Virus record (IMG/VR): IMGVR_UViG_3300037419_002757
Span: 1-56,857 of that record
DNA: 56,857 nucleotides
Strand: one strand, 5' to 3'
Source: a virus
Taxonomy: Duplodnaviria; Caudoviricetes
A program made the translations under genes and the position numbers. Shown here in pieces: positions 1 to 56,857 of the stretch (within the stretch, counting starts at the first letter, position 1; every line of letters starts with the position of its first letter). Under the pieces are notes generated by a model. That model saw only the letters and a program-made list of their open reading frames with translations. It was not told the DNA's origin and did not search any database.

Positions 1-127
1 AGCAGCGCGGGTGGAGCCGCGACTTCCGGACGCTCCGGACGGGGCTGTCCCCCGACGTCAACGGGCGCTACCCCGACCAGTTCTGCGTCGTCAACGGGCG
101 CATCGTGTGGACGAACGGCATCGACCG
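1..127. repeat. Terminal direct repeat, left copy (circular assembly overlap)
   Basis: Bases 1-127 are identical to 56731-56857 and fall inside one continuous reading frame. Confidence 0.97.
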
Positions 128-1775
128 CGCGCTCGTCTACGACGGCTTCACCCTGCTCAACCTCGGCTACCGCGAGGTGCCGTCCGCGCCGACGGTGCTC
201 GGGCCGGGGAACGACGCCCACCCCGTCTTCACGAACGACTCCGGCTACGCCCACCCCGGGGCCATCGGCACCATCGGTGACGTCTTCAACACCGACGAGG
301 GGACGCTGCTCCCGGGCGCGTGGTACTACGCCGTCCAGTTCGAGGACGAGTTCGGGAACCGATCGGCGTGGGGGCCGCTCGGCGGGCCGGCGCTCATCCG
401 GACGGAGCGCACCGCCGGGTACTACTGGATCGACTACACGGCGTACCCGGACAATCCCGGGTTCCTCGGCCTCGGCGAGCCGAAGCCGCTCGGGACGCTC
501 TCCGTCACGCTCGACGACCTGACCCGGCAGTTCTTCCTCGAGGGCATCCCCGTCGGTCCGTCGGGCACGGTGAAGCGCCACATCGGCCGGACGATGGACG
601 CGACGCGCAACCCGAACACCCTCCGCCGGCTCGTCACCATCGACGACAACATCACCACGTCCATCCCCGACAACTTCCCCGATGCGGTGCTCGGACCCGA
701 GGTCGAGGACATCATTCCGGTGCCGACGTTCCAGGTGATGTGCGCCCATCAGGGGAGCCTCTGGATCGGCGCGGGCTCGCGCGTGTACCGCTCCCAACCC
801 GGCTTCATCGGCACGTTCGAGCGGGACGCGTGGGTGGATCTCGACGGCGAGGAGGTCACGGCGCTCGCGTCGTGGGCGGGGCACGTCATCGCCGCCACGG
901 AGCGGACGATCTACCTCATCCTCGACGATGCCGAGGGCGTCCGCAAGCGGCCGCTCTCCGAGGCGGACGGGTGCACGGCGCCGAACTCGATGCAGACGAC
1001 GGGCCTCGGCCTGCTCGTGTGGTTGAGCAGCAACGGCTTCCGGGCGATGGACACGTCCCTCCAGATCCAGGACATCTTCGACGACGAGCAGGACCTCCTC
1101 TCGACCTTCTCCCGCGGGCTCATGGGCCGGGCGCAGGCGGAGTGGTGCTCGACCACGAAGGAGTACCTGTGCGCCGTGCCGCTCGCCGGCGAGCCGGGGA
1201 ACAACCTCGTCCTCGCCTTCGACGGGCGAGGGTGGCGGCGGCTCCTGTACGGCATCCGCTGGGGTGGCATCTGCGAGACGCGGGACTGGACGCGCCGGCT
1301 CATCGGCGTCGGGCTCGACACCGCGGCGGGGCAGCACAACGTCTTCGATCTGACCGGCGAGCACGCGAGCTACACCCCGCCGGTCAAGACGTACCTCTTC
1401 CGGACCCAATGGCTCCGGCCGGACATGATGGGCCGCAAGCGGTTCTCGTCGTGCACGGTGTGGCTCGGCATCGTCGAGACGGGGAACTTCGACATCACAT
1501 GCCGGGTGTACCAGAACTGGCGGATGGCGAACGTCGTCGAGACGAAGACGTTCACCGCCGCGGTGAAGTTGCCCGCGCAGCTTTCGGCGATGGTCGTCGG
1601 CACCGACAGTGTCATCCGCCCGCGCATGACGTGGAAGCGCGTGGACTTCCGCGTCAAGAGCGCGGAAGCGTTGGCCTTCGATTTCACCTGCGTCGAACCG
1701 AACTACCTCCACATTCACGCGATCTCGCTGGAGTTCACGCAGGAGGACGCGGGGGACATGGCGAGCCGGGCGTAG
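1..1775 (+). CDS. Tail nozzle / tail tubular protein B-like (P22 gp10-like), 3' part; full gene is 56469-56730 joined to 1-1775, ~678 aa
   Basis: ORF 105..1775 is in frame with the GTG at 56469 across the junction. Beta-rich protein with a 'YLFRTQWL..D...RKRF' C-terminal motif, lying downstream of the adaptor gene. Confidence 0.7.
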   Translation, partial: QRGWSRDFRTLRTGLSPDVNGRYPDQFCVVNGRIVWTNGIDRALVYDGFTLLNLGYREVPSAPTVLGPGNDAHPVFTNDSGYAHPGAIGTIGDVFNTDEGTLLPGAWYYAVQFEDEFGNRSAWGPLGGPALIRTERTAGYYWIDYTAYPDNPGFLGLGEPKPLGTLSVTLDDLTRQFFLEGIPVGPSGTVKRHIGRTMDATRNPNTLRRLVTIDDNITTSIPDNFPDAVLGPEVEDIIPVPTFQVMCAHQGSLWIGAGSRVYRSQPGFIGTFERDAWVDLDGEEVTALASWAGHVIAATERTIYLILDDAEGVRKRPLSEADGCTAPNSMQTTGLGLLVWLSSNGFRAMDTSLQIQDIFDDEQDLLSTFSRGLMGRAQAEWCSTTKEYLCAVPLAGEPGNNLVLAFDGRGWRRLLYGIRWGGICETRDWTRRLIGVGLDTAAGQHNVFDLTGEHASYTPPVKTYLFRTQWLRPDMMGRKRFSSCTVWLGIVETGNFDITCRVYQNWRMANVVETKTFTAAVKLPAQLSAMVVGTDSVIRPRMTWKRVDFRVKSAEALAFDFTCVEPNYLHIHAISLEFTQEDAGDMASRA

Positions 1776-1805
1776 TTGCACTTCCGGTAGTAGACATGCT
1801 ACAAG
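1776..1805 (+). promoter_or_regulatory. Sigma70-like promoter for moron 1
   Basis: TTGCAC-N18-TACAAG with TG extension, followed by AGGAG RBS and ATG at 1828. Confidence 0.5.
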
Positions 1806-1827
1806 ATGCGCTCACAGGAGAGCACGC

Positions 1828-2139
1828 ATGTCCGCCACCGAAACCGACGATCGCACCCTCGCCACCCTCGTCACCGCCCTCGTTCTCATGCCGTTCGACC
1901 TCGCCTTCTTCGGGTGGCAGCGGTCGCTGGTGTGGTCGTGGTTCATCGTGCCGCTCGGCGTGCGGCCGCTCTCCATCGTGGAGGCGGTGGGGCTGGCGGT
2001 CGCGTGGTCCGTCATCAAGAACGGGAAGGACGACCGGAAGGAGACGCCGGGGGAGTTCGCGTCGCGCTGGCTGGAATCCGTGGTTCGCGGGCTCGTCGGG
2101 CTCGGAATCGCGTGGGTCGTGATGCGCCTGACGAGGTAG
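1828..2139 (+). CDS. Moron 1: small multi-pass membrane protein
   Basis: 103 aa with about three hydrophobic segments, own RBS and promoter, located between structural genes. Confidence 0.75.
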   Translation: MSATETDDRTLATLVTALVLMPFDLAFFGWQRSLVWSWFIVPLGVRPLSIVEAVGLAVAWSVIKNGKDDRKETPGEFASRWLESVVRGLVGLGIAWVVMRLTR

Positions 2140-2150
2140 ACTCCCGACGA
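2135..2150 (+). promoter_or_regulatory. Conserved motif GTAGACTYCCGACG, copy 1 (probable late promoter)
   Basis: GGTAGACTCCCGACGA, just upstream of the RBS of the next structural gene. Confidence 0.6.
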
Positions 2151-2164
2151 GCCGGAGTCCGCGC

Positions 2165-3673
2165 GTGCCCCACCAGAACCCCCCCGTCGCCTTCAAGGCC
2201 CGCGAGGCCCCGGACGTCTCGACGTGGAACGAGTCCTTCCTCCGCGTCGGGACGCGTTTGTCTGGACGTCTAAACGAACATGACGTCGAAGGCGGGATCT
2301 TCCCGTTCTCGCGGCTGGAGGACTCCTGCTACTACACCATGCACGCCGCGACGGCGTCGGTGGACCCGGACCTGCGCGGGAACGACTGGTTCAAGCAGGA
2401 CGGGTCCGGGCCGGGGGACACGTTCACCCTCCAGGACTCCTACGCGTGGCAGAGCGTCGAGGAGATGTCCGTCACGCTCACGACGGGGGAGGACCTGCTC
2501 GTCGTCTTCGCGCTCGTGCAGCACGCCGCGTGGAAGGGCACCGCCGGGGCGCACGGCGCGACCGCGCCGTCCATCGACACGACGATGCGCGTGCAGCACG
2601 CGCTCCAGATCGACAGCGCCCGCATCGACGAGACCATCACCGGTGCGTCCGTCGTCCCCGACCCGCCGCCGATGGAGCTCTACCGGGTGCAGAAGTCGTC
2701 GGCCTCGCCGAACGACTTCGACTGGCGCCACGTGCAGGTCATCCAGGACACCACCGGCATCAACAACGCCGCGAACCCCGCGCGCCTGATGACGGTGTTC
2801 CCCGCGGGCCCCGGGAGCCACACCGTCGAGGTCGTGAGCCGACGGCTGCCGGCCGCCGACGGGAAGATCGACGAGGACGGCGAGGGCGTCTACGTCCAGT
2901 TCTTCAACCGGCAGTTGTATATCCTGCGCATCAGGGGCTTCTCGTCCCACGGCGGGACGGACGCGACGCTGGACGTGGACCCGTGGGACGACGCCGACGT
3001 CGTGAGCGCGGCGTCGCTGATGACGCGGCGGTTCGACCGGCTCCAGGCGAGCATCAACGACCTGACCGAAGGGAACCTCGAGCGCGGGGCGCTCAACCAC
3101 GAGCACCTCCCGTCGAGCGTGCTGTACGCGCAGATGACCGCCATCGACGCGTCCCCGAGCGCGACGATCAACAGCATCTACCCGGGCTACGGCGCGGCCG
3201 GCGCAGGCCCGCCGAACTGGACGACGGTGTCCGACGGCGCCGGCAACAACCTCGAAGTGACGATCAACGCCGACTTCGCCGCGAATCCCGGCGTGCTCGT
3301 CGTGATGGCGAACGTCGAGGTGCTGTCGGTGGCGACGAACCCGGCGTCGCAGGAGATCCGCGCGCTCGGCGCGCTCACCGTCGCCTACATCAACCACGCC
3401 GGCACGCGCACCCACGTCGCGTTGACGGAGGTGTACGTCAACGCCCACAACCCCGACCCGACGTCCGGTTCGGCGATGGCGGACATCGACACGGACATCC
3501 CGCTCCTGTGGCTCGTGGACACGACGAAGCTCTCCTCCGCCGACCGGCACATGGACACGATCCAGATCCGCGGCGCCACATGGGACGGCTCCGGCGGCGG
3601 CGCGACGGTGGCCATGAAGACGAAGCGGGGGATCCTGTCGGTGTACCTGCTGCGGGGCGTGACGCTTACTTGA
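2165..3673 (+). CDS. Virion structural protein (tail-associated), apparently two related beta-rich domains
   Basis: 502 aa, GTG start with GGAG RBS, Ala/Gly/Thr/Asp-rich, follows the nozzle gene. Confidence 0.7.
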   Translation: MPHQNPPVAFKAREAPDVSTWNESFLRVGTRLSGRLNEHDVEGGIFPFSRLEDSCYYTMHAATASVDPDLRGNDWFKQDGSGPGDTFTLQDSYAWQSVEEMSVTLTTGEDLLVVFALVQHAAWKGTAGAHGATAPSIDTTMRVQHALQIDSARIDETITGASVVPDPPPMELYRVQKSSASPNDFDWRHVQVIQDTTGINNAANPARLMTVFPAGPGSHTVEVVSRRLPAADGKIDEDGEGVYVQFFNRQLYILRIRGFSSHGGTDATLDVDPWDDADVVSAASLMTRRFDRLQASINDLTEGNLERGALNHEHLPSSVLYAQMTAIDASPSATINSIYPGYGAAGAGPPNWTTVSDGAGNNLEVTINADFAANPGVLVVMANVEVLSVATNPASQEIRALGALTVAYINHAGTRTHVALTEVYVNAHNPDPTSGSAMADIDTDIPLLWLVDTTKLSSADRHMDTIQIRGATWDGSGGGATVAMKTKRGILSVYLLRGVTLT

Positions 3674-3697
3674 CGTCCTGCTACTACAGATTAGGGT
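3670..3697 (+). promoter_or_regulatory. Sigma70-like promoter for moron 2
   Basis: TTGACG-N16-TAGGGT, followed by AGGAGGT RBS. Confidence 0.55.
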
Positions 3698-3714
3698 AGA
3701 AGCAGGAGGTCAGC

Positions 3715-4050
3715 ATGTTCTATCGCTGCGGCGTCTGCGGAGAGCGATTCGGGAGCGAGGCGGGGATTCAGGAGCACATCTCGAAGCCGGACAAGGACGG
3801 CGAGAGCCACGACGGCGAGCCGTGGAGCGTCTGTGACGATGAGATCGCCATCGTGGCCCGGGTCTCGTCCGAGTCCCCGTGGTGCTACTTCGGGTCGTGG
3901 CGTTTCGGTAGAGACGCCGCCTTCTCGGAGGACGAGGCCGTCGGCTGGCAGATTCGGCAGTTGTTTCGCATGGGATTCGTGGATGTTCGAGTCAAGCACG
4001 TCGCGGATGCGAAGCATCTGTTCGAGGCGCAGGCCGAGGATACGCAGTAG
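3715..4050 (+). CDS. Moron 2: protein with an N-terminal C2H2-like zinc finger
   Basis: YRCGVCGERFGSEAGIQEH fits Y-x-C-x2-C-x3-F-x5-I-x2-H; strong RBS. Confidence 0.75.
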   Translation: MFYRCGVCGERFGSEAGIQEHISKPDKDGESHDGEPWSVCDDEIAIVARVSSESPWCYFGSWRFGRDAAFSEDEAVGWQIRQLFRMGFVDVRVKHVADAKHLFEAQAEDTQ

Positions 4051-4061
4051 ACTTCCGACGA
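4047..4061 (+). promoter_or_regulatory. Conserved motif copy 2
   Basis: GTAGACTTCCGACGA. Confidence 0.6.
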
Positions 4062-4071
4062 GAGGTGTGCC

Positions 4072-4863
4072 ATCGCGGACGTAACCCTGTCGTACAGCCC
4101 TTCGGACGGCGACACGCTCGACCCCGACGGGCTCAACGCGAACCTCTACTCGACGACCCCGAGCATCTCGCTCTACGAGACGGCGAACGGGCACATCGAG
4201 CTCGCCAACTTCGCGGCGGGGTTCAAGGTCAAGTCCTACCACATCCAGCCCGGGGAGACAGGATTAGGCGGGTTCGGGGGCAGGCTGTTCTCCAGCGACT
4301 ACTATCAGGACGCGTACGGGCAGTACGAGGAGTACAAGCCCGTGGCGGGGTGCTGCATCACCTTCCGCCAGCGGTACGACGCGACCTTCGCGCAGTTCTT
4401 CGCGTCCGCCTTCGCGACGGTGTGGCGGCAACCGGGCCCGCCGTCCGCCGACCGGGTGTGGACCGCGCCGCCGGACGTGCAGATCCGGATGTTCTTCAAC
4501 GGGACCGCCGTGGACGAGAGCAAGCGCCGCCTGCCGAAGACGGTGTTCTACGGCACCGGGGGCATCAGCCCCGAGGTGGACATCTACGCCCGGGAGCAGC
4601 ACGTCACCCGGCACTTCAACCTGCACTTCTCGAAGATGGCGGGGCAGACCCGCCCCTACGACCAGCTGGTCGCCGGCGTGCACTCCTTCGGCCTCGGCGT
4701 CTACGTGAGCCACAACACGGAGGGGTCGAACACCTCCGACGCCAACGACGACAAGCAGCCGTACATCGACGGGACGTCGGACATCCGCCCGGTGGCCTGC
4801 TACAACGCCATGCACCGCGTCCGGATGTACGTCCGGAATGCGGGCTGGTACGCGCTGCGGTAG
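4072..4863 (+). CDS. Virion structural protein, ~263 aa, probable ATC start
   Basis: The frame of ORF 4342..4863 stays open back to the TAG at 4048. AGAGGT lies 5 nt before ATC-GCG-GAC-GTA, giving (M)ADVTLSYSPSDGDTLDP. Confidence 0.7.
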   Translation: MADVTLSYSPSDGDTLDPDGLNANLYSTTPSISLYETANGHIELANFAAGFKVKSYHIQPGETGLGGFGGRLFSSDYYQDAYGQYEEYKPVAGCCITFRQRYDATFAQFFASAFATVWRQPGPPSADRVWTAPPDVQIRMFFNGTAVDESKRRLPKTVFYGTGGISPEVDIYAREQHVTRHFNLHFSKMAGQTRPYDQLVAGVHSFGLGVYVSHNTEGSNTSDANDDKQPYIDGTSDIRPVACYNAMHRVRMYVRNAGWYALR

Positions 4864-4870
4864 TTTCGTC

Positions 4871-4899
4871 TTGCCTACAAGTAGACGTCGGGGTAGTAG
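4871..4899 (+). promoter_or_regulatory. Promoter for moron 3, overlapping a CTACAAGTAG dyad
   Basis: TTGCCT-N17-TAGTAG; CTAC-AA-GTAG at 4875-4884. Confidence 0.45.
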
Positions 4900-4929
4900 T
4901 CCATGCGCACAACCGCGCAGGAGTACACC

Positions 4930-5322
4930 GTGTCCATCCGCACCGTCCCGCACCTCGCCCTCACGCCGACCGACAAGGCGATCGCCATCACCGCCGACGA
5001 CCGCGACCCCCAGGCGGGCAACATGAGCCACGACTACCGGATCGCGCTCAAGACGGACAACGTCACGTCGTCCGCCGACGTGGACCTCGGGCAGACCCTC
5101 CATTTCCAGCACGGGCCCATCGCCGAGAAGGGCGTCAACGGCATCACGAACGAGGCGTTGATCGCCATCGTGATCGACCGGCTCAACGGCGCGCAGGAGG
5201 GCCCGTTCAAGTGCCGGGAGAACGCGCTCGCGATCACGAAGCTGGAGGAGGCGTCCCTCTGGCTCGCCCGCCGCACGCTCGACCGGATGGCACGAGGTGT
5301 CGAGGGGCAGAGCAAGGCGTAG
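4930..5322 (+). CDS. tad1: Moron 3: Tad1-like anti-Thoeris/anti-CBASS signal-sequestering sponge
   Basis: Motifs HDYRI, FQHGP..E.GVNG.TNE.LI.IVIDRL...Q.GPF.CRENALAITKLEEA.LWL.RR..DR..RGV.G match the Tad1 family as I recall it. GTG at 4930 has an AGGAG RBS; ATG 4903 is an alternative start. Confidence 0.85.
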   Translation: MSIRTVPHLALTPTDKAIAITADDRDPQAGNMSHDYRIALKTDNVTSSADVDLGQTLHFQHGPIAEKGVNGITNEALIAIVIDRLNGAQEGPFKCRENALAITKLEEASLWLARRTLDRMARGVEGQSKA

Positions 5323-5325
5323 TCG

Positions 5326-5340
5326 GGTAGACTCCCGACG
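5326..5340 (+). promoter_or_regulatory. Conserved motif copy 3
   Basis: GGTAGACTCCCGACG; here it is separate from the upstream stop codon. Confidence 0.6.
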
Positions 5341-5349
5341 GAGGCCGAC

Positions 5350-5970
5350 ATGGCGACCGATCCGACGACGAACAAGACCACGACCATCGGCGGCGGCGTC
5401 GGCAAGATGGCGGGGCAGGGCATCGGCCTCATCGCCTCCGGCGGCAACCCGATCATCGGGGACGCCGCCGGGAAGGTCGGCGAGTTCGTCGGGAACACCG
5501 TCGGCCAGATCGCCGGGGAGTTCTCTCCGACGGCCATCGCCCAGCGGAAGGAGGCGCAGAAGGCGGCGCAGAAGCTCCGCACCGGGGAGTTCGGCACCTC
5601 GGCGGCGGAGAAGCAGAACAGCTACGCGCAGGCGCAGAAGCTCCTCCAGGCCCAGGGCGCGAACATGGCGCAGGACGTCGCCCGGCAGCAGGCCGCGGGG
5701 AACCTCTCGGGCGGGGCCTACTCCGACGCCGTGCGCAACCTCGCACAGCAGACGCAGGGCGCGCTCGGGAACGTGGCCGGGCAGATCCAGCAGTCCTCCG
5801 ACCGCATGGCCCGGAGCGACTACCAGCAGGCCCTCGGGCTCGTGGACGCGCAGGCCAACCGCGGCCGCGAGTTCTGGTCCCGGCCGACCGCGCCGCCGAC
5901 GGACCTGAAGGATCTCGCCGGCGACCCGACCGACTACTCCAACACCATCAACGCCTTCGCCACGAAGTAG
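5350..5970 (+). CDS. Small internal virion (ejection) protein
   Basis: 206 aa with a Gly-rich amphipathic N-terminus then Gln/Ala-rich helices; GGAGG RBS; first of three genes of increasing size, as in podoviral ejection modules. Confidence 0.7.
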   Translation: MATDPTTNKTTTIGGGVGKMAGQGIGLIASGGNPIIGDAAGKVGEFVGNTVGQIAGEFSPTAIAQRKEAQKAAQKLRTGEFGTSAAEKQNSYAQAQKLLQAQGANMAQDVARQQAAGNLSGGAYSDAVRNLAQQTQGALGNVAGQIQQSSDRMARSDYQQALGLVDAQANRGREFWSRPTAPPTDLKDLAGDPTDYSNTINAFATK

Positions 5971-5976
5971 CTTTCG

Positions 5977-6162
5977 ATGCGGGCATTTCTCCGACGCATG
6001 TGTCTCACGGCCCGGCTCTGCGATTCGTGGGGCCCGACCCGGATGACCGTCATCGTGTCCGGCGACGAGGTGCCAGCGGGGTACCGGGAGGACCGGGAAG
6101 AGAAGTCCCGGCTCAACGACGCCGAAAGAACGTGGCTGCACGGCTTCCGGTTGGCGAGGTAG
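5977..6162 (+). CDS. Moron 4: small hypothetical protein or remnant
   Basis: 61-aa ORF filling the gap and ending in the conserved motif; no clear RBS. Confidence 0.4.
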   Translation: MRAFLRRMCLTARLCDSWGPTRMTVIVSGDEVPAGYREDREEKSRLNDAERTWLHGFRLAR

Positions 6163-6173
6163 ACTCCCGACGA
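6158..6173 (+). promoter_or_regulatory. Conserved motif copy 4
   Basis: GGTAGACTCCCGACGA. Confidence 0.6.
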
Positions 6174-6186
6174 CAGGGAGCCCCCG

Positions 6187-8514
6187 ATGGCGGAATCCGA
6201 CAGCACCCGCTTGCAGATCGCGCGCGAGACGAACGCGACCCGGCAGAACGTCCAGGAGTCGAAGGACGACAGCCGCACCCTCCTCGGCTTGAAGATGGCG
6301 CTCGCGGGGCACGGCGGGCTCTACGAGGAGGAGGGCGAGGACGCGCTCAAGATCAAGACGACGAAGCTCAAGGCCATCGCCGACTACCAGGCCAAGGGCA
6401 ACAGCGGCAGCGCCGCCGCGCGCGCCCGCGCCATCGCCGATCTCTACAAGGCGGTCCTCCAGAGCCCGATCCAGATGGCGAAGCTCGGAGGGCAGGCCGA
6501 CCCGCGGATGCTCCAGAGCATCGCCAATGCCACGGGGCGGGCGTGGGGCGACTCCGTGCCGGACGGGAGCGCAGAGTCCACGAAGGCGTGGCAGACGTTC
6601 TACGGCACGGCGAACGCCGTCAACGGCGCGGCGCTCAAGGCGACGTACGACCGCATCGTCGAGCAGTACGGCCCGCCGGAGAAGGCGGCGCTCGGCCCCG
6701 ACGACGCGCTCCAGCGCGACCGGGAGATGATCGACCGTCGCATCCGCGAGCAGGAGCGGACCTTCGACAACGCCGACCGGGAGCTGAAGAAGTTCACGGA
6801 GGACGTGGACAACGGCAAGGTGCCGACCGACCCGGAGATCCGGCGCATCCAGTCGCTCATTCCCGGCGGCGGGGACACCGCCTTCATCCAGAAGCTCCAG
6901 GACGACGTCCAGAACGAGCAGTACGAGCCGACGGAGGCGCAGAACAAGCGGGAGAAGTACCTGCTGGATGAGATCGCGAAGGCGGAGAAGGGGGACAAGG
7001 ACGCGTCCCCGGGCCTGCCCGACGACGTGCTGGCGAAGTTCGTCTCGACGCCGAAGGCGGCGTGGTGGGCGGAGGACAAGGGCTTCCGGATGGGCCGCGT
7101 GATTCCGCTCCAGAACCCCGACGACCCGAAGGAGGTCGCGACGCTCCAGAAGCAGTACCCGCAGGCGAAGGTGACGAAGTGGGGCATCTACATCCCCGGG
7201 CCGGACGACCGGAAGGCGCTCGAGTACGCGCACCGGCAGATGAGCCGGGGCCCGGAGGCGACCATCCCGCAGGCGCTGGGGCTCGGGCGCTTCAAGCCCG
7301 CGCAGATCGAGTTCGACGTGCGGGGCCAGCCCGGCGCCGGCCGGCAGGCGTCCGACGGGGCGTGGTACTTCACCACCGACGCCGATGGGAAGCAGGTCTT
7401 CCTCGACGAAGCGGACGTGCAGAAGCGGAAGAACGCCCTGACCGTCTCCCGCATCGCGAAGATGCCCGACGGGAAGTACCTCATGCAGATGTCCGACGGG
7501 CGGTACGCCTACGGCGAGGACGGGAAGATGGCGTTCATCCCGAAGCTCGCCGGGCAGAACCTCGAGGAGACCATCCCGGAGATGCACGCCGCGTCGTTCC
7601 GCGGCGGCGGCATCGCCGTCCCCGACGAGCTCAAGGACGCCCTCCCGGCAGGGGTGCAGCGCACGACCACGCCCCCGAAGGGCGCGGTGACGACCATCCA
7701 GGGCCGCGTCGCCGAGCGGGATCCCCGCGACCCGAAGGACTCCATCGCGTACTTCGACGACAAGGGGCAGCGGCACGTCGTGAAACGGGAGGACATCGTG
7801 GGCGACGTGACGACGCTCGAAGGTGGGAACCGTCCGCGCACGCTCGGCGCCGTCGTCACCGGCGCCATCGAGAAGGGCGCCGAGAAGCGCGAGGCGAAGC
7901 GCGTGGGCGAGGACCAGTACGTCCCCGAGGGCGAGGCCAGGAAGCCGACGCGCGCGCAGGCGAAGGCGGAGGTGAAGCGGACGAGCGACCTCTGGCGCCA
8001 GAGCACGAAGGACGAGCAGGACCCGGACAACCCCTTCCGCACCCGGGCGAAGCCCGAGGAGGGCGAGCCGGACATGACGGAGGTTAACGACTTCGCACCG
8101 ACGCCGGGGGAGCAGGACGTGGCTGACTTCAAGGCCGACGTGTCCCGGTCCGTGGCCGTCCACAACCGGCAGAAGCAGGGGCGTCCGAACCCTTATCCCT
8201 CTCCGAAGCTCAACCCGACGGAGCCCGGCCTCGACCCGGGGCAGTTCGACCCGAAGAATCTCGTGGGCGCAGGAACGCCACCGTTGAACGTGCCCCCGGC
8301 CGACTACAAGCCGTGGTCGTCCGAGGTGCCGGGCGGCATGGAGACGAAGCAGGGGGACGGGAAGTCGGCCGAGCAGGGCCCGGGGGACTTTCCCGAGGAC
8401 AGGCGCCCGGTGGCCGCCAATACGACGACGTCCGCGCCGACCGCCACGACGCAGAAGGGGGTGCTGGGCATGTTCCGGAAGAAGCCGACGACCGGCGACA
8501 CGTCGTACGCGTAG
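6187..8514 (+). CDS. Internal virion (ejection) protein, 775 aa
   Basis: Charged, helical and disordered, Cys-free; GGGAG RBS; position in the ejection module. Confidence 0.7.
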   Translation: MAESDSTRLQIARETNATRQNVQESKDDSRTLLGLKMALAGHGGLYEEEGEDALKIKTTKLKAIADYQAKGNSGSAAARARAIADLYKAVLQSPIQMAKLGGQADPRMLQSIANATGRAWGDSVPDGSAESTKAWQTFYGTANAVNGAALKATYDRIVEQYGPPEKAALGPDDALQRDREMIDRRIREQERTFDNADRELKKFTEDVDNGKVPTDPEIRRIQSLIPGGGDTAFIQKLQDDVQNEQYEPTEAQNKREKYLLDEIAKAEKGDKDASPGLPDDVLAKFVSTPKAAWWAEDKGFRMGRVIPLQNPDDPKEVATLQKQYPQAKVTKWGIYIPGPDDRKALEYAHRQMSRGPEATIPQALGLGRFKPAQIEFDVRGQPGAGRQASDGAWYFTTDADGKQVFLDEADVQKRKNALTVSRIAKMPDGKYLMQMSDGRYAYGEDGKMAFIPKLAGQNLEETIPEMHAASFRGGGIAVPDELKDALPAGVQRTTTPPKGAVTTIQGRVAERDPRDPKDSIAYFDDKGQRHVVKREDIVGDVTTLEGGNRPRTLGAVVTGAIEKGAEKREAKRVGEDQYVPEGEARKPTRAQAKAEVKRTSDLWRQSTKDEQDPDNPFRTRAKPEEGEPDMTEVNDFAPTPGEQDVADFKADVSRSVAVHNRQKQGRPNPYPSPKLNPTEPGLDPGQFDPKNLVGAGTPPLNVPPADYKPWSSEVPGGMETKQGDGKSAEQGPGDFPEDRRPVAANTTTSAPTATTQKGVLGMFRKKPTTGDTSYA

Positions 8515-8534
8515 TTCTGCGATAGCTTCTCCCG

Positions 8535-11500
8535 ATGGGACAGCTCGACGATCAGTACGCGGCCCTCCTCGCGGCGCAGAACCCCCCGCCCGCGACGCCC
8601 CCGACGAAGCCGAAGGCTACCGCGCCGACGACGCCGAGCGCGTCCACGCCCACCCGGCCCCCGGCGCCGGCCCCGGCACCGGACGAGGTTGTGAAGGCGT
8701 TGGCCAGGACGCCGGTCGCGCCCGTTCCGGACACCCCCGCTCCCGTCGGCCCGCCGAAGGCGAGCGCGGGGACGGAGACGGTGCTCAAGGGCGCGGCCGC
8801 GCTCGGCGCCTCGCCGGAGACGCTCGACACCGCGCGCCGCGCCGCCACGCTGCCGGGCTTCTTCACGCCCGACGACGTGCTGTCCGCCACCGTGCCGCAG
8901 GACCTCCAGACCGCCGCGGCGGACAAGCCCCCGGCGAAGGCCGGGGACGACAAGCCGTTCATCGAGCAGTCCGGTGCCCTCCCCGACACCGCCCGCCTGC
9001 TCATCAACCAGCAGGACCCCGCCGCCCACCGGCAGGTCGAGGCGTACTTCGCCGGGCTTCCGAAGCACAAGGACGTCGCCCTCGCGACGCCGGAGAGCGC
9101 GGGGGACGCCGAGGCCCGCGCGCTGGCGAAGGACACCTTCGGAGACCTGACCCCCGCGTCCGTGTCGGCGGGGGACATCAACTACACGAAGAAGGTGCAG
9201 AAGTTCCTCGACGAGCGGCAGGGGCAGTTGCTCCGCCGGTGGGGGTACTACGACCTCTCCGACACGCCGGAGGAGGCGCAGCGCCGCAACGACCTGCTCG
9301 CGCAGGCCGCGCAGCGCGCCCGCGGGGATCTCGTGCGGATGGCCCAGCTCGGCGTGGCGCCGACGCCCTTGGCCGCCGACCTCGCGACCATCCCCGACGC
9401 GGTGAAGGGCACGCCCGTCGAGACGGCGATGCGCGCGGTGCGCGCGGTCCTCCCGCAGCAGGAGATCCTCCCGGGCGGCCAGGCGTCCCGGTCGGAGGGC
9501 CTCGGGTGGTGGGCGCTCGGCACGCTCCAGATCCCCGAGTACCTCACGTCCGCGGGGCTCGACGACAAGCTCTCGTGGGAGGACGCGCTCTCCGGCCGGA
9601 AGGACCTCGTGACGGCGTACCTCGACCGGCACCCCGACGTCGCCGCCGACTTCGCCTCGGGCGACCCGGCGCGGTTCTCCCGGGCGACGGAGGTGCTCGG
9701 GCCGCTCATGGCCGCGTCGATGCTGTTCCCCGATCCGACGATGATCCTCTCCGGCGGCGCGAAGGCGGCGGGCAAGGCCGCCGAATACGCGGAGCTCGCC
9801 GGGCGGGTGACGAAGGAGATGCGGGAGGCGCGCGCCGCCGGCACCGCCGCGTCGCACCTGCTCGACCCCGCGGTGTGGCGCAGGGCGTCGGCGGGGCTGC
9901 ACGCCGAGCGCAGCGCGCTCAAGGCCGAGGCCGCCGCGAAGCTGGCGGCGGAGGGCGGCGAGGTGACGGCGACGGGGCTCGACGCCGAGGTGAAGGCGGC
10001 GGCCGCGCGCAAGGCCGCGCGCGAAGGCGTCGCCCGGAGCGTCGAGGCGGCGGACCGGGCGATGGCCGACGCCGGCGACGACTTCCGCGCCGCCGTCCGG
10101 GCCATCGAGAAGGACCACCCGGAGATGGCACGGGAGTGGACCGACCGGGTGCACGACGAGCTCCGGAAGGATCCCGACGTCGCCGCAGCCCTCGGCGACC
10201 GCCAGCGCGAGCGGATCCTCACCGGGGCGCCCCCACCCGCCCGCGACTTCGCCGCCGAGCGCGCGCGGCTCGAGCAGGACATCGCCGACCTCAAGACGGC
10301 GCAGAAGGCCGCCGACGACGAGGTGCGGGCGGGCCGCCCCGCCGTGCCCGGCGCGAACGCGCACTTCGCCGACGCGCGCAAGGCGAAGGCCGAGGAGATG
10401 CGGCGGCTCGACGCCGACGAGGCCGCCGCGCGCGGGGCGGCGAAGCTCGACGCCGCGGTGAACGCCGCCGGCCGGAAGGTGCTCGACGACATGAAGGCGA
10501 CGGTCGCCGGGACGCCGCGCCCGGCCCCCGCGCCGGTGCCCCCCGTGCCGCCCGCGTCCGACGCGAACGCCGCCCGGCTCGAGCAGGCGAAGACCGCGCT
10601 CGCCGACGCCCGGAAGCGGGAGCGGGAAGCCTCCGTCGCGTACGACACGGCGGTCGCCACGCGCGACACCGCGACGGCGGCCCACCGCAGCACGCTCGCC
10701 GAGGCGCTCCGGGCGCGGGACGCGGCGCGGGCGGACCTGCGCGCCGCCGAGGAGGCCGAGCGCGGGCTCGGGGACCTGACGCCCCCGCCGGCCGAGTCGA
10801 AGGCGCAGGCGACCGTCTACCACGGCACCTCGGACGCGACGTTCCAGAACTTCGACCCCTACCAGTCCGAGCACGGCCTGTTCGGGCAGGGGTCGTACTT
10901 CACGGAGAGCGAGGACATCGCCCGGGAGTACAAGTCCAAGGGCAGGGGGACGAAGCCCGGGGTCTACGAGGCGTCGCTCGACATCCGAAACCCGATCGAC
11001 ATGGACGCCCCGGCGGACATGGCGAAGTGGGAGGAGGTGCTCAAGCGCCGGGGCATCGACCTCGCCGACCTGCTGCCGAAGCGGAAGGTGCTGACGAACG
11101 AGATGGTCTACCGGGCGCTTGAGCAGGACTTCATCGACCGGGCCTACCCGAAGTGGGACGCGGCGCAGGAGATCCAGGACGTGCTCCGGGGGATGGGTCA
11201 CGACGGTATCACCCACGTCGGCGGCGGGCGTCACGCCGCATCGAAGGGCGTGAAGCATCGGGTGTGGATCGCCTTCGACCCCGAACAGATCGTGGCCGCG
11301 CGGCCGATGCTCGGCGACCGGAAGGCGGCGCACGCCGAGGCGCTGACCCGGGCGGAGCAGGCCCTCGCGGCGCACGGCGACCCCGGACACCCCCTCCGCG
11401 CCGCGGCGCGGGACGCGGAGGCCGCCGTCGCCCGGGCGGCGGCGGAGCGGGACGCGCGTGCCGCCGACCTCCAGCGGAGCCTCGCGGATGCGAAGGCGGC

Positions 11501-14500
11501 GCACGACGCCGTCGCGGCGGACAAGGCCCGGCTCGCGGAGCAGGCCCGCATCGCCCGCACCCCGCCGAAGCCGGTGAGCGTGCTGAATCCGGACGAGACG
11601 CTCGACGACCTCGCCCGGAGCTTCGCGCTCAACCGGCAGGCTACGAACAACGCGAACTTCCTGCTGGAGAAGAACGCCATCGTCAACCGCATCCGGGGTT
11701 CGTTAGCCGCCGTATGGCGCACGGGCGAGCGACTGCTCGTGCCGGCGCATGAGACGCTGGGGGCGAGCCTCCACCTCTTCACGCGGGAGCGGCTCGACGC
11801 CTTCTCCGGGGCCCGGAAGCTCGTGGAGCGGGAGGTGGCGCGGGCGCTCGACGCCTTCGACCCGGCAGCGACGGCGCTGCACCCCCGCGTGCGGAAGGTG
11901 CTGGAGGACCACACCGAAGCCTTCCGCATGGCGCTCTCGGCGAAGCAGGTCTCCCCCGAGGCGGTCGTCGTGGCGGCGCGGTCGTGGATCCGCCCCGGCG
12001 GCGGGCTCGACCCGGCGAGCGTGCGGCAGCTTCTCCAGGTCGTCGAGGACTGGCGCGCGGGCGGCGAGGACCTCCCGGCGCTCCGGGACGCGCTCGTCGC
12101 CGAGAGCCGGCGCATCGAGCAGGACGCCCCGACGCTCGTGCGCCTGCGCGCCGCGCAGCACGGCGACGCGACGTTCACCGACGCCGTCACCTTCAACACC
12201 CTGCGCTTCAGCCTGCTCAACGACCTGCGGTCCGAGGGCGTGGCGGTGTCCGTCGCGGACGGCGAGGCCGCGAACCGCTGGGCCGCCGCGACGGCGGACT
12301 CCGCGCGTGGGCGACAGGTCGTCGCGCGCGCCCTCGCCAACCCCTGCGCCTACCAGCCCCCGACGTTCGGGGCGCTGATCGAGGGCATCGCCGAGCACCA
12401 CGCCCGTCCGATGGTCCCCGCCGGCTCGGCCCCGCCGCGGCCGCTCTGGCAGGTCGGTCGGCTTGCGGCGCAGCGGGAGATGGAGCGGGACGTCGAGCAA
12501 CTTCTCGGCGTCGTCGTCAAGCTCGACGACTCCTCGACGTACCTGCCGCGCGCGGTGCGCGACCGGCTCGGCGCGCACCTCGACGGTGTCGTCGCGACCT
12601 ACCAGATGCCCCAATGGACCGGCACGACGCAACTGTTCCAGAGCTACTTCAAGCAGGCCAACACCACGGGGCTCCTGACGCTCCGGCCCATCTACTTCGT
12701 CAACAACAAGATCGGCGACTTCGACCAGGCCGCGACGATGGTGGGACTCAAGCCCGCCATGAAGATGACGTTGCAGTCCATGGTCACCGACCTGCTGGTG
12801 ACGAGCGGCCGCATCCCCGGCACGCCCATCCCCACGCCCCCGATCCTCCCGACCGCCGCGATGCTGCTGGATTGGGCGCAGAAGGCGGAGCCCGGCACGA
12901 CGCTGCGCAGGATGGACCGCTTCCTCGCGGTCAGCACGCTCGCGCTCGGCGGGGAGACGTCCGCCATCATGGACGGCATCGGCACGGTGACGCTCGGGGG
13001 CCGGACGTACGACGCGGCGCACCTCTACCGGGCGTGCCTCGACCACGGCGTCTTCGAGAACTTCATCGAGGGGGACCTCACCCGCACCGTCGCGCAGGCC
13101 ACGGTCGAGTCCGGCTTCGGGAAGTTCGGCCGCGCCGTCACCCGCTACGAGCGGAACCTCCGCGACACCGCCAACCTCGTCGCGACGCGGCGGCGCGTGG
13201 CCCTGTTCGCGGCGCTGCTCGACCGGGGCGCCTCGCCGGAGCAGGCCGCGACGCTCGTGCGGGAGACGCTCTACGACTACTCCCACTCCCTGCACCCCTT
13301 CGAGCGGGGGCTCCTCCAGACCATCTACCCCTTCTGGAACTTCGAGAAGAACAACAACTACCGGGTCTACAAGGCGTTCCGGAATCCCGGGAAGTGGACG
13401 TACTCCCTCGGGTGGGTGCCGGTGACGCCCGGATACCGCGCCAAGGGCGTGCACCTGGCGAAGAAGTACCTGACCGACGTGCTGTCCGCGGCGTTCGATT
13501 CGACCGACGAGTTCGGCTACGACGTCCACTCCATGCGGGAGGAGCCCGACCCGACGCTCCGGCAGGCGATGTACGACGACCTGCGGAAGCAGGGGCTCGA
13601 CGACGCCGCCATCGACGCCCGCATCACCGACGCCTTCCAGAAGGGGGAACTCCCGAACGCGGCGGTCCGCTACGAGAAGGTGCTGGCTGATCTCCGGGCA
13701 CAGGGCCTCACGACGGAGCAGATCCAGAAGGCTCTCCATCCCGAGAGGGGGAGCGCCGAGGGCATGGCGGACATGCGCGCGTACTACGCGCCGGATCCCA
13801 CGCGCCGGTTCCTGCCGGAGTGGGCCAGGAACCGCTACGCCGTGTGGCTCGGGGACCGCCGGTCCCAGGCCCTCGTGTCGTGGACACGGAAGGGCGTCGG
13901 GGCGTTCGAGGACTCCGGCGACTCCCGCGAGCTCGCCGCCATCGTCGAGGATTCCAACGGCGCGGCGCTCGGACGCGCGGCGTCGCTCATGGCGCTCGCC
14001 TTCGCGATGAAGGACGTGCTGACGTCGGAGCCCCGCGGCCCCGCCCGCGCCCGCGAAGCGGTGCGGGGGGTCGTCGGCTCCACGCCCTTCGAGACGCCGT
14101 CATCCCGGCTCGTGCTCTCCCTGTTCGGCCAGCTTCCCCGCGACGCGAATCGCCCGGTGAACCTGCCGGACGCCACGGGCGCGGCGTTCTACAAGCTGCT
14201 CGGGCCGGGCTTCGTCACCGACAACCGCACCCAGGCCCGGGGCGAGGACCCCTCCCAGGACGAGACGACCAAGTACCAGAGCCGGTACACGATGGACCCG
14301 ACGGCGGCGGCGTACATGTCGATGATCCTCGCCGGCATCGGTGCGGTGTCGATGGAGCAGTCGGCCGACGCCTGGGACGACGGCATCACGACGGGCATCA
14401 CCGGCATCCGCACCTACCACGCCTCGCTCGACAAGAACCGCGCCGAGGCCCGCCGGGAGGTGGGGCAGCGCCTCGAGGACTGGACGGCGGCGCTCCCGGC

Positions 14501-14798
14501 CGGCGCGTCGGCCCCCCTCCCCATCCCCGCCACGGAGCTGCGGAAGCGCGAGGACGTGGCGGTCGCCGGCACCGCCCCGTCGCCGGGGGATCTGGACGCC
14601 GCGCGCCGCGCCGTGGCGGGCTTCCGCCGGTTCGGCGCCCCGGGCGTGACACGGGAGGACATGGCGCAGGCCCGCCGGTGGCTCGCGTCGCAGGGCGTCG
14701 CCGCCGACACGCTCAAGGACGCGCAGGTCGTGGACGAGGTGGAGAAGCGGATGCAGCCGCCGGACGCGGCGGGGAAGGACTTGACGGCCTCGCCGTAG
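8535..14798 (+). CDS. Large internal virion / polyvalent protein with an ADP-ribosyltransferase-like (ART-PolyVal) domain
   Basis: 2087 aa. YHGT...F..FD...GLFGQGSYFTES..IA.EY...VYEASLDIRNP...GHDGI...WIAFDPEQI at about 10812-11291. C-terminal 'RETLYDYS..L.PFER.....YPFWNF' is typical of large phage ejection proteins. Confidence 0.8.
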   Translation: MGQLDDQYAALLAAQNPPPATPPTKPKATAPTTPSASTPTRPPAPAPAPDEVVKALARTPVAPVPDTPAPVGPPKASAGTETVLKGAAALGASPETLDTARRAATLPGFFTPDDVLSATVPQDLQTAAADKPPAKAGDDKPFIEQSGALPDTARLLINQQDPAAHRQVEAYFAGLPKHKDVALATPESAGDAEARALAKDTFGDLTPASVSAGDINYTKKVQKFLDERQGQLLRRWGYYDLSDTPEEAQRRNDLLAQAAQRARGDLVRMAQLGVAPTPLAADLATIPDAVKGTPVETAMRAVRAVLPQQEILPGGQASRSEGLGWWALGTLQIPEYLTSAGLDDKLSWEDALSGRKDLVTAYLDRHPDVAADFASGDPARFSRATEVLGPLMAASMLFPDPTMILSGGAKAAGKAAEYAELAGRVTKEMREARAAGTAASHLLDPAVWRRASAGLHAERSALKAEAAAKLAAEGGEVTATGLDAEVKAAAARKAAREGVARSVEAADRAMADAGDDFRAAVRAIEKDHPEMAREWTDRVHDELRKDPDVAAALGDRQRERILTGAPPPARDFAAERARLEQDIADLKTAQKAADDEVRAGRPAVPGANAHFADARKAKAEEMRRLDADEAAARGAAKLDAAVNAAGRKVLDDMKATVAGTPRPAPAPVPPVPPASDANAARLEQAKTALADARKREREASVAYDTAVATRDTATAAHRSTLAEALRARDAARADLRAAEEAERGLGDLTPPPAESKAQATVYHGTSDATFQNFDPYQSEHGLFGQGSYFTESEDIAREYKSKGRGTKPGVYEASLDIRNPIDMDAPADMAKWEEVLKRRGIDLADLLPKRKVLTNEMVYRALEQDFIDRAYPKWDAAQEIQDVLRGMGHDGITHVGGGRHAASKGVKHRVWIAFDPEQIVAARPMLGDRKAAHAEALTRAEQALAAHGDPGHPLRAAARDAEAAVARAAAERDARAADLQRSLADAKAAHDAVAADKARLAEQARIARTPPKPVSVLNPDETLDDLARSFALNRQATNNANFLLEKNAIVNRIRGSLAAVWRTGERLLVPAHETLGASLHLFTRERLDAFSGARKLVEREVARALDAFDPAATALHPRVRKVLEDHTEAFRMALSAKQVSPEAVVVAARSWIRPGGGLDPASVRQLLQVVEDWRAGGEDLPALRDALVAESRRIEQDAPTLVRLRAAQHGDATFTDAVTFNTLRFSLLNDLRSEGVAVSVADGEAANRWAAATADSARGRQVVARALANPCAYQPPTFGALIEGIAEHHARPMVPAGSAPPRPLWQVGRLAAQREMERDVEQLLGVVVKLDDSSTYLPRAVRDRLGAHLDGVVATYQMPQWTGTTQLFQSYFKQANTTGLLTLRPIYFVNNKIGDFDQAATMVGLKPAMKMTLQSMVTDLLVTSGRIPGTPIPTPPILPTAAMLLDWAQKAEPGTTLRRMDRFLAVSTLALGGETSAIMDGIGTVTLGGRTYDAAHLYRACLDHGVFENFIEGDLTRTVAQATVESGFGKFGRAVTRYERNLRDTANLVATRRRVALFAALLDRGASPEQAATLVRETLYDYSHSLHPFERGLLQTIYPFWNFEKNNNYRVYKAFRNPGKWTYSLGWVPVTPGYRAKGVHLAKKYLTDVLSAAFDSTDEFGYDVHSMREEPDPTLRQAMYDDLRKQGLDDAAIDARITDAFQKGELPNAAVRYEKVLADLRAQGLTTEQIQKALHPERGSAEGMADMRAYYAPDPTRRFLPEWARNRYAVWLGDRRSQALVSWTRKGVGAFEDSGDSRELAAIVEDSNGAALGRAASLMALAFAMKDVLTSEPRGPARAREAVRGVVGSTPFETPSSRLVLSLFGQLPRDANRPVNLPDATGAAFYKLLGPGFVTDNRTQARGEDPSQDETTKYQSRYTMDPTAAAYMSMILAGIGAVSMEQSADAWDDGITTGITGIRTYHASLDKNRAEARREVGQRLEDWTAALPAGASAPLPIPATELRKREDVAVAGTAPSPGDLDAARRAVAGFRRFGAPGVTREDMAQARRWLASQGVAADTLKDAQVVDEVEKRMQPPDAAGKDLTASP

Positions 14799-14816
14799 TC
14801 GTGCTACTACTGGTAG
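14781..14816 (+). promoter_or_regulatory. Promoter for moron 5, with a CTACTGGTAG dyad
   Basis: TTGACG-N18-TACTAC with TG extension; AAGGAG RBS downstream. Confidence 0.55.
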
Positions 14817-14837
14817 GCGTACAAGGAGAACACGCGC

Positions 14838-15164
14838 ATGTCCGACCCCTACATCGTAGAACGTCACGACCTCGGCCGGGAGGCGTGGGCTGTATTCACC
14901 GGATGCGAAGGCGAGGATCCTCACCTCGTGGCGCTGGTGTTCGACAAGGAGTTGGCCGAGAAGATGTGCCGGGCGATCGATCCTGATCCTGCCGAGGACG
15001 GCAGGCACCTGTGCTTCGACGCCGATGTCGTCGTTGCGATCGCGTCCGTGGACATCACGGTCTCCGTCCTCAACGACTACCGATACACGGACATCTCGCA
15101 CGAGGATTTTGCCCGCATCCTGCGGGAAGGCAACATCGTCACGCCCGGCGCGGTCGCCCCGTAG
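14838..15164 (+). CDS. Moron 5: acidic hypothetical protein
   Basis: 108 aa with own promoter and RBS. Confidence 0.75.
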   Translation: MSDPYIVERHDLGREAWAVFTGCEGEDPHLVALVFDKELAEKMCRAIDPDPAEDGRHLCFDADVVVAIASVDITVSVLNDYRYTDISHEDFARILREGNIVTPGAVAP

Positions 15165-15167
15165 ACC

Positions 15168-15196
15168 TTGCGCTCCGGCGCGTCGCGAAGTAGTCT
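15168..15196 (+). promoter_or_regulatory. Promoter for the fibre/lysis operon
   Basis: TTGCGC-N17-TAGTCT. Confidence 0.5.
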
Positions 15197-15252
15197 CGTA
15201 CTCGGCAACTCGACCGGACGCGCGCCGCGCCGGTCCCCGCCGAGGAGCTCCC

Positions 15253-16626
15253 TTGCCGACGATCACCGCCCCCGCCATCTACCCCGGTCAGATCAGCCCG
15301 AAGAAGCGGGGGGAGCTGGTCTACAACGACTCCGGCGGCACGCTCTCCGCCGGCACGCTCGTCTACGTGACGGGGTGGTCCGAGGCAACGAGCCGCTCCG
15401 ACACCTCCGTCCGCAAGGTGCAGAAGGCCGACGCGGACGTGAGCGGCGCCGCGGCGATGTACGTCGTGAAGGACGCCATCGTCTCCGGCAAGCAGGGCCG
15501 GGTCTACAAGGCGTGGCGCTCGGCCGCCAACCTCAACACGAACGGCGCCACCGTCGGCGACCCGGTGTACCTCTCGACCACGGCGGGGGGCTGGACGCTC
15601 ACCGCGCCGACCGCGCTCAACGCGCGCGTGCAGATCGTCGGCCGCGTGGCCGTCGTCTCCTCGACCGTCGGCGTCGTCGAGTTCTTCGTCGAGGACCAGC
15701 CCCAGGGCAAGATCCCCGCGGGTGACATCCAGGGCGGCGGCTACGCCTCCGGCGGGCTCACGGTCTCCAACGCCACCGGCTCCTCCATCGCCGCCGACAA
15801 GCTCGTCGCCGTCGTCGGGTGGGACGGGACGAACGGGTGCCCCTCCATCGCGCTCGCGGACGCGGACGCGGGGGTGAAGCTCGCGACGTTCGTGACGACG
15901 GCCGCCATCGCCGACGGGGCGACCGGCACCGTCTACAAGACGGCGCTCTCCAGCGCGTCGCTCAACACGAACGCCGGGAACGTCGGCGACCCGGTGTACC
16001 TCGACACGACGGCGGGCGGGTGGACGCTGACCGCCCCGACCGCAGCGAACGCGACGGTGCAGATCCTCGGCCGCATCAAGGTGAAGTCGGCCACTGTCGG
16101 CCAGATCGCGTGGGACCTCTACGGGAACTACCCGTTCTCGAAGATCGGGACCAACGAGATCCAGGACGCCGCCGTCACGAACGCCAAGGTGGACACCACC
16201 CTCATCCAGCACGCGGCGGTGTCGCTCACGAGCGCGCAGGTCAAGGCGCTCCGCGCCTCGCCGATCACGCTCGTCGCGGCCCCGGGCGCCGGGTTCCTCA
16301 TCGAGTTCGTCAGCGCCGTGCTGCTCCTCGACTACGGCGGCACGAACGTGTTCACGGAGTCGGGGAACAACCTCGCCGTCAAGTACACCGACGGCTCGGG
16401 CACGGCGGTCAGCCAGACGATCGAGATGACGGGCTTCATCGACCAGTCGGCCGACACCCGGACCAACGCGCTGCCCTCCATCGACAGCATCGTGGCGAAG
16501 TCCGGGTGCGAGAACAAGGCGCTCGTGCTCCACAACACCTCGGGGGCGGAGATCGCCGGCAACGCCGGCGCCGACAACGTCGTGCGGGTGAAGGTCGCCT
16601 ACCGCGTCCACGCGACGGGTTGGTAG
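15253..16626 (+). CDS. Virion structural protein with two tandem capsid-cement/fibre-like domains
   Basis: TTG start after GAGGAG. Duplicated domain ..LNTN...VGDPVYL.TTAGGWTLTAPTA.NA.VQI.GR.., also visible as a DNA repeat near 15551 and 15981. Confidence 0.75.
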   Translation: MPTITAPAIYPGQISPKKRGELVYNDSGGTLSAGTLVYVTGWSEATSRSDTSVRKVQKADADVSGAAAMYVVKDAIVSGKQGRVYKAWRSAANLNTNGATVGDPVYLSTTAGGWTLTAPTALNARVQIVGRVAVVSSTVGVVEFFVEDQPQGKIPAGDIQGGGYASGGLTVSNATGSSIAADKLVAVVGWDGTNGCPSIALADADAGVKLATFVTTAAIADGATGTVYKTALSSASLNTNAGNVGDPVYLDTTAGGWTLTAPTAANATVQILGRIKVKSATVGQIAWDLYGNYPFSKIGTNEIQDAAVTNAKVDTTLIQHAAVSLTSAQVKALRASPITLVAAPGAGFLIEFVSAVLLLDYGGTNVFTESGNNLAVKYTDGSGTAVSQTIEMTGFIDQSADTRTNALPSIDSIVAKSGCENKALVLHNTSGAEIAGNAGADNVVRVKVAYRVHATGW

Positions 16627-16629
16627 TCC

Positions 16630-17046
16630 GTGTCCGTCGTCACCGACCAGTACATCGGCTTCACCTCCGCCGACGTCGGCGCGGCCGCCGTCGCCGGGGA
16701 CGGAGAGGTCGTGCTCTCCTTCGGCACCACGCTCGCCGGGTTTTCCGTCCCGGCGGCGCTCCGGCGCCGGAAGGTCGTGCTCTGGCGGGTGGACTTCAAG
16801 CGCAAGACCGGCGGGTCGGCGACGAACTACACACCCGCGCTGGCGGACGCGTCGGGGGCGTCGAGCTCGGACTGGAGCGTGAAGTACCTCGGTGCGGCGA
16901 CGGCGCCGGGGACGCGCTTCTCCGTCACCGACATCGAGATGCCGATGTACACCGACAACGGCACCACGAACAAGCTGTACCTGAAGCTCAACGGGGACGC
17001 GGCGGACACCTTCGACTACGAAGTCTGGTTCCGAGCGACGAAGTAG
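16630..17046 (+). CDS. Hypothetical virion protein
   Basis: 138 aa, beta-rich, tightly packed in the operon. Confidence 0.7.
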   Translation: MSVVTDQYIGFTSADVGAAAVAGDGEVVLSFGTTLAGFSVPAALRRRKVVLWRVDFKRKTGGSATNYTPALADASGASSSDWSVKYLGAATAPGTRFSVTDIEMPMYTDNGTTNKLYLKLNGDAADTFDYEVWFRATK

Positions 17047-17135
17047 TGGCGACCACCGTGCGGCCCGTCCGCTCCACCAGCCCGTCGAGCACGACGCGGC
17101 CCGCGACGGAGTCCACCTACCGGGCGGCGCGCTGA
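17046..17135 (+). CDS. 29-aa micro-ORF MATTVRPVRSTSPSSTTRPATESTYRAAR
   Basis: Overlaps both neighbours (TAGTG and TGATG) and exactly fills the gap. Confidence 0.55.
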   Translation: MATTVRPVRSTSPSSTTRPATESTYRAAR

Positions 17136-18562
17136 TGTCCACCACGCAGCGCCCGGTGCGGTTCGGCTACCCGCTGGCCGCGAGCGACGTCGGGTTCATC
17201 GACACCGACACCTCGCTCACCGCCGACAGCGACAGCCTCGTGCCATCGCAGCACGCGGTCCGCACGTTCGTCAATGCGCTGCTGACGGGGGTGTGGAAGC
17301 TCAAGGGCACGTTGAACTGCTCGTCCAACCCCAACTACCCGTCGGCGACGCAGAGCGACGCGTACGTCGCCAGCGCCGCGGGGAAGGTGGGCGGGGCGTC
17401 GGGCACGACCGTCGAGGTGGGGGACTTCATCTTCGCCCTCGCCACGAACGCGGGCGGGACGCAGGCGTCCGTCGGCACGTCGTGGACGGTCATCCAGGCG
17501 AACCTCGTCAGCGCGCTCACGACCGCGACGGTGTGGAGCGGGGACCTCGGCGGCACCGGCGCGAGCCCCACCGTCCTCGCGCTGGAGGAGTCCGGCGGCC
17601 AGCGCCTCGCGCTCGGCGCCATCGCCGACGGACAGCGCCTCCAGCGCGTCGGGACCTCGCTCGTCGGCGTGGCGATGCTGTCCGCCCTCTTCGGCGACGG
17701 CTCCGACGGCGCGGTGACGTTCGACGGGTCGGCGACCGTGCTCGGGCTGGTGCCGAGCGGGGGCGTCTACACGCTCACCAGCGACATCTTCCTCGCGGAC
17801 GGGTCGTCGATCACCAACGCGGCGACCATCAAGGGCGGCGGCTTCGTCATCTACTGCAACGGGCTCCTGACGCACGATGGGGTTGCCCACGCCGACGGGA
17901 ACGCCGCCTCCGGCGCCACGGCGGGGGCAGGCCTGGGCGGCGCCTCGACCGGCACCCTCTGGAACAACGGCTCGGGTGCGGGCGCGGCCGGGCGGTCCAC
18001 GACGGGATCGGGCAGCAACGCCGGCGGCGTGACGAACTGCCCCCTCGGCGCGGGCGGGAACGGCGGCGGCGACGGCACCCACTCCGGCGGCAACGGCGCG
18101 ACGGCGACGGCGCCGTCCGCGACGCTCGGCTCGCACAAGTCGCTGATGTGGTCGCTGCTGAACTGCCGCTACATCACGGCGGCTGCGAGCGCGTCGTTGC
18201 AGGCGCCGGGCCTCGGGCCGGGCGGCGGGTCGGGCGCGTGCGACATCTCGGGCGGCGGCACCGCGACGTCGGGCGGCGGCGGGGGCGGCGCGGCCATCCT
18301 CGCGATCCGGGCCCGGCGGCTCGCGGGCTCGGGCACCATCCGTGCCAACGGCGGCCGCGGCGGCGACGCGGTGCAGTCGGGCGCCGGGAAGGCCGGCGGC
18401 GGAGGCGGGGGCTCGGGCGGCTTCGTGGACATCATCACGACCTCGACGTCCGTGTCGGTGACGACGCAGGCGAACGGCGGATCGGGCGGCAGCGGGGCGG
18501 GCACGGGCGGGGCCTCCGGCACCTCGGGCTCGGCCGGCATCATCATGGTGAGGACGGTCTGA
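17135..18562 (+). CDS. Glycine-rich tail fibre / receptor-binding protein
   Basis: 475 aa with FGDGSDGA motif and GGGGGSGG / ANGG repeats. Confidence 0.75.
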   Translation: MSTTQRPVRFGYPLAASDVGFIDTDTSLTADSDSLVPSQHAVRTFVNALLTGVWKLKGTLNCSSNPNYPSATQSDAYVASAAGKVGGASGTTVEVGDFIFALATNAGGTQASVGTSWTVIQANLVSALTTATVWSGDLGGTGASPTVLALEESGGQRLALGAIADGQRLQRVGTSLVGVAMLSALFGDGSDGAVTFDGSATVLGLVPSGGVYTLTSDIFLADGSSITNAATIKGGGFVIYCNGLLTHDGVAHADGNAASGATAGAGLGGASTGTLWNNGSGAGAAGRSTTGSGSNAGGVTNCPLGAGGNGGGDGTHSGGNGATATAPSATLGSHKSLMWSLLNCRYITAAASASLQAPGLGPGGGSGACDISGGGTATSGGGGGGAAILAIRARRLAGSGTIRANGGRGGDAVQSGAGKAGGGGGGSGGFVDIITTSTSVSVTTQANGGSGGSGAGTGGASGTSGSAGIIMVRTV

Positions 18563-19026
18563 TGGGACAGTTCCTTGCCGCCGCGCCCGGAAACCAGCGC
18601 CCCCGGCACACCGGCACCATCGACCGCGTCGTGCTCCACACGGCGGAGGGCACCTACGCCGGGACGATCGCGTGGTTCCAGAACCCCGACGCGCGGGTGA
18701 GCGCGCACTTCGTCATCTCGCAGAAGGGCGAGGTGACGCAGATGGTCCTCGAGCGGGACGCCGCGTTCCACGCCGCGCCGTGGAACGACCGCTCCATCGG
18801 CATCGAGCACGAGGGGCACGCGGCGGATGAGACGTGGCCGGACGCGCTGCTGGAGGCGTCGGCCGCGCTCGTCGCCGACATCTGTCGGCGGCGGAACATC
18901 CCCGCCGACCGCACCCACATCGTCGGCCACTACGAGGTCCCGGGCGCCACCCACACCGACCCGGGAGCACACTGGCCCTGGGAACGCTACATGGCCCTCG
19001 TCGCCTCGCACCTCCGGAGCCCCTGA
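18562..19026 (+). CDS. Endolysin, N-acetylmuramoyl-L-alanine amidase (Amidase_2)
   Basis: VVLHT, SAHFVI, AFHA..WN.RSIGIE, IVGH, TDPG motifs; ATG overlaps the upstream TGA. Confidence 0.92.
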   Translation: MGQFLAAAPGNQRPRHTGTIDRVVLHTAEGTYAGTIAWFQNPDARVSAHFVISQKGEVTQMVLERDAAFHAAPWNDRSIGIEHEGHAADETWPDALLEASAALVADICRRRNIPADRTHIVGHYEVPGATHTDPGAHWPWERYMALVASHLRSP

Positions 19027-19358
19027 TGCCCCCCACCGCGTCCGACACCGAACCCCCCGTGCAGACCGCCCGTCTCACCGCGGCCCCGCCTCCGGCCGAC
19101 GACGGACCGTGGTGGGCGCGGCAGCTCGTCCTCGACAACCGCGACGGGCACGCACACACCGCCGCGGCGATCGAGCGGCAGACATCGCGCCTGTCGTGGT
19201 TCGCCTTCGGCGTGTTCGTGATGGGGCTCGTGCTCATCTACGGCATCCTCACGCTCAAGGGCGCGGACGTCGGGAAGGTGGCCGACGCGGTGAAGACCAC
19301 GTCCACCCTCGTCGAGCCGCCGGGCGGCCCGTCGGGCGCCGAAGCGCAGGTGCCGTAG
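19026..19358 (+). CDS. Putative holin / membrane lysis protein
   Basis: One TM segment (WFAFGVFVMGLVLIYGILTL); coupled to the amidase gene. Confidence 0.55.
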   Translation: MPPTASDTEPPVQTARLTAAPPPADDGPWWARQLVLDNRDGHAHTAAAIERQTSRLSWFAFGVFVMGLVLIYGILTLKGADVGKVADAVKTTSTLVEPPGGPSGAEAQVP

Positions 19359-19507
19359 TGCCACTCGAGAAGTCGGCCGGCGACGCGACGCGGGAGCGCA
19401 ACGTCGAGCGGGAGATCGCCGCGGGGAAGCCTCCGACGCAGGCGGTCGCCATCGCCTACGCCACGCAGCGGGACGTGCTCCGCGCGCACACACGCAGGGG
19501 GAAGTAG
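19358..19507 (+). CDS. Small conserved phage protein
   Basis: MPLEKS......NVEREIAAGKPPTQAVAIAY resembles the common phage 'GKP..QAVAIA' family; TAGTG overlap. Confidence 0.65.
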   Translation: MPLEKSAGDATRERNVEREIAAGKPPTQAVAIAYATQRDVLRAHTRRGK

Positions 19508-19786
19508 ATGGGAAGCGGCGTCTCCAACCGCATCGTCGGCCAGCACCGGCAGGCCGGGACCGGCATCGTGGACTACCGGCTCCTCTACCACGACGACCTC
19601 GTGACGGGTGCGGCGTGGGTCCACTCCCCGACCATCACGCCCGCGACGTACGCGACGCTCAAGGCCGCGGCCGCGGTGTCGGAGGCGGCGTTCCTCACGG
19701 CCGTCGCGAACACGGCGTGGCAGTCCTTCCTCAACACCTACGGCTACGACTCCGAGGTGTGGCTCGGGGTGCTGGACGTCAAGTAG
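19508..19786 (+). CDS. Hypothetical protein, last gene of the late arm
   Basis: 92 aa, abuts the previous stop. Confidence 0.65.
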   Translation: MGSGVSNRIVGQHRQAGTGIVDYRLLYHDDLVTGAAWVHSPTITPATYATLKAAAAVSEAAFLTAVANTAWQSFLNTYGYDSEVWLGVLDVK

Positions 19787-19788
19787 GT

Positions 19789-20238
19789 CTACCGGAGCAC
19801 ATACCTCCGGGCCTTCGCATCCCATCGGGTGTGGATTGCGAGACGATTCAGGTCCTCCGTCGCCCCCGGTGGTCCCGCCGGAACGGACACCCACCCCTGC
19901 CGGGGCGGGTTCATGTCCGGCCCCCACAGGCACCAGAAGCCGTACTCCCGACACTCGACGACGCCCGGCCACGTGCCGGTCCACGGAAGCCTGCGGGCGC
20001 CCCACTCGGCATCCCACTTCTCGTACATCTCGTCGGTCGGGCCGTTCTCGTAGATGTCCGGGTGCTCGTCCTCCAGCGTGCCGGGGTCCATCCCGCACAC
20101 CTCGTAGATGCAGTTGCACGCGATGATCTGCCCACCGCACTTCGGGCACCGCTCGACGTCGCAGCCCGGCTTGTGCAGCTTTCCGGGTTCGGCGCCACAA
20201 TCTCCGCAGTTGCGGCGGACGACGGGGTCTTCGGACAT
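19789..20238 (-). CDS. Cys-rich zinc-binding protein
   Basis: CGDC...H..GCD.ERCPKC.....CNC; AGGAG RBS; TTGACG promoter near 20286. Confidence 0.75.
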   Translation of the reverse strand: MSEDPVVRRNCGDCGAEPGKLHKPGCDVERCPKCGGQIIACNCIYEVCGMDPGTLEDEHPDIYENGPTDEMYEKWDAEWGARRLPWTGTWPGVVECREYGFWCLWGPDMNPPRQGWVSVPAGPPGATEDLNRLAIHTRWDAKARRYVLR

Positions 20239-20282
20239 TCGTGTTCTCCTGTAGTAGTCATACACCTACTACAGCGGCACCG

Positions 20283-20606
20283 TCAAGGCCCCCGGCGCCG
20301 GAGCCACCACAGCACGAGCCGGAGCAGCAGGCCGACGCGGGGCATGGACTTCTCGGACCCCGGCGCCCACGCCTTCGCGGTCAGCACCCCGACGAGGAGG
20401 TGCTGCTCGCCGCTGCGTCGGAGGCCCTCGGCGAGCTTCTCGAGCAGCACCGCGGACGTCGCGGGGTCGAGGGTCTGGCCGGCACGGCAGCGCGCGGCCA
20501 TCGTCTCGAACTCGGTGGCGGTGCCCTCCGCCCACGTCGCGACGTCGATCGCGTGGTGGAGAACCGCCTGGCCGGCTGCCTGCTCGTCCATGTCCCGTCG
20601 TATCAC
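20283..20606 (-). CDS. Hypothetical protein
   Basis: ORF tiles the - strand arm; start may be the ATG at 20591. Confidence 0.55.
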   Translation of the reverse strand: MIRRDMDEQAAGQAVLHHAIDVATWAEGTATEFETMAARCRAGQTLDPATSAVLLEKLAEGLRRSGEQHLLVGVLTAKAWAPGSEKSMPRVGLLLRLVLWWLRRRGP

Positions 20607-20625
20607 GACGGAGCGCGACGGCGGG

Positions 20626-21039
20626 CTACTCGACGATGCCCGTGTCCGGCGTCGAGAGGACGCTGCCGGTGTCGGGCGTCTCGGCGGAGGACGGGGGCGG
20701 GGAGTTCGACCACGAGACGCTGATGTGCTCGGCCACGTCGTCGTCCCCGACGAGGCACACCACGTCGAGCGGGCTCGTCGGCACCGTCTTCACGCCGATG
20801 AGGAGGCTGTGGGGCTGGCCGTAGTCGAGGGAGTCGGAGATGACGAACGGATCCTGGCACTCGTACCGCGTCATCGTGAAGCAGTCGGAGTACGACACGA
20901 ACTCGGATGGGAACTCCGGGGAGAGCGACACGTCGTAGTCGGACAGCGCGAGCTCGCACGTGCCGTCGGGGCCGGTGTCGGTCGGCAGGGAGTCGGACAC
21001 CTTGAGGGTGCAGGCGAAGAGGTCGAGGACGAGGATCAT
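20626..21039 (-). CDS. Putative lipoprotein with DTG repeats
   Basis: ATGA overlap with the methyltransferase stop; MILVLDLFAC lipobox-like start; acidic, three DTG motifs. Confidence 0.6.
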   Translation of the reverse strand: MILVLDLFACTLKVSDSLPTDTGPDGTCELALSDYDVSLSPEFPSEFVSYSDCFTMTRYECQDPFVISDSLDYGQPHSLLIGVKTVPTSPLDVVCLVGDDDVAEHISVSWSNSPPPSSAETPDTGSVLSTPDTGIVE

Positions 21040-22283
21040 GGGATGCTCCGGTGGAGGTTGTCGGGGAGGGCGGGGGATAACCAGCCGGGCCACGTCCGTC
21101 GCGGTCCGGTCGTCACGAAGGCCCGCACGAACGCGGCGGCGACCTGCGGCACGATGGCGTTGCCGAAGCCCTTCAGCATCTCCGTCCGCGCCGGGAAGGC
21201 ACCGGAGGGGCACAGGACAGCCACTCCAGCGGGTAGCCCATGAGCCAGCAGGACAGAACGGGCGAGAGCTGGCCGGGCCTTTCCGTCGCGACAGGAGATC
21301 CACTCGACGTCGGACCAGGCGTCGCCAGTTGCGCCACGCGGGGAAGCTGGTCGAGCCGCGAGCGCGTCGAGCCATCCGGGTTCGTCCCCGTCTCGGCCAT
21401 GCCCGGCGAGTCCTTCCAGTCCCGCGCCGACGCGGTCGGCCACGAGGCGAGCCCCGCCTGCGCCGACAGGGCCAGCCCCGCGTCCTGCGAGTTGTGCTGC
21501 TGGCGCTCCGCCGCGCGCGGCGTGCTCCACCCCGCGAGCCGGGCCGCGTCGGTCAGCGTCGTGCCGCTGTGCCGCCCCGACGCCGTCGAGTAGTGCAGAG
21601 CCCCGGAGGACTTCGCGTCGGTCGTCGTCGTCGTCGGCCACCCGGCGTACGTCGCCACGGTCGGCAGGTCGTGACCCGTCGCTCCCTGCCGGGCCTCCGC
21701 GCGCAGAGCGCCCTTCTCCCCGTCCGCCGACCGCGGGGTCGGCCAGTCGCCGGGCTCCGAAGAAGATCCGGTGACGGAGGTGCGGGGCGCCGACCCCCGC
21801 AGCAGGCAGAACCGCCATCCCGACGGCGTAGCCTGCTCCTTCCAGGTCAGAACGAACAACGTCGAACCACGCGTATCCAAGAGGCGACGCAACCTGCTCG
21901 CCAAAAAACCATTCAGGTCGGCGGGCCACGATGAGGCGGAAGAGATCCGGCCAGAGGTGGCGCTCGTCGTCGAAGCCGCGCTGCTCTCCGGCGTCGGAGA
22001 AGGGCTGGCAGGGGCAGCTTCCGGTCCACACGGGCTCGTCGTCGGGCCACCCGGCGAGGCGGAGGGCGTACGACCATCCTGCAATCCCGGCGAAGAAATG
22101 GGCCTGTGTCGCCGGGCGACCGTCGGCATCGACGATGTCTTCGACCCGGAGGTCCCGGATGCTGCGTTCACTGACGACTCCCGGGGCGACGTGCCCGGCG
22201 GCGACGAGGTTGCGGATCCATGCGGCCGGATACGGATCCAGCTCGTTGTAGAAGGCGGAAGGTGAGCGACCGCTCGGATTCAC
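21036..22283 (-). CDS. C5 cytosine DNA methyltransferase, alpha polypeptide (permuted motifs, lacks motif IX)
   Basis: YNELD (II), HFFAGIAG (I), GSCPCQPFS (IV), GEQV (VI), PHLRHRIF (VIII), LKGFGNAIVPQVA (X). GTG at 22283 overlaps the upstream TGA. Confidence 0.9.
   Translation of the reverse strand: MNPSGRSPSAFYNELDPYPAAWIRNLVAAGHVAPGVVSERSIRDLRVEDIVDADGRPATQAHFFAGIAGWSYALRLAGWPDDEPVWTGSCPCQPFSDAGEQRGFDDERHLWPDLFRLIVARRPEWFFGEQVASPLGYAWFDVVRSDLEGAGYAVGMAVLPAAGVGAPHLRHRIFFGARRLADPAVGGRGEGRSARGGPAGSDGSRPADRGDVRRVADDDDDRREVLRGSALLDGVGAAQRHDADRRGPARGVEHAARGGAPAAQLAGRGAGPVGAGGARLVADRVGAGLEGLAGHGRDGDEPGWLDALAARPASPRGATGDAWSDVEWISCRDGKARPALARSVLLAHGLPAGVAVLCPSGAFPARTEMLKGFGNAIVPQVAAAFVRAFVTTGPRRTWPGWLSPALPDNLHRSIP
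21173..22171 (-). CDS. Methyltransferase beta polypeptide in a nested alternative frame
   Basis: Four W(P/S)T repeats and motif IX-like GQLSPVLSCWLMGYPLEW; true start uncertain. Confidence 0.75.
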   Translation of the reverse strand: MNAASGTSGSKTSSMPTVARRHRPISSPGLQDGRTPSASPGGPTTSPCGPEAAPASPSPTPESSAASTTSATSGRISSASSWPADLNGFLASRLRRLLDTRGSTLFVLTWKEQATPSGWRFCLLRGSAPRTSVTGSSSEPGDWPTPRSADGEKGALRAEARQGATGHDLPTVATYAGWPTTTTTDAKSSGALHYSTASGRHSGTTLTDAARLAGWSTPRAAERQQHNSQDAGLALSAQAGLASWPTASARDWKDSPGMAETGTNPDGSTRSRLDQLPRVAQLATPGPTSSGSPVATERPGQLSPVLSCWLMGYPLEWLSCAPPVPSRRGRRC

Positions 22284-22489
22284 CGCCGCCCCAGCAGGAG
22301 CGCCTCGGCCTCCTCTTCCCGCAGGTACCCGCGCCCGTGGCGCTGCTGGCGGAGACGCAGGTTGAAGAGGATGTTCGCGCGGACCGGCGGGGTGCCGGAG
22401 CCAGGCTCGCACGTGGCGATGGGGAGCTCGCCGGGCTCGCGCTCCTTCGGGACGAGGAGCAGGGGCGGCATCGGGGCGGGGTCGGTCAT
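22280..22489 (-). CDS. Hypothetical protein
   Basis: AGGAGGT RBS and own promoter. Confidence 0.7.
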   Translation of the reverse strand: MTDPAPMPPLLLVPKEREPGELPIATCEPGSGTPPVRANILFNLRLRQQRHGRGYLREEEAEALLLGRR

Positions 22490-22508
22490 CGTGTACCTCC
22501 TGCTCCCG

Positions 22509-22537
22509 ACAGTACCTCAACCTCTACTTGTAGTCAA
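22509..22537 (-). promoter_or_regulatory. Sigma70-like promoter with a CTACAAGTAG dyad
   Basis: TTGACT-N17-TACTGT on the - strand. Confidence 0.65.
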
Positions 22538-22544
22538 GGTCCGA

Positions 22545-22796
22545 TTACTCCAGATTCTCGTCCTTCGGCACCCACGGCGTCCAGCGCAGGATCACAAGGC
22601 GCATGGCCCGGCGCTCACGCTTCTCGTTCGTGACGATGCGCGGGCTGCGGACGCGCGCGGCGAGGGTCTCCACGTCCGTCGGCACGACGTGGAAGTTCGG
22701 CACCTTCCATCCGACGGGCGGGCGGGGCCGGCGCGGACGGCCGACGGACATCTTCCGCGCCGTCCCGTCGGCGAAGACGCGGAAGCTGCTACCCAC
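22545..22796 (-). CDS. Basic hypothetical protein
   Basis: 83 aa, tiles the operon. Confidence 0.5.
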   Translation of the reverse strand: MGSSFRVFADGTARKMSVGRPRRPRPPVGWKVPNFHVVPTDVETLAARVRSPRIVTNEKRERRAMRLVILRWTPWVPKDENLE

Positions 22797-23010
22797 CCAG
22801 CGCCTCCAGGGCGCGCAGGAGACGCGCGGGGGGCGACGACGGGCGGTCGCCTCCGGCGAAGGATTCGCAACGCGTACGCAGCCACGCGAGCGCGACGGGT
22901 CGCGGGTCGCGGCCGGCGTCGGCCTCCGCCAGCGCCGCGTCCATCACCTTCGGGGGCAGCAGGGGCAGGACGTTGTCAGGGAGCAGCGTGTGGGCTTCGG
23001 AAGGGGTCAT
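22789..23010 (-). CDS. Hypothetical protein
   Basis: ATGA overlap with the upstream gene; 73 aa. Confidence 0.6.
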   Translation of the reverse strand: MTPSEAHTLLPDNVLPLLPPKVMDAALAEADAGRDPRPVALAWLRTRCESFAGGDRPSSPPARLLRALEALGG

Positions 23011-23372
23011 CGTGCACGCTTCCCGATCTCGATCAGTTCGCGCATCTCCTCGGCGAGCGCGGTGGCGTTGCGTCGGACGCGGCGCCATTCGCGGGCGAGG
23101 TAGGGCCCGTCGGTCAGTCCCGAGCGTTCGAGTTGCTGGGCACGGCCTTCCGTGTAGGGATGGCAGTCGAGGATCTCCTGGATGGCGTCGGCCTCGAAGT
23201 TGCGGGCGTTGTCAACCTGGACAGGTGTCCCGTGCTTCGCAATGCCGAACGCCCGGCGCTCCTCCATGAGCGCACGCAGCGCGTCGGAGCACCGCGTGTC
23301 GGCCAGCACGTCGAGCCACACGTCGCCGGTGCCCGGGGCGGGCGGGGGCTGGGGGACGAGGAGCTTGTCCAT
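23007..23372 (-). CDS. MazG-like all-alpha nucleotide pyrophosphohydrolase
   Basis: ER..FGIAKHGTP....N.R....DA.QE.LD...Y pattern; near the DNA polymerase gene. Confidence 0.55.
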   Translation of the reverse strand: MDKLLVPQPPPAPGTGDVWLDVLADTRCSDALRALMEERRAFGIAKHGTPVQVDNARNFEADAIQEILDCHPYTEGRAQQLERSGLTDGPYLAREWRRVRRNATALAEEMRELIEIGKRAR

Positions 23373-23379
23373 AAAGCTG

Positions 23380-23598
23380 CTACCCCTTGACCGGGGCGGC
23401 CAGCGCCTTGTCCATCTCGTCCAGCATCCGGCGGACCTGTAGCGTCTTGCGCCGAATGTCCTCCGTCCACGCCTCGTGGTCGTCGGAGAAGGTGTCAAGG
23501 TGCAGGTCTTCGGCATCCCGGGCGACCTGCTCGGACAGCTTCCGAACGCGCGTGATGTGCGTACGTAGAGAAACGGGTTTCGTATAGTCATACGCCAT
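23380..23598 (-). CDS. Hypothetical helical protein
   Basis: 72 aa, abuts the polymerase stop. Confidence 0.6.
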   Translation of the reverse strand: MAYDYTKPVSLRTHITRVRKLSEQVARDAEDLHLDTFSDDHEAWTEDIRRKTLQVRRMLDEMDKALAAPVKG

Positions 23599-25773
23599 CT
23601 ACCTCTCCTTCGGCTCCCACACGCGGAGCCTCCCCTTCTCGTCGAACACCGGCTTCGCGCCCTTGTACCACCGGCGCATCAGCGACTCCTCGGCGCCCAC
23701 GGGGACGTCGGGGACGAAGACCTTCATCCCCTCGATCATGTGCTCCTTCAGCCGCACGTTGGCGGCGTGGACGGCGTCGATGCTCGCCTCGGTCGTGTCG
23801 TCGCCGGGGACCTCGAGGATGAACTCGTCGTGCAGGAACGCGACCGGCCGGCACCCGTAGAGCGGCTCGGGGGCGCGACGCCCGGCCCGCACCTCGGCGG
23901 CGAGCGCGAGGTCCGAGGACCCGAGGTAGCACTCCTTCGTGATGCGCCAGTCCGCCTCCTCCGTGCCGTCCGCCGTGAGGCCCTGGAAGAAGGAGTTGGC
24001 GGCGGAGGTGAAGGTGCAACCCCCGCGCACCCGGCCGGATCGGAGCTGGACGATCTGGAAGGACTCGCCGTACGCCCCGCCGAGGGACTTGATGTGCGCG
24101 AAGTACATGTCCGCCTCGCGGTACATGCGCTTCCAGATGCGCTTGACGTTCTCGGCCTTCTCCAGCGAGATCCTCACGCCGTAGTTCGCCCACGCGAAGT
24201 CGATGAACGTCTTCGCGCCGAGCCCGCCCGGGAGCCCGAAGTTGGCGGCCTTCGCCAACTGGCGGGCGTCCGCTGCCCACTCCTCTCCCGCCTTGAGCGC
24301 GGTCCGGAATCCGTCGTAGTCGATGTCGAGGTGCTCGCCGGCGGCGTGCAGGATCTCGACCGCCATCACGGAGTGCGGGTCCTTCCCTTCGCGGATGAGG
24401 TCGGCGAGGTCGGAGACGCCGAACAGGTCGAGGCAGACCTGCGCCCACGACACGAGCTCGATGAAGCTGTAGTCGGTGGCGAGGAAGAGGAAGCCGGGCC
24501 GCGGGACGAAGCATTCCCGCACACCACCCTTCCGCATCGGCTGTTGCATCGGCGGCTTCCAGCAGCTCGTCCGCCCCGTCGCGACGGGGTTGTTCCACGT
24601 CGGGTTGACGGGGGCCTGCACCCCGGCGAGGAGGTGGTCGAGCCACACCGACCCGATCTTCTCGTCGTTGCCGATGGCGGCGAGCAGCAGGAGCCGCGGG
24701 TCGGTCGTGCCTTCCAGCACCTCGCCCGCCGTGGAGACCTGCCCGTCGGGATACCGCGTGGACGGCGCGGTGCGGAGCGCCGGCACCCCCCGGCGCGCGG
24801 CGTCGCGCTCGACGAGGGCCTGGATCACCTTCGTGTCCCGGGACTCCTCCGTCTCGACGAGCCCCGTGGCCTTGCGCTTGACCGTCTTCACCTTCATCAC
24901 GGGTGCGTTCGTGTTGGGGAGCGTACCGTCGGGGGCGTCCCACGACACCTCGCGCTTGTCGAAGGCGTGGTCCACGAGGAGCTTGAACCGCTCCGTCGGG
25001 GGGTTGCGGAGGCGCTCGTACGCCGCGCGCGCGGGCATCCGCAACACCTCGTGGGCGTCCTCGCGCACGGCGCGGATGCGGGACTCGAGCTTCGACACCG
25101 CCTCGATGTCGGTGCGCAGGCCCCACATCCCCTTGAGGTGGTTCGACCACGCCCGCCGGGTCTGCTGCACCTCGTTCGGCAGGTAGTCGAGGACGTTCTC
25201 CAGCTCGCACTCGGCGGCCTGGTGGTCGAAGATGCGGACGTTCCACACCGCGTCGTCCTTGGCGTAGCGCACGGCCTCCTCCGGCCACGCCTCCAGCGGC
25301 ACCCTGTCGAGCTCGCGGTAGCGCAGGCGCCACGCGTCGGGGTTCGTCTTGTCGCCGGACAGGTCGATGCCGAAGCGGCGCTGCACGATCTCGGCCAGCG
25401 AGAAGCCGGACTTCCGGCCGTCCTCGTCGGTCTTCATCTCCCCGCGGGCGAGGAGGATGAGCTTGTCCCGCACCCGGCAGTCCCGGATGCGCCCGTCCTC
25501 GTACGCCCGGAACACGAGCGGCAGCAGGTCCGGCCGCTCGTTGCACACCACGCCGAAGTCGAAGGCGCCGTTCTGGACGAGGATGTGGGTGTCTTGCCGG
25601 AGAAGCGACTCGATCGCGAGGAGTGCGCCTTCGCGGAGTTCGAGCCACGTCGGCGTGACCCCGGGTGTCTCCTCGCAGTCCGCCCAATGGAAGCTTCCGC
25701 ACACCAGCGGCGGCGCAAGAAGTCCGGCTTGAATCAACCAAGTTTCGGTGTCGAAGCCGATGCGGGCGGGCAT
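23599..25773 (-). CDS. polA: DNA polymerase, family A, with 3'-5' exonuclease
   Basis: Exo motifs FDTET, QNGAFD, YAKDD; TGRTS; motif A DYSFIEL; motif B RQLAKAANFGLPGG; motif C FLHDE. Confidence 0.95.
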   Translation of the reverse strand: MPARIGFDTETWLIQAGLLAPPLVCGSFHWADCEETPGVTPTWLELREGALLAIESLLRQDTHILVQNGAFDFGVVCNERPDLLPLVFRAYEDGRIRDCRVRDKLILLARGEMKTDEDGRKSGFSLAEIVQRRFGIDLSGDKTNPDAWRLRYRELDRVPLEAWPEEAVRYAKDDAVWNVRIFDHQAAECELENVLDYLPNEVQQTRRAWSNHLKGMWGLRTDIEAVSKLESRIRAVREDAHEVLRMPARAAYERLRNPPTERFKLLVDHAFDKREVSWDAPDGTLPNTNAPVMKVKTVKRKATGLVETEESRDTKVIQALVERDAARRGVPALRTAPSTRYPDGQVSTAGEVLEGTTDPRLLLLAAIGNDEKIGSVWLDHLLAGVQAPVNPTWNNPVATGRTSCWKPPMQQPMRKGGVRECFVPRPGFLFLATDYSFIELVSWAQVCLDLFGVSDLADLIREGKDPHSVMAVEILHAAGEHLDIDYDGFRTALKAGEEWAADARQLAKAANFGLPGGLGAKTFIDFAWANYGVRISLEKAENVKRIWKRMYREADMYFAHIKSLGGAYGESFQIVQLRSGRVRGGCTFTSAANSFFQGLTADGTEEADWRITKECYLGSSDLALAAEVRAGRRAPEPLYGCRPVAFLHDEFILEVPGDDTTEASIDAVHAANVRLKEHMIEGMKVFVPDVPVGAEESLMRRWYKGAKPVFDEKGRLRVWEPKER

Positions 25774-25774
25774 G

Positions 25775-25984
25775 TCAGGGCTTCCGGATGCTGACGCTGC
25801 CCAAGAGCACGCCCAGGCACCACGTCGAGAAGGCCGTGAGGACGAAGATGCCCATCCCCCGCAGCCCTTGGAAATACGACGCGACGACCATCCCGACGCC
25901 GAGGGCCGGCACCGTCGCCAGAACCAGCACAACGAGCGACTTCTTTCCGTACTCGTCTTCGGCCTTCGACCTGTCTTCCGTCAT
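25775..25984 (-). CDS. Small two-TM membrane protein
   Basis: GGAGGT RBS; two hydrophobic stretches. Confidence 0.65.
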   Translation of the reverse strand: MTEDRSKAEDEYGKKSLVVLVLATVPALGVGMVVASYFQGLRGMGIFVLTAFSTWCLGVLLGSVSIRKP

Positions 25985-26005
25985 GGGTCTGACCTCCCAC
26001 GCCGA

Positions 26006-26042
26006 CGAGCCCGCCCCGTGCCATGACACGGGAGCGGGCTCG
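26006..26042 (-). terminator. Intergenic hairpin downstream of the SSB-like gene
   Basis: CGAGCCCGCCCCGTG-N6-CACGGGAGCGGGCTCG; no clear U-tract. Confidence 0.45.
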
Positions 26043-26093
26043 GGCCCGACGACTGGCACCGCCGGGCCGACGGGGCGGAGACCCGTCTCGAAG

Positions 26094-26684
26094 CTACCCG
26101 GCGGCCGCGGCCTCGCCCTCGGCCGGCGCGGCGAAGAGGTGCTCGAGGCCCTCGAGGTCCTGCGGCGTCGGGTTCTGGAAGGTGCACGCCGTGAACGCCG
26201 CGCCCTTCTGCGTCGGCTTGTTCCAGCACACCGCCGTCACGATCATGCCACGGTACGTGTCGATGCCGAGCGCGGCCAGCTCCGGGTCGGACTTCGCGTC
26301 GATCGCGCGCAGGCCGTACGCCGCCTCCGTCATCTCCGGCGTGAGCTCCGCCGGGTTGACCGGGCGCTGGAGGTAGACGCTGCGGAAGGCTGCGAGGTCC
26401 TGCGCCGTGTTGCCGAGGGCGAGCTGGTTGTCGAGGTTGTAGACCCGGTCGTACTCCGCCCCGACCTTGTGGTTGGTCGAGTCGGTCTTGAGGATCTGGA
26501 AGCTCTCGATGACCGTGCCGTTCTTCGACTTGAAGCCCGGGGGCCGGAAGGTGAGGTTCCCGATCATCACGACGTGCCGCGCCGGGACGGGCTTGTTGTT
26601 CGCGTCGAGCCCGTAGGCGAGATAGCGACCGCCGCCGCCGGGGAGGGAAGCGTTGCCGACGTTGTCGAAGGGGGATCCAGCCAT
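26094..26684 (-). CDS. Putative single-stranded DNA-binding protein
   Basis: 196 aa, beta-rich with an acidic tail, between helicase and polymerase; GGAG RBS and TTGACG-N17-TACAAC promoter. Confidence 0.55.
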   Translation of the reverse strand: MAGSPFDNVGNASLPGGGGRYLAYGLDANNKPVPARHVVMIGNLTFRPPGFKSKNGTVIESFQILKTDSTNHKVGAEYDRVYNLDNQLALGNTAQDLAAFRSVYLQRPVNPAELTPEMTEAAYGLRAIDAKSDPELAALGIDTYRGMIVTAVCWNKPTQKGAAFTACTFQNPTPQDLEGLEHLFAAPAEGEAAAAG

Positions 26685-26785
26685 TTGAGTTCTCCGATGT
26701 CTTTCGGTTCTTGGGTTTCTTTCGTTCTGCGTTCTCGCGTTCCTCGTGGAACGCCTCTCTGTTGTACTCCGAGACGCACAAGCCG

Positions 26786-27277
26786 TCAAGGATTCTTCTT
26801 CGGGAGGTGCAGCGATCGGTTTCGGTTCGGCGCCCCGGGGCCCCACACCGCGAGGTTGGAGGCGTTGAGTTCCTCCTTCGTATCGAACACGGCGAGGTTC
26901 ATGCGACGGAAATCCGCGTCGAACGGCGTTCGGAAGCCGACGAACTGATCGGGCCGCACGCCGAGGAGGTGCCGGCGCAGGTCGATGCGGCGGCACACGC
27001 CGCCCTCCTTCATCCGCGTGCACACCCGCGCGCGCTGGCGGTGCGCGACCTCGGGGAGTCCGTCCGCACCGAACCGCTCCTCCTTCGCGCCGTACTCGTA
27101 GCGCCACTGGTGGGGCGACACGAGCGGGATGTCGGCGACGTCGGTGAGGATCGGGACGAAGGTGTGGTCCCGCCCGTTGATGGAGTCGGACGGAATCCAC
27201 CAGAGCGCGACGGGGCCGACGCCGGGGAGATCCTGGATCTCGTACTTCGTGAAGCCTCGGGGCCGACCGCGGGGCAT
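26786..27277 (-). CDS. Degenerate HNH-like protein
   Basis: LRRHLLG.....VGFR....ADFRRMNL follows HNH_3 spacing but lacks the catalytic His/Asn residues. Confidence 0.5.
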   Translation of the reverse strand: MPRGRPRGFTKYEIQDLPGVGPVALWWIPSDSINGRDHTFVPILTDVADIPLVSPHQWRYEYGAKEERFGADGLPEVAHRQRARVCTRMKEGGVCRRIDLRRHLLGVRPDQFVGFRTPFDADFRRMNLAVFDTKEELNASNLAVWGPGAPNRNRSLHLPKKNP

Positions 27278-27487
27278 CTACGGCTCCGCGTGCGGGAGTC
27301 CTGCGCGATTGCACAACTCCTCGTAGTAGTCTTCGTCCAGATCCGTCGTGTCCATCTCGTCTTCGGGGATCGCCTTGCCGTTGAGCCGGGCCATCTCCCG
27401 AAGGCGCGTCACGATGTCGAACAGGATGCTCGCGATTCGGTTTCCGTGATTCATCGCGAACAGATAGTGCGCTCCGTAGTTGTCCAA
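27278..27487 (-). CDS. Hypothetical protein
   Basis: 69 aa, abuts both neighbours. Confidence 0.6.
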   Translation of the reverse strand: MDNYGAHYLFAMNHGNRIASILFDIVTRLREMARLNGKAIPEDEMDTTDLDEDYYEELCNRAGLPHAEP

Positions 27488-27488
27488 C

Positions 27489-29369
27489 TCAATCCTCCCA
27501 CGTCCCGTAGCAGAGACGTTGTGGCGTGTTCATGGTGCTCTGGATGTAGTTCGCCCGGGACCGGGCCTCCTCGATGGCGTTCTTCGCCGGGCCCACGTGG
27601 GCGTAGTAGTCGAAGAGGACGCAGTCCGCGGTCTGCCCCTGCCGGTGGGTGCGGCCGATGAGCTGCTCGCACGTCTTCCCTGCCTTCGGGAAGGACATGC
27701 ACAGGTTCTCGTGGTGGCCGTACTGGAGGTTCTTCCCCGTGCCGTGGGCGTCGATGGAGGCGGCGAAGCCGTAGGCCCCCCGCACCTCCTGGGGGTTGGT
27801 CCCGCCGCCGAACACCGGCACCCGACGCTCGGCGAGCGCCTCGGCGATGGCACGGTGCCGGTACCAGGCGATGCCCTTCGGGTGGTCGTGGAGCCACGCG
27901 ACCGCGTCGTCCACGAGGAAGGTGTCGAGCCACACCGTCTCCGTCGGCGGGGTGTCCTTCCCGCCCCACCGCTTGAGGCTCTGCGGCTCCCAGGCTTCGC
28001 GGGCCTCCTGCGCCTCCATCACCTCCTCGGGGAAGGGGAGGAGACGGGCCAGCGCGCCGGAGTGCAGCGCCCCCGCGACGAGGAACGCCGAGTCGAGGTG
28101 GACGAGGCCACGCTTGCAGATGACGCGCACGGCACGGTGCCAGCGCGAGCGGGCCTCGAGCCATTCGTGGTCGATGATCGACTCGCCGTTCTCGTCCTTC
28201 GGCCACACCCAGCGGTAGAAGAAGCCCTGCGCGAGCTCTTGGGCGACGCGCGCCTTGTCCTTCGCGTCCCGCAGTTCGTCGCCGTCGGGCCGGCACCACG
28301 TGGCGTCGAGGTCCTTGAGCGCGTCGAGCACGGTGCGGGGCGTCTCGACCGGCCGGCGGCGGAACACGAGGCTCGCGCGGACGCCCTGGTCGGGGGTGTA
28401 GATGACGCCGGGGGAGGTGTTGAGCCTCTTGCCCCACACCCGCCGCGCCTCCTGCTGGCGCTCGGCCTTGTCGCAGCCCTCCCACCCCGGCCAGATGGGC
28501 GAGAACGCCTGCCAGTCCGCGTTGATGGGCTCCCGGACCGCCGCGTAGACGGTCTCTCCGTCCTCGCTCGACGCCTTCACGGGGTGCACGGCGAGGATGT
28601 TGGAGAACGAGAGGAGGGTGTGCTTGTCCCGGGGGATGGGGGCGCGGTCCTTGAGCGACCAGCGCAACAGGTGGGCGTAGTCCTCCGGGTCGGTGTCGGT
28701 GAGCGTGCCGCTCATCACGACGACGCGGACGCCGGGGTGCGCCTCGAGGTAGCGGATGACCCGCTTCGTCCGGGCGGCCTCGGGGTTCGCCAGCTTGTGC
28801 GCCTCATCCATGACGAGGCAGTCCGGTTGCAGACGGTCGAGGAGGTCCGTGTTCCTGGCGGTCGAGAGCTCTTCATAGGCCGCGGTCCGCAGGTTGCGGG
28901 GCAGCTTGAAGCTCGCGCCGTACTCGTACCGGGCCATGTGCAGCGCGCGGCGCATCGACGCGGGGTGCAGGAGCAGGGGGTTCGCCGCGCCCAGCGCGTC
29001 GCCGACGAGCAGGGAGAACAGGGTCTTCCCGCCGCCGACGCTGATGTTCCCGAAGGCCCCGCCCTCGATGGCGGCCACGAGGAGCGCGACGGCCTGCACC
29101 TCGCGGAAGTCCATCGCCGCGCCGGGACGGCCCCACCGCTCCCGCGCCCACGCCATCGCGTACGCCACGACCTCCCGGTCGAAGTAGTCGGCGACGGGGA
29201 GCGCGGCGATGCGCTGCCCCTCCGTCGGCTTCGCGATGACCGCCACCGGCACGTCCCGCCGGTTCTCCTCGATCAGCGCGGGGCGCACGAGGCGGGGCCC
29301 CACCGCGCCGGCCGGGATGCGGACGACGCGGGGGGCGGCGGGGGGCGGGACGCGGAGGACGGGGGACAC
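27489..29369 (-). CDS. Superfamily 2 (DEAH, SNF2-like) helicase
   Basis: VGGGKT, MDEAH, MSGT, QLIGRTHRQGQ. Confidence 0.9.
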   Translation of the reverse strand: MSPVLRVPPPAAPRVVRIPAGAVGPRLVRPALIEENRRDVPVAVIAKPTEGQRIAALPVADYFDREVVAYAMAWARERWGRPGAAMDFREVQAVALLVAAIEGGAFGNISVGGGKTLFSLLVGDALGAANPLLLHPASMRRALHMARYEYGASFKLPRNLRTAAYEELSTARNTDLLDRLQPDCLVMDEAHKLANPEAARTKRVIRYLEAHPGVRVVVMSGTLTDTDPEDYAHLLRWSLKDRAPIPRDKHTLLSFSNILAVHPVKASSEDGETVYAAVREPINADWQAFSPIWPGWEGCDKAERQQEARRVWGKRLNTSPGVIYTPDQGVRASLVFRRRPVETPRTVLDALKDLDATWCRPDGDELRDAKDKARVAQELAQGFFYRWVWPKDENGESIIDHEWLEARSRWHRAVRVICKRGLVHLDSAFLVAGALHSGALARLLPFPEEVMEAQEAREAWEPQSLKRWGGKDTPPTETVWLDTFLVDDAVAWLHDHPKGIAWYRHRAIAEALAERRVPVFGGGTNPQEVRGAYGFAASIDAHGTGKNLQYGHHENLCMSFPKAGKTCEQLIGRTHRQGQTADCVLFDYYAHVGPAKNAIEEARSRANYIQSTMNTPQRLCYGTWED

Positions 29370-29376
29370 GGCGGAC

Positions 29377-29514
29377 CTATCGGTGGGCGATCTGTTCGGA
29401 GGGGTGGGCGACGACGTGGTTCGTCGTGATCGAGGCGACGACCCACCCGACGTAGACGCCGAGGAGGCAGAGGACGAAGACCGCCCACCCCGGAGGGTCG
29501 TCGCGGCGGATCAC
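29377..29514 (-). CDS. 45-aa single-TM peptide
   Basis: GTGA overlap; WAVFVLCLLGVYVGWVVASI. Confidence 0.55.
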   Translation of the reverse strand: MIRRDDPPGWAVFVLCLLGVYVGWVVASITTNHVVAHPSEQIAHR

Positions 29515-32129
29515 CGCATCGCCCGGACCACCCGCGTCGCGAAACGCTGGAGGTCGGCCACGCACGCGGCGGCGAAGGGGTGACGGGAGTCGATGACGAG
29601 GGCGCCGGTGGGGCGGTTGGCGGGGAGAAGCAGCCGCGCCGCGACCATGCCCGGCCCGCGGCCGAACAGCTTGTCGAGGTCGTAGAAGTTCTCCGCACCG
29701 TGGGCCTGCGCGACGGCATCGACGTGCGGGGCGATGAACTCCGCGAAGTCGGTGTACGCCTCGCCCTTCGTCGGCACGCAGTCGATGTAGAGGGCGAGGC
29801 TGGCCTTCTCCCCGAGGCCGAGATCGATCGTCTCCTTCGGGTACGGCTGGAGCAGCTTCGGCGTCTCGCTTGCCTTCGTCTTCGCCTCCTCGCGCGACGC
29901 CTTCGTGGACGTGGGCAGGCCCACCGTCGGGTCGGCGGTGAACACGGGGTCGGGCGCGGACGTCTCGGCCGCCGCCTCGAAGAGACTGTCCGGCGCGGGC
30001 TTCAACGGCTGCGCGATGGTCGGGTCTTCGTAGTCGGCGCCCATGACCGCGTCGGCCTGCTCGTCGATCTCCGCTGCGGCCGCCTCGTCCGGCGCCCCCG
30101 CGTCGAGGTGCTGCTCGGCCGCGGCCGTCTCCGTGGACGACGCGCTGCCGGCCGTCTCCGTGGACGACGCCTCCGGCTCGATGTCGAACCGCACGCCCGA
30201 CCCGTCGGGGAGGATGCTCACGACGGTCGGCGGCACCTCGTTCTTGAGGATGTACTGCATCGTGTCGGTGGACATCTTCCCGATGACCGCGTCGCTGTAC
30301 CCGTACGTCGCGAGGCGCTCCGCGGCGTTGCGGGGGCGGCGGGCGTCGCCGGGGGCGGGGGCGCCGAAGGGGACGCCCTTCCGGGGCTCCATCTTCGTGA
30401 CGACCTGCTGGTGCGTCGAGACGATGTGCGCCACCTCGACGTCCTTCACGGGCTCGGCCGCGGCCTCGCGGCGACGGCGGGCGGGGGCGGCCGGCGCGGG
30501 CGGCGGCTTGCGCGCGAAGGACTCGACGTACTGCCCGTCCGCGTCCTGCCCGTACACGATCTCGACGTCGGCGAACGGGAGCCGGGCCTCGTACGCCTCC
30601 TCGAAGACGTCGGCGGGCATCAGGGACAGCACGTCCTCCGGCCACCCGAGCGCGAGGAGGGCCTGCTCCTTCTGCTGGTCGGTGACGGGGGCGGGCTCGA
30701 CGATGGCCTGGGCCATCTGATCCCCGCGGGACGCGAGCTTCTGGACGATGTTGCCGATGAAGCGGGACGTCATGGTGTGGCCCTTCTTCATCGCCTCCAG
30801 GTCCTTCTCGGCCTGTGCCTTGTCGGCGTCCTTCCCGACGTAGACGTCCGGGTCGCGCACGCCGGAGCCGGGGGTGAAGACCACGAACGTCTCGGACTCC
30901 GTGTCGAACACCCACTCCCGGACGGGGGCCTGCGGGGCGGGCGCGGCCGCGCGCGGGTTCGGCGCGTCGGGCGGCACGACGCCGGTGGCGCGGGCGGCGG
31001 GGGTCGGCGGGCTCGAGACGGGGACGTCGGCGACCTTCGTGACCGGGACGTTGCTCGGGAGGCGGACGCCGGGCGGGAGGCGCGGCGTGGCCGGCGACGG
31101 GGCGGCGGTCGTCCTGGCCTGCGTGGCGACGGAGGCCGCGGCGGGCGTGGTGTTCGGAGCCCTCGTGAGCGCGGGCGTGGCCGAGGCCGGGGCGATGGGG
31201 GTGGAGGCGCCGATGACCTGCCCGACCTTGGCGGCGAGGGCGGGCGGGAGACGGGGCGCGGTGGGGGACGGGGGCATGGCGGTGTTCTCCTGGGGGTCGA
31301 TGGGTTCGGGGTCGGAAGGGACGGGGTGAGAGAGCGTGGCGTTCATCCCCGCGAACGGGGAGCGGGCGATGCCGGGGGCACCGGCGAGCTTGAGCGCGGC
31401 GCAGCGGTCCTGGTACGGACACCCCCCGTAGCGGGAGCACGCCGACCAGTTGGGTGTCACACGGGACGGATCGTCGATCTGGGCGACCTCCTGCATCCGG
31501 CGGGTGAGCGGCACGACGCGGTCGGTCCACACCTTCCGCGTCGCGTCGATGGGCACCTCGACCTCGACGCGCTTCGCGGACACGACGGTCACGGTGTTGC
31601 GCGGGACGTGAAGCTGGTTGTGGGCCAGCTTCACCACACCGTGCTTCCCGGTGCCGAAGGTGATGCCGTTGATGTAGCCGTAGATGTTCATCTGGAGGTT
31701 CGACCGGATCTCCTCCGCAGTCTTGAACCAGCGTGGATCGTTCGACGTCTTGTGGTCGTCGATGCGCCACGGCATCCAGATATCGACGAAGCCCTTCAGC
31801 ACCACGCCGTCGATGACCTTCGCGCTCACGGGGTGCTCGACCTTGATCTTCCCCTGTCCCACGAGGGCGGGGTCGGGGAGCATCTTGTTCCACACCATCT
31901 GGACGAGACCGTCCTGGAGGTGGTTCGTGTCGCCGGTGCGGAGGTACTGCTCGATGCGGTTGTGCACGAGCACGCCGCGGTCGGCCGACACCTTCGGGGG
32001 CTTCGGGATCCCGAGGATCTTCTCGAACCACCACGCCCGGTTGCACCCCTCGCCGCCGACGAACGGCGCGGCGGACGCGTCGGCGAAGGCGTCGAGCTGG
32101 GAGGCGGAGACGTGGGTGAACGTGTTCAC
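29511..32129 (-). CDS. Cas4-like PD-(D/E)XK exonuclease with a long C-terminal extension
   Basis: SASQL, CNR, G..VH..IE, VE, GFVD, DHKT, Q..IY, C..YGGCPY...C in the first ~250 aa; 872 aa in total. Confidence 0.85.
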   Translation of the reverse strand: MNTFTHVSASQLDAFADASAAPFVGGEGCNRAWWFEKILGIPKPPKVSADRGVLVHNRIEQYLRTGDTNHLQDGLVQMVWNKMLPDPALVGQGKIKVEHPVSAKVIDGVVLKGFVDIWMPWRIDDHKTSNDPRWFKTAEEIRSNLQMNIYGYINGITFGTGKHGVVKLAHNQLHVPRNTVTVVSAKRVEVEVPIDATRKVWTDRVVPLTRRMQEVAQIDDPSRVTPNWSACSRYGGCPYQDRCAALKLAGAPGIARSPFAGMNATLSHPVPSDPEPIDPQENTAMPPSPTAPRLPPALAAKVGQVIGASTPIAPASATPALTRAPNTTPAAASVATQARTTAAPSPATPRLPPGVRLPSNVPVTKVADVPVSSPPTPAARATGVVPPDAPNPRAAAPAPQAPVREWVFDTESETFVVFTPGSGVRDPDVYVGKDADKAQAEKDLEAMKKGHTMTSRFIGNIVQKLASRGDQMAQAIVEPAPVTDQQKEQALLALGWPEDVLSLMPADVFEEAYEARLPFADVEIVYGQDADGQYVESFARKPPPAPAAPARRRREAAAEPVKDVEVAHIVSTHQQVVTKMEPRKGVPFGAPAPGDARRPRNAAERLATYGYSDAVIGKMSTDTMQYILKNEVPPTVVSILPDGSGVRFDIEPEASSTETAGSASSTETAAAEQHLDAGAPDEAAAAEIDEQADAVMGADYEDPTIAQPLKPAPDSLFEAAAETSAPDPVFTADPTVGLPTSTKASREEAKTKASETPKLLQPYPKETIDLGLGEKASLALYIDCVPTKGEAYTDFAEFIAPHVDAVAQAHGAENFYDLDKLFGRGPGMVAARLLLPANRPTGALVIDSRHPFAAACVADLQRFATRVVRAMR

Positions 32130-32330
32130 CTACGCCACCTTCACGTAGATGGTGAAGACGCCCTTGACTTCCTCCTCGTACGACACGTCCGTGACACGAG
32201 GAACGCCGATGTCCCCCCACACCTGGAGAAGCAGGCGGTCTCCGACCCGGGGGATGAACCTGGTCCGGATCACCACGTTCGGCTTGTTGATGGCGTGCGC
32301 CAGGATGTGCAGGTCGTACTCGGTTTCCAC
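32130..32330 (-). CDS. Hypothetical protein
   Basis: 66 aa, GAGGT RBS. Confidence 0.6.
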   Translation of the reverse strand: METEYDLHILAHAINKPNVVIRTRFIPRVGDRLLLQVWGDIGVPRVTDVSYEEEVKGVFTIYVKVA

Positions 32331-32334
32331 GGTT

Positions 32335-35172
32335 CTACCTCTTGAACGGCGATACCTTTCGTGCGTCGTCCGCCCCGACCAGCGCCGGGACGCCCAACTT
32401 CGCTTTCGTGTTCTCGTCGAACATGTAGTACATCACGCGGCGGTACGCAAGAGAGGAATCCATATTTCCGACCGCCCGGCGCTCCGAGCTGACGCCCATG
32501 TCGGAAAGGATGCGGCCAACCCGGGTAACGTCGGACTTCGAGATATCGGCGGGTTGCTTCTGGAGCGCCACGCGGCACACGTCGTCCACGCTCACCGGCG
32601 CGGGGTCCTTCCCCCGGGCGTACGTGAGGGCCCACTTCCGGATCGTCTCGTCCCACGCGTCCGTCGCGGTGTAGTGGCGCGTCATCTCCCGGAGCGTCGG
32701 CGTCTCGGGGTCGGTCGTCTCGAACCACCAGCGCGTCGCCCGGGAGCGGTGCCGCCCCTTGCCGACCTCGGACATGTAGAGCGCGTACGCCTCGGCGAAC
32801 CACGCCTCGCGCGTCTCCTCGATGCGGTCGAGATCCACCGGGCGGACGACGGTCATCGGCCACGTCCGGCGGTGCACGTCGAAGGCGGGGAGGAACTCCG
32901 GGTCGTTCGTCGTGCCGGCGAGGACGGTCTGGCGGGGATGCCGGTCCGGCGCGCGCTCGTACGGCGCCCGGTAGTTGTCCGTATCCGACGACATCCAGCT
33001 TCGGAACTGCGTCATGTCGGAGCGACGGAGCGCGTGCATCTCGCCGATCTCGTAGAGCCAGTTCCCCTGGATCTGCATGAAGCTGTCCTTGTCCTCCAGC
33101 CTCAGGTCCGACCGGGAGAACCACGCCTTGCTGGCGAGGAACTCGAAGCCGCGGGACTTGCCGACGCCTTCGTCGCCGAGCAGCACGGGCATGGTGTCCA
33201 CCTGACACCCGGGCTCCATGACGCGCGCGACCATCGACAAGAGGAACCGCCGCGAGATGAGACGCAGGACCTCCCCGTACCGCGCGTCGTCCTCCACCCC
33301 GAAGGCGTCGAGGAACATCGTGTCGATGCGGCTCTCGCCGTCCCACCGCAGGCTCCCGAGCCACGCCCGCACGGGGTGGAAGCTGCGGTCCCGGGCCACG
33401 AGCCGGATGCACTCCGCCACCCGCGCGCTCGTGGTGTCGAGCAGCCAGTCCCACCCGAGCCGGGCGGCGAGCTCCGTGCACGCCGTGTCCTTCAGCGTCG
33501 CGCCGTCGAGGCAGACGTCGCCGGAGAACTCGTTGAACGAGAGCCGCGTCGCCCACCGGGCGTCCTCGCGGAAGATCCGCGTGACGTTGGAGATGGTGTC
33601 GGCCGGCTTGACCACGCCGCCCGGGGAGATGAGCGCGAGCCGGGGCCACACCTCCGCGTCCGCGCCGGGCGGGAGGCCGACGGTCGCCGTCGCATGGCGC
33701 ACGCGCTCGGCCGCGCGCTCGGCCCGCACCCGTGCGGCGGACGCCTCTCGGCACGCCGCCTCGGCGGCCATCTTCTCGTCGAGCGCGGCCTGCCGGTCGT
33801 TCTCCGAGGACCCCGACGCGCCGCGCGTGACGGCGGCGTAGCGGCGGCGGGCCTCGTCCCGACGTCCGACGGCGGCGCCCTCGGCGGCGCGCGCGGCCGC
33901 GCACCGGGCCTCGGCCTGCTCGAGCTCGTCGGCGACGGCCTGGGCCTGCTCCGCAGGCGGGAGGCTCACGACGCGGGCGAGGCGCTGGACGGGCGGGGCC
34001 GGGGCCTCGACGGGCTTCGGGTCGCTGCCGAGCTGGGCCGGGGAGGTGATGTGGCCACGGTGCGGGCACGCCCGGCACCACGTCGATCCGGCGTCGCGCT
34101 CGATGGTGGCGCACGTGAACGGCCCGCTCTGCACCCGGGCGTACTCGTGGTCCGTCTCCTCGGGGGAGTAGCCGGGGTACGGCTCGGAGACGACGTGCGC
34201 CAGGGCCTCGCCGTGCTCGCACCGGGCGACGATGGACAGCAGCGCCCGCCACTCCGGATTGGGCAGGTCGGCCGCGTCCGCGACGGCGTGGCGCACGAAG
34301 GCGCAACGGTCGAGGATGAGCCCGAAGTCCTCACGCGGCGCGTCGGCGTCGGCGATGCGCGCGAAGGGGGAGTCGCCCCCGCCCCGCGTCCCCTCCGGGT
34401 AGACATTCTCCCGCGTTATCGATCGATTCGCTGGAGGTGTTTGAAGGGCTGGCGCGGGGCGGGTTTGATCTCGAAGAGGGCCGCCGCTCGACCTCGGAGG
34501 AACCACACGGGTCAGCGCGAGGACATCCCCGGGGTCGAGCGGCTTGCCCGGAACGTACTCGTAGACCCGGGGGACGTCAAGGCCCGGGGTCGTCCGCACC
34601 GACGGCCAGTACCAGAACCGCGACGGATTGGACGTGCTCGGGTCGATGCGGTCGTCGTGAGCCTTCGCCCATTCGTAGAGCGCGCGGTGCTCGTCGGCGG
34701 TGACGGGGCGTGCGAGCGGCAGCACCACGCGGAAGCGTGGCTTCTCCGCCGTGTACTGGATGGAGGAGTGGAGGTGCAGTTCCGACCCGGACCATCGCGA
34801 CAGCACGTCGCTCGTTCCGGTGAGAGGTTCCCCGTGCTTCCCGTCGTAGTCGAGCACGAGCGCGTGAACGGAGACGACGCACTCGTCGAAGCGCCCGACC
34901 GAACCGGAGGGGCACACGACGGCCCCCTTCCGCACGACGTCGGCCTTCGCCGGGCCGAACACGGCGGGCGTCCAGAGCGGGACGCTGGCCTTGTCCCGGT
35001 CGATGGCGGCCTTGTCGTCGCCGGACGCTGGCACCTCGAGGAACGCGGCGAGGTCGCCGAGGTCCATCTCGGACGGGGTGAGGTCCGTGCTCTGGACGTG
35101 GGCGATGAAGGTGACGGGGACGCGGCCGACGGGGCGGCTATCCGGCGGCGCCGGGTTGGCGGGTTCCTGCAT
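32335..35172 (-). CDS. Primase-helicase: AEP-like primase, Cys-cluster domain and VirE/VapE-type NTPase
   Basis: LVLDYD, HSS, RFRVVLPL, D....PSR.WY.P; C...C..C..C cluster; PGCQVD, GDEGVGKS, YEIGEM, RAPY, GTTN. Confidence 0.88.
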   Translation of the reverse strand: MQEPANPAPPDSRPVGRVPVTFIAHVQSTDLTPSEMDLGDLAAFLEVPASGDDKAAIDRDKASVPLWTPAVFGPAKADVVRKGAVVCPSGSVGRFDECVVSVHALVLDYDGKHGEPLTGTSDVLSRWSGSELHLHSSIQYTAEKPRFRVVLPLARPVTADEHRALYEWAKAHDDRIDPSTSNPSRFWYWPSVRTTPGLDVPRVYEYVPGKPLDPGDVLALTRVVPPRSSGGPLRDQTRPAPALQTPPANRSITRENVYPEGTRGGGDSPFARIADADAPREDFGLILDRCAFVRHAVADAADLPNPEWRALLSIVARCEHGEALAHVVSEPYPGYSPEETDHEYARVQSGPFTCATIERDAGSTWCRACPHRGHITSPAQLGSDPKPVEAPAPPVQRLARVVSLPPAEQAQAVADELEQAEARCAAARAAEGAAVGRRDEARRRYAAVTRGASGSSENDRQAALDEKMAAEAACREASAARVRAERAAERVRHATATVGLPPGADAEVWPRLALISPGGVVKPADTISNVTRIFREDARWATRLSFNEFSGDVCLDGATLKDTACTELAARLGWDWLLDTTSARVAECIRLVARDRSFHPVRAWLGSLRWDGESRIDTMFLDAFGVEDDARYGEVLRLISRRFLLSMVARVMEPGCQVDTMPVLLGDEGVGKSRGFEFLASKAWFSRSDLRLEDKDSFMQIQGNWLYEIGEMHALRRSDMTQFRSWMSSDTDNYRAPYERAPDRHPRQTVLAGTTNDPEFLPAFDVHRRTWPMTVVRPVDLDRIEETREAWFAEAYALYMSEVGKGRHRSRATRWWFETTDPETPTLREMTRHYTATDAWDETIRKWALTYARGKDPAPVSVDDVCRVALQKQPADISKSDVTRVGRILSDMGVSSERRAVGNMDSSLAYRRVMYYMFDENTKAKLGVPALVGADDARKVSPFKR

Positions 35173-35181
35173 GGCCGCGCG

Positions 35182-35379
35182 CTACGACTTGACGTAGTCG
35201 TAGAGGGACCGCGAGAAGCGCCGACCTCCCGTCGTGTCCGCCCACTCGATGTCGCCGAGATCCCACCCGCTCGTCGAGCCGTCTCGCAGAACGGTGCGGC
35301 GAACTTCCGTTTCTACCTTGGTTTCAGAGCCCGGAGACGACGACGGACCGACAGGTCCGTGGGGCTGGTGGCTGCGCAT
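35182..35379 (-). CDS. Hypothetical protein
   Basis: GGAGGT RBS before ATG 35379; overlaps the upstream ORF by 67 nt. Confidence 0.4.
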   Translation of the reverse strand: MRSHQPHGPVGPSSSPGSETKVETEVRRTVLRDGSTSGWDLGDIEWADTTGGRRFSRSLYDYVKS

Positions 35380-35888
35380 GGACTGACCTCCACGCCGTAC
35401 CTGTACACCAGCGAGGCGATGTCGGCAATGCCTCCTTCGACGCGAGACAGGATCCATCGGACCGTGGGTTCGCAGAAGAACAAGCCGAAACCTGCCATGT
35501 TCACGAGGCTTCCGTAGTAGTGGACCTTGCAGATCCACGCGACGCCGTAGGACCACGGGGTCAGGAAGTAGGCCACCTCCTCCCGCTGGCGGAGGATGGG
35601 CGGGGTCCACTCCATGCGGATGCGCCGACCCTCGGCGTCGATGTTCCTCGGGTCGCGACCCGCACCGCGCCGGGCGGCGTCGAGCCCGGCGGCCAGCAGC
35701 GCCGCCTCCGTCACGAGATTACGCGGGAAGCGGGCATGGCGGAGGCGGCGTTCGACGCTCGCTCCGGGCATCGGATACGGCGGCCGGAGCTCGTGCCACA
35801 GGGCGTTGGCCCGCACGACGTACTCCTCCGGGGGCGTGAACGTCAGGACGTGGACACGCCGGCCGGGGTGGAGGTGGTACCAGGACAT
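35313..35888 (-). CDS. Hypothetical protein
   Basis: 191 aa, abuts the upstream stop. Confidence 0.6.
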   Translation of the reverse strand: MSWYHLHPGRRVHVLTFTPPEEYVVRANALWHELRPPYPMPGASVERRLRHARFPRNLVTEAALLAAGLDAARRGAGRDPRNIDAEGRRIRMEWTPPILRQREEVAYFLTPWSYGVAWICKVHYYGSLVNMAGFGLFFCEPTVRWILSRVEGGIADIASLVYRYGVEVSPCAATSPTDLSVRRRLRALKPR

Positions 35889-36104
35889 CTATCCCTCGAC
35901 CAGCGGATGCTCCAGCGCCTCCAGATCCCCGACGGAGGGCGGCGCGTCGAGCGCCTGGCCCGCCACGGGGCGGCCCATCTGGCGCAGCAGGAGCACCCTC
36001 GCGATGCGTCGGGCCTCCTCGGAGACCTCGCCTGCCGGGTCGTTGATGCTCAACTCGGCGAGACGTTCGCGGAGTTCTTCGCTCGTCATGTCTCGATAGC
36101 GCAT
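35889..36104 (-). CDS. Hypothetical protein
   Basis: AAGGAG RBS. Confidence 0.7.
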   Translation of the reverse strand: MRYRDMTSEELRERLAELSINDPAGEVSEEARRIARVLLLRQMGRPVAGQALDAPPSVGDLEALEHPLVEG

Positions 36105-36153
36105 GGGCTCTCCTTTCCTGTAGTCACTGGCGTACTGATAGCCCTTCGGCTAC

Positions 36154-36702
36154 GTGGCGTCCATGAAGAACACCCCGCCCCTCCTCGTCACCCTCGACCC
36201 CGGGCGCGACGGCTCCGGCGTCGCCGTGTTCGTTCACGGGCGATTCGTCGAGGCGGCGTACGTGCCACACGACGTCGGGAATCGCGAGGGCGCGGCGGCG
36301 TGGTGGCGGGCGGCGTGCGCCGTCGTGACGTGGGTGCAGTCCCGGACGCACGGGCAGTACACCACGGAGGGGGGCGTCTTCCTCACGGAGACCATGCGCA
36401 CGTACACCGGCGCCTCGGGCGCGGCGAACCCCGCCGACCTCCTGCACCTCGAGGGCGTGGCGGCGGCGTGCGTCGGCGTCTTCGGCGCGCTCGGGTTCGA
36501 GGTCGAGTCGGCGCTGGCCCGCGAATGGAACGGAAATGTGCCCCGGAAGATCCGCATGGCCCGAACGCGAGCGTGGCTCGAGGCGACGGAGGCCGGGAGC
36601 TCCGCGCGCGTGCGGTGCCCGCCCGGCGTGGCGCCGGGGCTGGTTCACAACGCGTGGAGCGCCGTCGGGATCGGACGGTGGCGACTCACGGGGTGCGCGT
36701 AA
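36154..36702 (+). CDS. RuvC-like Holliday junction resolvase (RNase H fold)
   Basis: LVTLDPG...SGVAVF, a conserved E, W.G.V.K and HN.WSAVGIG; the only + strand gene inside the - strand arm. Confidence 0.75.
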   Translation: MASMKNTPPLLVTLDPGRDGSGVAVFVHGRFVEAAYVPHDVGNREGAAAWWRAACAVVTWVQSRTHGQYTTEGGVFLTETMRTYTGASGAANPADLLHLEGVAAACVGVFGALGFEVESALAREWNGNVPRKIRMARTRAWLEATEAGSSARVRCPPGVAPGLVHNAWSAVGIGRWRLTGCA

Positions 36703-36881
36703 TCTTCGACCGAAGAACCGCGGCGCGTACCTGCTTCGGTGTCTTGCCGTAGTGTTTGGCAACGCCTCGCACCACGGCTTCTGTCTTGCGACGTTCGACC
36801 TCCGCCTCCAGCCACGCAGCTACACGAAGTTGCGCCTCGTTCCTTTCCTTGTCGGACTCGTCGTCTCCCGCCTCGTATACG

Positions 36882-37106
36882 TCAAGTAGTCGGGTTCGGA
36901 ATCAGGGGCTCGAAGGTCCACGCGGCGGGGCCGCCCCGCGTCCACCACCCCCGCCCACGGGCGCAGAGCATGGCGTCGAGGCGGGTGTAGTGCCAATGCG
37001 AGTCGGGGCAGAGAATCTCCCCCGCCGGGGCGGACGCGACGTCGGGGCGCCCGGCGGGAGCTCGCGCGCGCCACCGACCGCGGCGGCGCGGAGGGTCGGC
37101 GCTCAC
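36882..37106 (-). CDS. Hypothetical protein
   Basis: GTGA overlap; low complexity. Confidence 0.4.
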   Translation of the reverse strand: MSADPPRRRGRWRARAPAGRPDVASAPAGEILCPDSHWHYTRLDAMLCARGRGWWTRGGPAAWTFEPLIPNPTT

Positions 37107-37348
37107 GGTTCCCCCAGCAGCCGTTCGATGGGCCGGGCCACCCACGCGAGGCGTCGGGCCTGCCGGTCGAACATCTGCGCGACGAGATGGAACTTGTAGG
37201 CCGTGATCGCGAGGTCGTCATCCTTCCGGCCGCGGTCGTCCCATCGAAGCACGGACCGATGCTGCCGCGCCCACCACATCCCCGCCTGCCGGGCGGACGT
37301 GCGCCACGGCAACAGGTGCCGGACGAGCACGAGGAGACGGCGCCTCAC
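37103..37348 (-). CDS. Hypothetical basic protein
   Basis: GTGA overlaps at both ends. Confidence 0.55.
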   Translation of the reverse strand: MRRRLLVLVRHLLPWRTSARQAGMWWARQHRSVLRWDDRGRKDDDLAITAYKFHLVAQMFDRQARRLAWVARPIERLLGEP

Positions 37349-37728
37349 CGCATCCCGCCCAGGCGGGCGAGAATCCCGCGGAGGTTCGCGGCGATCCGAT
37401 CGAAGCCGTCGTACCCGGGCTGTGCGGCGCACGCGTCGAGCATGTTCGCCACGCCGGCGAGCTCAGCCCGCACCTCGGCCAGCGTCGCGGTCGGGTCGTC
37501 GATGCCCTCGCACGCGTTCACGCACGCGACTGCGCGGCGGAGGTTGGCGTCCCGCTCAACGGGTCGGGTGCGGGCGTCACTCCGGTCGGCGAGCAGCAGG
37601 CGCAGCGGGCGCGCGCCGTCGGTCGCGTACTCGGCGGCGACCACCTCGTCTTCGGTTCCCTTGTAGGCGGCGCCGAAGGCGTAGCACCAGGGCGCGGGCG
37701 TGTGGGCGTAGGGGTTGAACTCGGACAT
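37345..37728 (-). CDS. Hypothetical phage protein (HTP.PW...RDAN type)
   Basis: AGGAGGT RBS. Confidence 0.75.
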   Translation of the reverse strand: MSEFNPYAHTPAPWCYAFGAAYKGTEDEVVAAEYATDGARPLRLLLADRSDARTRPVERDANLRRAVACVNACEGIDDPTATLAEVRAELAGVANMLDACAAQPGYDGFDRIAANLRGILARLGGMR

Positions 37729-37798
37729 GATGACCTCCTGACACCTCGAGCCCGTGCCGCGGGGCGGCTACGGGCGGGGACGTCGTGCGGGGCGCGGG

Positions 37799-38269
37799 CT
37801 ACTCTTCGTCCGACCCCCCGAGGCGCGCTGTGATTTCGCGGACGGTGACGCGCCGGTCGAGGATCGGAAGCCGGATGTCGTGCGGCCCGAGGGTCGGCCG
37901 TGCGGAGGCGGCGTAGTAGGCCCCGCCCGAACCGTCCCGACGATCGAAGACGAGCGTTCCTCCTGCGAGTCCGCGGGTGCGCTCCGCGTTGAGCGCGCGG
38001 GCGATGATGCGGGCGGCGTCGGCCCTCCTCGGCGGGCCCTGCTCCCCCCGGTATCCGTCGGCCCATCCCGCCTCGACCTCGGCGCGGTGAGCCTCCACCG
38101 TGCGGATCAGGTCGTCGTCTCCGGCGTCCCGGGCCGCCGCGACCCACCCATCGATCGCCGCCTCGGGGGAGAGCGACAACCGCGGAACCGTCAGCGGATC
38201 CTCGGCGTCCAGCGCGGCGTCCTGTCGTGCGAGCGAGCGGCCGAGCACCCGTGCCTCTGCGGCGCCCAT
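37799..38269 (-). CDS. Hypothetical protein
   Basis: TGATG overlap with the upstream gene; 156 aa. Confidence 0.65.
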   Translation of the reverse strand: MGAAEARVLGRSLARQDAALDAEDPLTVPRLSLSPEAAIDGWVAAARDAGDDDLIRTVEAHRAEVEAGWADGYRGEQGPPRRADAARIIARALNAERTRGLAGGTLVFDRRDGSGGAYYAASARPTLGPHDIRLPILDRRVTVREITARLGGSDEE

Positions 38270-39228
38270 CACGCCACCACCCGGCGGAGGCCCGCGTCCG
38301 TCCGCACGTACCACCCGTTCGCGGCGGCGCGGCGGAGGTACAGCGGTGCCCAATGAGCGTCCGTGAAGTCGTAGCCTCCCGAGTCGAGCCCTGCCCACAG
38401 GTCCCCGCCGTCGAAGCGGGCGACCACGAACCCCGCCGTGTCGAAGTCGTCCACGTCGCGCTCGTCGATCTTCCAGCCGGTGTTGTTCGCCCACGGCCAG
38501 CCCGCCGCGTTCGTCCGGTAGTCCTCGAGGTTCACCGCCTCGCACGCGGACTTGGCGTCGTCCTCGTCGGTCGGATCGTAGTCCTCGCGGCCCACCTCGG
38601 AGAGCTCGTCGCCGTCGCGGGCGTCGGCGTACCCGCCCGGCCCGTCCTTCGCGTACTCGGAGGTATCGACCACGACGAACACCGAACCGTCGCGCTCGTT
38701 GAGCATGGCGGTGTACGCCTCGACCCGTTCCGCCGTGCCGTCCAGGTAGTCGCTGTCCGACGGGCTGGCGTCGCTGTTGTCCTCGAAGTCGTGGACCTTC
38801 CAGTCGTCGCCCACCTTGCGCGTGCTGTACCGCGGCACCTCGCGCACCTCGAACCGCGAGCTCCCGCGGACGATCTCCCACTCCTCGTCATCCGGCGTCT
38901 CGCGGGTGAGCGTGTCCCGGTGCATGTCGCTCACGTCGGCGGACTCGAACATGCGATCCCGCCACGCCTCGACCTCGGCGGCGAGCGTGCGATCGTTGTT
39001 GGCGAGGTCCCGCGCGTCGCTCGCCTTGACGGGCGGGAGGACGTCGGCGAGGGCGCGCTCCGCCTCCTCGAGCTTCCGGCGGAAGTCGTGGGCGAGGAGG
39101 CGCGAGAGGTTGGCGGGATCCGAGTGCGCCCCCGGGAGACCCACGGCGCGGGAGATGTCCGCGGCAAGTTGGGCGGACACATGAAACGCGGCGACGATGG
39201 CGGCGGTATCGGTGGGGGAGGGATTCAT
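38269..39228 (-). CDS. Acidic early protein
   Basis: 319 aa, very Asp/Glu-rich; AAAGGAG RBS. Confidence 0.8.
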   Translation of the reverse strand: MNPSPTDTAAIVAAFHVSAQLAADISRAVGLPGAHSDPANLSRLLAHDFRRKLEEAERALADVLPPVKASDARDLANNDRTLAAEVEAWRDRMFESADVSDMHRDTLTRETPDDEEWEIVRGSSRFEVREVPRYSTRKVGDDWKVHDFEDNSDASPSDSDYLDGTAERVEAYTAMLNERDGSVFVVVDTSEYAKDGPGGYADARDGDELSEVGREDYDPTDEDDAKSACEAVNLEDYRTNAAGWPWANNTGWKIDERDVDDFDTAGFVVARFDGGDLWAGLDSGGYDFTDAHWAPLYLRRAAANGWYVRTDAGLRRVVA

Positions 39229-39342
39229 GGACGTTGCTCCTTTCAGATTCGGGTTTGTTCGGCGTTTCGACGGACGTTCACTTCAGGGAGGCTACTTCGA
39301 CTTGCTTGTCTACTTCTTATCCAGCTACTCGCTTTGTGTCCA

Positions 39343-40140
39343 CTACTTGAGGGCGGAAATCTGCGCGCGGAAGTAGTCGAGGAGACCCCCTCGCCCGGCC
39401 ACGTCGCCGCGCTTGCGGGGGCGGAGGGTGGGGACGGGCGGGCCGAGGTCCGTCCCGCTGGCGTCGATGCGGGAGACCGCCGCCGCACCCCCGTAGGCGT
39501 CGGACGCGGTCACGCGGCACCACACAAGGGCGTCGGTCGCGCGGCGGCCCCGCCACTCCAGCATCACCGTGAGGCGCGACTCTGCCGCGTTGTACGTGAC
39601 GATGGCCGAGGCGTCCGGCGGCGTCGCGGCCTGGAGATCCTCGATTACCGCGTCCACGTCGTAGGGCGCGTACGTCAGCGGCACGGCCGCGAACACCGCG
39701 GGCTCGGGGCCGCGCAACCGGAGGCGGACCCCGCCCGGGAGCTCGGCGCGTCGGTCCGCGAGGACCGCGAAGAACACGCCCGCCGCCACGTCCGGGCGGA
39801 GCGTGAGAAAGAACGGCGTCGCGCGGGGAAACGCGTCGGTGTAGTGCATCAGCAGGGTGCGGAGGCCGTGCTCCTCGAGGGGATACCGCAAGGGCCGACT
39901 GCGACCAGCAGTCAAGCGCCCGCGGTCGTCCATGCCCAGGGCGTCGGTGTCCACGTCCAGCGTGTGCCGGAGCTCGGCGCGGATGCGCTCGGCCGCGTCG
40001 GGCAGCACCTCGGCGGCGGGGCCGGCGAGGGTGAACGCCGGCGGAGGGGGCGTGAGGGGGAAGCCGGTCACGGGGTGCTCCGAAGCTCGCGGCGTTGGAT
40101 GATCCGGTAGCAGGTAATCGTACTTGCGTTCGCGCGGCAC
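39343..40140 (-). CDS. Early protein, possibly DUF932-like
   Basis: GTG after GGGGAGG...TAACC; weak resemblance only (L.LRG....A.V...Y...D). Confidence 0.55.
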   Translation of the reverse strand: MPRERKYDYLLPDHPTPRASEHPVTGFPLTPPPPAFTLAGPAAEVLPDAAERIRAELRHTLDVDTDALGMDDRGRLTAGRSRPLRYPLEEHGLRTLLMHYTDAFPRATPFFLTLRPDVAAGVFFAVLADRRAELPGGVRLRLRGPEPAVFAAVPLTYAPYDVDAVIEDLQAATPPDASAIVTYNAAESRLTVMLEWRGRRATDALVWCRVTASDAYGGAAAVSRIDASGTDLGPPVPTLRPRKRGDVAGRGGLLDYFRAQISALK

Positions 40141-40142
40141 GG

Positions 40143-40580
40143 TTACTTGTCCTCCCCGGTGAACGTCTCGAATCCGGCGACGTAGATCAAGCCGTCGTCC
40201 CCGACGTACAGGTCGCGCGACCCCGCACGCTCGGCCCACTGGTCGGCCCAGGTGGCGAACGGCTCGGCCCAGTCGCCATCCCAGAACCCCGCGCCGTGGC
40301 CGTTGCGCGTCAACCACAAGTCGTGAAGCGCCTGCGCATCGGTGTTGCCGTCTTCCGTCCGGCATTCCTCGCACGCCTCCGACCGCGCGGCGTAGTCGTA
40401 CCCGGCCGCGTCACACGCCGCGAGGAACTCCCGCACGTCCGCGGTCAGACGGGCGAGCGCGGACGGGGCAAGGTCATCGGGACCGTAGTTCGCGTCCAGC
40501 GGATCGCCGCCGCTCTCGTCGGACTCGTCGTTGGTAGACCACAAAGCGCAGGTCACGTAGGCCAGAACGTCGCGGGTCAT
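40143..40580 (-). CDS. Acidic early protein (HDLWLTRNGHGAGFWD family)
   Basis: Recognisable conserved phage motif; GGAG RBS. Confidence 0.8.
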   Translation of the reverse strand: MTRDVLAYVTCALWSTNDESDESGGDPLDANYGPDDLAPSALARLTADVREFLAACDAAGYDYAARSEACEECRTEDGNTDAQALHDLWLTRNGHGAGFWDGDWAEPFATWADQWAERAGSRDLYVGDDGLIYVAGFETFTGEDK

Positions 40581-40670
40581 GGGCGTATCTCCAATCAGAA
40601 GGTGAGGTTGCAGAGTCGGGTCGATTCTCCCGGGCCGGGCGTCGGTACCCGGCGCGGGCGGCGTCGATTT

Positions 40671-41162
40671 CTACAGGTAGTCGGGCGTCCAATCGATGAC
40701 GTCGGTCGCGACGCACGCGCCCGACGCCACGAGCTTCGCCAGGACGGACGCGCGTTCGTACCCGTCCCCGGCGTCCTCGCACGCGGCGTACGCCAACTCG
40801 GCCGCCTCGAGCGTCGGGAACGTGTAGCGCGTGACGGTGAACGGCTCGCCGTGGACGTGGCCGGAGCCGTCGCACGTCGGGCACGTGCGGTGAACGTGGC
40901 CCTTGCCGTCGCACTCGGGACACTCGCCCGTGCCCGGCGCGTCGTCCGGCAACCCGTCGGATCCGGTGCCGTCGCACGCGTCGCAACGAACGTTGCCGGG
41001 AGGTTCCGCGCCGGCGTTGCACGTCGGGCAGTCCACCTCGGCGTTGCGCGGGGTGTACCAGTAGCTTTCGGACTCCGGGGTGTCATCGTCCGCGGCTCGG
41101 GGAGACTCGACCTCGGCGTAGCCGTCGCCAATGAAGCAGGCATAGAGATTGAAAGCGGACAT
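40671..41162 (-). CDS. DnaJ-type zinc finger protein
   Basis: Four CxxCx(G)xG repeats (CPTCNAG, CDACDGTG, CPECDGKG, CPTCDGSG); no J domain. Confidence 0.8.
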   Translation of the reverse strand: MSAFNLYACFIGDGYAEVESPRAADDDTPESESYWYTPRNAEVDCPTCNAGAEPPGNVRCDACDGTGSDGLPDDAPGTGECPECDGKGHVHRTCPTCDGSGHVHGEPFTVTRYTFPTLEAAELAYAACEDAGDGYERASVLAKLVASGACVATDVIDWTPDYL

Positions 41163-41215
41163 GTTCGTCTCTCCAAGGGAAAGGGTGTCAGGGTTGCAGA
41201 GTATCCGTTTCGGCC

Positions 41216-41268
41216 CGTAGGGCTTTCTCCCGCGTCCGGACGCGCCGGGCACAGGCGGAAGCCCTACG
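41216..41268 (-). terminator. Intergenic stem-loop
   Basis: CGTAGGGCTT...AAGCCCTACG enclosing the palindrome CGCGTCCGGACGCG. Confidence 0.4.
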
Positions 41269-41751
41269 CCGTCAAGTCACCGGCGCAGTCCGTACCCGCG
41301 TCATCTTCCCACCGCGCGGGCGCGTCGCATTCGTCGGCGTCGTTCGTGCGGAGCCACTCCCGCAACACGGCGTCGCGCTCGGGACCGGCCGGAAGCTCGT
41401 CCACGGTCCACTCCCACGAGAGCAGGTAGCCGCTTTCCGTGTACGTGTGGTCGGTCTCGGCGCACTCGCGGATGGCCTCCTGTTCGGTCGGGCGTAGCCG
41501 AGTTCGCGCGCGGCATCCTCGTAATCGGGCTCCGTGAACACGCCCGGCGCGTTGGCCTTGAGCCACTCCGCCGCGGTCTCCAGCGCGTCGTCCAGGGTCT
41601 CGCGGTCGGTCAGAACGTACACGGTGGTCGTCCCGACCGCGCCGAAGCCGAAGCGCCACACGTAGCCGCGCCAGGTGTCGAGCTTGTCCGGCTCGAGGAA
41701 CGCGTTGCAATCGAGCACGGGCGCGGAAGGGTCGAGGGTGAACGTGGACAT
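41264..41751 (-). pseudogene. Acidic early gene split by a frameshift near 41490
   Basis: MSTFTLD...RELGYA continues in the -1 frame as PTEQEAIREC...DLTA*. Confidence 0.6.
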
Positions 41752-41794
41752 GGGCGTCTCTTGCTCCTTTCGGTTTCGGGCGACTTGAGAGTAC

Positions 41795-41832
41795 AGGTTA
41801 TCCGGCTACTCGACTACGCGCAAGTAGCCGGA
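41795..41832 (-). promoter_or_regulatory. Early promoter overlapped by a 10-bp inverted repeat
   Basis: TTGCGC-N17-TAACCT; TCCGGCTACT (41801-41810) and AGTAGCCGGA (41823-41832). Confidence 0.6.
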
Positions 41833-41853
41833 CGGTTGTTTCAAGAGGCTTCG

Positions 41854-42183
41854 CTACTCGTCGCCGTACGTGTCGCGGGCGTCCGCAAGAGCGTCCTCTT
41901 CGGTCGCGAACGGGCCCGACGCGTCACTGTCCGGCAGGCAACCCGGCAGGCAGATCCAGTAGTACCACCCGGCCAGGCTGGCGAGTGCGGCGTGGATGTC
42001 CTCTTCGCTCGGATCCTCGTCGGGCAGCTCGGCAAGGGCTTCCTCGGCGCGCGTGGCCATCCAGGTACCATCGTCCGCTTCGAAGGACGCGGTAAACTCC
42101 GCGGCGGACACGTGGAAGGTCTCGAGGTTGGGCAGGGACCACGTATCGTTGGCGCGGTCGGGGTCGGTGTAGTGCGTGGGCAT
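41854..42183 (-). CDS. Acidic early protein (GWYYW.C.PGCLPDS..SGPF family)
   Basis: AAAGGAG RBS; 109 aa. Confidence 0.8.
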   Translation of the reverse strand: MPTHYTDPDRANDTWSLPNLETFHVSAAEFTASFEADDGTWMATRAEEALAELPDEDPSEEDIHAALASLAGWYYWICLPGCLPDSDASGPFATEEDALADARDTYGDE

Positions 42184-42209
42184 GGTAGAGACTCCTTTGC
42201 GAGTGCGTG

Positions 42210-42500
42210 TCAGGCGGCCACCCGCACAGTGCGGACGGGGGAACGGAGCGCGCGGACGCTCGCGACGACGTCCCGCGAAAGCGGACGGGGGAACGTCGGA
42301 AGGGGCGCGAGCGCGCGGACGGGACGCGAGCGCGCCGGCGGATAGATCACGGTCCCGATCCGGTCGGTGGGGTTCCACGGGTCGGGCTCGAGGAGCGCCG
42401 GCGCGGAGTCGATCGCCAGGGAACAGAGGAACGGCGCGAGCGCCGGCGCGACGATCGCGAGCAGCAACGGCAGGGAGACCAGGAGGAAACAGGCGAGCAC
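42210..42500 (-). CDS. Hypothetical membrane or secreted protein
   Basis: GGAGTAACC-GTG start; hydrophobic N-terminus. Confidence 0.55.
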   Translation of the reverse strand: MLACFLLVSLPLLLAIVAPALAPFLCSLAIDSAPALLEPDPWNPTDRIGTVIYPPARSRPVRALAPLPTFPRPLSRDVVASVRALRSPVRTVRVAA

Positions 42501-42502
42501 GG

Positions 42503-42679
42503 TTACTCCAGATTCGAGGGAGGAAAGCAGCGGATGTCAGGGAAGACAGGGCAGAACTTGTCGCCCTGATACGTGGACCATTCGCGATCCGCGTACACGG
42601 TGCCCACGCACTCGACCGGGAGCGCGGTAGTGCAACGGCGGGCGCGGAAGGTGCGGCGGAAGGTGTAGCGCGCGAGCAT
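42503..42679 (-). CDS. 58-aa hypothetical protein
   Basis: GGAGTAACC-ATG start; its stop lies inside the next RBS. Confidence 0.5.
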   Translation of the reverse strand: MLARYTFRRTFRARRCTTALPVECVGTVYADREWSTYQGDKFCPVFPDIRCFPPSNLE

Positions 42680-42706
42680 GGTTACTCCGAATATTCGAGG
42701 TTTAGA

Positions 42707-42865
42707 CTACGCTTCGAGCAAGTTGGAGCCGTACCGCGGCACCCACGAATGCCAGGTGCCGCCCGCGGCCACGTCGAACCCCCGAAGGTGACGAACGTAG
42801 CCCGTATGCGCGAGGGAAGCGGACGCGGGGGAATAGCGAAGCACGAGGCGGAAGGAACGGTGCAT
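42707..42865 (-). CDS. 52-aa hypothetical protein, first early gene
   Basis: GGAG RBS, just downstream of a promoter-like element. Confidence 0.45.
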   Translation of the reverse strand: MHRSFRLVLRYSPASASLAHTGYVRHLRGFDVAAGGTWHSWVPRYGSNLLEA

Positions 42866-42886
42866 GGTCGAAACTCCAGTAACGCC

Positions 42887-42915
42887 ACTGTACCAGATAC
42901 CGGAGTAGTAGTCTA
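42887..42915 (-). promoter_or_regulatory. Early promoter
   Basis: TAGACT-N17-TACAGT with TG extension. Confidence 0.5.
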
Positions 42916-43472
42916 CACCCGAGCACGTCCTGGGCGAAAAATATAGAAATGCGAGCGGTCGCTCGGATTCTATCGCCGTACTGAACAGGTGAACATGCGA
43001 GGGCGCCAGAATCTGACCGCGAGATCGGGGGTATATTCAGGTGTTCAGTAGTGAGACCAGAATCTGTCCGAACACAAGCCTACTCAAGAACACGGCTAAT
43101 CACCCTCTGTAGCCCTGTAACCGCAGCACCAGACCCCTTGATAGTGCGGGGTCGAGGCCGGTTTCCCGGTTGGTTACACCCAAGCCTGACACACGCACCC
43201 GACCGGCACCCGACTGTCAACACTGACACCCTGTTCTGACACCCTCGACCCCACCCCGACACCTTGACAGCACCTCCGCGCCGACGTGGACAGTAACACT
43301 CGCGCCACGCCTCGCGCTGCGAGCTCCCACCCGCACCTGGCCCAGCCCGGCAGGGGGTACCCCGACAGCAAAAAAGTTCGATATTCGTCGTAGCCTCTCA
43401 CATATCCGTACGATTTATGGACGACGATTAGCGCCCTCTCCTCCCGATCTCGACGACCGTCCTTGGCGGATA

Positions 43473-43562
43473 CGCTATTACGTACGGCACTACCGCTATT
43501 ACGCTATTGGAACGGCGGGCGGACCGCTATTTAGGGTAACCGGCTACCGGACTACCGCTATT
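43473..43562. repeat. Five CGCTATT direct repeats
   Basis: Copies at 43473, 43494, 43502, 43525 and 43556; ACTACCGCTATTACG occurs twice. Confidence 0.85.
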
Positions 43563-43722
43563 ACGGCCCCGTCACCGCCAGATGCCCCGTCGTCCGGGCG
43601 CCCGACGACACGAATAGCGCGGACATCAGAGCGAAAGTCGGCGTTCGACGTCCATTTCCGGCAGATTTCAGCGGCGGAGCCGTGCGGAACGCGTCGGGAC
43701 CAACGCTTTGCGTCCGTACGTT

Positions 43723-44211
43723 CGTCGTGAGGACGTGTTTGCTATGTCGGCCAGCCAAAATCGGCCTTCTTCCGTAACTCTGCCGCGTCGCAAGTGGCCA
43801 GTGGACTACATGTGGAGTACCTTTACCACCAGGTCGGCCACAGAAAAACGGATTTCGCCCGAGATATTCGCTATAACTGACGACCTCCCCCCGAAAGTCT
43901 GAAGATCTCTGTCGTGCAGACCCCTCGTTGTAGCGGGAATATGAAGCATATGGAAACCATACTTATAATATAGCTATGGTTTCCATATGCTTCATGTTCC
44001 CGCTACTACGTGGGCTGCTCATGAGACAGAAGTACACTTTTTTTTCGGGAGGTCGGCCACGTCAAGAACTTCCGAGGTTGTACTTCGATGATTCGTGGCC
44101 GACCTGTTCTCGGGACATCCAATAGTAGTCCACTGGCCGCTTGCGACGCGCCAAGACGTGCGGAAAACGCCGTCTTTCGTTGGCCGACATAGCAAACGCG
44201 TCCTCACGACG
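43723..44211. repeat. Long nested imperfect inverted repeat centred at 43968
   Basis: Paired blocks: 43723-753/44181-211 (30/31), 43784-809/44125-150 (25/26), 43830-841/44095-106 (12/12), 43881-889/44047-055 (9/9), 43930-961/43975-44006 (31/32). Confidence 0.95.
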
Positions 44212-44302
44212 TTTCACGTTCGCGTCACGACGTCACGTCTGGCGCATCTGACGGGGTTGCGCTCCAGACGTCTCCGAGGTACACCCGATCCCGGAGGCTC
44301 CC

Positions 44303-45100
44303 ATGCCCATTCTGCGTCTCGTCCCCGTCGTCCCCCGAAGCAACCATCGACCCGGCGAACCGAACGTCTCGCTCCTTACGGCGATCAAGGCGACGTGCGA
44401 GGCGTTCGTCGATCGCTCTCCACCACACCGTCCGCTCGGAGAATGCTGGGAGACCTACTACATGTTCCCGTACCAGCGTCGCCTCTGGCACCCCGCGCGC
44501 CTGATGTGGTCGGCGACGCACACGGACATGTCGCTCGGCCGGCTCAAGCTCGTGCATCGCTGCCAGAACCCGCTCTGCGTCAACCCCGATCACCTGTGGG
44601 TGCCGGCCCTCCAGGGCGACCCGCCCGACGACCTCGTGCTGCCGGAGAAGCACACGACGGAGGAGGATTGGGCGGAGTACGACGCGGCGTTCGACAGCCA
44701 GCCGATTCCGCGTCGCCTGCCGATGCGGGCGAAGGCCCGCGCCGCGCTCACGGAGGAGAACGTGCGCTGGATCCGGGCCCACTACACCGGCACCGGCACG
44801 GGCAGCGCCTCGCACCTGGCGAAGACCTTCTCCGTCTCCCTCGCGACCGTCATGGACGTCGTCCACCGGCGGACGTGGAAGCACGTCTCCGACGAGCCCC
44901 CGGCCCCGCCGAAGGTCGAGGTCCCTGCGCCCCCGGTCGAGCCATCCGCCTCGCGCCCGCCCGCGAAGCTGCCGCCCGCGCTCGAAGCGGCCCTGCGCCG
45001 GGCGTCTCCCGTACCCGCTGTGGCTCCGCCCACCCCCGTGCCGGTCGAGACGCCCGCCGAGCCCCGGCGTCTCCCGCGGCGGTTGTGGGGGAAGGCGTGA
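44303..45100 (+). CDS. HNH-like domain, HTH and Pro-rich tail
   Basis: ECWE...HRCQNPLCVNPDHL; LTEENVRWIR...LAKTFSVSLATV.DVV.RRTWKHV; GGAGG RBS. Confidence 0.8.
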   Translation: MPILRLVPVVPRSNHRPGEPNVSLLTAIKATCEAFVDRSPPHRPLGECWETYYMFPYQRRLWHPARLMWSATHTDMSLGRLKLVHRCQNPLCVNPDHLWVPALQGDPPDDLVLPEKHTTEEDWAEYDAAFDSQPIPRRLPMRAKARAALTEENVRWIRAHYTGTGTGSASHLAKTFSVSLATVMDVVHRRTWKHVSDEPPAPPKVEVPAPPVEPSASRPPAKLPPALEAALRRASPVPAVAPPTPVPVETPAEPRRLPRRLWGKA

Positions 45101-45414
45101 ACGCGCGCATCGCCCGCAAGGTCATCCGCCGCGCCCACCCGGCGCTCTACTCCCAGGCGCAGGTCCACCGTGCGCTGCGCCGGCAGGAGCGGCGGATGCT
45201 CCTGCATCGCGAGCACGCTGCGGAGTGGTGTCGCGAGTGCGAGACGGAGGCCCACGCGTTCACGCTCGCGATGTCGATGGACACCGGACACTACCCGTGG
45301 GGTCGGTGGAAGTGTCTCATGCAGCGCGCCGCCGAGGGGACGCTGACCGACGAGGAACTCGTCACGCTGGCGAAGGCGGCGGCGTGGCTCGGGAAGTCGT
45401 CACCGGACAGGTAG
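45097..45414 (+). CDS. Hypothetical protein
   Basis: GTGA overlap; 105 aa. Confidence 0.6.
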   Translation: MNARIARKVIRRAHPALYSQAQVHRALRRQERRMLLHREHAAEWCRECETEAHAFTLAMSMDTGHYPWGRWKCLMQRAAEGTLTDEELVTLAKAAAWLGKSSPDR

Positions 45415-45438
45415 TCGCCCGCGTGCTACTCTGGGGGC

Positions 45439-46029
45439 GTGACGTCCTCCGACCGTCCGCTCCCCCGTCGCCTCCGCCCGCCGCCCGCGCCGGCGGCGCC
45501 GGGGCCCGTCGCGACCGTGGACACCGACCGCCCCGCGCGCATCCGCTTCGCGGCGGAGATGTTCCTCCACGGCGCGAAGGAGTCGGAGGTGCTGGCGCAG
45601 GTCCGCGAGCGGTGGGGCGTGACGCTGGAGCAGGCCCGGCAGGATCTCGTCGAAGTGAAGATCGAGGCCCGCCGGGTGCTGGGCGACGAGGACAGCATCG
45701 CCATGTTCATGCTCCGGAAGGTGGGGCAGCTCGAGCAGGTCGGCGAGCGGCTCCACGCCGACGCGCTCGCCGACGACCCCGCGCTCCCGGAGTCCATCGC
45801 CGCCGACGTCGTGGACCCGATGACGCTCATCCAGCACGAGCGCAACGTGCAGGCGTCGCGGTCCCAGCGCGCGCAGAGCGCGAGAGCCTTCGCGGACATC
45901 ACGAAGGTCTCGACCGCGCTCGTGGGTCAGCCCTCCCGCACGTACGGCCCGAAGCGGGACGCGACGCCGGGCGGGGACGTCTCGCCGGAGCAGCGCGAGG
46001 CGCTGGAGAACTTCTGGAGGGACGAGTGA
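45439..46029 (+). CDS. Putative terminase small subunit
   Basis: N-terminal HTH-like segment then helices; upstream of TerL; TGcTACTCT 6 nt before the GTG suggests a leaderless start. Confidence 0.55.
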   Translation: MTSSDRPLPRRLRPPPAPAAPGPVATVDTDRPARIRFAAEMFLHGAKESEVLAQVRERWGVTLEQARQDLVEVKIEARRVLGDEDSIAMFMLRKVGQLEQVGERLHADALADDPALPESIAADVVDPMTLIQHERNVQASRSQRAQSARAFADITKVSTALVGQPSRTYGPKRDATPGGDVSPEQREALENFWRDE

Positions 46030-46268
46030 GCGACAGGGCCTACGCGCCGGGCGACGTGCTGCGGGAAGTCAAACGTCGGCAGGCGGTGATGGAAGCCTGT
46101 CCCGGGCACGTCTTCGTCCAGGACATCGACATCCGGAACCACGGCACGAAGTCGTGGTTGTGCACCGTGTGTGGCGAACGTGCCGACGCTTCGTGGGTCT
46201 ACGCCTACAAGCAGGGCCTTCTCCACGCACAGCGCGGACACGCGGCGGAGGGGCTGTTCAAGTCGTGA
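46026..46268 (+). CDS. Small zinc-binding hypothetical protein
   Basis: C..H...CTVC; GTGA overlaps on both sides. Confidence 0.65.
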   Translation: MSDRAYAPGDVLREVKRRQAVMEACPGHVFVQDIDIRNHGTKSWLCTVCGERADASWVYAYKQGLLHAQRGHAAEGLFKS

Positions 46269-47887
46269 CGCCCCCCAACCCCGACGAACTCTTCCGGAGA
46301 GCGAAGGATCCCCGCCGGTTCCCGCTGCTCTGCAAGATCACGTCCGAGGAGGGCGAGACCGGGTACCTCAAGCTGACGCACCTCCAGAAGCTCGTGCTCG
46401 ACGTCTACGCCACGTACCTCTGGAGCTACGTCATCAAGCCCCGGCAGGCGAAGACCTCGACCATCACCGGCTTCGACCTCCTCCGCCACGTCATGCTCAA
46501 CAAGGGGCAGCGCGGGCTCGTCATCGCGGAGAAGGAGCAGACCGCGCTCGAAATCTTCCACCGCATCCTCATCGCCCACCGGAACCTGCCGCCCGACTTC
46601 CGCAAGCACATCCCCATCAAGCGTTCGACGGCGTCGGCGATCGAGTGGGCGGAGGGTCACGACTCCTTCGCCTCCGTCGTCACCGGCGGGAGCGACAACC
46701 CCGCCATCGGTCACTCCCCCGACTACGCCCACATCACGGAGTACGGGGAGCTGCGGAACTACGACACGTTCAACCCGGCCGTGTTCCCGTCCATCTCCAA
46801 GCGCCCGAACAGTCGCCTGCGGATCGAGACGACCCCCGGGCAGTACGGCACGCCAGCGCACCGGATGTGGCTCAACGCGCTCAACGGCGAGGGCTACTTC
46901 ACCGCGCCGCGGGGGAAGGCCCTGTTCCTCGAGTGGTGGACGGACCCGAGCTACTGCCAGCCCCCCGAGCCGGGCTTCGTGCGGACGCTGGAGGAGCACC
47001 GCCTCGCGGAGAAGCTCGTCGGCATCACCGACGCCCACCTGAAGTTCCGGCGCCTGGAGCTCGACACGGCGTACCACGGCGACGTGCGGCTGTTCGACAG
47101 CAAGTACCCGCCCGGCCCGCGGGACGGGTGGATCCTGCACGGGACGCCGGCCATCCCCATCGACGCCGTCGAGTACCTCCAGAGCCTCCCCGGCGTGACG
47201 AGCGTGCCGGAGGGGGAGGAGCGCATCTACGAGGGGCCGGAGGAGGGCATCTACCAGGACCGCCGGGTCGGGGCGCCGTACATCATCACCGCCGACCCGG
47301 CCGGCTTCGGAGACAACGGCGATCCGAGCGCGCTCATCGTGTGGAACGGGTGGGACTGGCGCGAGGTGGCGCACTGGTCGGGGCGGGAGGACCCGAACCT
47401 GTTCGCCGACCGGATCATGCGCCTGCAACGCCTGTACGACTGCGACGTTCTCGTCGAGGCCAACAAGGGCGAGTGCTGCGCCGCGCTGCGCTCCCGCGGC
47501 TGTCCCCGGCTGGTGTGGGACAACGGACAGCCCGGGTGGTTCTCGACCGACGTGAAGAAGGCGCAGACCGTGACGGACTTCGTGGACATGCTGCGTCGTC
47601 GGGAAGTCGGCATCCGGTCCCAGCAGATCCTCGACCAGATTGCCGGGTGGGACGGGAAGACCCGGAAGCGCACGGGCGGGCACCACTGGGACCGCGCCGT
47701 CGCCGCGGCAATGATCGGCTTCGCGGCGAAGCGCATGGCCTACGGGAGCCGCCCGCGGCGCGCAGGCGTCGTGCTCGACACGTCGGGCGGTCCGTCGTGG
47801 CGGTCGCTCAAGGCCGTGTTCGACCGCCGCGCCGCCGAGGACGAGCGAGGATCCGGCGGGTGGGAGCGGAGGTGGAAGTCGTTCTGA
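46265..47887 (+). CDS. terL: Terminase large subunit
   Basis: IKPRQAKTST (Walker A), AHITE (Walker B), IETTP, ADPAG...D.SA, VEAN, HWDR. Confidence 0.92.
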   Translation: MTPPNPDELFRRAKDPRRFPLLCKITSEEGETGYLKLTHLQKLVLDVYATYLWSYVIKPRQAKTSTITGFDLLRHVMLNKGQRGLVIAEKEQTALEIFHRILIAHRNLPPDFRKHIPIKRSTASAIEWAEGHDSFASVVTGGSDNPAIGHSPDYAHITEYGELRNYDTFNPAVFPSISKRPNSRLRIETTPGQYGTPAHRMWLNALNGEGYFTAPRGKALFLEWWTDPSYCQPPEPGFVRTLEEHRLAEKLVGITDAHLKFRRLELDTAYHGDVRLFDSKYPPGPRDGWILHGTPAIPIDAVEYLQSLPGVTSVPEGEERIYEGPEEGIYQDRRVGAPYIITADPAGFGDNGDPSALIVWNGWDWREVAHWSGREDPNLFADRIMRLQRLYDCDVLVEANKGECCAALRSRGCPRLVWDNGQPGWFSTDVKKAQTVTDFVDMLRRREVGIRSQQILDQIAGWDGKTRKRTGGHHWDRAVAAAMIGFAAKRMAYGSRPRRAGVVLDTSGGPSWRSLKAVFDRRAAEDERGSGGWERRWKSF

Positions 47888-47908
47888 CGGACACGCGGCA
47901 GCCGACGG

Positions 47909-47919
47909 GGTAGACTCCG
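47909..47919 (+). promoter_or_regulatory. Partial copy of the conserved late motif upstream of the portal
   Basis: GGTAGACTCCG. Confidence 0.45.
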
Positions 47920-47939
47920 CCCAGTACCGGAGTTCTCCC

Positions 47940-49682
47940 TTGTTGCCTTCGATGTATCGCCAGACGATCGAGCGCCACGTCGCCCGCTACAAGGACAAGG
48001 GCGGGGAGAAGGAGTTCTTCGACAAGGTCCGGCGCGTGTACCGCGGGGAGTTCTGGAGCTCGAAGTCGGGGCCGTCCGAGGCGCAGTTGATGAAGATGAG
48101 CACGAACCTCGTGTTCGCCATCACCGACACCGCGCTCTCGACGCTCGTGCCGCCGAACCCGCAGGTCTCGGCCATCCCCCGCAACCGCGCCGACGAGGAC
48201 CGCGTGGCGAGCGCCGAGGACGTGGTGAACCTCGCCTTCGACACCGGGCGCTTCCGCCGCGAGCTCGGGACGACCACGTTCCACGCCGTGCTCTACGGTC
48301 GCGGCGTCGGCAAGACGGTGTGGGACAGCGCCCGGGACCTGCCGGTGACGCGGAGCATCGACCCGCGGAACCTCTTCTTCGACCTCGTCGCGACGCGGCC
48401 GGAGGACATCCGGTACTGGATCGAGCTGACGCTGGTGGGCGAGCGGGAGTTCCTCAAGCGCGTCGAGTCGGGGCAGTACGACAAGGCCGTCGCCGCCGAG
48501 TACCGGGCCGACACCTACCCCCGGTGGATGCTGCCGGACGACGCGAAGGAATGGGACAGTCAGAAGCTCAAGAACTTCCAGAAGTGGCACATCGTGTACG
48601 AGTGCTACGACATGGAGGACGGGAAGGTCTGGCACTTCTGCCCGGACGCCGACAAGCCCCTGTTCGAAGACGATCTTCTCTACCTCCCCTACGACCTGCT
48701 GGCGCTCAACAGCAACGGCGAGGACTGCCGGGGGCTCTCCGAGATCGGCCTGATTCTCGACAACCAAGAGGAGTACAACCTCCTCTCGACGTACCTGCAC
48801 AACATCGTCCGATACCAGATCGGCCGGCTCGGCTACGACGCCGGGGCGATCACCGAGGATCTGGCGCAGAAGATGAACGAGACGCCGCTCGGGGGCATGA
48901 CGCCCTTCAGCCTCCGCGAGAACATGCGCGGGCAGGGTCTCACGGCGAAGGACGTCGTCTTCGAGCTCCCCGTCGTCCACGCGCAGCCCGAACAGATCGA
49001 CCTCCTCGCCCGGCTCCGCGAGGGCATCGCCTACGTCTCGGCGCTCGCCGACGCGCAGCGTGGGCAGGTCACGGGCGCGAAGACGGCGACGGAGCTCGCG
49101 CTCATCGAGGGGCAGCTCCGCAATCGCCTGCGGAACCGGCAGACCGCGCTCGACGAGTTCACGGAGTCCTGCGCGTCGAAGCAGCTTCTTCTCGCCTCCC
49201 GGTTCATGCGGAAGGAGAAGGTCCTGCGCATCACCGGCGAGGAGGGGTGGCGGAGCATCGACCCGTGGAGCCTCGAGGGCGTCGAGGCGACGTTCAAGAT
49301 GGTCCCATACAGCCCAATGGAGAGCAACCGGGCGGTGAAGGCGGAGATCATGCGGTCGATGATCGACGTGTTCGCCAACAACCCGCTCATCGACCAGCGG
49401 AACTTCTTCTACCACCTGCTCAAGCTGCTCGACATGCCTGCCGACGTGCTGAAGAAGCAGGAGGACGTCGAGGCGGCAGGCGCTCCCGGCATGGGAGCAC
49501 CCGCGGCCCCCGGCGCGCCGGGTCCGGGCGCCCCCGTCGTCGCGCTGCCGGACCCCAACGCGGCGCCACTCCCGCCGAACGTGCAGGCATTGGCGAACGC
49601 GCAGGTCCCCGGCCCGGCGGGCGCCGTGGCGCCGGGGGAGACACCGATGGGCGGGGGTCCGGCTACGACGGGGCCGGGGTAG
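47940..49682 (+). CDS. Portal protein (podoviral, P22-like)
   Basis: 580 aa after TerL; G.GVGK, IDP.N.F.D, RG......TATE motifs; Pro/Ala-rich tail. Confidence 0.88.
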   Translation: MLPSMYRQTIERHVARYKDKGGEKEFFDKVRRVYRGEFWSSKSGPSEAQLMKMSTNLVFAITDTALSTLVPPNPQVSAIPRNRADEDRVASAEDVVNLAFDTGRFRRELGTTTFHAVLYGRGVGKTVWDSARDLPVTRSIDPRNLFFDLVATRPEDIRYWIELTLVGEREFLKRVESGQYDKAVAAEYRADTYPRWMLPDDAKEWDSQKLKNFQKWHIVYECYDMEDGKVWHFCPDADKPLFEDDLLYLPYDLLALNSNGEDCRGLSEIGLILDNQEEYNLLSTYLHNIVRYQIGRLGYDAGAITEDLAQKMNETPLGGMTPFSLRENMRGQGLTAKDVVFELPVVHAQPEQIDLLARLREGIAYVSALADAQRGQVTGAKTATELALIEGQLRNRLRNRQTALDEFTESCASKQLLLASRFMRKEKVLRITGEEGWRSIDPWSLEGVEATFKMVPYSPMESNRAVKAEIMRSMIDVFANNPLIDQRNFFYHLLKLLDMPADVLKKQEDVEAAGAPGMGAPAAPGAPGPGAPVVALPDPNAAPLPPNVQALANAQVPGPAGAVAPGETPMGGGPATTGPG

Positions 49683-49860
49683 TGCGCCGCCACGTCCAGA
49701 TGATCGCCATGCGCGAGTAGCGGACGTGCCCGGTCGTCGTGGTTGAGACCAGATCCCAGCCTTCGCCCTCGGGAGGCACGGGATCCGGGACCGACTCCAC
49801 GTAGTAGGCGGCTCCGTCGTAACGGATCTCGCCGAACGTGGAGGCGTACTCGTGCTTCAC
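49663..49860 (-). CDS. Small hypothetical protein (reverse moron)
   Basis: GTGA overlap; GWDLVS...WRR resembles DUF4177-like proteins. Confidence 0.55.
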   Translation of the reverse strand: MKHEYASTFGEIRYDGAAYYVESVPDPVPPEGEGWDLVSTTTTGHVRYSRMAIIWTWRRTTPAPS

Positions 49861-50180
49861 TTCCCCCGCTCCTCGACCGCCGTGATCAGCTCGACGGAGT
49901 CGGTCGTGCGGACCATGCGCTCGCCCTTCGCCAGCGTCTTCATCTCGACCTTGCCGACGTGCTCCGTCGCGATGTACGGCGCGCACGCCGCGCACGGGTG
50001 GAAGCCGGGGGCGAGGCGCGCGAGCTTCCGGTCCCGGGCGGGCTGGACCTTCTGCACCTCGGCGTCGATGGGCGCCTTGCCGATGAAGGTGCGGACGAGG
50101 TCGCCCTCGCGGAACTCGCCCTCCTTCCGGGGCTCCGGCTTCTTCGGGCGGCGGGCGGGGGAACGGGCGTCGGTGGACAT
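49857..50180 (-). CDS. Hypothetical protein (reverse moron)
   Basis: AAGGAG RBS; TTGACG promoter near 50234. Confidence 0.65.
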   Translation of the reverse strand: MSTDARSPARRPKKPEPRKEGEFREGDLVRTFIGKAPIDAEVQKVQPARDRKLARLAPGFHPCAACAPYIATEHVGKVEMKTLAKGERMVRTTDSVELITAVEERGK

Positions 50181-50274
50181 GACGGAGAACTCCTTCGTGC
50201 CCCTTCCGTACTACAGGTTCGGGATGTCGTCAAGGGACTTGCACGGAGAGCCCGGGTCGTGGTAACTGTACTGC

Positions 50275-50607
50275 ATGAGCATCTACGACCACGACACTCG
50301 TGCCGGAGAGATGGCGGCGCGCGTCGCCGCCGCTTCCCGTGGCGTCAAGCCCATTTCCCCACATGTGGCGAGCGCGCCACCGCCCGACATTGATCCGATG
50401 ATCGAGCGTGTCAACGCGACGCTCTCGAAGCCGTGGACCGACCACGAGCGCATCAGCGGAAGAACCATCGCCGCGAACCTGCTCGGGGACATGGCGACCC
50501 GCGAAGCCGTCATCGCGGTGTTCAAGCGCGAGGGTTGGGTGGTCAGCTATCACAGCGACCAGCGCGACGGGGACTACATCTCGTTCACCCCGCTGACGGT
50601 GCGGTAA
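50275..50607 (+). CDS. Hypothetical protein (moron)
   Basis: TTGCAC-N18-TAACTG ending 6 nt before the ATG (leaderless). Confidence 0.65.
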   Translation: MSIYDHDTRAGEMAARVAAASRGVKPISPHVASAPPPDIDPMIERVNATLSKPWTDHERISGRTIAANLLGDMATREAVIAVFKREGWVVSYHSDQRDGDYISFTPLTVR

Positions 50608-50608
50608 G

Positions 50609-51100
50609 ATGGCCCGCTTCGCCATCCGCGACGTCGTCTGCCCCGACGGGCACGTGGAGAAGAACGCCTACTGTGAGAAGGACGACGCCGGCTTCCCGGT
50701 GTACCCGGCGTGCACGTACGTCACCGGCGTCTCCGACCTGACGAACCTCGACGCCCTCCGGTGCGGCAAGCCGACGAAGGAGTGGTACGGCGACGGCGCG
50801 GCGCCGGCCGTCCACACCTTCCAGCCCATCACCTACGGCGGCGTCGAGTACCGCACCGAGGCGGAGTGGAAGGCGTACCTCCGGAGCATCGCCGAGCACC
50901 AGATGGTGCCCCTCGACCGCGTGGTCGTCCGCGGCGACGACCCGCGCGAGCGGAAGCGCGAGGGGGAAGAGGCGGCACATCGTGGCTGGCTGGAGAGGAA
51001 GAGGCGTGGTATTGACGACGCGCAGCTTCGCGATCACCAGCGCGAGCAGAAGCGGGAGACCGGACGCGTGTTCGGGCCGCGCGGCACCCGAGGAGGATGA
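50609..51100 (+). CDS. Zinc-ribbon protein (FmdB-like)
   Basis: CPDGH..E...C...CG; a usual position after the portal. Confidence 0.65.
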   Translation: MARFAIRDVVCPDGHVEKNAYCEKDDAGFPVYPACTYVTGVSDLTNLDALRCGKPTKEWYGDGAAPAVHTFQPITYGGVEYRTEAEWKAYLRSIAEHQMVPLDRVVVRGDDPRERKREGEEAAHRGWLERKRRGIDDAQLRDHQREQKRETGRVFGPRGTRGG

Positions 51101-51102
51101 GA

Positions 51103-51546
51103 ATGGCCTTCCCCGACGACATGCAGAAGCCCGACACCGCCAAGCCGCCGATGCCCCCCGGGAAGGGGGACGCGAAGCCCCCCGCCGACGCGAGCGCGAA
51201 GGACCCGGGCGCCAAGGCCGACGACATGCTGGCGAAGGCGGAGTCCTCCGGCGCGCTCAAGCCGATCCAGGACTGGCTCGACAGCGAGGGCCGGGACGAC
51301 ATCGACGCGAAGGACGTGCTGAAGTTCGCGCAGAAGGACGACCGGACCCGCGGCAAGCCGCCGGAGCAGGTCGCGAAGATGCTCGGCGAGGACCCGGCGC
51401 TGCTCGAGGACCTCATGGAAGCCCGCCCCGGCGGGATGTACGACCGGATGAAGGGGCCGCCGATGAAGTCCCCGACCGCCGCGCCGGACAACGAGAGCGT
51501 CGAGGGCGAGGCGCCGACGAAGCCCTCGACCTTCAGCATGGAGTAG
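51103..51546 (+). CDS. Hypothetical head-module protein
   Basis: AGGAGG 6 nt upstream of ATG 51103. Confidence 0.7.
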   Translation: MAFPDDMQKPDTAKPPMPPGKGDAKPPADASAKDPGAKADDMLAKAESSGALKPIQDWLDSEGRDDIDAKDVLKFAQKDDRTRGKPPEQVAKMLGEDPALLEDLMEARPGGMYDRMKGPPMKSPTAAPDNESVEGEAPTKPSTFSME

Positions 51547-51552
51547 ACCACC

Positions 51553-52290
51553 GTGGCCGACGAGAACACGCAGACCTCCGCATCTTCGGAGACCCCTTCC
51601 TCTGACGTCCCCGCCGGGGGCGGCGCGGCTGTCGCCGAGACCCCGGCGTGGGACGGCAGCTTCGACTCCGTCGAGAAGCAGCCCTGGTGGCAGCAGATCC
51701 CCGACGATGCGCGGGGGCATCTTAGGAAGAACTTCGACGACCACTCCTTCCTCAAGACGGTGCTCGACGGCGACGAGGGCGCGCAGCGCCTCCGCGCCGA
51801 GACGGAGAGCCTGCGGAAGTCGCTCGGCGAGGAGGTTGCGAAGTACAAGGGCGAGGCGGAGACGTGGAAGTCGAAGCACGACGCCACGAAGTCCGAGTTC
51901 GACCGCTACCGGACGGAGGCCGAGGAGCGGGAGCTCTCGCGCCGCGACGAGGAGGTGCGGACGAAGTTCCCCGACATCTACGGCCACGCCGAGAAGGATC
52001 CCGAAGGGAACATCACCGGCGGCGCCATCGTCGAGTTCGCGCGGCTCACCGCCAACGGCGTCTCCGACGCCCGCGCCGCCAAGGCGGTGCGGGCGATGTT
52101 CGACCTGCCGGATCCCGCGAAGCCAGCCCCCGAGAAGCCGAAGGAGCGGGACGTGAAGCCCCCGGCGTCGGTGGACCTGGCGAACAAGGGCGGGCTCAAC
52201 CCCGCCGAGACGGTGCACAAGCCCGCCGTCCCGTCGTCCGAGGACGCGCACCGGGCGTACAAGAAGAAGCTCGAGACCGAGGAACCGTAA
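51553..52290 (+). CDS. Capsid scaffolding protein
   Basis: Charged coiled-coil protein directly before the major capsid gene. Confidence 0.7.
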   Translation: MADENTQTSASSETPSSDVPAGGGAAVAETPAWDGSFDSVEKQPWWQQIPDDARGHLRKNFDDHSFLKTVLDGDEGAQRLRAETESLRKSLGEEVAKYKGEAETWKSKHDATKSEFDRYRTEAEERELSRRDEEVRTKFPDIYGHAEKDPEGNITGGAIVEFARLTANGVSDARAAKAVRAMFDLPDPAKPAPEKPKERDVKPPASVDLANKGGLNPAETVHKPAVPSSEDAHRAYKKKLETEEP

Positions 52291-52320
52291 CGAAGTAGTC
52301 GGGAAATCGGGGCCGTGCTC

Positions 52321-52348
52321 TTGCGCGGCCGCTCCGTTCGGGTAAGCT
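52321..52348 (+). promoter_or_regulatory. Promoter for the major capsid gene
   Basis: TTGCGC-N16-TAAGCT. Confidence 0.45.
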
Positions 52349-52397
52349 AAGCGAGAACCCGGTTACACCGGCTACCCGGAACCACGGAGCCTCCCCG

Positions 52398-53453
52398 ATG
52401 AGCGTGTCCACCGACGTCCTCAACACGACCCAGGCCGAGCTCATCGACCCGGACATCATGGCGTTCCAGCAGCGCCTCCCGTTCTTCGCCGAGCTGGAGA
52501 AGCGGGGCCAGGTCTCCACCGAGCGCGGCACGCAGCAGGAGTGGTCCGTCCCCTACGGCGCTCCCGGCCGGATCATCGGCATCTTCTCGGGCGATGAGAC
52601 GGCGCCGACGGACCGCGCGACGCGCATCAACAAGTTCGCGCTCGCGCCGCACATGCTCGGCGGCGTGATCTTCATCCCGAAGCTCGAGACCCTCATCAAC
52701 GAGGGCAAGCGCGGGGCGTACAAGCTCTACGAGAAGTACCCCAAGGCGACGCTCGAGATGCTGCCGATCGCGCTGGAGCGGTACGTCGTCGGCGGGGTGT
52801 CGGGCAACACCGACCTCGTCTCGACCGCCGACCTCTCCGGGTTCGGCTGCCTCAACGGGCAGTTCACCTCGGGCGCCGTGACCGGCGTGACCAACGGCTT
52901 CCTCGACTTCACCGCCCCGGCGTCGCAGAGCGACACGGTGCTCAACGTCGCCAAGAGCCTGACGCAGTACCACTACAACCAGTACCAGCTCTCCAACAAC
53001 AGCGCGGAGCTGGAGGACAAGCTCACCCTCGGGCTGCGCGAGGCGGCCCGCTACGACAACAAGGGCGGGGGCAAGGGGCCGCAGGTCCTCATGCTCGACC
53101 CGGACTCCTTCACGAAGTACAAGAGCGTGAAGAAGGACCGCGTCCGCGTCCAGGTCGTCAGCAACAACATCGACAAGCAGGTCTTCGACGACGTCTGCCT
53201 CAACGCGATGGTGAAGGAGAACCACTTCATCAACCTCGCGGACTTCACCGGCGACGCGGCCGAGGGCGTCGGGTACGGCCTCAACTACAGCTACATCAAG
53301 CTCGAGTGGTACGCCAAGCCGAGCATGACGAAGTTCGAGGAGGGGGCCATCGCCAACCAGTTCGGCTTCGTCGCTCGCTTCGAGTCGATGTTCCGCTGGG
53401 GCCCGACCTACCTCCCGGCCCACGTCGCCTTCGCTGGCACGGCGCGGGCGTAG
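52398..53453 (+). CDS. Major capsid protein
   Basis: 351 aa; size, synteny and beta-rich C-terminus (YGLN..YIKL) fit an HK97-fold capsid protein. Confidence 0.8.
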   Translation: MSVSTDVLNTTQAELIDPDIMAFQQRLPFFAELEKRGQVSTERGTQQEWSVPYGAPGRIIGIFSGDETAPTDRATRINKFALAPHMLGGVIFIPKLETLINEGKRGAYKLYEKYPKATLEMLPIALERYVVGGVSGNTDLVSTADLSGFGCLNGQFTSGAVTGVTNGFLDFTAPASQSDTVLNVAKSLTQYHYNQYQLSNNSAELEDKLTLGLREAARYDNKGGGKGPQVLMLDPDSFTKYKSVKKDRVRVQVVSNNIDKQVFDDVCLNAMVKENHFINLADFTGDAAEGVGYGLNYSYIKLEWYAKPSMTKFEEGAIANQFGFVARFESMFRWGPTYLPAHVAFAGTARA

Positions 53454-53489
53454 TCCGGTCTCACCACCCTCTCGACCTTCGGAGTTCTC

Positions 53490-53975
53490 ATGTCTGGTGA
53501 TCCGACCGGATTCGGCGATGTCCTCGATTCGACCTGCGTCACGACCGACGCCCAGCGCCGCGCGCTCGGCACGATGCGCGTGGAATACAACGCCACCTAC
53601 GGTCGCCGCGTGTGGATCTGGGTGAAGAACGGCGAGGCGTCAAGCGCCTGGGCGGAGGGCAACTCCGTCAAGCGCAAGGACTCGACGACGAGCTACACCG
53701 GCGTCCTGTCCACCACGGCGGCGCCGCGGACCTCCGTGCTCGGCTTCGCGCAGTGGGCGGTCGCGGCCGGCTCCTACTCGTGGATCCTGACCCACGGCTT
53801 CGGGTCCGTGAAGGACTCGGGCTCGGGGCTCACCGCGAACACCGGCTTCACGTCCGCCGCCTCGGGCACCGTCGCCGACGGGGTCATCGGGACCAACGAC
53901 ATGATCGGCTACTCGGCCGCAGCGGTGTCGGCGAGCGCCGTCGGCACCGCCTTCGTGGACTGCGCGGGCGCGTAG
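53490..53975 (+). CDS. Capsid decoration / cement protein
   Basis: 161 aa, Ala/Gly/Ser/Thr-rich, directly after the capsid gene. Confidence 0.65.
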   Translation: MSGDPTGFGDVLDSTCVTTDAQRRALGTMRVEYNATYGRRVWIWVKNGEASSAWAEGNSVKRKDSTTSYTGVLSTTAAPRTSVLGFAQWAVAAGSYSWILTHGFGSVKDSGSGLTANTGFTSAASGTVADGVIGTNDMIGYSAAAVSASAVGTAFVDCAGA

Positions 53976-53984
53976 GGACGGGGC

Positions 53985-54078
53985 GGGAAGGCCCTGCGCG
54001 GGCCTCCACGCGTGTTCTCGGTAGCGCGGGGCCTTCCCAAGCCGTCCGAACGGAGGTACGCTCCTTTCGCGACGGCTT
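53985..54078 (+). terminator. Tandem hairpins after the capsid genes
   Basis: 53985-999/54024-038 (14/15, one U-G) and 54039-046/54071-078 with an inner stem. Confidence 0.6.
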
Positions 54079-54103
54079 CCGCCGTTGTACGGAGACGTAG
54101 CCG

Positions 54104-55558
54104 GTGAACAAGTCCGAGTGGCGGCAGCGGGCGTGCGACGAGGTCAACCTGGACCTCGCCGACGCCGACGACGACGTCCTCGACGAGATCGCCCGGGACA
54201 TGGCGACGATCCTCGACACCGTGCACGAGCGGTGTCCGATGGCGTTCGTACCGGACACGGAGACGGTGTTCGTCTACAAGGACTACCGGCTCGCCGACTT
54301 CGGGGGGTGCCTCGGCGTCTCGGCGACGGTGGACGTGCGGGTGCTGTCCTTCGGGGTGCTCACCGGCACCACGCCCAAGACCGACGGGACGTGGGACGGG
54401 CTGTTCCACATCGAGGTGCAGGACGGCGCGGGGCGCTGGCACCGGCGCCAGTGTCGCGAGTTCTGGAGCGCGACCAACGACAATCTCAACTTCATCTACT
54501 ACGTCTCGCTCGACCGGCCGTGGCCGAACACGACGGACACGAACCTTGTCTTCCGGCTCTACCAGCCCTTCCTCGTCACGCGCGCGGACGTGACGGAGGT
54601 GCTCGATGGACAGGTGTGGGACGCGACGCACACCTTCCTCCAGACCCTCCCCGAAGGCTGGGTGACGTACACCGACCGGAACGACTTCCAAGGGCGGTCG
54701 AAGGGCCGACCGGAGAACCTCTACCGGGCGAAGCGGTTCCAACTCGACACGCCGACGCTCGCGCCGGCCGTGACGTCGAACCAGGTCGCGCCGTGGCTCG
54801 GCCCCGAGCCGCCGGGGGCGTTCACCTACTGCCGGACGATCGTGTGGGGCCGGCGGGAGGACGAGCTCGTCGCTCCCGGTGGTGTGCTCGAGCCCACCTT
54901 CGAGAGCGCGCCGAGCCCAGTGTCGAGCGCCATCACCGTGCCGGCGGACGGCTCCTCCAGCGTGACGGTCACGCTGCCGGACGTGGACTGGCCCATCCAC
55001 TTCGGGGTGTCGGGCGCCTTGTCCGCCACGCACTCGGGCCTGCGTCAGCGCATCTACCGGGCGCGCGCCACGACGAGCGGAAGCTCCGGCAGCTTCCGCC
55101 TGCCCATCGAGTATCCGAACGTCTACCAGCTTCTCGCCGAGGTGGACGGGTCGGCGCGCACGTTCACCGACGACGGCACGACCATCCCCGACCCGTTCCG
55201 GCGCCTGCCGGAGACGACGGGGTACTACCTCTGGCGCATCTACCCCTATCCGGACCAGGCGTACCAGATCGACCTGCGAGTAAGACGCAAGCCGACCAGG
55301 CTCATCAACGACAGCGACACGCCCAACATCGACCCGACGATGAACGAGATGCTCGTCGTGGCGTTGATGGCGAAGCTGTACCGGATGAAGGGGAATCTCG
55401 CGGAGGCGGGGAACTGCGAGCAGAAGTTCAAGGACGGCACGGCGGCGTTCAACGCCCGCTTCGCCGCGCCCGCCAAGGTCATCCCCCCGATTCCGTGGGG
55501 CGCCGACCTCGCGTCGGCCCGCCGGCCCTTCTTCATCGGGCCGTTCCGCAACGTCTGA
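54104..55558 (+). CDS. Head-tail adaptor (tail tubular protein A-like) with inserted domains
   Basis: C-terminal IYPYPD..Y.I......P..L..DSDTP.I......LV motif; synteny. Confidence 0.7.
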   Translation: MNKSEWRQRACDEVNLDLADADDDVLDEIARDMATILDTVHERCPMAFVPDTETVFVYKDYRLADFGGCLGVSATVDVRVLSFGVLTGTTPKTDGTWDGLFHIEVQDGAGRWHRRQCREFWSATNDNLNFIYYVSLDRPWPNTTDTNLVFRLYQPFLVTRADVTEVLDGQVWDATHTFLQTLPEGWVTYTDRNDFQGRSKGRPENLYRAKRFQLDTPTLAPAVTSNQVAPWLGPEPPGAFTYCRTIVWGRREDELVAPGGVLEPTFESAPSPVSSAITVPADGSSSVTVTLPDVDWPIHFGVSGALSATHSGLRQRIYRARATTSGSSGSFRLPIEYPNVYQLLAEVDGSARTFTDDGTTIPDPFRRLPETTGYYLWRIYPYPDQAYQIDLRVRRKPTRLINDSDTPNIDPTMNEMLVVALMAKLYRMKGNLAEAGNCEQKFKDGTAAFNARFAAPAKVIPPIPWGADLASARRPFFIGPFRNV

Positions 55559-55604
55559 CGCGCCACCCGGCGCACGCTGCCTTTCGTCAGGAGAGAACAC
55601 GCAC

Positions 55605-56039
55605 ATGGCCGACACGTACAAGCACCTCTACACGATGCCCCGAGAGGGGGATCTCTTCGTCAAGGTCATCGGCTCGGGCGACCGGGTCGAAGCCTACTTC
55701 GCCCACGCCGACGTCGAGTGCACCTACGACCGCCGGACCGGGAAGGTCGAGACGTGGTTCTTCACGCTCTTGTGGGGCGTGCGGAACTACCGGCGGTTCG
55801 GCGCCGGCGAGGGCTGGAACACGCTCTCGGACTGGCAGCCCTACGACCCGGCGGTCCACGGCGACCTGCCGTCCGCGCCGCGCGAGACGAGCAACACCCA
55901 CATGACCGCGCTGGAGGCCCGCCTCGCGGCGCTGGAGGCGCAGGTCGCCACGTTCCTGACGACCTCCGAGCCGGAGCCCGCAGCGGCCCCGCCGTCAAGC
56001 GAGAAGCCCCTCGTGCCGCTCCGCCGGCAGCGGGGGTAG
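55605..56039 (+). CDS. Hypothetical protein (moron)
   Basis: AGGAG RBS; short C-terminal coiled coil. Confidence 0.7.
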   Translation: MADTYKHLYTMPREGDLFVKVIGSGDRVEAYFAHADVECTYDRRTGKVETWFFTLLWGVRNYRRFGAGEGWNTLSDWQPYDPAVHGDLPSAPRETSNTHMTALEARLAALEAQVATFLTTSEPEPAAAPPSSEKPLVPLRRQRG

Positions 56040-56042
56040 CCC

Positions 56043-56465
56043 GTGCCCCCGTACGCGCCGCTGCTCGCGCACCTCGTCGGGGACTACGTCCTCCAGTCGC
56101 ACGTCATGGCAACGCGCAAGACGTCGTCGTGGATGTGGGCGCTCATCCACGCCTTCTTCTACACGTTGCCGTTCCTGCTGCTCACGCACTCGCCGGTCGC
56201 GCTCCTCGTCATCGGGGGCACGCACGCCGTCATCGACCGGCTCCGCCTCGCAGCGAAGTGGTGCGCCTGGTACGGCGTCGGGTTTCCGGGGATCTGGTGG
56301 CACGCGCTGGCCGTCTACGAGGACCATCCGGTGTTCGGGACGCGTCGGATCGCAGAGCCGCCGACGTTCAAGGCCCCGCCCGACTTCCTCGCCGTCTGGC
56401 TCGTCATCCTCGTGGACAACACGCTCCACCTGTGCATCAACGCCGCCGCACTGGCGTGGGGGTAG
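56043..56465 (+). CDS. DUF3307-like membrane protein
   Basis: H..GDY.LQ...MA..K, H...Y, H..ID, DN..H motifs. Confidence 0.75.
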   Translation: MPPYAPLLAHLVGDYVLQSHVMATRKTSSWMWALIHAFFYTLPFLLLTHSPVALLVIGGTHAVIDRLRLAAKWCAWYGVGFPGIWWHALAVYEDHPVFGTRRIAEPPTFKAPPDFLAVWLVILVDNTLHLCINAAALAWG

Positions 56466-56468
56466 CCC

Positions 56469-56857
56469 GTGCCGAATCTGGAGTTCCCGCTTCCCGTCGT
56501 CGAGTCCGGCAAGGTGTACGTGCCGGGCACGCTCGCGCGGGAGATCCGGAACCTCCAGCGGACGAACCAGGACACGCTCCGGTCCGTCCGCGGGCCGGCG
56601 CCGCTCGTGCCGGACTACGGCTCGGGCTACCCGTCGCAGTACGACCACATGTTCGGCGTCGTCCACGCCCGGCTCGCCCGCGGCGGGACGCGGGACTGTC
56701 TGCTCGTGCGGACGGGGGACAAGCTCATCGAGCAGCGCGGGTGGAGCCGCGACTTCCGGACGCTCCGGACGGGGCTGTCCCCCGACGTCAACGGGCGCTA
56801 CCCCGACCAGTTCTGCGTCGTCAACGGGCGCATCGTGTGGACGAACGGCATCGACCG
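56469..56857 (+). CDS. Tail nozzle protein, 5' part (continues at position 1)
   Basis: GTG CCG AAT CTG... is open to the window end and in frame with 105..1775. Confidence 0.75.
   Translation, partial: MPNLEFPLPVVESGKVYVPGTLAREIRNLQRTNQDTLRSVRGPAPLVPDYGSGYPSQYDHMFGVVHARLARGGTRDCLLVRTGDKLIEQRGWSRDFRTLRTGLSPDVNGRYPDQFCVVNGRIVWTNGID
56731..56857. repeat. Terminal direct repeat, right copy
   Basis: Identical to 1-127. Confidence 0.97.

Follow-up and report, generated by a model that had tools for sequence, protein, structure and literature searches.

A 489-bp interrupted palindrome at the duplex-stability minimum of an uncultured tailed-phage genome is most likely a replication origin or a packaging signal

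The sole large non-coding gap of the phage genome analysed here contains an interrupted palindrome of almost half a kilobase, the dyad axis of which coincides with the stability minimum of the genome, about 5 sd below the genome mean, and which is most likely a replication origin or a packaging signal. Our best reading, held tentatively and at somewhat less than even chances, is that the palindrome forms the core of a replication-initiation region, in which symmetric protein-binding blocks are arranged around an unwinding core; an origin element was also among the suggestions of the initial annotation of this DNA, and it is the one that fares best here. We infer that protein binding, unwinding and the start of replication would all take place at the palindrome. 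Hardly any uncultured phage has a known origin or packaging site, and a strongly constrained single-copy palindrome placed on the melting minimum constitutes a concrete candidate for the start of replication or packaging in a lineage without a cultured relative.

The window, by which we mean the whole stretch of DNA analysed, corresponds to an IMG/VR virus record and comprises 56,857 bp with a GC content of 70%. The first 127 bases recur identically as the last 127, which we take for an assembler overlap, so that the assembly would be circular and about 56,730 bp (56.7 kb) long. Judged from third-position GC, the minus strand is coding at approximately 18.2 to 42.9 kb and the plus strand from 44.3 kb, through the record ends, to approximately 17 kb, and the GC skew tracks this gene orientation and gives no independent origin signal. 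The non-coding gap (Table 1) separates the leftward early and replication genes, the first of which starts at 42865/42866 behind a GGAG ribosome site, from the rightward HNH and terminase genes, and from about 42900 to 44300 the sequence is without third-position GC periodicity while GC drops to 47-60%. That the only large non-coding gap is found where the gene blocks diverge speaks for an origin at this place.

Judging from its proteins, the phage belongs to a lineage without any cultured relative, since its large terminase (TerL) is at most 26% identical to that of any cultured phage and the primase-helicase reaches about 31% identity with any record in the phage collection. Likewise, no match to 43400-44300 was obtained by blastn among 50,697 phage records, and TerL used as a single query gave no relatives in IMG/VR. 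Searching with a TerL alignment recovered one locus in IMG/VR (L003), which has just 406 bp of upstream DNA, one locus among metagenome contigs (L004, TerL identity 34%) and none in species genomes, and tblastn of 10 window proteins against 262 fetched loci returned only L003, L004 and a weak match in L185. L004 is the sole distant relative with usable upstream DNA, and the 2.3 kb before its TerL gene are devoid of inverted repeats of at least 16 nt, an observation that counts against an origin of this kind. A homologue of the 36154 product (P0009, 85% identical) is furthermore encoded on a 62-kb contig, and a search for it in IMG/VR did not find it.

The palindrome matches itself on the minus strand with 72% identity across its whole length, and when the left arm is aligned with gaps to the reverse complement of the right arm, 191 of 264 columns match, i.e. 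the arms differ in about 28% of the aligned columns. The matches are gathered in five block pairs (A to E in Table 1), and since their paired coordinates sum to either 87934 or 87936 all five share a single axis at 43967-43968, in full agreement with the nested palindrome of about 490 bp that had been annotated; the near-perfect blocks of 31, 26, 12, 9 and 32 bp separated by spacers of similar length are likewise recovered in the alignment. A repeat search gave a compatible set of arms, namely 43881-43967/43969-44055 (87 nt, 75% complementary, 1 nt apart), 43723-43768/44166-44211 (46 nt, 87%), 43781-43816/44118-44153 (36 nt, 86%) and 43830-43841/44095-44106 (12 nt, 100%). Between the arms the blocks are at least 96% identical and the spacers about half, and yet the spacer lengths are matched on the left and right (31/31, 19/17 and 88/88 nt). 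The three mismatches first counted within blocks (43736/44198, 43795/44139 and 43940/43996) do place a T in the left arm opposite a G in the right arm as annotated, but the count itself was incomplete, since the innermost pair of block B, 43810/44124, is also mismatched, and this block is therefore most safely described as 25 bp with one mismatch. Block E holds two 13-bp mini-palindromes (43939-43951 and 43949-43961), and the word GTCGGCCA is found five times in the palindrome, as had been pointed out, against 19 times in the entire genome. The symmetry is odd, as the axis falls on base 43967/43968, and a CT/GC mismatch is found beside the TATA-A-TATA core. The complementarity ends at 43723/44211, beyond which the flanks are unique sequence with different genes.

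Table 1. Coordinates of the palindrome, its blocks and the surrounding features in the window
Feature	Position	Strand	Description
Non-coding region	42867-44302		1,436 bp, sole large one in genome
Operator-like repeats	42979-43070		in non-coding gap
TGACAC-type repeats	43176-43272		in non-coding gap
Second AT-rich trough	43370-43409		second-lowest GC, 40%; just left of array
Iteron-like array	43471-43620		CGCTATT direct at 43473, 43494, 43502, 43525, 43556
Interrupted (hyphenated) palindrome	43723-44211		489 bp, axis 43967-43968
Block A	43723-43753 / 44181-44211		31 bp, 1 T.G mismatch; GTCGGCCA at 43746
Block B	43785-43810 / 44124-44149		26 bp; T.G mismatch 43795/44139 within first 25 bp
Block C	43830-43841 / 44095-44106		CAGGTCGGCCAC; 12 bp, perfect
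Block D	43881-43889 / 44047-44055		9 bp, perfect; left copy a decayed GTCGGCCA-like word
Block E	43930-43961 / 43975-44006		32 bp, 1 mismatch; inner arm of 32-bp stem
AT-rich core, TATA-A-TATA	43938-43988		global minimum of GC and duplex stability
Side hairpin, right arm only	44046-44112		third AGGTCGGCCAC copy (44050-44060) opposite block C'
HNH endonuclease	44303-45100	+	265 aa; PHROG 6254, E 6.5e-8
196-aa protein	45439-46029	+	family-less; putative small terminase, by position only
Large terminase (TerL)	46154-47887	+	PHROG 2, E 2.8e-14; 7 homologues
Family A DNA polymerase	23599-25932	-	Pfam DNA_pol_A E 4.2e-15; PHROG 17 E 3.8e-37
Primase-helicase, VapE-like	32335-35172	-	944 aa; Pfam VapE-like_dom, E 1e-59

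The palindrome folds far better than shuffled sequence, both as DNA (z -21.0) and as RNA of the plus strand (z -21.5, -302 kcal/mol) or the minus strand (z -17.7, -296 kcal/mol), and in each of these cases none of 100 shuffles was as good; the central 87 nt alone have a z of -15.7 as DNA (-37.8 kcal/mol). The clustering of the matches is equally hard to obtain by shuffling of the alignment columns, since three 26-column windows with at least 25 matches were seen in 0 of 20000 shuffles and the sum of the six longest runs was equalled in only 9 of 20000. The three top inverted repeats of the whole window all belong to the palindrome, and of hairpins with a loop no longer than 15 nt and arms of 25 nt or more that have one mismatch at most, the window contains exactly one, at the palindrome, whereas 144 unrelated loci (1.19 Mb) contain none. 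Genome-wide searches for blocks A, B and E (block A at up to 5 mismatches) found nothing besides the block and its own mirror copy, and such single-site occurrence is a point in favour of an origin.

The palindrome is no assembly artefact, since its arms are diverged, as was argued in the initial annotation, and since contigs from other metagenome runs cover its centre; a fold-back chimera would not show an arm difference of about 28%. The region occurs in nine metagenome runs on soil or rhizosphere, which stem from nine studies and among which no RNA run is listed. Four runs were compared, all of them as contigs and none of them flagged as a possible source of the record, and no position at which molecules start or stop is listed for them. 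A contig of run X7 extends from 43871 to 44083, right through the axis, without any difference, a contig of run X5 covers 43977-44197 with one difference, and run X4 has depth in 30 of 30 bins. Among the strain differences listed for the right arm, all eight lie outside the blocks, for which we roughly estimate a chance of about 0.06 given the coverage by variant contigs, and this avoidance of the blocks is again what might be expected of an origin. Three of the four runs furthermore have a contig joint 43664>44855 and one has a joint 43924>44125, and these joints may be deletions or stretches too diverged to align. If DNA has indeed been deleted at the joints, there are related phages that do without the centre or without the entire element, and the hint of variants lacking parts of it weighs against an origin.

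The AT-rich core that had been annotated is indeed the GC minimum of the genome, with 25% GC in the 40-bp window 43938-43977 against a genome mean of 70%, and the nearest-neighbour energy of the 50-step window 43938-43988 (-56.8 against a genome mean of -82.6, sd 4.8) ranks first as well. The second least stable window of the genome, 43369-43419, is found in the same gap, 550 bp from the first minimum, and next to it is the iteron-like array, about 100-250 bp left of the palindrome, which holds six of the seven genome copies of CGCTATT, including an inverted one at 43613, and in which ACCGCTATT recurs with a spacing of 31 bp. Both hallmarks of an iteron origin, i.e. a genome-rare cluster of direct repeats and an adjacent AT-rich unwinding element, are accordingly present. 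A search for relatives with a three-iteron pattern returned unrelated tandem repeats only.

If the palindrome is the core of an initiation region, a phage protein would bind the conserved blocks, which are placed in mirror order at equal distances on either side of the axis, and the candidates for this role would be the VapE-type primase-helicase or an as yet unidentified initiator. The core of 25% GC on the axis, being the easiest melting place of the genome, would then open, whether it just melts or the 32-bp central hairpins are extruded to form a small cruciform, and two replisomes would be loaded head to head and depart in opposite directions, each codirectional with transcription of the genes on its side. 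The array of CGCTATT copies and the second AT-rich trough may serve this origin as an accessory site or as a second one for initiator binding. The presence of this array and trough, of a replisome of the phage's own and of the divergence of the gene blocks at this very position together suggest an origin that opens at the core and fires both ways, and since the blocks are kept at 96% identity or more while the spacers have diverged with their lengths held, and since there is a single copy with its axis on the melting minimum, a protein-DNA assembly of two-fold geometry is favoured over a continuous stem. The more specific proposal, that a tailed phage possesses a two-fold symmetric origin of about half a kilobase, with mirror arrays of blocks and possibly with extrusion of 32-bp hairpins at the core, which loads two primase-helicase complexes head to head, is in our estimation distinctly unlikely. 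If true, bacterial viruses would have an equivalent of the palindromic origins known from herpes-, polyoma- and papillomaviruses, retained in the face of host nucleases and defence systems that attack palindromes, whereas an ordinary origin would still yield a rule for annotation, i.e. dyad symmetry on the stability minimum of a divergent non-coding gap.

Symmetric initiator sites, an AT-rich centre, divergent units and bidirectional helicase loading are known from the HSV oriL and oriS and the SV40 core origins, but these measure 27-144 bp, belong to viruses of another host domain and have no homology to the palindrome. The palindrome of the lambda origin is likewise only tens of bp long, and 489 bp is to our knowledge far more symmetry than any origin needs. 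The lambda layout does otherwise resemble the present one in that clustered direct repeats (iterons) binding the initiator are found beside an AT-rich stretch that unwinds (PMC12663957). The lambda origin is however situated inside the initiator gene, while the candidate origin is intergenic, has a dyad of 489 bp and comes with no identified O-like initiator. A closer parallel in position is offered by the Ceduovirus (c2-type) phages, which have a functionally tested origin in the non-coding region between divergent early and late blocks, able to support plasmid replication (PMC7150918), and the origin of the PLE satellite has been argued from the same position (PMC7145576). A palindrome of several hundred bp is however not described in the accessible part of the c2-type source (PMC7150918), these phages are low-GC siphoviruses with mapped cos ends, and no sequence or protein similarity was found between them and this phage. 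Open-access word searches of main texts likewise found no report of a palindrome of several hundred bp in an intergenic region of a tailed phage, which speaks but weakly for the absence of such a report. Long palindromes are cut by SbcCD (PMC4245961) and palindromic phage sequences trigger the Lamassu system DdmABC (PMC11707656), both in studied hosts, and that the palindrome is nevertheless kept therefore suggests selection and hence a function. How a phage that keeps such a palindrome escapes SbcCD and Lamassu is a question raised by the present observation.

The leftward gene block is well equipped for replication, as it encodes, besides the family A DNA polymerase and the primase-helicase, which also matches PHROG DNA helicase and primase families, a further helicase and an 871-aa protein with an exonuclease-like N-terminus. 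Genes for lysogeny or partition were not detected in the phage, and together with its own replisome this speaks for an origin. The candidate primase-helicase gene is 8.5 kb distant from the palindrome, which counts against an origin. The rightward block begins with the HNH gene (44303), followed by a short ORF, the 45439 product, TerL (46154) and a P22-like portal, and farther on by internal-virion-protein-like genes and a 2087-aa protein with an ART-PolyVal domain. The annotated position upstream of HNH-HTH, TerS and TerL thus stands as far as HNH and TerL are concerned: the HNH protein has four further matches to HNH or endonuclease families and a weak one to Pfam zf-His_Me_endon below the cut-off, and TerL matches PHROG 2 and resembles T4-type enzymes only remotely. 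A search of the HNH protein for HTH families in Pfam and PHROG on the other hand gave no match, and TerS is a positional assignment, the 45439 product having no match in Pfam, PHROG or PDB, only HTH-type leads from Atlas (0.90) and 5 homologues among 1.84 billion representatives. The RuvC label previously given to the 36154 product is likewise tentative. This protein and four homologues have DPG, ETM and HNA motifs in common, a pattern which we take to be RuvC-like, and the order of its elements is beta-beta-beta-alpha-beta-alpha-beta-alpha in a poor model (pLDDT 42.5), but beyond a weak Atlas lead to RuvC (rank 20, 12% of members) there is no Pfam, PHROG, PDB or six-frame RuvC match, and we regard the likeness as a lead. 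Six-frame Pfam searches, in which control genomes gave matches, returned nothing at E<=1 for ResT-TelK_cat (protelomerase, of which a very divergent representative could escape), Phage_integrase (tyrosine recombinase), ParB_N or AAA_31 (ParB and ParA), and none for serine recombinases, so the annotated absence of a protelomerase holds.

The vicinity of terminase genes makes a packaging function the obvious alternative to an origin. The palindrome would then be a cos or pac recognition site, with the blocks and/or the CGCTATT array as binding sites of the small terminase and with a cut, made by the terminase and perhaps the HNH protein, at or near the AT-rich axis, from which packaging would proceed rightward into the terminase and structural genes. 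The palindrome ends a mere 92 bp before the HNH gene, behind which come the presumed TerS and TerL, and a single-copy cis element with repeated words and a readily melted centre is what such a site might look like. In several phages the HNH protein encoded beside the terminase genes helps to cleave cos (PMC12967558, citing Kala 2014 and Quiles-Puchalt 2014), and the cos regions of HK97, phiSLT and Skunavirus lie beside HNH, TerS and TerL in the same manner (PMC12967558). With regard to this neighbourhood a packaging site and an origin fit equally well, which is a point against the latter. Packaging does however need a direction, while the palindrome is two-fold symmetric, and with 265 aa the HNH protein is much bigger than the 13.3-kDa packaging HNH (PMC12967558), twice as large or more than its counterparts at the cos sites of HK97, phiSLT and Skunavirus, and it may be a free-standing homing enzyme. 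The TerS label is furthermore positional, and the mode of packaging cannot be inferred from a remotely T4-like TerL with at most 26% identity to cultured phages. On balance we consider a packaging site unlikely, though it is the main rival of an origin. A cut in the palindrome could also serve the resolution of ends, i.e. at a telomere-resolution or concatemer-junction site an unrecognised enzyme, such as the 36154 product or the HNH protein, would cut and reseal the DNA or resolve a cruciform to yield hairpin-ended or unit-length molecules. Nested inverted repeats around a central palindrome are indeed known from telRL/tos of N15, and the AT-rich core of the present element is reminiscent of both N15 tos and poxvirus junctions, while the motifs, the element order and the weak Atlas lead of the 36154 product would provide a resolvase. 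The RuvC membership of this protein is however unconfirmed, its model being of low confidence, and the end-processing or telomere element that had been proposed is not supported by the six-frame searches, which detected neither a protelomerase nor a tyrosine or serine recombinase, nor ParA or ParB. The symmetry is centred on a base, the core falls short of a perfect even palindrome, the arms are much longer and more diverged than those of the N15 site, a head-to-head genome junction is contradicted by unique flanks where the complementarity stops, and the record assembles as a circle with its 127-bp identical ends. We therefore regard this possibility as highly improbable.

The position between divergent gene blocks is also compatible with a regulatory inverted duplication, in which outward promoters in the core give rise to two paralogous leader RNAs of about 240 nt, or in which one RNA reading through the element forms a rod-like hairpin of about 245 bp, either to be processed or to shield the late mRNA. 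The core does contain the -10-like hexamers TATAAT at 43964-43969 on the plus strand and TATATT on the minus strand, but a scan of 42300-44500 found no sigma-70-type sites and the -35 positions match three of six bases. The fold of the plus-strand RNA is strong, and across the whole palindrome G.T-type mismatches on this strand outnumber the A.C-type by 9 to 4, while three of the four listed transitions at paired sites preserve plus-strand pairing. This strand bias is however not significant, even at 12 versus 5 when the listed strain transitions are included (one-sided approximately 0.07), and it could be mimicked by mutation bias; the minus strand furthermore folds nearly equally well, no Rfam family reaches its gathering score, the sub-threshold ones being generic miRNA hairpins, the spacers have lost their pairing and the blocks are not reused elsewhere in the genome. 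The rod-like non-coding RNA that had been suggested is accordingly not borne out, and we consider a regulatory or RNA function as a whole distinctly unlikely. Quite improbable, finally, is a foldback mobile element of MITE type or a neutral relic of an inverted duplication without any function for the phage. The 31-bp terminal inverted repeats, the absence of coding capacity and the contig joints of other runs, which hint that relatives differ here, would all agree with such a reading, but there is no second copy in the phage, no target-site duplication at 43722/44212 (the flanks read ...ACGTT and TTTCAC..., with a direct repeat of at most 2 nt), and neutral decay would not yield blocks of at least 96% identity beside equally long spacers of about 50%. 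In public genomes, searched by exact words only so that a diverged family could be missed, a 17-mer of the terminal block gave 47 matches, all of them single and at most 24 nt long, in one genome for each of 185,579 species, which is about the number expected by chance, and a central 15-mer gave single-arm or same-strand matches in IMG/VR, with no inverted pair among the matches listed.

Some minor features of the region should also be mentioned. Small mirrored ORFs at the core (43976-44125 on the plus strand and a partner on the minus strand) were rejected as genes, as they have neither ribosome sites nor third-position GC bias, and for the mirror ORF 43708-43899 a search of predicted proteins gave no homologue. 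A terminator scan gave one terminator-like site against 1.4 expected. The right arm alone has a side hairpin with 12 fully paired nucleotides (100%) on each side, 32 nt apart, the fold of which has a z of -3.8 as compared to +0.6 for the mirror stretch in the left arm.

In contigs from three other metagenome runs (X3, X5 and X7) window position 43664 is joined to 44855, and in contigs of a further run, X4, position 43924 is joined to 44125; in related strains the interrupted palindrome and the 5' two thirds of the HNH gene are either deleted or strongly diverged. To the left of the palindrome, the non-coding gap contains several sets of repeats (see table). The run of TGACAC-type repeats is a hypervariable part of this gap, since the X4 contigs differ from the window here by many single-base deletions and substitutions. 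The interleaved inverted and direct repeats further to the left resemble operators that would control the early genes of the leftward block.

Repeats and coding features of the window
Feature	Window position	Strand	Remark
Gene of the 36154 product	36154-36702	+	sole + strand gene within the leftward block
Inverted repeat pair, 18 nt	42979-42996 / 43033-43050		83% complementary
Direct repeat, 14 nt	43006-43019 / 43057-43070		interleaved with the 18-nt inverted pair
TGACAC-type direct repeats, run	43176-43272		inside the non-coding gap
2087-aa protein	8535-14798	+	ART-PolyVal ADP-ribosyltransferase domain, residues 760-920
192-aa protein	40671-41249	-	weak DnaJ-type CXXCXGXG zinc-finger match, under the Pfam cut-off
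Short coding stretch, about 100 aa	45097-45414	+	third-position GC periodicity; flanked by the genes for HNH and for the 45439 product

The 36154 product may be a RuvC-like nuclease, a candidacy that stems from its conserved DPG, ETM and HNA motifs and from strands and helices that follow one another in an RNase-H-like order; one homologue, 85% identical, is encoded on a 62-kb contig. The ART-PolyVal match in the 2087-aa protein passes the family cut-off (Pfam E 7.9e-11), the gene is surrounded by others resembling those of internal virion proteins, and the product is probably an injected polyvalent protein. The short coding stretch downstream of the HNH gene gave no match when its family was searched.

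As to the ends of the record, the 127 bases at window 1-127 and 56731-56857 are identical and are labelled direct terminal repeats in IMG/VR, but this is the length to be expected of an assembler k-mer overlap under common settings, and the repeats therefore do not fix the true genome ends. Finally, in L003, an IMG/VR locus found with the TerL alignment and belonging to a relative 42% identical, the TerL and portal matches lie about 1.37 kb apart (1942-3310), as opposed to 53 bp in the window (47887 to 47940), and judging from this spacing L003 probably carries an insertion between the two genes.
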